From an uncultured Bacteroidales bacterium (GTDB lineage: Bacteria; Bacteroidota; Bacteroidia; Bacteroidales; Paludibacteraceae): a stretch of DNA of 36,205 nucleotides. The notes under the pieces were generated by a model. The model saw only the letters and a list, made by a program, of their open reading frames with translations. It was not told the DNA's origin and ran no database searches. Positions within the stretch are counted from its first letter, which is position 1. Every line of letters starts with the position of its first letter. Location of the stretch: NCBI GenBank assembly GCA_900321775.1, contig ONXE01000001.1, positions 1 to 36,205 of the forward strand, written 5' to 3'. The position numbers and the translations under genes are program-made. This document shows, in pieces, positions 1 to 36,205 of this stretch.

Positions 1-101
1 GATGAGCCATTAGTGTGTTCATTTCATGGGTGTATTCAAAAAAGTCTGTAACGGCTAATGGATACACCCTTTCAATATATTCTTTTAATTCAAAGATTAT
101 T

Positions 102-506
102 ATGAACGCAAAAAACAAGAGGGCCGTGATTTATGCCAGGGTGAGTTCTGAAAATGACAGGCAGGACACATCACGACAAATCACAGACCTTCAAAAATTC
201 AGCGAAGCCCAGGATATGGAAATTGTCAAAATCTATGAAGAGCATATTTCAGGGGCGAAGAAAAATGAGGAGCGACAAGTTCTGACCGAGTGCCTTGACT
301 ACTGCACCAAGAACCATGTCGATTACCTCCTACTATCTGAACTGAGCCGCTTAGGGAGATCGACGCTGCAAGTACTGAAATCCCTTGAGCAGCTACATGA
401 GGCTAAGGTTTCAGTCTACATTCAGAACCTTGGCTTATACTCGCTGCAACCTAATGGAGAAGTCAACCCAATTGCATCCATCCTTATTACCGTTTTGGCT
501 GAGATG
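102..506 (+). pseudogene. Serine recombinase (resolvase/invertase family), catalytic domain only; 3' part apparently removed by phage insertion
   Basis: MNAKNKRAVIYARVSS (catalytic Ser motif), LSRLGRS and ...LAEM align with Gin/Hin. After LAEM the conserved ERELIxERT helix and the C-terminal HTH are missing. The ORF instead reads through a terminator hairpin and antisense into the next gene up to 758. Confidence 0.6.
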
Positions 507-570
507 GGAAATATAGAGTCCGCTTCGCAAAACGAAATGTTACTTTTTCGGGTTCCTTCCCCACAACGAA

Positions 571-606
571 AAAACGCCTCAGATTTCTCTGGGGCGTTTT
601 CTTTTT
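571..606. terminator. Rho-independent-type hairpin (bidirectional geometry), plausibly ending the leftmost phage operon
   Basis: aaaacgccTcaga-tttc-tctgGggcgtttt is a 10-bp stem with one G-U pair. An A-run lies on one side and a T-run on the other. It lies 13 nt beyond the stop of the minus-strand gene 619-1257. Confidence 0.6.
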
Positions 607-618
607 CTCCATGTTGTT

Positions 619-1257
619 TCAAACGTTCAAATCAAACTTCACATTCTCGTCGCCATCAAGCAGCTGGCGTGTGCGTTCCTGGTTGTTCTCGTATATGTGT
701 ACGTTGCCAAGGTTCAGCGTTATGCTTTTCAGAGGCAAATCTATCTGCCGAGCCATGAGGTAGAGATGGTAAATATCAGCCGGCAAGCCAAGGTTCGCGT
801 CGCTGCTTCGCTGGTATGCTGACAGTACCAGTTCCCCGTCGTCTATCTGGAACTGCACGAGGCTCAGGCATGGGGCTTGGTTGCTCTCTGCACCAGTCTC
901 ACCGAGGAACAGCACATAGTTCTTGCTGTTGCGCTTCTCGCGGTTTATCTTCGCAATGAGTGGAGGCAGTTTCTCAAAGTAGGTCGGGTAACTGTTCACC
1001 AGGACAGAACCGCAATAGTCCCACCAGTTGATGCCCACGTCGCGGTATCGTTCCACGTTCCGCTCACCCTGCATAAAAAGTTGCAACTCATTCTTCAGTT
1101 TCTTCCTGGCTATGCCGTGGCTCTCGAATATATCGAGCAGGTCGGCAGGGGTCAATGACAACTGCTCATTGAGCAGGTAGCGGATATTTCCTTTCTTGTT
1201 CGTCTGGGTCTTTCCTTTCTCCAGAACCTTGCCCAGTATCTGGTAGTATTTGTTCAT
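619..1257 (-). CDS. Minimal thymidylate-synthase-fold enzyme, predicted pyrimidine C5 (hydroxy)methylase with cytosine-type specificity residue
   Basis: The N-terminus MNKYYQILGKVLEKGKTQTNKKG aligns with ThyA [23 protein letters not shown]. Catalytic Cys in APCLS (ThyA PCH). YQRSSDANLGLPADI aligns with ThyA YQRSCDVFLGLPFNI, so ThyA Asn177 is Asp here. Only 212 aa, with shortened middle and C-terminal regions. Confidence 0.65.
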   Translation of the reverse strand: MNKYYQILGKVLEKGKTQTNKKGNIRYLLNEQLSLTPADLLDIFESHGIARKKLKNELQLFMQGERNVERYRDVGINWWDYCGSVLVNSYPTYFEKLPPLIAKINREKRNSKNYVLFLGETGAESNQAPCLSLVQFQIDDGELVLSAYQRSSDANLGLPADIYHLYLMARQIDLPLKSITLNLGNVHIYENNQERTRQLLDGDENVKFDLNV

Positions 1258-1282
1258 CGTTCAAACGGTATTAGAATGTTGT

Positions 1283-2113
1283 TTAAGCGGCTTTCGTATA
1301 TAGCATGATGTCCGTGTAGGACGCGCTGTAATTCATGTGGGCATTGAACTCACGACGCTGGCAGTTCTCAAACGGGTTGCCCAGTTCCGGATGCTTACCC
1401 ATCCAGTCGCACAGTTCAACGATAGAAGACTTGTTAGAGGTGAAATAGATAAAGCGATGTCCGGCAAGCACCGTCAGCACATCGAGGTAGTCTGACAATT
1501 TCCAGTACATCTTGTATGTCTTGCTGTCCGTGCTCAAATACGGAGGGTCAACCAGGAACACCACACCTGGCACGTCCTTGTACTGCTCAAACACCTCCCT
1601 GTAGTCACAGGAGGTAATGGTCAGCCCGTCGAGGTAGTCCAAGCACGGTTCATAGTCGGTCGTCCTTATATTATTATATAGTGTTTCCTTCTCCAGATCC
1701 GAAAACTCGGTGGCGTACTTCATAGAGAACATAATCGACGAGGACAGCGTGATATAGTCGATATAGCCGTAGTCGTGTAGGTATTTGCGGACGCAGGACA
1801 GCACACGTTCCTTTGTCTCCCCCAATATGGGCTTGTGGCGTGGCACATCCACAATCTCCCTCAGTTCTGCCAGCAGCGCATTGGTGACAGGCAGGGCTTC
1901 AAGCCGCTGGCGATAGCCGTCAAAGTCGTTATATACTACCTTGGAATGCGGCTTCTGGCACTTGGCTATGTGTGATAATAAGCCAGAGCCGCCGAACAGG
2001 TCCACGAATGTCGTACCGTCAGGGAACTGCTGGAGCACATTAATGTACTCTTTGGCAAACATACGCTTCTGTCCCTGGAAAGGAAGCGGTGCCGATAGAT
2101 ATTGCTTTCTCAT
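1283..2113 (-). CDS. DNA N6-adenine methyltransferase, Dam-like (D12 class)
   Basis: Motif I FVDLFGGSG (FxGxG) and motif IV DPPY (LVDPPYLS) in the Dam-family order. 276 aa. Confidence 0.8.
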   Translation of the reverse strand: MRKQYLSAPLPFQGQKRMFAKEYINVLQQFPDGTTFVDLFGGSGLLSHIAKCQKPHSKVVYNDFDGYRQRLEALPVTNALLAELREIVDVPRHKPILGETKERVLSCVRKYLHDYGYIDYITLSSSIMFSMKYATEFSDLEKETLYNNIRTTDYEPCLDYLDGLTITSCDYREVFEQYKDVPGVVFLVDPPYLSTDSKTYKMYWKLSDYLDVLTVLAGHRFIYFTSNKSSIVELCDWMGKHPELGNPFENCQRREFNAHMNYSASYTDIMLYTKAA

Positions 2114-2136
2114 TGTCTCGCTAATTTTATCACCGC

Positions 2137-2144
2137 AAAGGTAC
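2137..2144 (-). promoter_or_regulatory. Candidate Bacteroides-type -7 promoter box TACCTTTG (TAnnTTTG) upstream of the methyltransferase/TS-like pair
   Basis: Plus strand caaaggta equals minus strand TACCTTTG, about 24 nt upstream of the ATG at 2113. Flanked by the inverted repeat gtctcgct (2115-2122) / agcgagac (2153-2160). Confidence 0.4.
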
Positions 2145-2180
2145 GGTCATTCAGCGAGACAAGGGAAAGTTCAAGCCAAA

Positions 2181-2423
2181 TCACACTGCACCAGCCGTGC
2201 AGTTAGTCTCAAACTTCTTGATGATGTTGTACACCTTGCGCTCGCTCACCTTGTACTTGTCAGAGAGCAGAGTCACGATATACGTCACTTTCTCGCCACG
2301 TCCGTGCATCTTCATATAATCTGCGTAAAGTGCCACGTAACGGCAGTCGTCGGGCTTAAAACCGACCGAAATAAGCCTGTCAATAAGCTCTTTATTGAAA
2401 TTTAATATCTCAAACAGCGTCAT
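2181..2423 (-). CDS. Small HTH protein, Mor/C-like late-activator candidate
   Basis: 80 aa. The C-terminal LLSDKYKVSERKVYNIIKKF resembles the Mor-family HTH (..gvSerrIyqIl..). A paralogous pattern occurs in ORF 32656-32946 (YGICERTFYNLLK). Confidence 0.4.
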   Translation of the reverse strand: MTLFEILNFNKELIDRLISVGFKPDDCRYVALYADYMKMHGRGEKVTYIVTLLSDKYKVSERKVYNIIKKFETNCTAGAV

Positions 2424-2438
2424 TTCATTATTTTTTTA

Positions 2439-2446
2439 TACCTTTG
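2439..2446 (+). promoter_or_regulatory. Candidate plus-strand -7 box TACCTTTG pointing into the nested-hairpin region
   Basis: tatacctttgtacc contains an exact TAnnTTTG. There is no clear -33 TTTG. It is followed at once by the 2451-2550 hairpin and a T-run at 2574-2579. Confidence 0.3.
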
Positions 2447-2450
2447 TACC

Positions 2451-2573
2451 GCCAATCATTTATTTCGCATATAAAAACCCATACAGGGGAGTGAAGGGCA
2501 TAGGCCCCCAGCTGTCTCCTGTATGGGTGCGTTGTTAATAAATGATTGGCGTCTATATTAACAGGCTGGGGGC
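2451..2573. repeat. Nested inverted repeats forming a ~100-nt extended hairpin plus a third, competing inverted repeat
   Basis: IR1 is gccaatcatttatt (2451-2464) / aataaatgattggc (2537-2550), 14/14 bp. IR2 is acccatacagg (2477-2487) / cctgtatgggt (2518-2528), 11/11 bp, extendable by 3 bp. IR3 is gcccccagc (2504-2512, in the apical loop) / gctgggggc (2565-2573), followed by tttttt. Confidence 0.7.
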
Positions 2574-2609
2574 TTTTTTATGCCCACCCCCAAGGGCTTC
2601 CTTCAGAGT

Positions 2610-3095
2610 TTATTCATCCCGATAGTCTTCCGGGTTGAACGCATCTTTCTTCTGCCATCCAGCATCCAGCGTGTCCTGGATAAAACGCATGGCCTTCGTG
2701 TAGAAGTCAGCCAGTTCCTCCAGTCTTTCAAACACCCGATACTTCGGCTGCTCGTCTGTACCGAACTTGAACTTCACAGGTAGCGTCGTACCATTCGACT
2801 GTACGGCGAGGTCGTAGGCTGCCTTGTAGTTGAACTGGTTCTCAGAGGACAGCCACACAGGGTCGCCCTCATACTCGAAGCCGGACAGGATGGTCTGGTC
2901 GGTCTGCTGATTGTACCAGCCAATGACAGCGGCCTTGATTTCCTCGTCAGTCGGCTTGTGGGCGAACTCCGCCTCCATGTAGTCGGCAGATCCGTCCTCA
3001 TGTTCCTGCACGTCCCAGCGGACGCGCCACTTGTTTCTTGCCGGGCTGACGCATTCAATCAGTTTTACACCGGCGGTTCCTTCTGTCCTTTGCAT
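2610..3095 (-). CDS. Hypothetical protein directly downstream of the RT (5-nt gap); C-terminal half resembles the DUF4376-type domain seen in phage tail-fibre-associated proteins
   Basis: 161-aa ORF with protein-like composition. TDQTILSGFEYEGDPVWLSSENQFNYKAAY...LEELADFYTKAMRFIQDTLDAGW recalls DUF4376. This is recollection only, not searched. Confidence 0.5.
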   Translation of the reverse strand: MQRTEGTAGVKLIECVSPARNKWRVRWDVQEHEDGSADYMEAEFAHKPTDEEIKAAVIGWYNQQTDQTILSGFEYEGDPVWLSSENQFNYKAAYDLAVQSNGTTLPVKFKFGTDEQPKYRVFERLEELADFYTKAMRFIQDTLDAGWQKKDAFNPEDYRDE

Positions 3096-3100
3096 TGTCT

Positions 3101-4405
3101 CTAAGTGAAAACGTACTTGGTTCTACCTTTGCCGAAGGTCTCCGTCTTGATGGTGGTCTCGAAGGGGAACCCGTCGGGCATTTCTCTAATCTGGGCGAGG
3201 ATATTCTTCATCTCCTCGCTGTTGGTGAAAAACTTCTTGGGCTCGCCGTTCTGCTCGATGGCCACGATGCAGCGGTCCTCGCCCTGCTCTGTCTTGATGC
3301 CTGTCTCGAAGTCCTTGACTACGATGGGCAGGTTCACCAATTCCCTGATGCTTACCACCGCACCAGAGAAGCGCTTCTTGCCGTCCTCCGGTTTGTAAGC
3401 GACTTTCAAATCCTTGAATGATTTCATCTGTTTGCCTGTTAATTTATTAAACAACATGTTACAATTGGCGTGCTTTGCCATGCCATAGAAGCTCGCTATC
3501 AATTCACGCCTTCTTTTCCTACTCCTGACCTCGTGCATCTTGCGGGCCATCTTCTGCTTGATGCGCTTGCGCAGTTCCACATGCTTGGAACTGTAAATCA
3601 CATAGCCCAGGAAGTCGATGCCCTCACTTACCGGGAACACGCGCTCGTTGGCTTTCACCTCCAAGTCTATATGCTCCACCAGTTCGTGTACCACGTCACG
3701 CACGAGCCACAATTCCGCTTTCGATTTTCCGAGTACCACGCCGTCATCACAATAGCGGTAGAAATGACGCACGCCGTACCTGTCCTTCAAATAGTGGTCT
3801 AAAAATACAGACAATAAGAGATTGCCCAGCCCCTGCGAACTACGCAGCCCGATGCTGATGCCCGACGGCATCATGCGGACAAAGCCGTCCAGCAGGGCAA
3901 TGAGCCTTTTGTCCTTGAAAATCCGCTTCACGCAGTACATCACAAAGTCCGGCTGCACGTTGTCGTAGAACTTCGAGATGTCGAACTTGTAGCAGTACCG
4001 CGTTCCGTCAGGATCTTCCTCCAGGTCGCGCCGGATATACGCCAGCAGGTCGTGCATCCCGCGTTCCTTGATACTGGCCGAGGTGGTGCGGATAAAGCGC
4101 TTGCGCATGTGCCTGTCCACGACATTCATCACGGCATGTACGCCGATGCGGTCATACATGGAGAGCACCTGTATCTTGCGCAGCTTGCCGCCTTCCACGA
4201 TCTCGCGCTCCCTGTAGTCCTTCACGGTGAACGTGCCGGACGCTATACGCTCCGTCAGGTCCCGTATCACCTCGTCCCTATGCGCAAGGAGCCAGCGCCC
4301 CTGGCGTGAGCGTTTCCGCTTCGTGCCTCGGAGCACCGTATCGAAGGAGTCCGACATATTGCCGTACTCAACGATTTCCTCAATGATGTAACCTTCTCTG
4401 CGCAT
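3101..4405 (-). CDS. DGR-type reverse transcriptase with ~100-aa C-terminal extension
   Basis: RT motifs: SIGLRSSQGLGNLL (the [LIV]GxxxSQ hallmark of DGR RTs) and the YCDD catalytic box (FYRYCDDGVVL). A TR lies 241 nt upstream. It is 434 aa versus roughly 330 aa for the Bordetella phage Brt. The extra tail is ...KSFKDLKVAYKPEDGKKRF...TTIKTETFGKGRTKYVFT. Confidence 0.9.
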   Translation of the reverse strand: MRREGYIIEEIVEYGNMSDSFDTVLRGTKRKRSRQGRWLLAHRDEVIRDLTERIASGTFTVKDYREREIVEGGKLRKIQVLSMYDRIGVHAVMNVVDRHMRKRFIRTTSASIKERGMHDLLAYIRRDLEEDPDGTRYCYKFDISKFYDNVQPDFVMYCVKRIFKDKRLIALLDGFVRMMPSGISIGLRSSQGLGNLLLSVFLDHYLKDRYGVRHFYRYCDDGVVLGKSKAELWLVRDVVHELVEHIDLEVKANERVFPVSEGIDFLGYVIYSSKHVELRKRIKQKMARKMHEVRSRKRRRELIASFYGMAKHANCNMLFNKLTGKQMKSFKDLKVAYKPEDGKKRFSGAVVSIRELVNLPIVVKDFETGIKTEQGEDRCIVAIEQNGEPKKFFTNSEEMKNILAQIREMPDGFPFETTIKTETFGKGRTKYVFT

Positions 4406-4646
4406 AGTTCAAAAATTGTTGTTTGCGAAGGCCGAAGCCTTCCTTCCGTGGGTCCAAGTTCTTCGAGCCGTTACCGACCTACCAAACTCTACCCGTCACT
4501 CCGTTTTTCACCTTTCCGGCACATGAGCGGTGTCATGTCCTCTTTATAGAGGTTAAGCCGCTGTTGGTGGGGCTCGGCTCCCTCGGCACCGCACTGGGGA
4601 CACGTCCCCGTCGCTGTACGCCGATTTCAGTTTCTTTGGTTGTTGT
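4406..4646 (-). ncRNA. Structured spacer between TR and RT start (presumed 3' part of the DGR template RNA)
   Basis: Minus-strand hairpins: gaaggc-UUCG-gccuuc (4427-4442, 21 nt before the RT ATG), cctct/agagg (about 4541-4554), acatga/tcatgt (about 4522-4539), gggga-cacg-tcccc (4596-4609). No credible ORF. The role is inferred from DGR biology. Confidence 0.5.
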
Positions 4647-4759
4647 CCAGACGCGACCCGACATTCGCATTCGAGTTCGACGCATCGTTATTCGCATTCG
4701 CGTACGACACACCGCCATTCGCATTCGCGTTGTTGTTGCCGCGATAGACCACACGGCCT
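4647..4759 (-). repeat. DGR template repeat (TR)
   Basis: 113-bp copy of 5013-5125 (offset 366). In the coding frame it reads GRVVYRGNNNANANGGVSYANANNDASNSNANVGSRL, rich in AAY codons. It has 26 adenines on the coding strand, 10 of which differ in VR. Confidence 0.95.
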
Positions 4760-4806
4760 ATGGGAGCTTCCACCCTGAAAAGTGCATATTGTCAGCTTTC
4801 CGACTG

Positions 4807-4814
4807 CAAAGGTA
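4807..4814 (-). promoter_or_regulatory. Candidate -7 promoter box TACCTTTG about 48 nt upstream of TR
   Basis: Plus caaaggta equals minus GTACCTTTGCAG, an exact TAnnTTTG. It sits between the target-gene stop (4945) and TR (4759), so it could drive a dedicated TR-spacer-RT transcript. Confidence 0.45.
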
Positions 4815-4944
4815 CTCATTTTCAGCGAGGCTACCGAAAATTCCACCAACTTCGACGGGCTTACGCCCGTATTTCTTGATGTCTTCGTACCTCAGACATC
4901 ACGCTTTACGCTTTGTCGCTTCGCTCCCGTTTTCGCTTTTCCGC

Positions 4945-7900
4945 TTACGCTACCTCGACTGCCGCCTTGTACGCGGCCACGCTCTCCGCCACCACGATTT
5001 TGCCGCGGAAGGCCAGACGCGACCCGACATACGCATGCGAGCTCGACGCATCGCTAAACGCATACGCGCACGACACACCGCCATTCGCATACGCGTGGTT
5101 GTTGCCGCGATAGACCACACGGCCTGTGGAACCACTGTAGTAATAGTAGTCACAATAGTATGTCGTGCTGCTGCCCGAAGCGGCTGCTGGCACCACGTCC
5201 ATATATTTTCCGTGTGTCACGCCGTTGATCCAGCCGGTGGCCTCCACGCCCTTTACCCGTCGGTATGTTCCGTCAGGCATCAGGTATCGCCACTTGCCGC
5301 CGTTACCGCTGTCGTTCGGAACGTCCACGCAGTCCATCATATCATATTTATGGCCGTAGATGTCCTCGTAGCCGAGGCAGTTCGTGTTGTTCAACTGGTA
5401 GAACACCGTCTCGCCGTCCGTGTTCGTCTCCTTGTAGAAGGCCTTACCGTTGCCTTCCACGCCGCCCACGGTCGTGCCGTTCGTGTTCACCGTGTCCTGC
5501 ATGCCTATCTTCGCAGTGCCGCCGGTGGTTCTGGTGTTTGAGTTTTGTCCCGCGCCGCACTGCATCTGGCTGTCTCGCCGCCCGTACTTGGCAAAGAACA
5601 GGTTGGCGATGTCGTTGTGCATCAGGCCGTCTATCTGCTGCATACCTCTTTGGGCAGAGTAGAAGTGGAAGTCAGTCCACGTCATGCTCGCTGCTGTCGA
5701 GCCGCCGGTGATACAGGCTCTCAGTTTGTCCCCGACCACGCTGCTGCCCACTACGGCGCACAGGTAGGGCTCCACCTCCACCCAGTCGGGTTCCATGTCC
5801 TCTATCTTCGTGCTGTTGCTCAGCACCACCATGTCAAACTCCGCAGTCTTCAGAATCGAGAAGTTCAGGGCAACGGCATTTGCCGGAACGTCGGCTATCA
5901 GGTACATGCCGGCAACGAACTTCGAGCCGAGCGTGCTCACCACTACCGTGCCCACTACGAGACCAGCTGAGTCCGTGAACACGGCACACACAAGGTTCGT
6001 GCCTGGCACACTTGGGAAGCGCACTTTCTTGTAGCCGCTCACGCCCACCCTGCAGACGGCGTAGCTGTTGTCTGCCGTGTAGCTCTGCGCCAGCGTCTCC
6101 TTGCCGCTCATGATCTTGTAGTTATTCCGGTAGTCACCGGCATCCTTGATCTCGTCCAGGGTCACAATGTCGCAGTCCGGCTTCTTCGGCATACGCTCGT
6201 TGCTGCTCCAGCAAGCATAGTGCTTGCCGTTCAGGTAGTCGTTCACACCCTTGAACCAGCGGTGGGGCTCATACATCATCCAGTCGCCCTCCGTGCTGTC
6301 CAGCTTAGCCGCCGAGCAGTTCTTCAGTTCCTGGGCATCGGCGTAGTAGTTCGAGTTCTCTGCATGGAGCGGATAGATGGTCGCCTCGCCATCCCCATTG
6401 TTCTGCGTCGTCGCCACGCCTGCATGGGTGATGTTCCGCGAGGTCGGCTTCTTCGTCACCTTCGCCAGGCAGCGGTAGCGCCTCTTCAGCAGTGCCAGCA
6501 CATGGCCGCTCGCCACATAGTCCGTGCCGAACTTGTAGCCCGTCCCGTTGTCCAGGTTGCTCACGTTGGCGTCGTCGCTCACCGTGTCGTCAAACTCCAG
6601 CATCGAGTAGTCGGGCTGCAGGATCGTCAGCTCCGGGTATCTCGCTTGCATGGCGGCATAGTCCTCGTCGTCCATGTAGCTCGTCAGCTGCACCGTGCCC
6701 ACAAGGGCGCAGTAGTCCACGGCGTTGCCGCTCGCGTCCACGCCCTTCAGGTTCTTGTAGCGGTTCAGCAGGGTTCCGTCGTCTTCCACGCTGATGCCCT
6801 CGATGCGCACACGTTCCACGTTCACGCACTTGCTGATCATCGACTGCCAGCTGATGTTCGGGCAACCGGCATAGCGCAGCGTCTTCACCGTCCGCCAGTT
6901 CTGCAGCGTCAGTCCGCTCTCCTTCAGGTCGGGCAGATACTCCAGTCTCAGCGTCTGGATGTTGCTGCCCAGTTTGGCGGTCGTCAGAGGACAGCCCTGA
7001 GCAAACAGCACCGCTTGGACGTTCACGCCGCGAGCGTCCAGCGTCTTCAGTCGCGTCTGGTTCCTGAAGTCCAGTTCCGTGCTGCTCAGCGTGCCGGTCT
7101 TCGCACTCGCCTGACCGTACAGGTTCACGTCGGTCAACTGGCGGCACTGGTCCAGTACCAGACACCAGCCGGTGCTGCCGCTCCCGTTCGTCTGCAGGTC
7201 AAGCACACGCAGCACCTTGCACTTGTTCAGGTTCAGGTCACCCGTCAGGTTGTTCGCCGCTCCCTCCATGTTCAGTTCGGCAATGCGGCTCGCGCCGTAG
7301 ATTCTTATCGGGTCGTTCACCGTGAAGGCGTTGCTGAACACCAGCGTCACCGTGCCGCCTTTCTTGGCCTCCTCGCTCGGCTGCAGGTGGGGGGCGTTGT
7401 TCGTGCCGTAGCCGAAGTAGTAGAGTTCGCTCGCCTTCACCACGATGGTGTTGGCCGCCTCCGTCGCCTGGCGGCTCATATACATGTCTATGTTGTCAGA
7501 GAGATAGTTGCCCGTCTCATACTTCGCGTCGAGCAGGGCGAAGCGGTTCTGGATGAACCAGTGCCTGAATGCCTGCTTGTCACCCTTCAGGGCGTAGATA
7601 TACGGGTACTTCACGATGCCGGTCTTCGTCTGCACACCCTCGGTCTGGGGCTTGATGTACTTGATTTCGCCGCTCTTGTTGTAGGCTCTGCCGCACCAGT
7701 TCCCCTGCTGCTCCTCGTCGAACATCTGGTTCACCAGTTCCTCGGTCAGTTTCTCTCTCATCGTCGTGGCCATCGCCTTGATCTCATCCTTGAAGTTGGC
7801 GAGAACCAGGCACCACAGCCACGAGTCGTGGCCCTCAAAGGCGTATTTGTTCTTGTCGCTGTCCCACGTCTCTCGCGTCACGTTGTACAGGTATGCCAGC

Positions 7901-10900
7901 ATCGAGTCGTTGCGGTCGCCAATCTGGGTGTCGCCGTCGTAATACAGCAGATACCACACCAGCGCATCCCACGTCGCGGCTATCATGTTCTTCGCCCGCT
8001 GGTCCACGTTGGCGAAGTAATCCGTGAACAGCCACCAGCACAGCAGGAAGTTCAGGTTCAGGTACTGGCTCACCTCCGTTTTGAACTCGCTCGAGACAAA
8101 CGTGCTCACGTCGCTCGGTGTCGCGCCTGCCGGCACACAGTCCCTAATCCAGCCCCACAGACGCTTGAAGGCGTTTTTCTTCGCCGTCGGCGCATTGGCC
8201 CACTTCGTATCCTCGCCACCCGTCTTCGCCGGGTAGTTGAACTCCAGGGCGTTGTCAAACTCCGCTGCCGCCTGCGCGTCCAGGTCGCTCTGTCCCTGGA
8301 ACAGGCACAGCGGCTGCGTGTTGTTCAGGAACTCGAAGGCGATGGGTTCTGTCGGCGTGAAACCATCCACGCCTTCCATGCCGATGATAGCCTGCCAGTC
8401 GCTCTTGTCGTGGTTCAGGTTGTACTGGCCGTAGTAGGTCGGCGTGTCCTCCAGGCTCTCTGCCGAGAACACGTCGATAGGAAAACCGTCCACGGCTGTC
8501 CTCACGTTGCTGTCCACCTGCTGAGGCGGGGTCAGGAACCCCAGCGACTTCATCAGGTTGTTCCACAGCTTCGCGCCGCCGGTGTTCTGAGCCATTGACG
8601 AGTCTGAGTAGTCAGCCTTGGCACAAAGGATCTTCACTTTCTTCTGTCCCACGCGCAGGGCGATCTTCAGTTCCGTCTGCTTCACGCCGTTGATATACAT
8701 CTCCGGATTCTCTCCCTTCGCGCAGTAGATGCGGTAGTTCTTCGTCGGGTATTTCGTCGAGCTCGTGCCCTGGATTCTGATATATACGTTGTGCAGGTAG
8801 ATGTACCGTCCGTCCGGAAGCCACAGGTGCACGTCGGCAAGGAAGTCGGTCTTCTTGTTGTTCTCGGCGTTCACAGGGTCCAGTCCGCCCTGGCGCACCA
8901 CGAGCATGATGCCCTTGCCCTTGTTACGCAGTTTCTGGAAGTCGATGCTCCGTCCGTCCTCGCCCAGCACGTCGTTCTCTTCAAACAGGGCGGCCATCTC
9001 GTCCAGCGTCTGGCGGTTCACGATGTGGTTGTCCATTTCCTCGTCGTCGCTCAGCGCACGGTCATACACATGCACCGTCCGCACCTCCACGTCTGCACCC
9101 GTGCTGTCCAGCGTGATTCCCTTCGGCGTGTCCTGCATGAAGTTGTCGCTGTCACCGTAGATGTCGGCAGCGCAGCGCGTACCGTTCACGTAGAGTTCCA
9201 TCAGGCGCCCTTCTGAGCGCTTGCCAATCACGAAAGCAATCTTCACCCACATATCCTGACCGTACTGGCGGCCAACGCCCACGGGCTGGGTGGTCTTGTT
9301 GCCGTCCTCGTCCTCCACCTCCTTCGTCGAGCCGGTGTACATCATGGCCTTGTCTGCCGTGATCTGGAAGCCCTTCACTCCGTCCAGGCAACTCACCACG
9401 TCGCTCTCCTTGTCCGTGATGTTGCTCACCTTCAGTTCCACCTCAAACGTGCGGCCCGTCGTGGCGGCATCCTGCGTGAAGGGCTTGAAGTCGATGTAGG
9501 CTTTCGCGCCGTTCATCAGCTTCAGCGACTCGCCGGTCCACCCGCTCGTCTGCCAGTCCACGTTCTCGAAGGTGGTCTTCACCTCGCCGTGCTCCCAGTG
9601 CACGGGGTCGCTCTCGCCGTTGCTCCTGCCGGCGGCGCTCAGCTTCAGCCGCAGGTCAAGGGTCGCTTCCTCCACGTCGATGCTGCTCTTGCTCACGTCG
9701 ATATAGAACGGGTATTCCGTCGCGCCGCTCACCAGTTTCATGGTCTGTGCGCCCTGCTCCGTGAAGCGGTTGGCGTAGGTCTGGGTGCTACGGGGAACCG
9801 ACACGTCCTGCACCTTCTCCCCGTTCTGCCACACACTCATCGGGGCAGGGGTAACGCCTGCGTCATACACGGCATACTCGAAGGTCAGCTGCTCATACTG
9901 TCCGGCTGCCAGACGTGGGGTGCGGTGGTCTGTCGTGAAGATGCGTCCGTCCTGGAACGTGTGCTTCGTGCCGATCAGCGGGGCACTGCTGCCGGCCTTG
10001 AAGATGTCCATGTAGATGCTCTCGCTCCTCAGCGTCAGGTCGGCGCTGGCATCCATCTCGGCCACCATCTGCACCGTGTGACGGCCTATGGTCAGTCCGC
10101 TCATCGGTATCGTGAAACTGCCGTTAGTCGCGCCGCTCCTGGTCACGGTCGCAGTCTCGTACTGGCTCCCGTCCACATACAGGGTGACGACCTTCGTGCC
10201 GGTGCCCTGCACGGTGTAGGGGATGACCGCGCTTTCCGTCGAGCCGTAGCCGCCGGTGCTCAGACCGCTGCTCAGGCTGTAACTGCTCTGCAGGCTCAGG
10301 TTCACCACCTTCACGTTCGCATACGCCTGCTTCGTCTGTGTCTTGCCCGTAGTCGGGTCGGTGGTCGTCGCCTTCACGTAGATGTCGGTCGTGCCCACCT
10401 GCAGGTATTTGCTCACATCCAGCGTGTAGGTGCCTTTGCTCACGTCTTCCGTCGTGACGCTGTAGGCAAGGATGGAGCCTCGAAGCACCCTTATCTCCAC
10501 CGTTGCCTTCTGCCCTGTTGTCTGGCCTGCATCATCGCCGCTGGTATATTGATGGTCATAGCTCCACGTCAGCACGCAGTTCCCGCCTTCTTTGATGATG
10601 CCCTGGTTCACGCTTGCGCCCAGCACAATCTTCGTCGCCTGGGTGTCGCCGCCGCCACCGCCACCGCCGGCTGCCAGCGTGAACTGGGTAATGGCCGCAC
10701 CGCTCTTGTTCTTCAGCGTCACCGTCTGGGTGCCGTCGTCGCCTTCCTCCACGTCGCTGTCAAACAGGGTCGCACTCTCTATCTCGTTGAACTTGCCAGC
10801 AACGGCGCGGTTCTCCACAGGGTTCGTGCTCTGGGCATCCAGGCTCGCATCCACCGTCAACTCGTCCACCGTCAGGTCTATGTTGCCTTGGGCGTCGGGG

Positions 10901-11826
10901 GTCTTCTTCTGACCGTTCAGCGTCACGCTCTTCACCGTGCCGCCACCGCCGAAGTCGTCCCAGCTGCTCTCGCTCTCCCAACTGGTCAGGCTGGTACCCA
11001 CAAACTGCTTCGTCTGCCACTTGCCCTGGCTCACCTCGAAGGTCACACATGCGCCTTTCACGCGCTTCTTCTCCTCCACGGCTCTGATGGCGGTGGCAAG
11101 GGTGTAAAAGCCATTGTCCAGCGGATAGGTCTCCGTCACGTTGATGGTATTGCCGCCGCCGGTGCCGCTGGCCTCCACAAGGGCATTATCTTCGTCGCTC
11201 CAGGCATAGAGTGTGTCGCCCTGCAGGTAGAGTTTGTCCTTCCTGATGCCTATCGGGTCAGCGGTCAGGTCGTTGTACATTTCACAACCTTTCCAAGACA
11301 TGCTGTATCTTGTGCCATTCTTGCCGACAAACAGTTTCTTCGCCGTCACATAGTAGATGGCATCCACACTGGTGAAGCTCTGCTCCGCCAGCGTCACGTC
11401 ATCCAATATGCCGGCAAAACGGGCTGTGGCACCGTTCCGAGCCAACACTGCCACGTCCTCATATTGTTCCACCACGGCTTCGGCTGCTTGTGTGGCTTGC
11501 TCCGTCGCTTCTTTCGCATCCGTGGCCGCTTGTGCCGCCGTCTGTGCCGCCTGAGCCTTTGCGTCGGCATTGCCCGCGGCGGTGTTGGCGGTTCCGGCTG
11601 CTCCTTCTGCCGCTGCTTTCGCTGCCAGTGCCTGCGCTGCCGCATCGGTAGCCGGCTTGCCCAGCAGACTTACAGGCGCACTCACCAGTTCCGTGCCGCG
11701 AAGCGCGGGCAGGGTCTTCACCCCGTCAAGGCTCGACACTTCCTCCAGTTCCGTCACGCCCTGGCTCTCGCTCTTGATGGCGTTCAGCACTTCCTGCTTG
11801 ATTTCTTGTTTCTCTTGCTCTGTCAT
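4945..11826 (-). CDS. Giant multidomain tail fibre / receptor-binding protein, DGR target (C-type-lectin-fold-like variable C-terminus)
   Basis: 2293 aa. Ala/Gln-rich N-terminal coiled region. LamG/ConA-like segment (...LMELYVNGTRCA...VRTVHVYDRALSDDEEM). CotH-like segment (IRIQGTSSTKYPTKNYRIY...AKADYSDSSMAQN...YYGQYNLNHDKSD). Leucine-rich repeats (LNKCKVLRVLDLQTN...LKTLDARGVN...LRLEYLPDL). VR lies in the last ~60 aa. The gene follows the Tal-like tail gene. Confidence 0.85.
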   Translation of the reverse strand: MTEQEKQEIKQEVLNAIKSESQGVTELEEVSSLDGVKTLPALRGTELVSAPVSLLGKPATDAAAQALAAKAAAEGAAGTANTAAGNADAKAQAAQTAAQAATDAKEATEQATQAAEAVVEQYEDVAVLARNGATARFAGILDDVTLAEQSFTSVDAIYYVTAKKLFVGKNGTRYSMSWKGCEMYNDLTADPIGIRKDKLYLQGDTLYAWSDEDNALVEASGTGGGNTINVTETYPLDNGFYTLATAIRAVEEKKRVKGACVTFEVSQGKWQTKQFVGTSLTSWESESSWDDFGGGGTVKSVTLNGQKKTPDAQGNIDLTVDELTVDASLDAQSTNPVENRAVAGKFNEIESATLFDSDVEEGDDGTQTVTLKNKSGAAITQFTLAAGGGGGGGDTQATKIVLGASVNQGIIKEGGNCVLTWSYDHQYTSGDDAGQTTGQKATVEIRVLRGSILAYSVTTEDVSKGTYTLDVSKYLQVGTTDIYVKATTTDPTTGKTQTKQAYANVKVVNLSLQSSYSLSSGLSTGGYGSTESAVIPYTVQGTGTKVVTLYVDGSQYETATVTRSGATNGSFTIPMSGLTIGRHTVQMVAEMDASADLTLRSESIYMDIFKAGSSAPLIGTKHTFQDGRIFTTDHRTPRLAAGQYEQLTFEYAVYDAGVTPAPMSVWQNGEKVQDVSVPRSTQTYANRFTEQGAQTMKLVSGATEYPFYIDVSKSSIDVEEATLDLRLKLSAAGRSNGESDPVHWEHGEVKTTFENVDWQTSGWTGESLKLMNGAKAYIDFKPFTQDAATTGRTFEVELKVSNITDKESDVVSCLDGVKGFQITADKAMMYTGSTKEVEDEDGNKTTQPVGVGRQYGQDMWVKIAFVIGKRSEGRLMELYVNGTRCAADIYGDSDNFMQDTPKGITLDSTGADVEVRTVHVYDRALSDDEEMDNHIVNRQTLDEMAALFEENDVLGEDGRSIDFQKLRNKGKGIMLVVRQGGLDPVNAENNKKTDFLADVHLWLPDGRYIYLHNVYIRIQGTSSTKYPTKNYRIYCAKGENPEMYINGVKQTELKIALRVGQKKVKILCAKADYSDSSMAQNTGGAKLWNNLMKSLGFLTPPQQVDSNVRTAVDGFPIDVFSAESLEDTPTYYGQYNLNHDKSDWQAIIGMEGVDGFTPTEPIAFEFLNNTQPLCLFQGQSDLDAQAAAEFDNALEFNYPAKTGGEDTKWANAPTAKKNAFKRLWGWIRDCVPAGATPSDVSTFVSSEFKTEVSQYLNLNFLLCWWLFTDYFANVDQRAKNMIAATWDALVWYLLYYDGDTQIGDRNDSMLAYLYNVTRETWDSDKNKYAFEGHDSWLWCLVLANFKDEIKAMATTMREKLTEELVNQMFDEEQQGNWCGRAYNKSGEIKYIKPQTEGVQTKTGIVKYPYIYALKGDKQAFRHWFIQNRFALLDAKYETGNYLSDNIDMYMSRQATEAANTIVVKASELYYFGYGTNNAPHLQPSEEAKKGGTVTLVFSNAFTVNDPIRIYGASRIAELNMEGAANNLTGDLNLNKCKVLRVLDLQTNGSGSTGWCLVLDQCRQLTDVNLYGQASAKTGTLSSTELDFRNQTRLKTLDARGVNVQAVLFAQGCPLTTAKLGSNIQTLRLEYLPDLKESGLTLQNWRTVKTLRYAGCPNISWQSMISKCVNVERVRIEGISVEDDGTLLNRYKNLKGVDASGNAVDYCALVGTVQLTSYMDDEDYAAMQARYPELTILQPDYSMLEFDDTVSDDANVSNLDNGTGYKFGTDYVASGHVLALLKRRYRCLAKVTKKPTSRNITHAGVATTQNNGDGEATIYPLHAENSNYYADAQELKNCSAAKLDSTEGDWMMYEPHRWFKGVNDYLNGKHYACWSSNERMPKKPDCDIVTLDEIKDAGDYRNNYKIMSGKETLAQSYTADNSYAVCRVGVSGYKKVRFPSVPGTNLVCAVFTDSAGLVVGTVVVSTLGSKFVAGMYLIADVPANAVALNFSILKTAEFDMVVLSNSTKIEDMEPDWVEVEPYLCAVVGSSVVGDKLRACITGGSTAASMTWTDFHFYSAQRGMQQIDGLMHNDIANLFFAKYGRRDSQMQCGAGQNSNTRTTGGTAKIGMQDTVNTNGTTVGGVEGNGKAFYKETNTDGETVFYQLNNTNCLGYEDIYGHKYDMMDCVDVPNDSGNGGKWRYLMPDGTYRRVKGVEATGWINGVTHGKYMDVVPAAASGSSTTYYCDYYYYSGSTGRVVYRGNNHAYANGGVSCAYAFSDASSSHAYVGSRLAFRGKIVVAESVAAYKAAVEVA
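5013..5125 (-). repeat. DGR variable repeat (VR) at the 3' end of the tail-fibre gene
   Basis: 103/113 identical to TR. Mismatches are at VR 5031, 5037, 5042, 5054, 5057, 5058, 5064, 5069, 5091 and 5097, all opposite plus-strand T (coding-strand A) in TR. It encodes GRVVYRGNNHAYANGGVSCAYAFSDASSSHAYVGSRL. Confidence 0.95.
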
Positions 11827-11828
11827 AG

Positions 11829-12110
11829 TTAATCCTCCTTATTGTTCAGGTTCAACTGCTCGTGAAGTCCGTCGATAGCGGGACCCGTGCCAAGACGCTC
11901 CACTATTCCACATAGCGTACGGACTTCCTCTTCTGTGTAGTCAATGGCACCTTCGCTCTCATACACTTTATGGGCAAGCGAATGACCACGCATTCCTATG
12001 GTATTGCGATATATGAGGTCTGCAATACCTTCACGGGCATCTACAGTCGTTTTTTGTCTGTGGGCGATGCCGTCCCACATCTCAAATTGCTGAAAATTGA
12101 TTTTTGCCAT
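11829..12110 (-). CDS. Hypothetical protein between the Tal-like gene and the DGR target
   Basis: 93-aa ORF, tightly packed (2-nt gap to the next start), protein-like composition. No motif recognised. Confidence 0.5.
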   Translation of the reverse strand: MAKINFQQFEMWDGIAHRQKTTVDAREGIADLIYRNTIGMRGHSLAHKVYESEGAIDYTEEEVRTLCGIVERLGTGPAIDGLHEQLNLNNKED

Positions 12111-12122
12111 TGCTGTGTATTT

Positions 12123-15100
12123 TTAGTTGTTGTTCGTATATCCTGCACACCAGAGTTTGTTCACTCTGTCCCAGACGAGAATCACAAAACATCCAGAATT
12201 TACAGTCCAAGACTGTTTCCTGTTTGTTCGCCCGTCATTGATATTATGGCTGGAGTCGCCAACCTGTAGGGTATAACTGCCCGAAGACATCTGCTTGAAC
12301 ATATAAATCTGACCTTCTTTCGGGTTAGCAGGAAGGGTCAGGGTAATATTCTCGCTGCCTACTGTCAGTATCACGCCGTCATAGTCGCTCAGCGTCTGGT
12401 TCTTGCTTACTCGACGGGTGCGAAGACGGAAACCGCAAATGTCACCGTCGGCAATATACAGGGCATGATTGCCGGTGAAGGGCATGTCATCCCAACTTTT
12501 TGCACCAGTCGCGCTGATATGGATTCCTATATTTGAGTATATTTTGATACCGTCATCACCATCGTCACGCTCCACGCTAACACGCATCGGGCACGACCAA
12601 GAGCCGCCGGAAGATGGGGGGACGGTATCGGCTCCTATATAGACACTATTGTTCGTGCCGTTAGTGTCCGTGAAACGCAACAGATCGCTGCTAAGATACA
12701 TTTCACTGCCATCGTAGTCTTGCGATACCAGAGAATGAGAACTTATGGCGAAACCGCCTATCGTTCCACTGCTGGCATTGATTTCTCCTGTGAACTTACC
12801 ATTCACAGCCTCGATGCTGCCGTCTTCCTTAATCTTGAAATTCTGGTTTGCTGTCACCAGTCCCTCCAGTTTGATGTTGTCAGCGGTCAGCTTAATCACC
12901 GTCCGCGTCTGTTCCTGACCCTCCTCGTCGGTGTAACTTTCCTCCACGCCAACGCCTATCAGTGCCAGTTTCCCGTCGGGACCCTGGGCATAGATGCCGG
13001 TGCCCTCGGCTTTCACCATAATGCCGCTCTCAGCAAGCACGTTGCCGTTCTGGTCGAAGTTCTGGGCGGCTATCTTCACCAGCTTCTCACTCTGCTCGAA
13101 CAGCGTCCGGTACTTATACGTCAGGCTCTCAATCTTGTCTGTGCTCAGTATGAGCATATACAGGTAGATGTCGCCAGTGAAACTCAGTTTGAAGTCGCCT
13201 GTGCCGTTCCACAGCCCGTTGCAGGTGTACTGCTTGTAGCCGTCGGTCACTGCCAGTTCTTCCTCCACGTCCATAGAGTTGAAGTTCTCGAAGCCAGCCT
13301 TGTCAACACCCTCGAAACGCACCTTCAGCGTGCCAGCCTCCGCGCAGCGGTACAGGAAACTCAGATATACCGGCTTCGCCTCCTTCTGTCCCGTCGTCGG
13401 GTTCGTCTCCATCGTCGGCTTGCTGCGCAGGTTCGCGTTCTTCTGGGTGATATACTTGTTCTTGATCCTGACCACCACACGACCGTCGTCTTTCGTCACG
13501 CTTGCACCGTCGCCTTTCTTGGTCAGCACGTTCTCGTTGGCCCAGATCCATTTGTTACCAACCAGCCAGAACACTGTCTCGTTCTCCGTCAGCCACTTGC
13601 TCAGCCCCTCGTCAAAACTGGGGTTGTTCAGGTAGCCTCTGTCAATGGCAAAGTCCTGGCGCAGCGCACTCACGCTACTTGCTATCTTGCCCTCAGTTAT
13701 CTCAAACTTTGTCTTGATGTCTTCGCCCGTTACCAACAGGAACGTGCCGCGCAGGTAGGCGTTGTCGCTGTACAGGCCGTTGCCGTGGGGCTGGTTGTCT
13801 GCCGGGAACCAGTCATCCTTGATGCCGTCCAGGTTGCCCAGACGCGCACGCAGGCAGTCCGTGAAGTTCTTCGCCTTCACACCGTCCATCACGTCTATGC
13901 GAGGCTGGCCGTCCTCGGTGGCTGATATAAGTATCAGGTTCTGGCGCAGCGCGTTCTCGGTGTTGCCCATCAGCACCACCTCGTCGGCTTCAGCCGGAAG
14001 ACTGGCGTCAAACTCACTCGTTTCTACCAGTACCGAATTGCCGTCAACTGCAGCCACCTCCACCCAGTACGATTTCAGGTTGCCGCCTGTGAAGGTCTGG
14101 CTGCGCATCAAATCGTGTGCCTGGAAGGTATTCTCTTGCTCGAAGGTGATCTTGTAGTAGCCGTCCACCTCCTCCACGGTCTTTATTTTTCCATTGGCGG
14201 CACTCACCACAATCTGACCGCCAACGCTACGGATTTTCTCTACCAGCAGTTCAAACACGGTCATCACCTGGCGCACCGTCAGTTTGTCGATGGTCAGGTT
14301 AGCCAGTTCCTGCTCATCTATCCACAACTGCCATCCCTCACCGCCGAAGCCGTCCACGAACCTCGCGCTGCGCAGCAGTTGGCGCACCACCAGCGTCAGC
14401 AGTTCGGCATTGCCCTGGCCGTCGATATGGCCGCCTCGTGAACCGGCTTCAAAGTCGCCAGCCTCGATGCCCTCGTCGAAGATGATCTTTTTCTTGGCCC
14501 TGTCTGCAGTGTTCTTGCTCAGGAACTCCTTGTGCGTCCGCCGCGCGCTGTAGATGTTGTTGTCCGTCGGCTTTGTCTCGTCCCAACTCCTGATAAGGTC
14601 GGGGACGTTCACCGCACCCAGTATGCTGCCGGCATAACTCTTCGCGTCGCTGATGGCATCGTCTATCTTATCCAGTGTTCCGCTACTCAGTGCGTCGCTA
14701 ATCTCCAAGTCCATCTGGCTTGGTAGGTTCACGCTCCGGCTTATGCGTGTGATTCGGCTCTCTCTGTAGCCCAGCCTCGGAAAATACTCCTGACTCTTCA
14801 GGCGCACACGTCGCCCGACCTCCAGTTCCGTGCCGGTGTCCTCTATCCACACATGGTCGGTCGGCGCCTTGTAGCGGCTCACGTCCTGGGTGTGCTTGCG
14901 GTTGTATTCCTCCACAGCGCTCTGGAACTCGGTCTCGGCAAGCGTGTAATACTCGTCCGGCATCCGGATGTTCCACAGAATATACTTGTCACCGGGCTTC
15001 GGTACCAACGTGTCGCCGGGCAACTGCCGGTCGTCATCGTAGGGCCATATCGTGATGATCTCAAACTCGCGTGTCTCGCTGTCGAAGTTCACCTCAAAGT

Positions 15101-16085
15101 AGTGGTCATTGTCCGTCCCCAGTCCGGCAAGTTCTGAGCCCTCCTGAAAACTCACGTGTTTCACCAGACCGCCTATCTCGTAGGCGTTCGGGTCAAACGT
15201 CAGGCCGTTGTCCTTGAAGTAGTAGATGGTATAGGGCTTGCCGTCGCTGTCCTGCACCTCTCTCGAGCGCACGCTGCTCACCACACCGACCCGCCGTGGA
15301 TAGATGCCGCTGAAGGCTTCCTGCTCATAGTGGTGTATGACACCGTATTTCTGCACAAGGTCGCCCATGTCCACATACTTCGCACCGCCGGGCAACTGCA
15401 GTCGGCTTGCGCCATAGCGCTCCCTGTCGATGTTCCGGCTGCTGCCTATCGGGAACAGCCGCGTGTAGAACTTCACGTTGTCGGCCTTGTCCTGCTCCAG
15501 GCTGGTCAGCCCCTCGCCGTAGCCAAGCACAACCGCGCTGCCCCACTCACAGCGGCTCAGGTTCAGCGTCTCGCCGTCAAACCACCATTCCACGCCTACC
15601 GTCTCGGCAAGTTCTTTCAGGGCTTCATCGCAGTATTTGCCTTCGTAGTTGATCACCACGTTATCGGTGCCTTCCACGCTGCCCACCTTGAAGTTCGTTG
15701 TCTGGTCCATGCCGTCGTTGATGCACTTCACTATCAGGCGCACATGATCCACGGGACGGGCGGTCAGCGTGAACACTGCCTCGTTATCGCCGTCCGTGTT
15801 GTTCAGTACCAGAAAACGCTTGATAAGGCTCTCTATGCCGTACAGCTTCAGACTGTACTCCCATTCCACGCTGCTCTTTTCCGCAGGCTCGTATTTCTCC
15901 ACGGCCCAGTAACGCTCACCGCCGAAGTCCACGTAGTCATTCACGTCGATGGCCACATGCTCATACAGCGTGAAGCCCAGGCTCAGCACATTGTCTGCCT
16001 GAACCTCCTTGTCCTGCGTACTGCTGTCGTTGGCTTGCAGTTCCGCTTTCTCATTGCCGTACTGGTCATATAGTGTTAGAAGCAT
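12123..16085 (-). CDS. Large tail tip protein (Tal-like / phage minor structural tail protein)
   Basis: 1320 aa, located TMP - small Dit-like - this gene. The N-terminus (MLLTLYDQYGNEKAEL...GGERYWAV...YSLKLYGIESL...VGVEWWFDG) resembles the siphophage tail-endopeptidase/Tal N-terminal domain. Confidence 0.7.
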   Translation of the reverse strand: MLLTLYDQYGNEKAELQANDSSTQDKEVQADNVLSLGFTLYEHVAIDVNDYVDFGGERYWAVEKYEPAEKSSVEWEYSLKLYGIESLIKRFLVLNNTDGDNEAVFTLTARPVDHVRLIVKCINDGMDQTTNFKVGSVEGTDNVVINYEGKYCDEALKELAETVGVEWWFDGETLNLSRCEWGSAVVLGYGEGLTSLEQDKADNVKFYTRLFPIGSSRNIDRERYGASRLQLPGGAKYVDMGDLVQKYGVIHHYEQEAFSGIYPRRVGVVSSVRSREVQDSDGKPYTIYYFKDNGLTFDPNAYEIGGLVKHVSFQEGSELAGLGTDNDHYFEVNFDSETREFEIITIWPYDDDRQLPGDTLVPKPGDKYILWNIRMPDEYYTLAETEFQSAVEEYNRKHTQDVSRYKAPTDHVWIEDTGTELEVGRRVRLKSQEYFPRLGYRESRITRISRSVNLPSQMDLEISDALSSGTLDKIDDAISDAKSYAGSILGAVNVPDLIRSWDETKPTDNNIYSARRTHKEFLSKNTADRAKKKIIFDEGIEAGDFEAGSRGGHIDGQGNAELLTLVVRQLLRSARFVDGFGGEGWQLWIDEQELANLTIDKLTVRQVMTVFELLVEKIRSVGGQIVVSAANGKIKTVEEVDGYYKITFEQENTFQAHDLMRSQTFTGGNLKSYWVEVAAVDGNSVLVETSEFDASLPAEADEVVLMGNTENALRQNLILISATEDGQPRIDVMDGVKAKNFTDCLRARLGNLDGIKDDWFPADNQPHGNGLYSDNAYLRGTFLLVTGEDIKTKFEITEGKIASSVSALRQDFAIDRGYLNNPSFDEGLSKWLTENETVFWLVGNKWIWANENVLTKKGDGASVTKDDGRVVVRIKNKYITQKNANLRSKPTMETNPTTGQKEAKPVYLSFLYRCAEAGTLKVRFEGVDKAGFENFNSMDVEEELAVTDGYKQYTCNGLWNGTGDFKLSFTGDIYLYMLILSTDKIESLTYKYRTLFEQSEKLVKIAAQNFDQNGNVLAESGIMVKAEGTGIYAQGPDGKLALIGVGVEESYTDEEGQEQTRTVIKLTADNIKLEGLVTANQNFKIKEDGSIEAVNGKFTGEINASSGTIGGFAISSHSLVSQDYDGSEMYLSSDLLRFTDTNGTNNSVYIGADTVPPSSGGSWSCPMRVSVERDDGDDGIKIYSNIGIHISATGAKSWDDMPFTGNHALYIADGDICGFRLRTRRVSKNQTLSDYDGVILTVGSENITLTLPANPKEGQIYMFKQMSSGSYTLQVGDSSHNINDGRTNRKQSWTVNSGCFVILVWDRVNKLWCAGYTNNN

Positions 16086-16109
16086 ATTCTAATGACGTTT
16101 TAATATCGT

Positions 16110-16574
16110 TTATATAATGGGTTCGGGTTCCTTGAACGTCACCTTGTAACGTCCTGCCTGCACACCCTCCTTCCACAGATAGGTCAGGCTCCGGAACTGG
16201 GTGCTCGACGAATAATACATGCGCAGGGTCAGTCCGAGGGAGGGGAAACGCACCGTCAGCCAGCCGTTCTCGCCCGTCTTCAGGAACTGGATGAACGCCT
16301 GGTACTTCTGCAGCCACTCCGTCCTCGTCTGCGCATATTGGGCAAAGTGAAGCGTCACCTCGCGCTCCTGGTTCGCCACCGTCAGCGTCCGGGAGTATTT
16401 CTTGCCGTTAGCCTCCCTGATGTCAACACCTACGTGCGTCTTCGTCTTGCTCGGCGTGAGGATGGCGTTCAGGTTATCCCTGCCGCCTTTCTTCTCCTCC
16501 GTCAGGAACACGCCGTACTCCTGCCAGATGTCGGTGCCGTTAATCAGCACCTGTCCTGATAGTATATGTGCCAT
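16110..16574 (-). CDS. Distal tail protein (Dit) candidate
   Basis: 154 aa, immediately downstream of the tape measure gene (3-nt gap). The call is from synteny only. Confidence 0.45.
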   Translation of the reverse strand: MAHILSGQVLINGTDIWQEYGVFLTEEKKGGRDNLNAILTPSKTKTHVGVDIREANGKKYSRTLTVANQEREVTLHFAQYAQTRTEWLQKYQAFIQFLKTGENGWLTVRFPSLGLTLRMYYSSSTQFRSLTYLWKEGVQAGRYKVTFKEPEPII

Positions 16575-16577
16575 AAT

Positions 16578-19500
16578 CTATTTCACTTTCAGTCCGTCAC
16601 GTATCATTTTCTTGATGTCTTCCTTAATCTCACCCAGCGACTGAGCGCTGCTGCCCGTGTTCGTTGCTATCTGGCGCAGGTGGTCCTGCACCGAACTCAT
16701 ACGGCTGGCTACGTCCTCCAGCCTGTCGTCCATGCTCGCCCAGTGCATCTGTCCGCTTACGAACAGCCCCTCCAGTTTGCCTGCCTGATCCTGGCTCATC
16801 GTCGTGAAGGCTCCGGCCTTGCCGCTCTGCTGAACGGTGTCATTACCAACAATGTCGATACCTGCACCCTCCATAGCCATCTCCATTACCTGTGCAGCGT
16901 TTTGCAGGACTGGCAACTGGGCTTCAATAGCAGCGGAGGCTTGCTTGGCGAACTCAGCAACAGCGGCCATATAGGCAGTCTCGTCAATCTGACCTGTCGA
17001 GTAGGCGATGGTCAAATCTTCAAGCTGCTCTTGGAACGGTTCGAAGATATTCTTCGTTATCATGGCTTTCAGAGCGTCCTGCGCTATGTTTTTGAACGTA
17101 TCAGCGGCATACTCTCTGAACTTATCCATGACATCTTCACCATTGGAAAGCCAATCCCACAAAGCATCCGTGAGATTATCAACGAGGGGGGAGAATGCTT
17201 CGGACACATATTCATGCACCTCGTCGATAAATTCCCGTATCTTTTCGCTGTATTCAAGCAGTTGTTCAAGAGTCTCACGCGTCTCGCCAACCAAAGTCGG
17301 ACCTTTTTCCAAGATTTTCTTTGCCACCTCTGGGTCGATGAGTTGCACACCTTTGACTTCCTCGAACAAGTCTTGTCCCCAATTCTCTTTCACCCACGAC
17401 TGCAAGTCTTGCGTCTTTTCTGATCGGAAGAATGTTTTATGCCTTGTCTGCACACGCATGTTGTTGATGGCGGCAGTCTGACCTTCCTTATAGGTCAGAC
17501 CGTCAATACCGGCTCTGACAGCATTACCCAATGCGGCTCCGACGCCTGAGAAGATGGCTGTGCCGATGGCGGCCACAACGGTCGCACCAAGGGCGGCACC
17601 GATGGCCGTTCCTCCAATCGCAGAACCGATGGCTGCACCAAGGGCTGCTCCTGGACCTGCCCCTGCACCGAATGTCAGGATACCTGCAACTATACCTATA
17701 ATCGCTCCCAAGATGGCTGGCGCCCATTTTGAGAAACCGCTACTGGCATTCCTATAGATTTCTTGCGGCATCGCAGCTACCTCACCATAAGCCTTTGCGT
17801 ATTGTGCGTTCAGTTCTGCGTTCTTCTTTAGTTGAGTCAATCCGTTCTCGTAGAACCATGACTCGCTGGTGAGTCGCTGTTCCAACTGCTCAATCTCCAA
17901 CTCAATCATACGCATTCGCTTCTCGTTAAGCTCACGTTGCTTGGCAGCATAGTGCTCGTACAGCGACTCCGCATCCGGCAGCAGTTTGTCGAGTGCCAGG
18001 TTCATATCAACCATTGCGGACACAGTACCTGCCACGGCTGAGAACTGCCCAAGCGCCTTCTCGAAGCCTGTTGCATTGACGTTGATATTCTTGATGTTCT
18101 CAAAGGCACCACCAACAGAGCCAAGTATATTGCCGAGGGCACCAAGAGAGTCACCAAGTTTCCCGCCGACCATCTCACCGAGTTGGTTCAATGTGTCAGC
18201 AAACTGATTAAGTCTTTTCGCACAATCCGTTGATGCTTTAATCAGCTTGGTATAAGCCTTCGACTCTTTGTCTTTGGCTGCGGCGAGCAGTCGGCTTGCC
18301 TCTGCTTCCGTATAGGTGCTGCCTGTTGAAGCATTGATAACGGTATGGCCTCCCTTTACTTTGTCATAGATGTCCTGCGCATCTTTAACTTCTTTCTGAG
18401 CGTCTGCAAGGTCTTTCAATGCCTTAGTCAGAGCCTCAAATGGGTTTCGGTTATCAAGTTCATCATACATCTGCTGAAGAGTCTCTGTGTACTCCCTCAG
18501 TTGATAGGGGTCAAGGCTCTTGGCTGCTGCTTCCTTGGCATCCTCGAACTTCTTTATGAGTGACTGCAATGTTTGGGTTGAGGTATTGCCCAAATTCTCA
18601 AACGCGCGAATGTACTCTTGCGAGTTGCGCAAGTTGGTCAGTCTCTTATTGCTCAATTCCTCCTGTAGCTTCCGTTCAAGGAGCAACGCTTTTCCCTCGT
18701 CACCATTGGCACGCGCTTCTGCAATCTGATCCCGATAGTCCTCCGTGATAGCCAACTCTTGTTGTAATTCATCGCCATATTCCTTCAGGTACTGGCGCAT
18801 CGACTGTAGTTGTGCCTTACGGCGTACTCTTTCCCGTTCCGCTTCCTCATCTGCTATTTCAGCCTCTCCTGCGGCAAGTTTTGATTTTGCCAAGGTACGG
18901 GCAGCATCTAATGCGTCCTTTTGGTCCTTAGTCAGTTCTCCCTTCTGCGCATCGCGCCATTCCTTTTCAAGAGCAGCAAGTTCCGCTATCTCTTTGTCAT
19001 AGTCCAGACGCAACTGGGCACGTTTTTTTTCCGCCCCCTCCGCCATCAGGTCTATCTCAGCTTGACGGTTCTTTGCCTGTAGTTCTGTAAGTGCCTCGGC
19101 ACGGTCTTCCTCTTCTTTAAGGTCATTGCCGCCACCATTGCCGCCACCACCATTTCTTCCAGAACCTCCAGAGCCTCCGGAATCGCCGCCACCATTGTAA
19201 CGGAGATGAGCTGGTATTTTTGATTTGGCTTCAGCAGCCTTCTGTTCTGCCTGTTCCCATTTGTCTGCGTAGAAATCCACTGTTTCGTTAAGACCAGCCT
19301 GGAGTTGCCTGTTCGTTTCTCTGGCTTGTTCTCTACGATAGGCATTCACCTTATCCACGCCCGATTTAGTTAAGCCAAGGTTCTGTGTGTAGGATATTCC
19401 GGCACTGGGGGAATACATTGTACTGTAGTTGATGTCCCCAGCCGTCAGTCCTGCAGCCCTATATTCATCATCAGAAATCTTCTCACCTTGTTTGGCTGTC

Positions 19501-21002
19501 GTATAGTAATCTCCAGTCGCACGGCTTTTCACACGGTGCTCCCACTTTTCCGCACGTTCCTTGATAGCCTGTTTATAGAGATCACTATACGCCTCAGCCT
19601 CTGCTACGGCTTTTAATGCAGCTATGACTTGCGGAGCCATATTCACCAACACTTGTTCCGCATCGGTCACGGAGTTTACATTCAATCCTAACTCATGAAA
19701 CTTGTTGGCGTTTTCCTTGATCCACTTGTTCTTCTCGCTCTCTGTCTTCAAGCGGCTCCATTGCTGTTGCAGGGAACGATATTTAGCCTCCACGTTACCT
19801 GCCGCCTGACCAAGGGCACGGGACATGTCTTCCTGTTGCTTCCTCAGACGCTCACTTTCCTCTCGCTGACGTTTCTCGGCTGCTGTTGCTTCTTTAGAGC
19901 CTACCGTGAAGGCCACCAACGCGCCTACCACAGTCAGGATGGCTGTCGCCAAGAGTACATAAGGATTTGCTTTAGCCACAAGATTGAAAGCAGCCTGCGC
20001 TATGGTGGCAGCCTTGGTCACAATTATACCTCTTCCTTCGGCTGCTGTTCGTATAGAGATTGCTGCCGCATGTGCTTTCTCCTGAACGGTACGGATTCCC
20101 ATCATAAGGGAACTCTCTTTCTGGAGGTTGTTCTGAATAACAGTCAGGGCATTGCTGATGGCGAGTGTTGCCTGGAGTTTAGTTTGAATGTTTATCAAAT
20201 CTTCCTGGCTTGCACCGAACATCTGGAAAACACTCACAGCGGCACCTGCAGAGGATGTAACGACATTCAAGCCTTGCGCAATACCATCCAAGTGCTTTGT
20301 GTCGGAAGCCTCTCCACGAATTTGGGTGTTGGCATCGTCCATCGCATCACGCAACTCTCCGGCTTTCTTTATCAGGTCCTCCAACTTACGCTTCAGTTCC
20401 ATACCAGCAGCGGAGTTTCTCTCCGCATCAGTCATTCGGCGATATTCAACGGTGGTACTGGCAATCTCATTGGTCAGCAGTCTAAGTTGCGCTCTCATAC
20501 TCTCGGTCTGCTGATCTGGAACTGTAGAGGAGGCATTCTTGACGATAGTGGGTATCAGTTCTGCATTTTTCTGTATAGCATCAAGTGCTTCGTTCATCCA
20601 GGTCTCCACCTGTTCCATTTCTTGCTTGGTCGTTTCAGCCAATGCAGTATTTCCACTCTCCAGGGCAGAGCGCAGTGTATCTTCCATAGAACGGAGCCGT
20701 CCGGCTTGTGCCTCGACAAACTTCACGTTCTGCTCGCTCGACTTCATCAGCACACCGGCTGTCTCTTTTTCAGACACACCCATAGCCTTCAGGGAGGCGG
20801 ACATCTTTTCCACCCCTTGACGCAAACCGACAAGTTTGCTGTTGTATTTGTCTGAAGCCCTTGCTCCTTCCTCACCGCTTTGGCTCAGAACTTCGCCTAA
20901 ACGACGAGAGGCATCAAGCAACTGCTCGATACCTGCACGGCTCTTATCTACTCCTTTCGACAAGCCGTCCTTCATCAGGAACTCTATCTCTACTGGTTTC
21001 AT
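16578..21002 (-). CDS. Tail tape measure protein
   Basis: 1474 aa with long coiled-coil-type sequence. It has a Gly run (NGGGDSGGSGGSGRNGGGGNGGGN) and Gly/Ala-zipper hydrophobic segments (ILGAIIGIVAGILTFGAGAGPGAALGAAIGSAIGG...). It follows the frameshifted chaperone pair. Confidence 0.9.
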   Translation of the reverse strand: MKPVEIEFLMKDGLSKGVDKSRAGIEQLLDASRRLGEVLSQSGEEGARASDKYNSKLVGLRQGVEKMSASLKAMGVSEKETAGVLMKSSEQNVKFVEAQAGRLRSMEDTLRSALESGNTALAETTKQEMEQVETWMNEALDAIQKNAELIPTIVKNASSTVPDQQTESMRAQLRLLTNEIASTTVEYRRMTDAERNSAAGMELKRKLEDLIKKAGELRDAMDDANTQIRGEASDTKHLDGIAQGLNVVTSSAGAAVSVFQMFGASQEDLINIQTKLQATLAISNALTVIQNNLQKESSLMMGIRTVQEKAHAAAISIRTAAEGRGIIVTKAATIAQAAFNLVAKANPYVLLATAILTVVGALVAFTVGSKEATAAEKRQREESERLRKQQEDMSRALGQAAGNVEAKYRSLQQQWSRLKTESEKNKWIKENANKFHELGLNVNSVTDAEQVLVNMAPQVIAALKAVAEAEAYSDLYKQAIKERAEKWEHRVKSRATGDYYTTAKQGEKISDDEYRAAGLTAGDINYSTMYSPSAGISYTQNLGLTKSGVDKVNAYRREQARETNRQLQAGLNETVDFYADKWEQAEQKAAEAKSKIPAHLRYNGGGDSGGSGGSGRNGGGGNGGGNDLKEEEDRAEALTELQAKNRQAEIDLMAEGAEKKRAQLRLDYDKEIAELAALEKEWRDAQKGELTKDQKDALDAARTLAKSKLAAGEAEIADEEAERERVRRKAQLQSMRQYLKEYGDELQQELAITEDYRDQIAEARANGDEGKALLLERKLQEELSNKRLTNLRNSQEYIRAFENLGNTSTQTLQSLIKKFEDAKEAAAKSLDPYQLREYTETLQQMYDELDNRNPFEALTKALKDLADAQKEVKDAQDIYDKVKGGHTVINASTGSTYTEAEASRLLAAAKDKESKAYTKLIKASTDCAKRLNQFADTLNQLGEMVGGKLGDSLGALGNILGSVGGAFENIKNINVNATGFEKALGQFSAVAGTVSAMVDMNLALDKLLPDAESLYEHYAAKQRELNEKRMRMIELEIEQLEQRLTSESWFYENGLTQLKKNAELNAQYAKAYGEVAAMPQEIYRNASSGFSKWAPAILGAIIGIVAGILTFGAGAGPGAALGAAIGSAIGGTAIGAALGATVVAAIGTAIFSGVGAALGNAVRAGIDGLTYKEGQTAAINNMRVQTRHKTFFRSEKTQDLQSWVKENWGQDLFEEVKGVQLIDPEVAKKILEKGPTLVGETRETLEQLLEYSEKIREFIDEVHEYVSEAFSPLVDNLTDALWDWLSNGEDVMDKFREYAADTFKNIAQDALKAMITKNIFEPFQEQLEDLTIAYSTGQIDETAYMAAVAEFAKQASAAIEAQLPVLQNAAQVMEMAMEGAGIDIVGNDTVQQSGKAGAFTTMSQDQAGKLEGLFVSGQMHWASMDDRLEDVASRMSSVQDHLRQIATNTGSSAQSLGEIKEDIKKMIRDGLKVK

Positions 21003-21041
21003 GCTTCTTGTTTTGTTTGTTGCGATGGCATCGCAACCTCG

Positions 21042-21748
21042 TTACTTCAACTGGCTTTGGTAAAAGCCGACAATACCTGCAGCTTCGTCCTCGGCACTCT
21101 GGTTCTCTTTCTTTTTCTTCACATCCACATAGCGCGGTGCGTCGGCAATCATCATAATCAGCGTCTGGTAGTTTACACCATTCAGAATGTAGTCAACACT
21201 CCAGCCTGTAGCATTCGCTATCGACCATATAAATCCGAAGGGGCTATGGGAGCCTTCCCAACGGCTCTTTAACTCCCCTTCCTTCCCTGGCTCAGTCTCA
21301 GCTTCATCGGATTCGCCATCTCTGCTGATCTGATAATAGGCATAAAAGGGCTTGTGCCCATCAGGGTCACGAACTTCTCAAACGCCGCTTTCTGGTACTC
21401 CCACTTCATGCGGTGGCGGATAAACCACGACAATACGCACGTCGGCAGCCACCAGTGGGGCATCGTCAGGGCTATCATGCGGCTCAACTTCTTGCCGTGC
21501 TTCGCCAGGAACGCCATCTGACCGTCATAGTCCAATGCTTCGAACTCAGCCAACGTCATGCCTACACTCAGCCACGTCCGCGCTATCTGTATCTGTCGGG
21601 CCATCGTCGGGCGCTTCATTGTAAGCCTCAGGTGCAGCGGTTCCTTCCGGAACGGCACCTTAAAATCCTTGAGAGGGAGGGAAACGCCCACGTTCAGCAA
21701 GGCTTCCGCTCCCTCTCTCTGGATCTCTTGGATGATATGCGCGTCCAT
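21042..21748 (-). CDS. Tail assembly chaperone, -1 frameshift-extended (GT-like) form, 235 aa predicted
   Basis: The -1 frame is open from the heptamer at 21350-21344 to TAA at 21044-21042 (100 further codons: YAYYQISRDGESDEAETEPGKEGELKSRWEGSHSPFGFIWSIANATGW...GFYQSQLK). This stretch has no ATG-initiated ORF that could explain it otherwise. Confidence 0.65.
21269..21748 (-). CDS. Tail assembly chaperone, short (G-like) form
   Basis: 159-aa ORF between the major tail gene and the tape measure gene. It contains the slippery heptamer at codons 134-135. Confidence 0.7.
   Translation of the reverse strand: MDAHIIQEIQREGAEALLNVGVSLPLKDFKVPFRKEPLHLRLTMKRPTMARQIQIARTWLSVGMTLAEFEALDYDGQMAFLAKHGKKLSRMIALTMPHWWLPTCVLSWFIRHRMKWEYQKAAFEKFVTLMGTSPFMPIIRSAEMANPMKLRLSQGRKGS
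21344..21350 (-). promoter_or_regulatory. Programmed -1 ribosomal frameshift slippery heptamer C_CCU_UUU
   Basis: Plus strand aaaaggg equals minus CCCTTTT, phased as agC CCT TTT in the zero frame (X_XXY_YYZ). Confidence 0.65.
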
Positions 21749-22248
21749 CAGCCTTCAGCAGGGGTGTTGTTGATTTCGTATGGAGCACCACCAGCGGCGG
21801 GCTTGTTCACCTTCAACTGGCACTCTACCTTCGACACCTCGGTCAAGGTCAACTTGCCGCCAAGGTTCGCCAGGATAGTACCGTTCGGGATGGTCATCGT
21901 CTGACCGCTCACGAAGTCAATGGTCCACTGGCCGCTCTTCTCCACAAGGCTCGTCGGGGCTTTCCATCCAGTAACGGTGGCATTTTGCCCCTCACCAGTA
22001 GTTACCAACTCGCCGCCAAGCACGTTGTGCAGGTTCTCGTAGTCTAACTGGATGAGGTTGAACGTCGGGCTGATCTGACCGTTCTTCTGAACCAAGGTCA
22101 GTACCGGGGCATCAGGCACCTGCTCGGCTTCCACGTCGGTGGTTTCTGGCTTCGTGCCGCCCCAGTCCCAACTGCCTTTCTCAATGTAACCGATTACTGC
22201 GGTTCCAAACTTTACGGCTGCTATGCCGTAGATAAAATTCTTGTTCAT
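21748..22248 (-). CDS. Major tail (tube) protein candidate
   Basis: Start taken at MNKNFIYGIAAVKFG (ATGA overlap with the upstream stop). 166 aa, directly upstream of the chaperone pair and TMP (TGATG overlap). Confidence 0.6.
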   Translation of the reverse strand: MNKNFIYGIAAVKFGTAVIGYIEKGSWDWGGTKPETTDVEAEQVPDAPVLTLVQKNGQISPTFNLIQLDYENLHNVLGGELVTTGEGQNATVTGWKAPTSLVEKSGQWTIDFVSGQTMTIPNGTILANLGGKLTLTEVSKVECQLKVNKPAAGGAPYEINNTPAEG

Positions 22249-22823
22249 TTTTTCAGTTTTATAAAGATGATGATTGTTGCTAATATACCGGACAATAGTC
22301 CGTAAAAATACCATTTCAATGCCGTTCCAATAGCATTAGGGGGCTTTTCCTTCACCTCCTCCAGTTCATGCGACGTGGCTGCCAAGCGGTTTTGCATCTC
22401 GTTCAGGCGCTCATCGTACTGGCTGTGAAGGTTCCGTATCTGGCGCTCGTAACGCTCGCACTGCAGCTGCAGACTGTCGCACGAGGCATACACATAGATG
22501 TACTCGGGCTCGGTGGCAGTAGCTGCCTTGCGTGATACCTTCACGCTCGCCTGACCGCTGCGCTCTGAATAGCTTGCTCCGGCAGGGAGGCTACGGAGGC
22601 TGTCCGTCGCTATCGTCAACGTCACCGCCGACATCGGCACCTTCACTGGCTCCGTCCGGATTTCTACCAGTTCGCTTACGCTGTCTATAGCCAGGCGAAT
22701 CACGCTGTCCGTGCGGATGGTTTCCGACAACTGCTCTTCCTTTGCCTTCGTCACGCTCTTTCGATGTGCGGCGCATCCTGTCAAGAACAGGACACTCAGC
22801 ACTATAGCGGCAACTGTTGGCAT
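22245..22823 (-). CDS. Lipoprotein with C-terminal transmembrane helix (unimolecular-spanin-like topology)
   Basis: Start at MPTVAAIVLSVLFLTGC (lipobox LTG|C). Central coiled-coil-like region (LQLQCERYERQIRNLHSQYDERLNEMQNRL). C-terminal TM segment WYFYGLLSGILATIIIFIKLKK. Lies in the lysis cluster. Confidence 0.6.
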   Translation of the reverse strand: MPTVAAIVLSVLFLTGCAAHRKSVTKAKEEQLSETIRTDSVIRLAIDSVSELVEIRTEPVKVPMSAVTLTIATDSLRSLPAGASYSERSGQASVKVSRKAATATEPEYIYVYASCDSLQLQCERYERQIRNLHSQYDERLNEMQNRLAATSHELEEVKEKPPNAIGTALKWYFYGLLSGILATIIIFIKLKK

Positions 22824-23106
22824 CGTCAATAGCTTTCCTGAGCCGGGCCATCTCGCGTTTCGTCGAGCCAAGGTCTTTCCGTGTCTCATTCAACTCTTGT
22901 TTTAAGGGTTCTACAATGTTCTCAACCAATATACGGGTGGCTTGCTCAGTGTTTGTTATCTTCACCGTGTCGCTTTCGGCCAGAGCCTTCTCTGCCTCCG
23001 CACGCGCCTTCTTCAAGGCACTCCGGATGGTCACGATGGAGATAATGGCACCGACCAGGCTACCGCCTAATATCACGTTGAGGATTTGACTGAGGTCCAT
23101 TTCCAT
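22591..23106 (-). CDS. N-terminal single-TM, coiled-coil protein (holin or i-spanin candidate); 3' ~230 nt overlaps the lipoprotein gene out of frame and may not be genuinely coding
   Basis: MEMDLSQILNVILGGSLVGAIISIVTI is a TM helix, followed by a charged helical region. After about residue 95 the translation turns Arg/Gly-rich (RRTSKERDEGKGRAVVGNHPHGQRD...), typical of off-frame reading. Confidence 0.45.
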   Translation of the reverse strand: MEMDLSQILNVILGGSLVGAIISIVTIRSALKKARAEAEKALAESDTVKITNTEQATRILVENIVEPLKQELNETRKDLGSTKREMARLRKAIDDANSCRYSAECPVLDRMRRTSKERDEGKGRAVVGNHPHGQRDSPGYRQRKRTGRNPDGASEGADVGGDVDDSDGQPP

Positions 23107-23113
23107 ATATCAA

Positions 23114-23581
23114 CTATTGATTGATTCCTATTTCTTTGAGCCACTTTTGAACGTCGAAACTCGGACAGGCCTTGTTAGCGACCTCCCTGTGGCCGATGAT
23201 CTTCACTTTCGGGAAACGTTTGTGGAAGTCCAGCACATAGGCTTTCAATGCCGCTTTCTGTGCCGCAGTCCGGGTGTCTTTCGGAGTCTGACCGTCAACG
23301 GCCAGACCTCCGACATACACCACGTGGCGGCTGATGGCATTGTAGCCCACTGCTCCGTTGGTGATTTCCCAAGGGTCCACTAAGGCATCCTCGTTGTTCT
23401 TCACCAGACGCTCCACCTTGCCGTCCAAGTGTATCATATCTGTGTAACCCACCTGCTTCCAGCCACGACCACCCTTCGACACAGGGTCTGTGTGCCAGTG
23501 GCGAATTTCACTGCTTTTCACCTCACGGCCTTCGCGCGTGGCTGTGCAGTGGATTACAAGATATTGCAGGGGCTTACTCAT
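23114..23581 (-). CDS. N-acetylmuramoyl-L-alanine amidase endolysin (Amidase_2/PGRP fold)
   Basis: LVIHCTAT...GW.QVGYTDMIH.DG...ISRHVVYVGG...IIGHREVANKACPSFDV is the characteristic amidase_2 pattern, with the His/His/Cys zinc-ligand pattern typical of this family. Confidence 0.85.
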   Translation of the reverse strand: MSKPLQYLVIHCTATREGREVKSSEIRHWHTDPVSKGGRGWKQVGYTDMIHLDGKVERLVKNNEDALVDPWEITNGAVGYNAISRHVVYVGGLAVDGQTPKDTRTAAQKAALKAYVLDFHKRFPKVKIIGHREVANKACPSFDVQKWLKEIGINQ

Positions 23582-23850
23582 TGCTTCTCGCTTTTAGGCT
23601 TCTCACCTTCCGCAGGGGTCTCTGGTGATTCCTCCGCAGGGGTCTCTGGTGATCCCTCCGCAGGAGCCTCAGGGGTTTCCTCGCCAAGGGTCACGGCGGC
23701 ATCCTTCTTGCCCTTATACTCGGCGCACAGACCACGCTTAACGAGGTCGGCAGCACGTTCCTTGTCCTTCACTTCCAGAATGGTCTCTGGCTCATAGACC
23801 GTCACATGGTCGGTCTTGTCACGAAATACGTTCTTTACAATCAGTTTCAT
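23578..23850 (-). CDS. Small protein with acidic Pro-rich tandem-repeat tail (possible head-associated protein)
   Basis: 90 aa. The C-terminus is TPEAPAEGSPETPAEESPETPAEGEKPKSEKQ, encoded by 3 x 24-bp tandem repeats. Confidence 0.5.
   Translation of the reverse strand: MKLIVKNVFRDKTDHVTVYEPETILEVKDKERAADLVKRGLCAEYKGKKDAAVTLGEETPEAPAEGSPETPAEESPETPAEGEKPKSEKQ
23610..23681. repeat. 3 x 24-bp in-frame tandem repeat
   Basis: ccgcaggggtctctggtgattcct / ccgcaggggtctctggtgatccct / ccgcaggagcctcaggggtttcct. Confidence 0.85.
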
Positions 23851-23885
23851 TTCTTTCTGTTTTTACGGTTTTAACTTGGGGTTAC

Positions 23886-24962
23886 TTATCCTTCAGGAAT
23901 AGCTGCTGCAGTAGCCTGATAGCCGCTCATGATCACGCCGCCGGCATCGGCCTTCTTAGGCAGACAAACGAAGTAGTGGCGGAAGTTGATCTTGTTGCGC
24001 TGGTACTCCGGGTCGGTGCTTGCCTCGCTGTAGTACATCTTCGTAGAACCGGTGGCCTTGAACACACGGGGAACGTAGAACGCAAAGGAGCACTGGAACT
24101 CGCCAGTCTCAGCGGTAGCACCGACGGCTTTCTTCTGACCTGCGGTGGTGTACAGCGGATTGTTGGCGAACTCGTAGATGTTGAAGCCGAACAGTTTGCC
24201 TACGGTACCGTCATTGCGGTTGATGTTGTACTGCTCCTTGAACACCTGGCTGGTCTCCAGCAGGTCGTTCACATGGTCGGTGCACAATACCAGACGGCGG
24301 TTGTCGGCAGGAACCTTCAACTTGTCAAGCGCACGCTTCAGGTTGATAATGTCCTGGACGCACAACTTCAGTCGGCCTGTGTCGGCATCACGCGCACCAG
24401 TAGTAGTCAGTACCGGGGTGGTGGCTGTATTCTTCTGCGCACACAGCGCATGGGCTGCCTTCGCAAACTTCGAGTCATTGATGGCATTACCGTGGCTCTC
24501 CTTCACGCGCGACATCTTGTCGTAACTGATGGCGTAGAGTTCGTCATCGGTCACAGGGGTCACCTTCGTCTGGAACTTGTCAAGCTGAATGGCGATGTCT
24601 GCGTCATTGAGTGCCTGCAAGGGGATAGGATAGGTCGTGTTGTTGATCAGCACGTCAGGGTCAACGCCTACCTCCACAAGGTGAATCACGTCATTGTTCA
24701 CGATACTCGAACTGTCGGGAATGCCGTCAAGCCATGTGGCTTCAAGGCCACGGCGAAGGTACTTCACCAGTTCGCCGGTCCAGATCTCGGTATAGACTCC
24801 GGCACGGAGGCTACCGGCAGGGGCGACATTGCCCACGGTGGCGGCTAACACATTCAGGCCGACGGCACCCACGGCGGGGTCAACGCCGACCACGGCAGCA
24901 AGGGTGCTGCCCATCACGCAGTTCACCAGAACCGCAGCGATCATTGCAAAAAGTCGAATCAT
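23886..24962 (-). CDS. Major capsid protein candidate
   Basis: Start taken at MIRLFAMIAAV (the ORF upstream of that overlaps the protease gene). It follows the protease/scaffold gene. 358 aa. The body (GVYTEIWTGELVKYLR...KLFGFNIYEF...) resembles phage major capsid families. The N-terminal ~50 aa are unusually hydrophobic. Confidence 0.6.
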   Translation of the reverse strand: MIRLFAMIAAVLVNCVMGSTLAAVVGVDPAVGAVGLNVLAATVGNVAPAGSLRAGVYTEIWTGELVKYLRRGLEATWLDGIPDSSSIVNNDVIHLVEVGVDPDVLINNTTYPIPLQALNDADIAIQLDKFQTKVTPVTDDELYAISYDKMSRVKESHGNAINDSKFAKAAHALCAQKNTATTPVLTTTGARDADTGRLKLCVQDIINLKRALDKLKVPADNRRLVLCTDHVNDLLETSQVFKEQYNINRNDGTVGKLFGFNIYEFANNPLYTTAGQKKAVGATAETGEFQCSFAFYVPRVFKATGSTKMYYSEASTDPEYQRNKINFRHYFVCLPKKADAGGVIMSGYQATAAAIPEG

Positions 24963-24990
24963 TTCTCTTTTCTTTTTTGTTGGTTTAACT

Positions 24991-25941
24991 TCAGATTTCA
25001 CATTCAATGCCGTACTCGGCCTTGTACAGTTTCTTGTACTGCGCCGGGTTCTGCTCACGCATCTTCGACAACTCGTCGCTCGGCACGTCGCTCAGTTTCT
25101 TGTACTCGGCATGGCCACCGGCTGGAGCACCGCCGCCATTCACGATGTTGCTCAGCTTTACCTGGGGCGACATGGCGTCTAAGGTCTGCTTCAACTCGTC
25201 GGCACCAATTTTCTTGCCGAGGTCCAGGAACTGCTGCTTCTTGTCCTCACCGATCTTCTTCTCGGCAATGGCAGCGTTCACCAAGGTTTCAATACGGGCG
25301 GCACGCAGCGTGTCGCGTTCCTGGCGCAGGGTCTCAGCCTCCGCACCGTCAGCCTGCAGCTTTGCCAGCTTCGCGTTGATGGTCGCTTCGTCGGCATCCT
25401 TAGGCAAGCCCAATTGAAGGGCTAACTTCTCTTGATCCATTTGCTTTGGTTTTTGATTTTTGTTGTTATTACTATGCAGCAGCGGCAACTCTACACCGCC
25501 GTCTTTGCCTAACTCTATGCGCTTGCCGTCTTTCTGCAGCACGATGGCATCGTCATTCGCGCCAATGTCAACAAGCGACACCTCAAGCAGTTTGCTCTTG
25601 CTGATGGTCGGGCTGGTCTGACCCTGCACCAGGTGCTTCGGGTCTTCGCTCAGTTCCAGAATGTCGATACCGGCACTCACCATCTTCAGACTGCCGAACT
25701 CCCACTGCTTCTTGCAGCGCTGGCTCAGTTCCGTGGCTTCGTCAAACATCAGTTCGCCGGTCACCTCGTCACCTTCCACCTTCAAGTCCTTAACATAGCC
25801 GATGACCTGACCGCGCTCGTGCATATACAATAGTACGGGGTTACGGTTGTACTGCTCCACGTTCATGCCCGCCGTCAGAACCCTCGTGCCGTAGCTGTTC
25901 AGGCTCTCGTTGCTGATTCTTACTCTTTTTGTCTTGCTCAT
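24991..25941 (-). CDS. Prohead protease fused to scaffold-like coiled-coil C-terminal half (Mu gpI/Z-like arrangement)
   Basis: The N-terminus (NSYGTRVLTAGMNVEQYNRNPVLLYMHERGQVIGYV...LLEVSLVDIGANDDA) resembles HK97-family prohead proteases. The C-terminal half is an Ala/Lys/Glu-rich helical region. It lies upstream of the capsid gene. Confidence 0.65.
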   Translation of the reverse strand: MSKTKRVRISNESLNSYGTRVLTAGMNVEQYNRNPVLLYMHERGQVIGYVKDLKVEGDEVTGELMFDEATELSQRCKKQWEFGSLKMVSAGIDILELSEDPKHLVQGQTSPTISKSKLLEVSLVDIGANDDAIVLQKDGKRIELGKDGGVELPLLHSNNNKNQKPKQMDQEKLALQLGLPKDADEATINAKLAKLQADGAEAETLRQERDTLRAARIETLVNAAIAEKKIGEDKKQQFLDLGKKIGADELKQTLDAMSPQVKLSNIVNGGGAPAGGHAEYKKLSDVPSDELSKMREQNPAQYKKLYKAEYGIECEI

Positions 25942-25990
25942 TTTTTCGTTCTTTATGCTGTGCGGAAACGCACAGCTGCGATTGTTTTTT

Positions 25991-26001
25991 GTGCAAAGTT
26001 G
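25991..26001 (-). promoter_or_regulatory. Candidate -7-like box CAACTTTGCAC for the leftward head/tail operon
   Basis: Plus gtgcaaagttg is the exact reverse complement of the box at 26096-26106. About 50 nt upstream of the protease ATG (25941). Confidence 0.4.
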
Positions 26002-26095
26002 CGTCCTTTAATCGACCCTACAAAAAAAGTGTGAAACGGTTGCACACTTCTATGAAACCATTGCACACATTTTTTCTCTACTGCCTGAAAATAAC

Positions 26096-26106
26096 CAACT
26101 TTGCAC
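26096..26106 (+). promoter_or_regulatory. Candidate -7-like box CAACTTTGCAC for the rightward terminase/portal operon
   Basis: Near-consensus TAnnTTTG (CAACTTTG), about 35 nt upstream of the TerS ATG at 26139. Confidence 0.4.
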
Positions 26107-26138
26107 CAGTTTTCAACTCCTTTAATAAAAACGTTTTT

Positions 26139-26612
26139 ATGACAAAAGCAGAAATTGAAAGAAAGAAACAGCTCGGACGGTCACTGTACATGTCCGGCAT
26201 GGAACTGACGGAGATTGCCGACCAGTTGGGCGTGTCAAGGCAGTCTGTCTCTAAGTGGTGCAGCACCGACGGATGGAAGGAGGCGCGTGCAGCCAAGAAT
26301 ATCTCACGCCCTGAACTGGTCAACAAGTTGCTCCTCGCTATCGACAACCTCATTGCGCAGGTCAATGATTCAGGCGACCCAGAGGCTATCGGGGCACTCG
26401 CCGACAAACTGTCGAAACTCTCGTCAACGATTGAGAAACTCGACAAGAAGGCAAACGTCATCGATGCCATCGAGGTCTTCATGGCATTCAATCGATGGAT
26501 TCAGGACCAGGCTTGCTACGATCCGGACATCACGCCGGAACTTATCAAGGCCATCAACAAGTACCAGAACAAGTTCCTCATGGAAAAGATGTCTCACCCT
26601 GCAGAACTCTAA
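26139..26612 (+). CDS. terS: Small terminase subunit, Mu gp27-like (DUF1804-type HTH)
   Basis: Start at MTKAEIERKKQ. LYMSGMELTEIADQLGVSRQSVSKWCSTDGWKEARAA is the gp27-like HTH signature. Directly upstream of TerL. Confidence 0.7.
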   Translation: MTKAEIERKKQLGRSLYMSGMELTEIADQLGVSRQSVSKWCSTDGWKEARAAKNISRPELVNKLLLAIDNLIAQVNDSGDPEAIGALADKLSKLSSTIEKLDKKANVIDAIEVFMAFNRWIQDQACYDPDITPELIKAINKYQNKFLMEKMSHPAEL

Positions 26613-26615
26613 ACT

Positions 26616-28178
26616 ATGTCCACTATCGCGGAATTTAAGAAAGTACAGGAGGAGTGGAGGGAGCATTGCCGGCAGATCCAAAACCTGACCGACACGAAAA
26701 GTCTCGTACGTGAGAATGCCACCCAGAAGGAGCAGCGCATACGCCGCCTCCAGAAAGACTATGCCGCTTTCTGTGAGTATTACTTTCCGCATTTCCTTAC
26801 ACTCCGTGACAAGGTGACTGGCGAAGCCATACGCACCATCCACAATGCCCCATTTCACAATGCGGCAGCCAAACTCGTAAAAAACACGCCGAACCTGAAG
26901 GCGGTCTTCAAGTGGCCACGCGGTCACGCCAAGTCCACACACTTCGACATCTTCATGCCGCTCTGGTTGATGTTCCAACCGAAGCGGCTCATCAATTTCA
27001 TGGTGATTGTCGGAAAGTCCGAGGACTCCGCCGACCGACTGCTGGGTGACATTCAGGCGGAGCTCCAGTATAACAAACGCATCATTGCTGATTTCGGCAA
27101 ACAAATGACGCTCGGCAACTGGACGGAGGGTGAGTTCACCACCAAGGACGGGGTGTATTTCCTGGCTTGTGGCCGTGGGCAGTCGCCACGTGGTCTCCGT
27201 AAGCGTGAGTCGCGTCCTGACTACATTGTCATCGACGACCTCGACGACGACGAACTATGCCGTAACGAACGGCGTGTCCGTGAACTCACCGACTGGGTAA
27301 AGGAGGCACTCTTCGGAGCGCTCGACGTGGGTCGCGGTCGCTTCCTCATGGTGGGCAACCTCATATCCAAGACTTCCGTCCTGGCGAATATATGCGCCAC
27401 AAAGGGCGTCCACGTCTCAACGGTATATGCCGTTGACAATGAGGGCAACCCCGTATGGAAAGAGAAATGGACCAAGGAGGAGGCTCGTGAGTACATGGAG
27501 TTCGTGGGCTATCGTGCCTGGAACAAGGAGATGATGCACAACCCCATCGTGGAGGGCACCGTCTTCCGGCAGGAATGGATCAAGTGGGCGAAGCGTCCAG
27601 CGTGGAAGGACTTTACCGAATTTGTCCTCTATATCGACCCGTCCTGGAAAAGCAAGAAGACCAACGACACCAAGGCGGCCAAACTATGGGCAAAGCGCAA
27701 GACGGAGCTCTGGCACCTCCGCGCTTTCGTGCGCAAGGCATCGGTAGCGGAACTGGTGCGCTGGTGTTACGACCTCTACGAGTGGAGCCAGGAAGTAGGC
27801 ATTGCCATACGCTTTGCGATGGAGGCTTCATTTATGCAGGATATGATACTCGACGACTTCACGGAGGAGGGCAATCTGCGTGGCTACCAACTCCCCATCA
27901 CGGGCGACACGCGCAAAAAACCGGACAAGTTCCAGCGTATCGAGGCCATCAGTCCGCTCTGGGAGCGTGGCTTCGTGTTCTACGACCAAGCACAGAAGGA
28001 AGACCCCGACATGCAAGCCGGACTGGAGCAGCTGTTGGCATTCGAGAAGGGTATGTCCGGGAACGACGACGCGCCTGATGCCGACGAGGGTGCCATCTGG
28101 ATCCTGCAGAGAAATACAAGACAACAGATTTATTCACCGAGGTTCGGCAAACGTCCGACCTCCAAAAACCAATGGTAA
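26616..28178 (+). CDS. terL: Large terminase subunit
   Basis: 520 aa. Walker-A-like WPRGHAKST, Walker B DYIVIDDLDDDE, C-terminal nuclease-type acidic motifs (YIDPS..., DDAPDADEGA). Followed by the portal module. Confidence 0.85.
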   Translation: MSTIAEFKKVQEEWREHCRQIQNLTDTKSLVRENATQKEQRIRRLQKDYAAFCEYYFPHFLTLRDKVTGEAIRTIHNAPFHNAAAKLVKNTPNLKAVFKWPRGHAKSTHFDIFMPLWLMFQPKRLINFMVIVGKSEDSADRLLGDIQAELQYNKRIIADFGKQMTLGNWTEGEFTTKDGVYFLACGRGQSPRGLRKRESRPDYIVIDDLDDDELCRNERRVRELTDWVKEALFGALDVGRGRFLMVGNLISKTSVLANICATKGVHVSTVYAVDNEGNPVWKEKWTKEEAREYMEFVGYRAWNKEMMHNPIVEGTVFRQEWIKWAKRPAWKDFTEFVLYIDPSWKSKKTNDTKAAKLWAKRKTELWHLRAFVRKASVAELVRWCYDLYEWSQEVGIAIRFAMEASFMQDMILDDFTEEGNLRGYQLPITGDTRKKPDKFQRIEAISPLWERGFVFYDQAQKEDPDMQAGLEQLLAFEKGMSGNDDAPDADEGAIWILQRNTRQQIYSPRFGKRPTSKNQW

Positions 28179-28179
28179 T

Positions 28180-28410
28180 ATGTTCCAACTCATTAAAGAC
28201 CTCATTTTCGGCTTCCGCTTCAAGCGTGCCGTCAAGAAAGCAGACCGCTTTCACCATATCACGCACCGTAAATATATGGTGCTGGTCATTAACAAACACC
28301 TCGAAGTCCTCTCCAAGCAGGAACTCAAAAAGTTCATAGCCGGTGGGGTGTTCCGGAAAGGTACCACCATTGCCGACCTTGAAGCAAAGGCTCTTTACAT
28401 AACACTCTAA
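28180..28410 (+). CDS. Hypothetical small protein
   Basis: Internal ATG at 28180, 1 nt after the TerL stop. 76 aa (MFQLIKDLIFGFRFKRAVKK...). The longer ORF from 27880 overlaps TerL and is rejected. Confidence 0.45.
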   Translation: MFQLIKDLIFGFRFKRAVKKADRFHHITHRKYMVLVINKHLEVLSKQELKKFIAGGVFRKGTTIADLEAKALYITL

Positions 28411-28420
28411 ACTTCTGGCT

Positions 28421-28840
28421 ATGTTTATCACGGATGAAGACTACAAGGTGGTCATCGGCGACCAGGCTCTGAAGGTTGTCTCACAGGTCAGCCAGGAGAA
28501 CCGGGCCAATGCCGAGACGGAAGCCGTCGAGGAAATCAGCGGCTACCTCAGACCCAAATACGACACCAGCGCCATCTTCAGTGCCGTTGGCACGGAGCGG
28601 AACAGGCTCGTGGTCATGTACACCTGCGACATCGCACTCTATCACATGGCTGCATCGGCACCGCAGAAGATGGGCATGGAGATACGAAAGGAACGTTACG
28701 AACGCGCCATCAAGTGGCTGGAGGGAGTTCAGGCAGGGAAAATCGTGCCGGATCTGCCACTTGCCACCGACGAGGACGGAAACCCCGTCGGCTTCCCGAT
28801 GGTGTACGGCTGTCAGAAGAAACTACGTCATAACTGGTAA
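28421..28840 (+). CDS. Mu gp36-like head-tail connector protein (DUF1320-type)
   Basis: MFITDEDYKVVIGDQAL...AETEAVEEISGYLRPKYD...YERAIKWLEGVQAGKI matches the pattern remembered for DUF1320/gp36. 139 aa. Confidence 0.6.
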   Translation: MFITDEDYKVVIGDQALKVVSQVSQENRANAETEAVEEISGYLRPKYDTSAIFSAVGTERNRLVVMYTCDIALYHMAASAPQKMGMEIRKERYERAIKWLEGVQAGKIVPDLPLATDEDGNPVGFPMVYGCQKKLRHNW

Positions 28841-28845
28841 CAATC

Positions 28846-30180
28846 ATGGGAAAGAGAAACAAAAATACAGACAATAAACTGCTGGTGCGCACCCCGTTCG
28901 GAACATTGCGCCTGGCTAAGAAGGATGCGCAGCGCTTCAAGAAGACGGTCATGGAACTACAGCGCACCACCGACTCGCTCACCCGAAAGGATATCGGGGA
29001 CTGGAGAAATGCCTGGCAGTTGGCAATAAACGTGGATAGTCCGAACCGTCAGAGGCTATACGACATATACCGCGATGTGGAGGTGGATTTGCACCTCTCC
29101 GGCTGCATACAGCAGCGCGAGGGCTTTGTCATGGCCCGTTCCTTCAAACTGGTCAACGAGAAGGGTGACGAGGACGAGGAGGCAGCAAACTACTTCAACA
29201 CCTCCTGGTTCAAACTGCTAATGAAGTTCGCCCTCGACGCTAACTACTGGGGGCACTCGCTCATAGAACTGGGCAACATCACCACCGACATAAACGGACG
29301 GCAGACCTATGACGGGGTGCGCCTCATTCCGCGTAAGCATGTCATTCCGGAATATCACCGTGTCGTTCCTGACCTCGGACAGGACTGGCACACCGGCATT
29401 GACTACCACGACACACCGTTTGCCGACTGGCTCATTGAGGTGGGGCAGCCAGACAGTCTGGGGCTTTACCTCAAAGCCGCAACACAGACCATCCCGAAGA
29501 AAAATGCCCTGGCGTTCTGGGACACCTTTGCCGAGATCTTCGGTATGCCGATGCGCATTGCACGGACCACCACACGCGATGACAAGGAACTCGCCAAGAT
29601 GGAAAAGATGATGGCCGACATGGGTACCGAGGGATGGGGCATATTCCAGGAGGGTACGAACATCGAGGTCGTGGAGTCTTCACGGGGCGATGCTTTCAAT
29701 GTCTATGACAAGCGCATCGATCGTGCCAACTCGGAACTCTCCAAACTGATCATCGGGCAGACTATGACCATCGAGGACGGATCCAGCCTCTCACAGTCTG
29801 AAACGCACCTTGAAGTCTTCCAGAACCTCATCGAGGCGGACTGCGACACCATCCGTGACATGGTAAACAATCAGCTGCTGCCGCACATGATCCGTCACGG
29901 CTTCCCGCTCAAAGGAATCCACTTCGACTGGGACTACTCAGTGGACTATACGCCGGAGCAGCAGGTGGCATACGAGACGATGGTGCTCAATGAGTATGAG
30001 GTTGACCCTGCCTACTTCGAGGAGAAATACAACATGCCTGTAGGGGAACGTAGGCAGATGTTGCCGCCTGTCGCGCCACCAGAGCCGCCACAGGACGATG
30101 AAGACCCCAAAGGCAATAAAACGCCCAAGCCGGACAAAAAGACGCGACAGGAACAAAATGCGCGCCCTTTTTTCGACTGA
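28846..30180 (+). CDS. Portal protein, Mu gp29-like (DUF935)
   Basis: 444 aa, between terminase and MuF. DIGDWRNAWQLAINVDSPNRQRLYDIYRDVEVDLHLSG... is typical of DUF935 portals. Acidic/Pro-rich C-terminus. Confidence 0.8.
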   Translation: MGKRNKNTDNKLLVRTPFGTLRLAKKDAQRFKKTVMELQRTTDSLTRKDIGDWRNAWQLAINVDSPNRQRLYDIYRDVEVDLHLSGCIQQREGFVMARSFKLVNEKGDEDEEAANYFNTSWFKLLMKFALDANYWGHSLIELGNITTDINGRQTYDGVRLIPRKHVIPEYHRVVPDLGQDWHTGIDYHDTPFADWLIEVGQPDSLGLYLKAATQTIPKKNALAFWDTFAEIFGMPMRIARTTTRDDKELAKMEKMMADMGTEGWGIFQEGTNIEVVESSRGDAFNVYDKRIDRANSELSKLIIGQTMTIEDGSSLSQSETHLEVFQNLIEADCDTIRDMVNNQLLPHMIRHGFPLKGIHFDWDYSVDYTPEQQVAYETMVLNEYEVDPAYFEEKYNMPVGERRQMLPPVAPPEPPQDDEDPKGNKTPKPDKKTRQEQNARPFFD

Positions 30181-30305
30181 GCCCCAGTGATTACCTGGGG
30201 CTGCACGAACGCTATGCCCGAATCCTTGCGGACGGCGGTCTTCCCGTCGCCACTTTCGCCCGTGAGGACGAGATACGTCAGGAACTCTCGCGCCTGTTCG
30301 AGGGA

Positions 30306-31496
30306 ATGATGAAGACACTCTACAAGGAACAGGGGTCACAGTTCCGCATAGAGTTACTGGAGACACCGAAAATGCAGGAGTTCATAGAGACACATGCCGA
30401 CGCGCTCAACTCCGGCTTCCAGCAAGTCAAAATGTCGGATGCCATGCGCCAGCGTCTTCAGCGGTCGAACTACATCTTCTCAGGCATGAAGACGTTCCAC
30501 GAACTCAACGAGGCGTTCCCGTCTCTCATCGACGAGAACGGCAATAGAAAACCATTCGAACAGTTTTTGAATGACGTTCAGAGGATAGACCGCACCTACA
30601 ACCAGAACTACCTCCGTGCGGAATATAACTTCTGCCAGGCCTCGGCTGACATGGCTGCCAAGTGGGAGGGCTTCATGCAGGACGGCGACCGATACAATCT
30701 GCAGTACCGCACTCAGCGAGACAAAAAGGTGCGTCCGGAACACGCCGCGCTCGATCGTGTGACACTCCCAATGTCTGACCCGTTCTGGCAGGAGTATTAC
30801 CCACCAAACGGCTGGAACTGCCGCTGCACCGTCGTACAGGTGCGCAGGTCAAAGTACCCCGTGACACCACACGACGAGGCAATGGCACTCGGTGAGGAGG
30901 CAACGGGTAAGGACACTAAGGGCATCTTCCACTTCAATCCTGGCATAGAGAAGAAAACTATTCCGGACTACAATCCGTACACCATCAAACGGTGCCGGGA
31001 CTGCGACATTGCAAAGGGGAAACTAAAACTCGCTTTTGTTCCTGACAACGAAGTGTGCGCTGCATGCGAACTTCTGCATCGATGTGCAGGGGATAATGAA
31101 AAGTCAGCAACTGCAATCGAAAGGACACACTATCTCCACGAAATGGAACCGTTGCTCCAAATCAGGCATGAAAAGCCCATCGACGAGGGTACAATCAAAG
31201 TCGGGTTCTCTACTTATGGGAATAAACACCTTTTCTCTGATACATTCGGCAGATCAAGAGTCTTGCTAAAAGAAGACTTAAAAGATTTGGGAGCGCTCCT
31301 TGAAAACAGCACCTATATTGATGATTCTGCTTTAACGCATCCGAGAGCTGATAATATAGAACATTTCTACTATTATAAGGCAGAATTGCATGGAAGAACC
31401 GTACGGTTAAATGTTGCTAAGGAAGTCAAGCATAGGGATAGTGGACACATAGTAATAAAATACTATCTCTACTCAATAAATGATATAAACGAATAA
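30306..31496 (+). CDS. MuF-like minor head protein fused to a Cys-rich linker and an AT-rich C-terminal domain of unknown function
   Basis: MuF/SPP1-gp7 signature (RAEYNFCQASADMAAKW...VRPEHAALDRVTLPMSDPFWQEYYPPNGWNCRCTV). Then CRDCD...CAACELLHRC, then ~135 aa encoded by ~35% GC DNA. The frame is open upstream to about 30150 without an ATG, so the start is uncertain. Confidence 0.75.
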   Translation: MMKTLYKEQGSQFRIELLETPKMQEFIETHADALNSGFQQVKMSDAMRQRLQRSNYIFSGMKTFHELNEAFPSLIDENGNRKPFEQFLNDVQRIDRTYNQNYLRAEYNFCQASADMAAKWEGFMQDGDRYNLQYRTQRDKKVRPEHAALDRVTLPMSDPFWQEYYPPNGWNCRCTVVQVRRSKYPVTPHDEAMALGEEATGKDTKGIFHFNPGIEKKTIPDYNPYTIKRCRDCDIAKGKLKLAFVPDNEVCAACELLHRCAGDNEKSATAIERTHYLHEMEPLLQIRHEKPIDEGTIKVGFSTYGNKHLFSDTFGRSRVLLKEDLKDLGALLENSTYIDDSALTHPRADNIEHFYYYKAELHGRTVRLNVAKEVKHRDSGHIVIKYYLYSINDINE

Positions 31497-31563
31497 AACA
31501 CCGAAGGCGGCGGTTAGGTCTAAATTGCCAGAGTGCCATTCCCTCAGTGCTTTATTGCAAGTG

Positions 31564-31571
31564 CAAAGGTA
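31564..31571 (-). promoter_or_regulatory. Candidate minus-strand TACCTTTG box pointing antisense into the 3' end of the MuF gene
   Basis: Plus gtgcaaaggtac equals minus GTACCTTTGCAC, the same extended motif as at 4807-4814 and 2137-2144. It sits just downstream (minus sense) of the bidirectional terminator. Confidence 0.25.
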
Positions 31572-31578
31572 CAAAAAA

Positions 31579-31613
31579 ATCCGTTACTTCCAACAAAAGT
31601 AGCGGATTTTTTT
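31579..31613. terminator. Bidirectional rho-independent terminator between convergent operons
   Basis: aaaaaa-atccgTtact-tccaacaaa-agtaGcggat-ttttttt is a 10-bp stem (one G-U) with an A-run upstream and a T-run downstream. It lies between the MuF gene (+) and 31633-32136 (-). Confidence 0.7.
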
Positions 31614-31632
31614 CATTCTAAGGCTGTTTTTC

Positions 31633-32136
31633 TTACATTTCCAGGCTTTTTATCGCCACGCACTGGTAGGTTTCTATGTTCTCAATAATCTCCTCGTGGT
31701 TGTGGTTTGTGCTGCTTCCTACAAGGTCAAACTCCAGAAACGTCTTGCCTCTCCTGCAAGCCAACTGCTGGTGTATCGCCTCCAGTAAGTCGAACACCTT
31801 CAGGCTCTGTTCACGGAACTCACTATCTGCAGAACTGCTGCCCTGCCAGTCCGTCACCACATGAAGGTGCACTATCGGCTCTGCACGGTACTCCACTCCT
31901 GACTGTATGGCGTTCCACTGGATGGGCTGGAACTCCACGAACACCGCCGGACGCTCCCAGTTCTCTTCCTGCTCGATGAACTCCACGTTGTGGTTCCACA
32001 GGTCGATGTGCTTGATGGCGCGTTCCCAGCCTTCAGGAGCATCGTCTTCAGTTTGTGCTACTCCGTAGTCACCTTCCGGCGTCACATATAGTTTGGAAAG
32101 TTGCTCTATGAGCATCTGATATACTTCTTTTCTCAT
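31633..32136 (-). CDS. Putative neck/tail-completion protein
   Basis: 167 aa, overlaps the gpG-like gene end (ATGA-type junction). ...ERPAVFVEFQPIQWN...IVHLHVVTDW recalls head-tail joining/tail terminator families. Weak call. Confidence 0.4.
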   Translation of the reverse strand: MRKEVYQMLIEQLSKLYVTPEGDYGVAQTEDDAPEGWERAIKHIDLWNHNVEFIEQEENWERPAVFVEFQPIQWNAIQSGVEYRAEPIVHLHVVTDWQGSSSADSEFREQSLKVFDLLEAIHQQLACRRGKTFLEFDLVGSSTNHNHEEIIENIETYQCVAIKSLEM

Positions 32137-32696
32137 TTCTCGTGTATTTCAAAATTGATGGCTTCTTCGATATATCCGCTCAGGTTCTCCTCGATGATAG
32201 TCCGCACCGCTTGCTCCACCTCCGGACTGGTACCGAGGAAACGACGGCGCGGAATCTTGATGGTGGTACCGGCTTTCTTTAGTGCCATAAACTTCCAGAA
32301 CTCGGCTTCGTCACTCAGTTGCACCGTGCGCTTGTCATTCCTCCGGCTGCCGTCTTTCTTGCGCCCAAAGGAGCCGGTCGCCTCGTAGTATTTGTGCCAG
32401 AAGTATTTCTTCATCCTTGGGGTAACTACTATCTCGCCACCCTCATTGTGAATGGCTGCGTAGGGCAGGTCGGTGTAGAACGTGATGCTGTTCTCGGTAG
32501 TCCGGCTCTGGATGCTACGGCGCAACTGACCTGTATCGACGAGGATATGACCGTCTGGACGCATCGGGCTACGCCTGCGCTGCCATACCTCGCTAAAGAA
32601 TGCCTCACGCTCAAAGTTCTGGTCGAACTCGTCGGACATCTCCACTTGTATGTCCTTAAGGATTCTTCTTAAAATAGCCTGGGTCTCTGACTTCAT
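32133..32696 (-). CDS. Virion morphogenesis protein, Mu gpG-like / gp10-like
   Basis: Start taken at MKSETQAILRRI. ILVDTGQLRRSI...LPYAAIHNEGGEI...IPRRRFLG is the family signature. Confidence 0.7.
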   Translation of the reverse strand: MKSETQAILRRILKDIQVEMSDEFDQNFEREAFFSEVWQRRRSPMRPDGHILVDTGQLRRSIQSRTTENSITFYTDLPYAAIHNEGGEIVVTPRMKKYFWHKYYEATGSFGRKKDGSRRNDKRTVQLSDEAEFWKFMALKKAGTTIKIPRRRFLGTSPEVEQAVRTIIEENLSGYIEEAINFEIHEK

Positions 32697-32946
32697 CTTC
32701 GGGGAATAATAGCTCAGGGAACAAAAAGCCCTCTGCTGAAAGCGCCGCCCGCTCCTCAAATTGAGGATTGGACGATGCCTTCAGCAGATTATAAAAGGTG
32801 CGTTCACAAATGCCGTATTTCGGATAAACGTAACGCTTCCATATCTCCCTGTTCGGGAGGCCTGTTCTGACGTAGGTGTCGTAAATCTGATTGATGTCGG
32901 CTACTCGTTTCGCATAACTTTTTCCTTTTCGCTTCTTGGGTCCCAT
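32656..32946 (-). CDS. Small basic HTH protein, second Mor/C-like regulator candidate
   Basis: 96 aa. KYGICERTFYNLLK is an HTH-like segment similar to ORF 2181-2423. It overlaps the next gene start by about 40 nt. Confidence 0.4.
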   Translation of the reverse strand: MGPKKRKGKSYAKRVADINQIYDTYVRTGLPNREIWKRYVYPKYGICERTFYNLLKASSNPQFEERAALSAEGFLFPELLFPEDEVRDPGYFKKNP

Positions 32947-32970
32947 GCAGCTTGATTAGACATATCGGGG

Positions 32971-33147
32971 TTACTTACTTTCTTTATACGGGCGGATGTG
33001 GAGTTTCATTTCGCAACTCACAAGCACTCTGCCGCTGCCGTCACAGTTAGGGCATTTTCTCGAAAAGCCCAACTTAGTGACCTTGCCCGTGCCGTGGCAT
33101 TCACGGCACAAGGCAACTTTCTCCGGTTTGGTCACTTCCTTGATCAT
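32971..33147 (-). CDS. Stand-alone DnaJ-type zinc-finger protein
   Basis: Start at MIKEV (ATGA overlap with the gam stop). Two CxxCxGxG motifs: CRECHGTG and CPNCDGSG. 58 aa. Confidence 0.6.
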   Translation of the reverse strand: MIKEVTKPEKVALCRECHGTGKVTKLGFSRKCPNCDGSGRVLVSCEMKLHIRPYKESK

Positions 33148-33704
33148 ACGGTGGTCTCCTCTTTCTTGGGTTCTACATAGAAGGTCTCGTCCTGAGTCAC
33201 CATGATACCGCACTCGGCCATAGCAGTACCCATCGGTATCTGTTTCTTGGTGATGTCGTTCTCAATGAACTCAACAGCCTCCAGTTCGCGGTCAGCCAGC
33301 AGTTTGTCCTTGGCGATTTCCTCGCTGGTGCGCACATAGCCAGGCATGAACTTCTTTACCAGCGTCAGCGCACTCGCCCAGGTAAAGCCCTTCAGGGTCT
33401 TCAATTTCGGTGTGCCGGTGCGGAAGCCGATGGTGCCGTGAGCCATGTCGAGGCTCTTCCTCTTGGTGAACAACTCTGCCTGGTTCTCGGTGGCGAAGCT
33501 CTGGAGCACGTCAAAGGCTTTGTCCTTCTCAGCGCCCAGGGTGGCCAACTTGTCGGCGTACTTCTCACGGATCTTGGCGCACTGCAGTTCTATCTCTGCA
33601 TTGATTTTCTGAATCTGTGCGTCACTCTTCGCATAGGTTGCGAATGCTTCATCAGCGGCCTCGCGGGACACGCCGGTGATAATGGTCTTTTTCTGTCTTG
33701 CCAT
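33144..33704 (-). CDS. gam: Host-nuclease inhibitor Gam (Mu Gam family)
   Basis: 186 aa. ...REAADEAFATYAKSDAQIQKINAEIELQCAKIREKYADKL...HGTIGFRTGTPKLKTLKGFTW...VRTSEEIAKDKLLAD... matches the Mu Gam family pattern throughout. Confidence 0.85.
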   Translation of the reverse strand: MARQKKTIITGVSREAADEAFATYAKSDAQIQKINAEIELQCAKIREKYADKLATLGAEKDKAFDVLQSFATENQAELFTKRKSLDMAHGTIGFRTGTPKLKTLKGFTWASALTLVKKFMPGYVRTSEEIAKDKLLADRELEAVEFIENDITKKQIPMGTAMAECGIMVTQDETFYVEPKKEETTV

Positions 33705-33746
33705 TGTCTCTTGTTTTTTGATTGTTATTATTAGGGTGAACTTAAT

Positions 33747-34229
33747 TTATGCTTGACCCATACCCACCAAAGGCACGGCGATATAGGTTACTTCTTGTCT
33801 GGTATGCTGCGACTCTGTCGCTGCCTCCTGAGCCTTGGCTGGTCTCAAACCGCCCTTGCTCATAATGGCACGCAACTTCACCTGCAGCGCGTCGAGGTCT
33901 TTCACGCCCAACTGGGCGAACTCCTTGCCGGCAATCTTCGGGTTCCTGCAGAAGTCGTTGATGCGCTGCCAGTCGGTGGTGTCGATACCTGCCTTCTGCA
34001 TCAGCTTCAGGCACAGGCTGCGCTTCTTCTTCAGTTGCTCCTTCCAGCCGGTGCGTTCCTCCAGCGAGGCGCACATAGCGTTGTACTCTTTCTGCGTCAT
34101 TTCCTTCAGGCTCGTAGTCCGACCGTCCGTGAAACTCGACACAAGGGTCTCTTTCATATCCTCGGTATTACCGCCTGGCAGACGGTTCAGTGAGGCATAG
34201 AAGCGGTGGTAGTTACTTATCTTTCCCAT
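33747..34229 (-). CDS. GemA/gp16-like protein (DUF1018-type) candidate
   Basis: 160 aa, in the Mu-like position next to gam. TSLKEMTQKEYNAMCASLE and ...DWQRINDFC...FAQLGVKDLDALQVKL fit the two-repeat DUF1018 pattern loosely. Confidence 0.45.
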   Translation of the reverse strand: MGKISNYHRFYASLNRLPGGNTEDMKETLVSSFTDGRTTSLKEMTQKEYNAMCASLEERTGWKEQLKKKRSLCLKLMQKAGIDTTDWQRINDFCRNPKIAGKEFAQLGVKDLDALQVKLRAIMSKGGLRPAKAQEAATESQHTRQEVTYIAVPLVGMGQA

Positions 34230-34530
34230 TTCTGAAACCTGTTAGTCCGTCACACTCCAGTATCTTCACACCGGCATAGAACTTGACATCGGCCTGGCTC
34301 TTTATGCCGTAGGCATCGCGGTTCTTCAGTACATACTCTCTGATTGAGGCCTTCATTTCATTTGCAATGTCCTTACGCCGCTTTGGGGTTACGTCAGCAC
34401 TGGCGAAGCCGATGCTGCTCTTGTAAGTGGTTCGGATGCCAGGTTGTGACACCACAGTGGTCACAGTCACCACTCCCACACAGCAGGGAATGGTAGTCGG
34501 TTTCTTTCGTTTTGTTGCCATAATCTCCAT
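34213..34530 (-). CDS. Hypothetical early-region protein
   Basis: Start taken at MEIMATKRKKP (34530), 1 nt after the stop of the small membrane ORF. 105 aa. No motif recognised. Confidence 0.4.
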   Translation of the reverse strand: MEIMATKRKKPTTIPCCVGVVTVTTVVSQPGIRTTYKSSIGFASADVTPKRRKDIANEMKASIREYVLKNRDAYGIKSQADVKFYAGVKILECDGLTGFRNGKDK

Positions 34531-34531
34531 A

Positions 34532-34711
34532 TCAGTGTTTCCAAACGACTCTCCCGAATTCTTTGGTTCCTTCAATGACACCGGCACCGAAACCGACTAT
34601 TGCCCACACACAACCAATGGCAATGCCGACACAAATGGTAATTGCTACCAGCACCCAGAAAATTGGGTTCCACCACTTAGGGCGGATGGCTTTCTCAATG
34701 TAAACTTTCAT
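34532..34711 (-). CDS. Small membrane protein (59 aa, below the ORF-track cutoff)
   Basis: Hand translation: MKVYIEKAIRPKWWNPIFWVLVAITICVGIAIGCVWAIVGFGAGVIEGTKEFGRVVWKH. Two hydrophobic stretches. It fills the gap between flanking genes exactly. Confidence 0.45.
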   Translation of the reverse strand: MKVYIEKAIRPKWWNPIFWVLVAITICVGIAIGCVWAIVGFGAGVIEGTKEFGRVVWKH

Positions 34712-34729
34712 ATTGCTATCTGGTTAAAA

Positions 34730-35194
34730 TTAAACTTGATTCTTTTCCTTTGCCAGTCTGAATCGTTCCTTCAGCACAACGTCCCAATGGCAGGATTCGC
34801 AACACTCGCCTTCCTCTTTCACTGGGTAGGGGTCATTGCCGTAGCCGTAGAAGGTCTTGCCGCAGATGCAGCACTTGTGTTCCTCGTTGTGTACGTCGTC
34901 TTCCTCAAACATAGGCTTCAGACCGCAACTCGTCGCCACGTCCAATTCCAGCTTCGCACCCTTGCTCACCCACCAGCCCTTCAGCATGTAGATGTACTGG
35001 CACTCCAGCAGCATGTCAATGTCAACTCTCATGTGCTCTCTCCAGTCGCCTGGCTGAGGCAGTCCGTTCTCGAAAGGGTTCATAGGCTCGTAGCCTTGTG
35101 CACGGAGGTGGGTCGCTGCTGCACTGAATGCTGCCTTGCGCTCCTCCAGATCATAGTGCGCTATCGCACCGCTGATGTAAACTTTCTTGCTCAT
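34730..35194 (-). CDS. DUF4406-type (nucleoside 2-deoxyribosyltransferase-like fold) protein with C-terminal Cys-rich zinc-ribbon-like tail
   Basis: MSKKVYISGAI...AAFSAAATHLRAQGYEPMNPFE...CQYIYMLKGWWVSKGAKLELDVA fits the DUF4406 pattern. The tail contains CCICG...CCESC. Confidence 0.55.
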   Translation of the reverse strand: MSKKVYISGAIAHYDLEERKAAFSAAATHLRAQGYEPMNPFENGLPQPGDWREHMRVDIDMLLECQYIYMLKGWWVSKGAKLELDVATSCGLKPMFEEDDVHNEEHKCCICGKTFYGYGNDPYPVKEEGECCESCHWDVVLKERFRLAKEKNQV

Positions 35195-35206
35195 TGTCTC
35201 GCTATT

Positions 35207-35410
35207 TTATTGTTTTACTATGTTCACTTTCTCGGCGGCTCGAAGATAGTTTAGTATTCTCGCTGCATACAGGGGGTCGGTGGTCTCTATCACACGGCAG
35301 CCCTTGGTCTTGGCCATCCGTAGGGTGAGGTCGCACTTGCCGCTGTACATCCAGTCGTCAATCACCATCCCGACATTGTCGCCTTTCACTAATAACTGGT
35401 ACTTATCCAT
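35207..35410 (-). CDS. Hypothetical early-region protein
   Basis: 67-aa ORF, tightly spaced between neighbours. No motif recognised. Confidence 0.4.
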   Translation of the reverse strand: MDKYQLLVKGDNVGMVIDDWMYSGKCDLTLRMAKTKGCRVIETTDPLYAARILNYLRAAEKVNIVKQ

Positions 35411-35414
35411 AGCC

Positions 35415-36035
35415 TCATACGTTATTGGTTGTTCTTAACACGCCTTCTTCCCACACTACGAAACTGTTGCCGGCATCGGGATTGAAACGCCCTTGGCAAT
35501 AGGCTCGGAAACCTACGACCCTTACTTTCACACCGGCACGGTAGCGAAGCCTGACGGCTGGTTTCCCCAACGGTTGCCCTTTGGCTTCCTGACTGATGAA
35601 GATGAAACTCTTCTTCGGGAAGGCTTCAAGCAGGGCTTTCGTTTCCGGCCATTCCCAGCCTGCGTCCTGGAACGAGTCAACGATGATGAACTTCGCGCTG
35701 TGTCGCTTCTTCAGACGCTCTGTCAGGTCTTCCACGGTGTCACTGGTCACCACTCGGAACCAGCCCTGCTTCTTGTCAAGGTCAAACCGCAGCATACGCT
35801 CTTGGAAACTTTGGTTCAGCCCCTCCTCATAACTCAGGTAGAGCACCTGCCCGTAGTGGGTCAGTTCGTAGGCCAGTTGCATCACGAAAGAACTCTTGCC
35901 GCTGGCAGACGCGCCGCTGATGAACCAGGTGGAGTTCTCCTCCGGCAAACCGAAGGATTCTTCCCACCTGCCACCCCACGGCAGCGTCTTGTAGGTCTTC
36001 TTGGCTATTTCTTTCGGGCTGTAGGCTCGTTTCAT
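35415..36035 (-). CDS. P-loop NTPase; by position a MuB-like transposition/replication ATPase candidate
   Basis: Walker A GASASGKSS and Walker B-like KFIIVDSF. 206 aa. The start overlaps the stop of the upstream partial ORF (ATGA). Confidence 0.55.
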   Translation of the reverse strand: MKRAYSPKEIAKKTYKTLPWGGRWEESFGLPEENSTWFISGASASGKSSFVMQLAYELTHYGQVLYLSYEEGLNQSFQERMLRFDLDKKQGWFRVVTSDTVEDLTERLKKRHSAKFIIVDSFQDAGWEWPETKALLEAFPKKSFIFISQEAKGQPLGKPAVRLRYRAGVKVRVVGFRAYCQGRFNPDAGNSFVVWEEGVLRTTNNV

Positions 36036-36205
36036 TTCTTTGGCTCCTTTTCTTTTCTGATAGATACAACTTTGTACTTCAAAAAGCCCCGAATGATATT
36101 GGGATATTTGTGTATTGGGCAGGGGCTCCCTACCTCAACCAGCCAAAGCGGAATATAGGCATCCTTCCATATTTCATTTTGAAACGGACCGGCTTCCTCG
36201 ACAAG
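36032..36205 (-). CDS. 3' end of a gene continuing beyond the window (possibly the transposase, by Mu A-B synteny)
   Basis: Open frame from the window edge: ...LVEEAGPFQNEIWKDAYIPLWLVEVGSPCPIHKYPNIIRGFLKYKVVSIRKEKEPKK, with stop TGA overlapping the ATPase ATG. Function is inferred from gene order only. Confidence 0.35.
   Translation of the reverse strand, partial: LVEEAGPFQNEIWKDAYIPLWLVEVGSPCPIHKYPNIIRGFLKYKVVSIRKEKEPKK

Follow-up and report, generated by a model that had tools for sequence, protein, structure and literature searches.

The window analysed here, a stretch of 36,205 nucleotides, carries on its minus strand a DGR that, judged by its sequence, is of the hankyphage type and belongs to Lineage 3a / Architecture E1 of Wu et al. 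2018 (PMC5758913). It consists, in this order, of a 2293-aa target gene with the VR, the TR, a 241-nt spacer, a 434-aa RT and a 161-aa ORF (ORF161). An earlier note on this DNA had described the architecture as atypical; it was already in the catalogue of Wu et al., and the novelty lies in the findings on the C-terminal extension of the RT and on ORF161. As the best explanation of the whole, with a probability of roughly 0.55, we propose a hankyphage-type DGR in which the extension acts as an Avd-like partner of the RT and ORF161 belongs to the fibre side.

About a quarter of known DGRs have no Avd, including those of the very abundant gut hankyphage and of crAss-like elements. The route to mutagenised cDNA in these Avd-less DGRs has been an open question since 2017, and to our knowledge all mechanistic work on DGRs rests on the Avd-dependent Bordetella system. 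Three testable parts can now be named, namely the RT-3 RNA in the spacer, a separable 108-aa domain of the RT, and ORF161 (CH1), and natural variants already amount to "deletions" of these parts. A compact DGR RT that is cofactor-free or works as a single chain would also suit engineered targeted mutagenesis.

Mu-like genes were found in the window, and phage p00 shares with it approximately 76% nucleotide identity across RT and ORF161 as well as an identical gene order. ORF and repeat analysis confirmed the positions given in the earlier note and placed target gene, VR, TR, RT and ORF161 on the minus strand. A scan of the region for promoters and terminators gave no signal above chance. Diversification of the VR may be ongoing in the window element, of which there is a single sequence; DGR activity is known from hankyphage relatives, in which it was measured experimentally (PMC12135933).

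The target gene (4945..11826, minus strand) is tail-fibre-like, has a C-terminal variable domain and occupies the position of the tail-fibre gene in phages p00 and jmh43_hp. Its 2293-aa product had no match in Pfam, and it aligns with the fibres of BT-TP2 (44% identity over about 1950 aa) and of two related loci, L082 and L065. The VR (5013..5129, minus strand) lies at the 3' end of the gene, 68 nt before the stop codon, and is a 117-nt direct repeat of the TR (4647..4763, minus strand) with 91% identity. The TR contains 27 adenines, and 10 of the 11 mismatches between TR and VR fall on them. The 3' end of the TR, GTCGGGTCGCGTCTGG, is identical to that of the VR. Just 3' of the target stop codon, a small conserved hairpin with a GTAA loop can be seen in the sequence (4855..4870, minus strand); the DGR-less locus L065 keeps this hairpin with one compensatory pair change.

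The interval between target and TR is short, as previously described, and measures 181 nt instead of 185 nt, since the TR reaches position 4763. The intervals on either side of the TR had been reported to hold no ORF. Short mechanical ORFs are present (53 aa with a TTG start at 4688-4849, plus 48-aa and 73-aa ORFs in the TR frame), and none of them is Avd-like. Phage p00 has an ORF annotated at this place, "hp41" (64 aa, pI 9.7), which might have been a mini-Avd; it was rejected, as a stop codon breaks it in the window.

The spacer between TR and RT has the expected length of 241 nt and is not featureless. A covariance-model search identified a structured RNA at 4449..4626 (minus strand), which matches the Rfam family RF03068 (RT-3 RNA) over its full length (model positions 1-148 of 148) and scores 128.4 bits, where the gathering threshold is 40.5 (E = 7e-32). 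The RT start codon follows 43 nt further on, and the same RNA family occurs at the equivalent place in p00, BT-TP2 and BS-TP4. The counterpart spacer of BPP-1 belongs to the Rfam family RT-10 (PMC5737381).

The RT (3101..4405, minus strand; stop codon at 3101-3103) has 434 residues. Its core, comprising the N-terminal extension, fingers, palm and thumb (residues 1-326; 3428..4405, minus strand), was recognized by Pfam as RVT_1 (E = 1.3e-13). The closest relative of solved structure is the Bordetella enzyme, bRT, both by sequence and by fold. Residues 3-320 align with residues 4-317 of bRT (PDB 8ub7, 328 aa; phmmer E = 1.1e-19), and 8ub7 was likewise the top Foldseek match (E = 2.4e-17). Because the alignment stops at residue 320, approximately 108 residues (327-434) lie past the thumb, in agreement with the 100 or so additional residues noticed earlier.

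This extension (3104..3427, minus strand; pI 8.0) belongs to the PHROG 19665 family, whose profile it matches at positions 2-104 of 105 (E = 3.2e-21). No significant match was obtained when its profile was compared with Pfam and with PDB sequences. According to the AF2 model (pLDDT about 82-88), it forms a domain of its own, mostly basic and rich in beta structure, and the strand order beta1-beta2-beta3-alpha-beta4-beta5 suggests a resemblance to an OB-like barrel. On the basis of sequence comparison, it is also the most constrained segment of the RT inside the hankyphage clade. Its dN/dS relative to p00 is 0.03, compared to about 0.2 for the core; at the protein level it is 89-90% identical to p00, and the median identity to the window within the clade is 92% for the extension and 76% for the core. 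Between clades the extension diverges more, as seen in the comparison with BT-TP2 (40% identity versus 52-67% for the core).

Homologues of the extension fall into 391 clusters at 50% identity, and they occur either fused to an RT (410-583 aa in total) or as stand-alone proteins of about 103-109 aa with a median pI of 8.8. At the loci L173/L174 and L177/L178, found on contigs of 32-49 kb, a 327/328-aa RT is followed by a separate extension homologue of 105/103 aa, with a 17-nt overlap between the two genes; a +1 frameshift may fuse the two ORFs. The DGR at L173 is genuine: it comprises two VRs and an adenine-specific TR, together with the Rfam RNA RT-17. The extension thus appears, from these arrangements, to be a detachable, dedicated partner module of this RT clade. 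Stand-alone matches of 108 aa from the first protein search were dismissed as split genes; they are assembly truncations, since their contigs start about 26 nt upstream of Met327, and real split genes were seen only in more distant clusters. On two of the extension matches, Pfam also flagged TGS and biotin-carboxylase; these flags came from chimeric N-termini and not from the extension domain.

ORF161 (2610..3095, minus strand; 161 aa, pI 4.64) starts with an ATG 5 nt past the RT stop codon, as the earlier note had observed. The structure model shows an N-terminal beta domain (about residues 1-48; 2952-3095, minus strand), and residues 52-158 (2622-2942, minus strand) match the DUF4376 domain (Pfam PF14301) with 27.2 bits at a cut-off of 25; the BT-TP2 homologue scores 36.6 bits. 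The AF2 model (pLDDT 95.4) has a mixed alpha/beta fold, which in a Foldseek search of BFVD matched many phage DUF4376 proteins (e.g., Goe8, E = 8e-4, rmsd 2.9). This fold is common to phages of other groups, including Bacillus, Synechococcus and crAss-like phages. Comparison with the PDB by sequence, profile and fold gave no significant match, TfaMu of phage Mu included. Matches to Kelch and prefoldin were discarded as noise.

In 134 of the 138 close relatives with enough flanking sequence, the gene right behind the RT is a homologue of ORF161. Among 151 related loci, the distance between the two genes is most often -4 nt (an ATGA overlap, 87 loci), followed by -1 nt (19), +1 nt (17) and +5 nt (8). 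ORF161 is probably co-transcribed with the RT and translationally coupled to it. Wu et al. described an acidic accessory gene, CH1, of 160-169 aa and pI about 4.7 (PMC5758913). In P. plebeius DSM 17135, the ORF161 homologue (67% identical) adjoins an RT that starts at 62543, the coordinate contained in the DGR identifier ABQC02000022.1_61713_62543 of Wu et al. From the agreement of the properties and of this coordinate, we identify ORF161 as CH1.

ORF161 homologues also occur at loci that have no RT. Two of them, L082 and L065, carry an intact fibre gene (2299/2441 aa) and, 41/79 nt behind it, an ORF161 homologue that is likewise intact, and no TR, RT or RT-3 RNA was found at either locus; the fibre-ORF161 junctions of the two differ. 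In the window, the same two genes are separated by 1.85 kb that hold the TR, the RT-3 RNA and the RT. At two further loci, L080 and L089, the homologue follows a MuF-like head gene, and the dN/dS between the RT-less copies of L082 and L089 is 0.08. The function of ORF161 is thus independent of the RT, as the gene is kept intact under purifying selection in fibre-bearing relatives without TR and RT. DUF4376 proteins were experimentally found to be required as tail-fibre chaperones in Alteromonas phage V22 and Campylobacter CJIE1 (PMC7289586, PMC7882524). The N-terminal domain of ORF161 was also observed elsewhere: at locus L181 it lies right after the RT, joined to another C-terminal domain (hhalign 96.5%), and in crAss cr50_1 a protein of 114 aa, whose gene overlaps the end of the RT gene, resembles it (hhalign 90.9%). 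Its recurrence after Lineage-3 RTs in unrelated phages indicates some link to the retroelement.

No Avd (PF05635) was detected by Pfam in the 25 window ORFs. The window is short of roughly 7 kb of the prophage early region, for which the early region of BX-TP1, a complete hankyphage relative, was taken to stand. Its small ORFs contained no PF05635 either, and the structure-based annotation of BX-TP1 names no Avd. The absence of Avd reported in the earlier note was thus borne out, and the avd elsewhere in the prophage, for which that note had allowed, did not appear among these ORFs. Likewise, the ORFs tested around the DGRs of LoVEphage and BS-TP4 gave no Avd by Pfam, and the loci of BT-TP2, L173 and L177 have no annotated or recorded Avd. 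A conventional Avd encoded beyond the window or by the host would fit with the missing early region and with the poor sequence conservation of Avd, which lets profile searches miss it. However, given the results for the window and BX-TP1, and given that the genomes in which Wu et al. saw avd-less DGRs yielded no avd at a distance either (PMC5758913), we give this explanation hardly any credence.

It had also been suggested that either the extension or ORF161 could replace Avd. For the extension this idea gained ground, as it seems to behave as a dedicated RT partner, fused or split. For ORF161 it lost ground, since the protein belongs to a widespread family and relatives without TR and RT retain it beside the fibre gene; the earlier note had named an equal occurrence in phages without a DGR as a refutation, and this was found in part, at four loci without an RT. 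In structure, neither element resembles Avd: the extension is beta-rich, and ORF161 is acidic with a mixed fold. ORF161 could nevertheless be the true accessory factor, standing in for Avd by binding to the RT or to the DGR RNA, with the extension doing something else. This was the proposal of Wu et al., who considered CH1 an accessory gene confined to avd-less DGRs, and it agrees with the tight position of the gene behind the RT, with the recurrence of its N-terminal domain in L181 and crAss cr50_1, and with a GenBank note that labels the ORF161-type gene of hankyphages "Avd". The label is unsupported, however. ORF161 has a pI of 4.6, compared to about 9.5 for Avd (PMC5758913), its fold is common to phages of many other host groups, and it is intact under purifying selection at four loci without an RT, at two of which it directly follows the fibre gene. 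Moreover, no ORF161-like gene accompanies the extension in the DGRs of LoVEphage, L173 and L177. We therefore consider this role of ORF161 improbable.

Less improbable, although still unlikely, is that a Lineage-3 RT needs no protein cofactor at all, so that the core and the spacer RNA suffice, and that the extension and ORF161 serve steps that come later or are unrelated, such as cDNA hand-off, integration at the VR, packaging or fibre assembly. The Avd-less crAss-like DGRs, whose 346-aa RT has no extension (PMC7290462), argue for it, as does the fact that Architecture A, which consists only of TR and RT, makes up 29% of DGRs (PMC5758913); in addition, neither the extension nor the N-terminal domain of ORF161 is universal among the loci examined. 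Against it stand the very strong constraint on the extension and its constant physical tie to the RT, as part of the same protein or through a gene that directly overlaps the RT gene. In addition, each Avd-less locus examined, in what is a small sample, has the extension, a protein with the N-terminal domain of ORF161, or both. The crAss-like RTs bear on the preferred explanation as well: since they are Avd-less and have no extension, the extension cannot be a general solution to the absence of Avd, and its Avd-like role is unproven. Judged from the sequences, it would still be a better candidate for this role than ORF161.

According to the preferred explanation, the DGR of a Mu-like prophage in a Prevotellaceae host would diversify a giant tail-fibre protein at its lectin-like C-terminal tip. 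A single transcript would span the TR and the RT-3 RNA next to it, and the RT would copy the TR into adenine-mutagenised cDNA that replaces the VR, with Avd taking no part. We infer that the extension binds RNA, holding or positioning the spacer RNA and the template-primer duplex, which is the job of Avd for the Bordetella enzyme. ORF161 would work on the target side as a chaperone, helping fibre assembly or folding like other DUF4376 proteins. A broader proposal is possible but falls short of being probable: the PHROG 19665 domain (~105 aa) might be an unrecognised DGR accessory factor that takes over the template-RNA role of Avd in one branch of Avd-less Lineage-3 DGRs, in hankyphages as part of the RT and in other Mu-like phages as the product of an overlapping gene of its own, with CH1 being a fibre-side protein mislabelled "Avd".

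The window element resembles several known systems. With the crAss-like DGRs of Lineage 3 (LMMB, cr50_1), it shares the lack of Avd and the order target-TR-RT; these differ in their shorter RT and have no DUF4376. With the DUF4376 chaperones, such as gp27 of V22 and the product of the CJIE1 gene downstream of the H-fibre, ORF161 shares the DUF4376 domain, by Pfam and by predicted fold, and in DGR-less relatives also the location directly after the fibre gene. It differs from them in its N-terminal domain and in that TR and RT lie between fibre gene and ORF161 in the window.

The comparison with the BPP-1 DGR revealed a homologous RT core, adenine mutagenesis of a tail-fibre tip by TR and VR, and a structured RNA in the TR-RT spacer, which is RT-3 in the window and RT-10 in BPP-1. 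BPP-1 requires Avd, a pentameric, basic four-helix bundle that binds the N-terminal extension of the RT and a stem-loop of the spacer (PDB 8ub7), whereas the trait of the canonical, BPP-1-like Architecture B, an avd gene for a basic four-helix bundle of ~125 aa, is absent from the cassette. Conversely, the 108-aa domain past the thumb in the RT of the window has no counterpart in bRT.

The greatest similarity is to hankyphage p00 (BK010646; Benler et al. 2018), jmh43_hp and their relatives (PLoS Biol 2025). They have the same Mu-like prophage backbone and the same DGR order of giant fibre target, TR, RT-3 RNA, 434-aa RT, 161-aa DUF4376 ORF and Mor-like gene. Unlike p00, the window comes from another host lineage, its nearest genome match being "Candidatus Physcousia equi" / a Prevotellaceae MAG; in the window thyA and the methyltransferase gene have changed places, and the 64-aa hp41 is not an ORF. 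In the survey of Wu et al. (PMC5758913), C-terminal extensions were seen in about 20% of DGR RTs, and Lineage 3a / E1 was characterized by CLec3 targets of about 2000 aa and no avd. Like the members of this group, which are found only in Bacteroides and relatives, the window has the order target-TR-RT-CH1 and no avd, HRDC or MSL gene; there is no architectural difference, and the window fits what Wu et al. describe for Lineage 3a, E1, CH1 and f1 targets. Its 2293-aa target, which is similarly long and aligns with the fibres of BT-TP2, L082 and L065, may likewise belong to the CLec3 class. What our analysis adds to this description is that CH1 contains a DUF4376 domain and also occurs without an RT.

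Every gene of the diversity-generating retroelement (DGR) region lies on the minus strand. The tail-fibre-like target gene (4945-11826, -; 2293 aa) carries the 117-nt variable repeat (VR; 5013-5129, -) at its end, and the template repeat (TR; 4647-4763, -) follows the target stop codon. A 241-nt spacer separates TR from the gene of the 434-aa reverse transcriptase (RT; 3101-4405, -), and a 161-aa ORF (ORF161; 2610-3095, -) begins 5 nt past the RT stop codon. TR and VR mismatch at 11 positions, 10 of which are TR adenines. Rechecking the coordinates confirmed this layout and the spacer length as described in an earlier note; its target-TR interval of 185 bp measured 181 nt. Just past the fibre stop codon we observed a GC hairpin with a GTAA loop (4855-4870), which even the DGR-less related locus L065 (about 7955-7975) retains, with a single compensatory change of a base pair; it may serve the fibre gene as a terminator or in RNA processing.

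The region shares ~76% nucleotide identity and its gene order with Bacteroides phage p00 ('hankyphage') and relatives, and the window contains Mu-type genes (Gam, GemA-like, Mor-like, gp36 and a virion morphogenesis gene). Prevotellaceae MAGs were the closest genome matches. It was previously shown that Lineage 3 DGRs lack avd, that Lineage 3a occurs solely in Bacteroides and relatives, with 'f1' targets of about 2000 aa, and that Architecture E1 has a candidate accessory gene, CH1 (160-169 aa, pI 4.7, without motifs), which never co-occurs with avd (Wu et al. 2018, PMC5758913). ORF161, with a pI of 4.64, agrees with CH1 in size and pI. Moreover, in Phocaeicola plebeius DSM 17135, the genome of the reference CH1 DGR, the RT starts at scaffold position 62543, identical to the coordinate in the Wu identifier ABQC02000022.1_61713_62543, and is followed by an ORF161 homologue (161 aa, pI 4.8). 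We therefore conclude that ORF161 is CH1. The anatomy in the earlier note was correct, but the architecture is neither atypical nor new: Architecture E1, without avd and with CH1, was already catalogued, and the element adds a Prevotellaceae member to this published class. Activity of hankyphage DGRs has been demonstrated experimentally (PMC12135933). What the present analysis adds is the RNA family of the spacer, the DUF4376 domain within CH1, the occurrence of CH1 without an RT, and the fused and split forms of the RT extension together with its strong constraint.

Several further features of the prophage were observed. Compared with p00 (214-1802), thyA and the N6-adenine methyltransferase gene (619-2113) have swapped places, and relatives show either order. 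The head module (25929-31496, +; small and large terminase, gp36-like, portal and MuF-like genes) is opposite to the remaining phage genes; since hankyphage BX-TP1 has the same inversion, this is a family trait. A serine-recombinase frame (15-758, +; Resolvase N-terminal domain, E = 2e-26) ends within the antisense strand of phage thyA (619-1257, -), so that the right prophage end appears to be close to 540-618. The Mu-like insertion may have truncated the recombinase gene, or this gene may be part of an adjoining element. In the relative BS-TP4 (PQ571277), a RelE/XRE toxin-antitoxin pair (4939-5599) is inserted between target gene and TR, resulting in a VR-TR distance of 1012 nt.

The absence of Avd was upheld. 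Pfam Avd matched none of the 25 window ORFs and none of the small early-region ORFs of one complete relative, which served as a proxy for the prophage part outside the window. The TR-RT spacer is not empty: Rfam RF03068 ('RT-3 RNA') matched full length at 4449-4626 (128 bits, E = 7e-32). RT-3 has the same position in p00, BT-TP2 and BS-TP4 and was not present in the DGR-less relatives checked for it. RT-1 to RT-19 RNAs were discovered adjoining RT genes, and the TR-RT spacer of BPP-1 is RT-10 (Weinberg et al. 2017, PMC5737381); the BPP-1 spacer was later identified as the 'Sp' RNA, which acts in priming and RNP organisation.

The earlier note had proposed that either an extension of the RT or ORF161 could replace Avd. 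The top structural match of the RT AlphaFold model was the Bordetella DGR enzyme bRT (328 aa, PDB 8ub7), with which RT residues 3-320 align. Residues 327-434 are therefore truly extra, as claimed. C-terminal extensions of up to 150 aa without recognisable motif occur in ~20% of DGR RTs (PMC5758913). In the model, the final ~85 residues (pLDDT about 82-88) form three strands, a helix and two strands behind a low-confidence linker from the thumb. The extension matched PHROG 19665, a functionally uncharacterised family of 105 positions, and nothing among Pfam and PDB sequences. No other part of the RT is as well conserved as the extension across ~134 related loci, with a median identity to the window of 92% vs 76% for the core (residues 1-326); for the extension and the core, dN/dS vs p00 is 0.03 and about 0.2, respectively.

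Searching 1.8 billion representative proteins by profile gave 391 extension clusters in two populations: proteins of 410-583 aa with the domain at the C-terminus, and proteins of ~103-109 aa consisting of the domain alone. The latter, mostly basic (median pI 8.8), are partly truncations or mis-called genes. In two clusters on contigs of 32-49 kb (L173/L174 and L177/L178), however, the extension is its own gene, sharing 17 nt with the end of a 327/328-aa RT. L173 proved to be a genuine DGR: it has two VRs, an adenine-specific TR and Rfam RT-17. The domain thus behaves as a module that occurs both fused to the RT and directly beside it, a pattern classically seen for functional partners. No Avd was found at any extension-bearing locus examined (hankyphage, BT-TP2, BS-TP4, LoVEphage, L173, L177). 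On the other hand, among 106 phage records in which an RT-core homologue occurs, only 31 have the extension, and it is missing from BPP-1 and from Avd-less crAss-like phages; it therefore cannot be a general solution for DGRs without Avd.

In both L173 (4034-5318) and L177 (3031-4312), whose clusters are <50% identical to each other, the split genes share precisely 17 nt in the +1 frame, and A/T-rich runs lie at the junction. These genes may be translated separately or fused by +1 frameshifting. Hundreds of public contigs begin ~26 nt upstream of RT Met327 (L005-L009, position 1-27), probably because strains merge in assembly graphs at the very conserved extension and separate at the core, which gives rise to spurious 108-aa 'proteins' in databases. 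In LoVEphage BI-TP1 (PQ571265, 5925-7336), the RT homologue occupies three reading frames (5925-6476, 6514-6744, 6809-7336). All six LoVEphage records have this arrangement, yet ~19% of positions mismatch between VR and TR; possible causes are a pseudogene, recoding or an assembly fault common to the records.

For ORF161, structure prediction gave a very confident model (pLDDT 95). A four-stranded domain forms the N-terminus, and behind it lies a helix-hairpin-helix-hairpin-helix domain, which is DUF4376 by Pfam (score over threshold). The fold resembles many DUF4376 proteins of Bacillus, Synechococcus, crAss-like and other phages; a comparison with solved structures gave no match. In Alteromonas phage V22 and Campylobacter CJIE1 prophages, fibres depend for their function on DUF4376 proteins encoded after the fibre genes (PMC7289586, PMC7882524, PMC10579305). 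Recently deposited hankyphage records (PV107405, 2303-2788, and sister records) annotate the DUF4376/CH1 gene with the note 'Avd', which is unsupported by sequence, charge or fold.

Occurrence of ORF161 in phages without a DGR, which the earlier note had named as evidence against a role as Avd substitute, was in part observed. ORF161 directly follows the RT in 134 of 138 close relatives with sufficient flank, mostly through an ATGA overlap. The four exceptions are informative: two of them, without TR, RT-3 and RT (L082 and L065), keep an intact fibre homologue (2299/2441 aa) with a VR-like tip and an intact ORF161 homologue 41 or 79 nt past it, and their junction sequences are unlike each other. 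In the other two, L080 (2330-2821) and L089 (Prevotella falsenii DSM 22864, 8001-8498), the homologue directly follows a MuF-like head gene, and fibre genes and RTs are far away; in L089, ~3.7 kb without relation to the window come next. All invariant residues are retained in the RT-less copies, and dN/dS between those of L082 and L089 is 0.08. Conversely, no ORF161-like gene was found in the extension-bearing LoVEphage, L173 and L177. Taken together, these observations indicate an RT-independent function. The N-terminal domain on its own nevertheless recurs after Lineage-3 RTs of unrelated phages: in L181 it lies right after the RT, joined to a different C-terminal domain (hhalign 96.5%), and in crAss cr50_1 a 114-aa ORF with this domain (hhalign 90.9%) lies ahead of a tail protein and overlaps the end of the RT. 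A connection of some kind with the retroelement or its targets is therefore real.

We propose that TR and RT-3 would serve as template and organiser RNA for adenine-mutagenic cDNA synthesis by the RT core. The extension most likely binds or positions this RNA, an Avd-like role with an unrelated fold, and ORF161, co-expressed with the RT, most likely acts on the fibre. In Bordetella, Avd contacts the N-terminal extension of the RT and a stem-loop of the spacer, and bRT lacks a domain after the thumb; any replacement of Avd in the window would thus be by analogy, not homology.

Follow-up and report, generated by a model that had tools for sequence, protein, structure and literature searches.

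A diversity-generating retroelement, very probably of Hankyphage type, with an RT-3 spacer RNA in a Mu-like prophage of the Bacteroidales

The cassette at the right end of the prophage

The window (the whole stretch of 36,205 nucleotides analysed here, from an uncultured Bacteroidales bacterium) shows synteny with p00 (Hankyphage), a phage from gut Bacteroides, across the entire phage, Mu-like morphogenesis genes included. The right end of the prophage falls at ~519-529, and it is at this end that the module of a diversity-generating retroelement (DGR) lies, comprising a tail-protein gene that carries the variable repeat (VR), a template repeat (TR), a structured spacer, a reverse transcriptase (RT) gene and a small acidic ORF (Table 1).

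Table 1. Features of the DGR module, in window coordinates
Feature	Position	Strand	Basis or remark
Acidic DUF4376 protein, 161 aa	2610-3095	minus	Pfam match; downstream of RT
DGR reverse transcriptase, 434 aa	3101-4405	minus	RVT_1 match; best sequence and fold match 8ub7
UUCG-capped hairpin GAAGGC-TTCG-GCCTTC	4427-4442	minus	between RT-3 and RT start codon
Structured spacer RNA, Rfam RF03068 (RT-3)	4449-4626	minus	covariance model, covariation
Long-range helix, 3' strand GGGAGCC	4576-4582	minus	inside RT-3; covariation
Template repeat (TR)	4647-4759	minus	exact repeat comparison with VR
Long-range helix, 5' strand	4762-4768	minus	2 nt upstream of first TR nucleotide; covariation
Putative -7 promoter box TAnnTTTG, Bacteroidetes-type (TACCTTTG)	4807-4814	minus	55 nt upstream of TR
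Covarying GC-rich hairpin ACGGGC-GTAA-GCCCGT	4855-4870	minus	conserved in alignment
Second hairpin	4878-4900	minus	upstream of 4855-4870 hairpin
Near-invariant noncoding motif CGGGAGCGAAGCGACAAA	4912-4929	minus	alignment; inside AAGCG repeat cluster
DGR target gene, 2293-aa distal tail protein	4945-11826	minus	ORF; p00 homology; PHROG matches
3' boundary of VR, candidate IMH-like element	5003-5028	minus	16 nt common with TR (5013-5028) plus VR-specific GC-rich flank CCTTCCGCGG (5003-5012)
Variable repeat (VR)	5013-5125	minus	exact repeat comparison; each of 7 near-identical relatives has its own VR, changed at TR-A sites

Pairwise alignment reproduced all that the preliminary description had reported of the repeats: two copies of 113 nt at an offset of 366, with 10 mismatches (TR plus-strand positions 4665, 4671, 4676, 4688, 4691, 4692, 4698, 4703, 4725 and 4731), every one of them a T on the plus strand of TR, that is, an A on the coding strand, and with zero differences at non-A positions. 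The coding strand of TR is made up of 26 A, 26 C, 39 G and 22 T, and for 10 random mismatches all to land on a TR adenine we obtain p=8.6e-8 (hypergeometric; 26 A in 113). From TR to VR the substitutions are A>T (five), A>G (three) and A>C (two), and, as had been stated, the TR translation, GRVVYRGNNNANANGGVSYANANNDASNSNANVGSRL, and that of VR, GRVVYRGNNHAYANGGVSCAYAFSDASSSHAYVGSRL, differ through the recoding of nine codons (8 Asn, 1 Tyr). The final 16 nt, GTCGGGTCGCGTCTGG, are GC-rich and the same in both copies, homology ending directly after them, again as described, and they prove to be free of adenine too. Almost all of the TR adenines (25/26) sit in codon positions 1-2, within 11 AAY codons plus TAT, TAC and GAT; recoding touches only AAY, TAY and GAT codons and so cannot create a stop in VR, for which the theoretical repertoire is ~5e14 peptides. 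A 59-nt pattern with its adenines masked matched only TR and VR within the window, against 0 matches expected.

The [LIV]GxxxSQ and YxDD signature ascribed earlier to the adjacent ORF is present as IGLRSSQ (3833-3853) and YCDD (3743-3754), neither of which varies within the family. The best PDB sequence match is the BPP-1 DGR RT, 8ub7 (E 1.1e-19; a group II intron RT reaches 3.9e-11), which is also the best fold match among solved structures (Foldseek); taken together, motifs and matches argue that the enzyme belongs to the DGR clade. The core, residues 1-320, is bRT-like and conserves the equivalents of bRT Arg74 and Ile181; it is followed at aa ~326-434 (window ~3104-3430) by a basic (pI 9.0), near-invariant, lineage-specific C-terminal domain of ~110 aa, for which Pfam and PDB searches returned no match; among DGR RTs in general, about 20% have a C-terminal extension (Wu et al. 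2018, PMC5758913).

The target gene closes the tail module, of which it is the largest member, following genes for the tape measure, the tail hub and a 1320-aa tail-fibre-like protein, and VR occupies about aa 2234-2271 of its 2293 residues, 22 codons before the stop; TR is a non-coding copy close to the RT gene. It shares 53% amino-acid identity with the p00 target over its full length, and aa 2033-2273 match phrog_14959, phrog_24896 and phrog_5302, 'tail protein'. Searches for similarity to Pfam, PDB and Mtd found none, and domain scans found no recognisable receptor-binding-protein domain. A C-type-lectin domain has been reported for the p00 homologue (Benler 2018, PMC6199706); for the last 309 aa here, an AF2 model reached a pLDDT of only 50, and Foldseek gave no match. 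We predict that the DGR rewrites the tip of this giant tail protein of the phage; gene position and the PHROG 'tail protein' match suggest that the target may be a receptor-binding protein, as the preliminary description had called it.

Downstream of RT, the DUF4376 ORF has a pI of 4.64 and follows the RT gene at -7 to +36 nt in 82/83 loci. Record PV107404 labels this acidic ORF 'Avd'; Avd is a basic four-helix bundle, and neither the ORF nor the RT C-terminal domain shows similarity to BPP-1 Avd. More broadly, none of 25 ORFs scanned matched an Avd-type Pfam family, and the searches turned up neither a canonical Avd nor HRDC nor MSL. The ORF instead agrees with the protein CH1 in Wu et al. 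2018 (PMC5758913), a protein of 160-169 aa and pI 4.7 +/- 0.2, without motifs and confined to DGRs that lack avd, HRDC and MSL; the two are equated by size, charge, position and host range.

Spacer RNA, long-range helix and other noncoding elements

The spacer between TR and RT is the Rfam RNA RT-3. The covariance model scores 128.4 bits here (gathering score 40.5), with positions 1-148 of 148 covered; 26/38 pairs show covariation, 97% of cells are paired, compared with 31-53% in slid controls, and the core is present in 82/82 family loci. A GGUA/CGAA interior loop interrupts the long stem that makes up its 3' domain. RT-3 was described beside RT genes by Weinberg et al. 2017 (PMC5737381), who tied only RT-10 to a DGR (that of BPP-1) and speculated that other RT motifs might do the same; in the literature searched we found no paper connecting RT-3 to a DGR. 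The identification of RT-3, hitherto unassigned, as the spacer of a DGR is one of two additions made here.

A second addition concerns the flank of TR. Covariation shows that nucleotides just 5' of TR pair with a strand inside RT-3 in a helix of 6-7 bp: in 59 sequences the 7-bp form is 95.9% paired, with compensatory changes at 7/7 pairs. The partner strand 5' of TR is absent from the Rfam RT-3 model. By analogy, this helix resembles the 'cPRT Stop' duplex of BPP-1.

Further upstream, a TAnnTTTG box lies within 110 nt of TR in 68/72 loci, and is visible also in a multi-locus alignment; its agreement with the known Bacteroidetes consensus suggests a promoter. Just past the target stop codon, a cluster at 4902-4946 holds five AAGCG in 41 nt, compared with 1.7 per kb window-wide. 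The stem of the 4855-4870 hairpin takes the forms CGGGC/GCCCG, CCGGC/GCCGG and CCTGC/GCAGG, and this element probably serves as the tail-operon terminator.

At the 3' ends of TR and VR there is no imperfect IMH/IMH* pair, and it is plausible that the shared 16-nt end acts as an IMH-like element. The codons CGT CTG GCC TTC CGC, a 15-nt block across the VR boundary, show practically no synonymous variation in 29 loci, an observation that we treat as suggestive because some other codons are invariant too.

Diversification across relatives and a possible mechanism

The preliminary description had named an invariant VR beside an intact TR as an outcome that would speak against a DGR; we find the opposite, in that seven relatives at 92-96% identity carry seven different VRs, differing at TR-A sites, beside a TR that is identical or nearly so. 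In these close relatives 70/71 TR-VR mismatches lie at TR adenines, and of the 26 TR adenines, 24 are changed in one or more of the seven phages. The TR of the window is identical to those of three other loci (L082, L083, L084), and the VRs all differ. Family-wide, TR adenines account for 269/275 mismatches (29 loci), against an A content of 23% in TR. Non-A substitutions in TR reappear in the same phage's own VR (C>T in L088; TG>CA in L002 and L089), and at the level of sequence these mirrored variants show the direction of transfer to be from TR to VR. The VR read here may be a population consensus, if the window is a metagenome assembly.

It is this adenine bias, in the window, in close relatives and across the family, that rules out the view that the 3' end of the gene was simply duplicated in tandem-like fashion and then diverged by random mutation, to which we give practically no credence; two 113-nt copies at such an offset are compatible with it, but not the confinement of differences to A, nor a TR that is conserved where VR is variable, nor the DGR-clade RT that adjoins the repeats. 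A fossil DGR, in which the cassette looks intact yet no longer diversifies in its source genome and the VR differences are historical, seems to us distinctly improbable. Decayed or collapsed relatives do exist, with an RT that is 5'-truncated (L096) or has an in-frame stop (L095), or with VR and TR merged (L029, L031, L045), but here RT, TR, RT-3 and the CH1-like ORF are intact and the catalytic motifs present, VRs differ among phages whose flanks are 92-96% identical, and recent point changes in TR have already been copied to VR.

There is also the question of what the diversity is for. 'Bacteriophage adherence to mucus' has been proposed for Hankyphage (Benler 2018, PMC6199706), and a target so lacking in recognisable receptor-binding domains would suit a DGR that is real but diversifies adhesion to mucus or glycans rather than host-receptor binding, so that a tropism-switching reading would be wrong. 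We think this unlikely: the gene's place at the end of the tail module, directly after the tape-measure, hub and fibre-like genes, the C-terminal 'tail protein' match and the broad host range of hankyphages (PMC12135933), which fits receptor switching, all favour receptor binding, and the two roles are not mutually exclusive.

Returning to the main reading, the mutagenic retrohoming proposed in the preliminary description is supported by the A-bias, the RT matches, VR turnover and a published active Hankyphage homologue. The DGR itself therefore stands; the claim of a 'full' signature does not, since the element is without Avd and has the Avd-less CH1 architecture. We propose a model in which the Bacteroidetes-type promoter would give rise to an RNA comprising the 113-nt TR, a 20-nt A-rich linker and RT-3, with the covarying helix tying the nucleotides just 5' of TR to the spacer. 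RT may bind the 3' stem of RT-3 and cis-prime near the 3' end of TR. The mismatch pattern shows that it copies TR with misincorporation opposite adenines; on the model of the BPP-1 duplex, the helix would halt reverse transcription and thereby fix the 5' boundary of the repeat. The cDNA replaces VR at the 3' end of the tail-protein gene, as the non-A TR variants found in VR show. No Avd takes part, and the acidic CH1/DUF4376 protein, tightly coupled to RT, is a candidate accessory factor.

Comparison with known systems

As a comparison system we used the BPP-1 DGR (mtd-avd-TR-brt; RNP structures 8ub7-8ubf; Handa et al., bioRxiv 10.1101/2023.10.23.563531). Both show adenine-specific transfer from TR to VR in the C-terminus of a tail protein, homologous RT cores, an A-free, GC-rich 3' end to the repeat, a structured TR-RT spacer RNA with a long 3' stem and interior loops, and a helix between TR-upstream sequence and spacer. 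BPP-1 differs in having Avd and an imperfect IMH/IMH* pair, in its spacer, which is Phage_DGR (RF03022) where that of the window is RT-3 (RF03068) only, and in lacking the extra 110-aa C-terminal RT domain and the acidic CH1 ORF downstream; between Mtd and the present target there is no detectable similarity. Because canonical Avd, HRDC and MSL were not found, the BPP-1 priming mechanism is not simply transferable to this element.

In the classification of Wu et al. 2018 (PMC5758913), size, pI, RT-adjacent position, absence of avd/HRDC/MSL and host range all agree with Architecture E1/Lineage 3a, a lineage limited to Bacteroides and relatives; hosts of the family loci include Prevotellaceae, Bacteroidaceae, Muribaculaceae and others. 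The spacer RNA, the TR-flanking helix and the promoter box are not described in that survey. We are highly confident that the element is a Hankyphage-type DGR of this class, in a Mu-like transposable Prevotellaceae prophage.

The closest parallel is p00 itself, whose DGR was published by Benler et al. 2018 (PMC6199706) and has been found experimentally active (PMC12135933). The two phages share a gene order (tail genes, giant target with C-terminal VR, TR, 434-aa RT, 161-aa DUF4376 ORF, Mor-like ORF), a Mu-like backbone with an inverted terminase/portal/MuF block, a similar repeat length and the RT-3 spacer. Amino-acid identity is 79% for RT, 70% for CH1 and only 53% for the target, and a megablast of p00 with window 3000-6500 matches in the RT region alone, at 77%. 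The spacer measures 241 nt here and 215 nt in p00, with a 34-nt insertion in RT-3; the MTase/ThyA gene order is swapped; a stop codon here breaks the 64-aa ORF that the p00 annotation places between target and TR; and the host lineage is Prevotellaceae or Alloprevotella-like, whereas p00 hosts are Bacteroides or Phocaeicola. Judged by the regional megablast and target identity, the phage probably lies outside the p00 genus (criterion: intergenomic similarity >70%). The Hankyphage-type DGR is already known, and the copy described here resides in a new Prevotellaceae relative of Hankyphage.

The TR/VR pair and evidence for diversification in its lineage

The target ORF ends in a 113-nt segment (VR), a second copy of which (TR) lies 366 nt downstream in non-coding DNA, with 241 nt between TR and the start of the RT ORF (coordinates are collected in the table). 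The preliminary description had reported ten mismatches between the two copies, each at an adenine of the template, and all ten positions hold; with 26 A among the template's 113 nt, the chance that 10 of 10 random differences would fall at A is 8.6e-8. Its translations, with nine recoded codons (8 Asn, 1 Tyr), and its statement that an A-free 16-nt 3' end is the same in both copies were equally correct. Across the window, the A-masked pattern occurs in just these two copies, with 0 expected by chance. All but one of the TR adenines (25/26) sit at codon positions 1-2, and because these 25 lie in 11 AAY codons plus TAT, TAC and GAT, stop codons cannot arise in VR; the encodable repertoire calculated from the TR codons is ~15^11 x 4^3 = 5e14 peptides. 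Fifteen nt at the 3' boundary of VR (CGTCTGGCCTTCCGC) show essentially no variation at synonymous sites across 29 loci, a sequence pattern compatible with an 'IMH-like' DNA element without being decisive for one.

Relatives were retrieved with the A-masked TR pattern and, free of A bias, with a pattern from the VR 3' flank, together with one genome match (L002). In flanking DNA, six relatives share 92-96% identity with the window, and the seven VRs of this set are all different; 70 of the 71 TR-VR mismatches involve an adenine of TR, variation in one or more phages touches 24 of the 26 A sites, and VR identity between phages is 97-100% at non-A positions vs 46-69% at A positions. Non-A substitutions in a TR recur in its own VR (C>T in the related locus L088, TG>CA in L002 and L089), and the adenine newly created by TG>CA is itself mutated in the L002 VR; read from sequence, these mirrored substitutions are the hallmark of directional transfer from TR to VR, postdating the divergence of these phages. 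In a more diverse set of 29 loci whose pairs are full-length, TR adenines account for 269 of 275 mismatches, although A makes up 23% of TR. These comparative data, along with the homologous DGR of Hankyphage, uphold the original interpretation of the pair as a DGR.

In about 33 family loci the A-masked search detected no VR inside 10 kb; some of these are VR/TR collapses, and in others TR is preceded by a different gene. In L029, L031, L045 and L095 the target ORF runs directly into a TR-type repeat and then the spacer RNA RT-3, the VR-to-TR interval being absent, through either collapse of the repeat during assembly or a genuine deletion by recombination; in L095, RT is also interrupted by an in-frame stop. 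In L011, L019, L024 and about 25 others, a different small gene, not the target, precedes the TR/RT-3/RT/CH1 cassette (CH1 being the 161-aa ORF discussed below), and at the thresholds used neither strand yielded a VR within 10 kb; the target may lie far away in these loci, or they may be arranged differently. A decayed DGR is seen in L096 (3250-4320), which retains VR and TR along with the terminator hairpin and promoter box but has lost RT-3 and roughly the first 230 codons of RT, the leftover RT tail having been called as a 106-aa gene.

Features of the DGR module, listed from the target gene towards CH1
Feature	Position	Strand	Location and remarks
Target ORF, 2293 aa	11826-4945	minus	
VR, 113 nt	5125-5013	minus	3' end of target ORF
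Near-invariant 18-nt noncoding motif CGGGAGCGAAGCGACAAA	inside AAGCG-repeat cluster 4902-4946	minus	directly after target stop codon; cluster of five repeats
Two hairpins, one clearly covarying	4855-4870 (covarying hairpin)		between target stop and TR
TAnnTTTG box	4807-4814		upstream of TR in 68/72 loci
TR-flank strand of long-range helix, 7 nt	4762-4768		just 5' of TR
TR, 113 nt	4759-4647	minus	non-coding DNA
UCGG	4658-4661		near TR 3' end
RT-3 (Rfam RF03068)	4449-4626	minus	in 241-nt spacer
CCGA	4583-4586		end of hairpin P1
RT-3 strand of long-range helix, GGGAGCC	4576-4582		
RT ORF, 434 aa	4405-3101	minus	
161-aa ORF (DUF4376)	2610-3095	minus	after RT

Phage context, reverse transcriptase and accessory ORF

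Megablast of 3000-6500 against phage genomes matched 15 records, 14 of them Bacteroides phages, with ~77% identity in the RT region, and all 15 are apparently Hankyphage p00 and its relatives. The entire window is syntenic with p00, the record of which annotates the same order of giant target with VR, TR, 434-aa RT and 161-aa ORF, at amino acid identities of 79% (RT), 70% (161-aa ORF) and 53% (target). Phage genes of the window comprise Mu Gam-like and gpG-like genes, a reversed MuF/portal/gp36/terminase block, protease, capsid, amidase, tape measure, hub, a 1320-aa fibre-like protein, the DGR module, a Mor-like ORF, MTase and ThyA; the last two, a D12-class N6-adenine methyltransferase and a thymidylate-synthase-like gene (619-2113), are swapped relative to p00, which reads Mor-like, ThyA, MTase. 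Homology of at least eight related prophages or contigs ends at ~519-529, the right end of the prophage, such that window positions 1-518 are flanking DNA, probably of the host, outside the Mu-like right end; the nearest genome records are Prevotellaceae or Alloprevotella-like MAGs. The Hankyphage DGR was first described by Benler et al. 2018 (PMC6199706), and has been found to mutate VR sites matching TR adenines, both in culture and in virions (PMC12135933). Our data support the window DGR as a diverged, new member of this known and experimentally studied family; as such it adds one Prevotellaceae-associated member to a well-documented, widespread and active group, and its news value is small.

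Attempts to place the fold of the target returned little. An AF2 model of its last 309 aa (pLDDT 50) was too poor for use and gave only noise in Foldseek; the C-terminus had no match in a PDB-sequence profile search, in Pfam at E<=10 or by hhalign against the BPP-1 target protein Mtd, and the full-length protein had no PDB match.

The RT ORF contains an RVT_1 domain, with IGLRSSQ and YCDD motifs invariant across 32 family members. Its top sequence match among solved structures is the BPP-1 DGR RT (8ub7, E 1.1e-19; RT aa 3-320 aligned with 4-317 of 328), group II intron RTs being weaker (3.9e-11), and an AF2 model (pLDDT 70) again ranks 8ub7 and 8ubd first. Residues that we take to be the counterparts of Arg74 and Ile181 of the BPP-1 enzyme (bRT) are conserved in this alignment. 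Beyond the catalytic core, and more conserved than it, lies a basic C-terminal extension (aa ~326-434, pI 9.0), modelled as a beta-rich fold with one helix and with no match in Pfam or PDB; such extensions occur in ~20% of DGR RTs (Wu et al. 2018, PMC5758913).

A standalone version of this C-terminal domain, first suggested by phrog_19665 and many 103-110-aa matches, proved on inspection to be artefactual: the matches are contigs starting inside the RT gene, the nonsense-split RT of L095 and the 5'-deleted remnant of L096. In L091-L094, the four places shown for a 108-aa protein (P0404) indexed in 811 blocks of the collection, the contig begins 26-45 nt ahead of an internal Met of the domain. 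These starts may reflect breaks in the assembly graph, at the junction of a near-invariant segment with variable sequence, and they populate protein catalogues with spurious '108-aa proteins'.

No Avd-type family was detected in the 25 ORFs scanned. The ORF labelled 'Avd' in PV107404 (jmh42_hp, a Hankyphage record; 38482-38967) corresponds to the 161-aa ORF, which starts -7 to +36 nt after RT in 82 of 83 loci, is acidic (pI 4.64), and shows no similarity to BPP-1 Avd; the label, as carried in recent Hankyphage records, is unsupported by homology or charge. CH1, as described by Wu et al., is a protein of 160-169 aa and pI 4.7 +/- 0.2, limited to DGRs without avd, HRDC or MSL, and defines Architecture E1, which occurs only in Lineage 3a, in Bacteroides and their relatives (PMC5758913); judged against that published description, the 161-aa ORF fits CH1. 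A 64-aa ORF between target and TR (hp41; p00 38223-38417, also in jmh42_hp) was considered as a gene or Avd candidate and rejected because a stop codon interrupts the window copy (4760-4944) and what is conserved there is the nucleotide sequence (hairpin, promoter box); this 'hypothetical protein' is probably no real gene.

No conserved ORF was found between target stop and TR. Of the elements that do occupy this interval, CGGGAGCGAAGCGACAAA is conserved even where RT is only ~70% identical, and the TAnnTTTG box fits the Bacteroidetes -7 promoter consensus; a sigma-70 promoter scan found nothing, as expected for Bacteroidota. Unlike BPP-1, there is no conserved hairpin immediately downstream of VR.

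RT-3 as the spacer RNA

The spacer between TR and RT gives a full-length match to RT-3 (128.4 bits vs a gathering score of 40.5), the sole Rfam family in the window, and the RT-3 core lies upstream of RT in 82/82 loci. In 32 family spacers, compensatory changes affect 26 of 38 predicted pairs, and 97% of cells are paired vs 31-53% with partners slid. Weinberg et al. 2017 assigned RT-10 alone to a DGR (that of BPP-1), and speculated that further RT motifs might act in DGRs; RT-10 is now named 'Phage_DGR' in Rfam, and our literature search found no paper tying RT-3 to a DGR. We interpret this orphan motif as the RNA that fills the spacer in the Avd-less DGR lineage of Bacteroidales.

In its 3' domain, RT-3 combines a long stem with a GGUA/CGAA interior loop and a capped hairpin, an architecture resembling that of the 3' domains of Phage_DGR and of RT-18, the latter a sub-threshold match (27.9 bits). 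We infer that this domain is an RT-binding element. The 3' halves of RT-3, RT-18 and Phage_DGR/RT-10 (window 4440-4532; locus L090, 2750-2882) share an order of stem, xGUA, short hairpin, GAA(A) and stem, which hints at an RT-binding core common to DGR spacer RNAs.

In the clade of the window, the loop of the second RT-3 helix (4490-4560) carries a 34-nt insertion, folding as two extra small hairpins, where the Rfam consensus has 4 nt. Two further pairings were set aside: a long-range helix from RNAalifold, between the TR 3' end and sequence after RT-3, is probably spurious, since in the window G-U pairs make up most of it and the segment is explained by a local UUCG hairpin; and a GGUGG:CCACC pairing upstream of TR was rejected, CCACC being part of a covarying RT-3 helix and GGUGG lacking covariation with CCACC.

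A long-range helix and a speculative model for priming without Avd

Outside the Rfam model, the 7 nt just 5' of TR pair with GGGAGCC of RT-3. Across 59 sequences, 95.9% of cells in this helix are paired (slid controls, 43-66%), and double changes occur in 7/7 pairs (88 cells), with variants such as GTTTCCC/GGGAAAC, GTCCCTC/GAGGGGC, GCCACCC/GGGTGGC and GTTCCAT/ATGGAAC; the outermost pair is A-C in the window, therefore six pairs form there. The helix ends 2 nt short of the first TR nucleotide, a position that would explain where TR/VR homology stops. In BPP-1, sequence upstream of TR forms a duplex with nucleotides 59-70 of the spacer RNA (Sp), the 'cPRT Stop', which ends cDNA synthesis and is also needed for it, and bRT is bound by the 3' part of Sp (95-139), a long stem with interior loops (Handa et al., bioRxiv 10.1101/2023.10.23.563531).

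Synthesising these observations, we propose a speculative model in which Lineage-3a DGRs use a BPP-1-type RNP mechanism independent of Avd, with RT-3 as scaffold; taken whole, with its stop, binding, priming and Avd-replacement steps, we put this forward as possible rather than probable. The helix between RT-3 and the TR 5' flank would act as the cDNA stop, and the 3' stem with its GGUA/CGAA interior loop would bind RT. CCGA, directly 5' of the stop strand, might switch from its place in P1 to pair with UCGG, such that cDNA would be primed from the terminal adenosine of CCGA and the A-free 15-nt 'IMH-like' tail would stay uncopied. This last idea is speculation by analogy, mirroring the BPP-1 pairing of Sp 53-56 with TR 118-121; the 3'-most A-to-N change in the family, found in locus L059, lies directly 5' of UCGG, and is compatible with such priming without proving it. 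The positioning role of Avd may be assumed by the near-invariant basic C-terminal domain of RT and/or by the acidic CH1 protein.

For biochemistry, the helix points to a defined RNA construct, spanning about 4400-4815 of the window. The RT-3 assignment and this helix are modest additions that can be tested; taken together with the unsupported 'Avd' label, they open cDNA priming without Avd to direct test in a phage family that abounds in the guts of humans and animals. The survey of Handa et al. was limited to Avd-containing DGRs (bioRxiv 10.1101/2023.10.23.563531), and the helix extends an element surveyed only there to an Avd-less lineage, in which it brackets TR as the 'cPRT Stop' duplex does in BPP-1.
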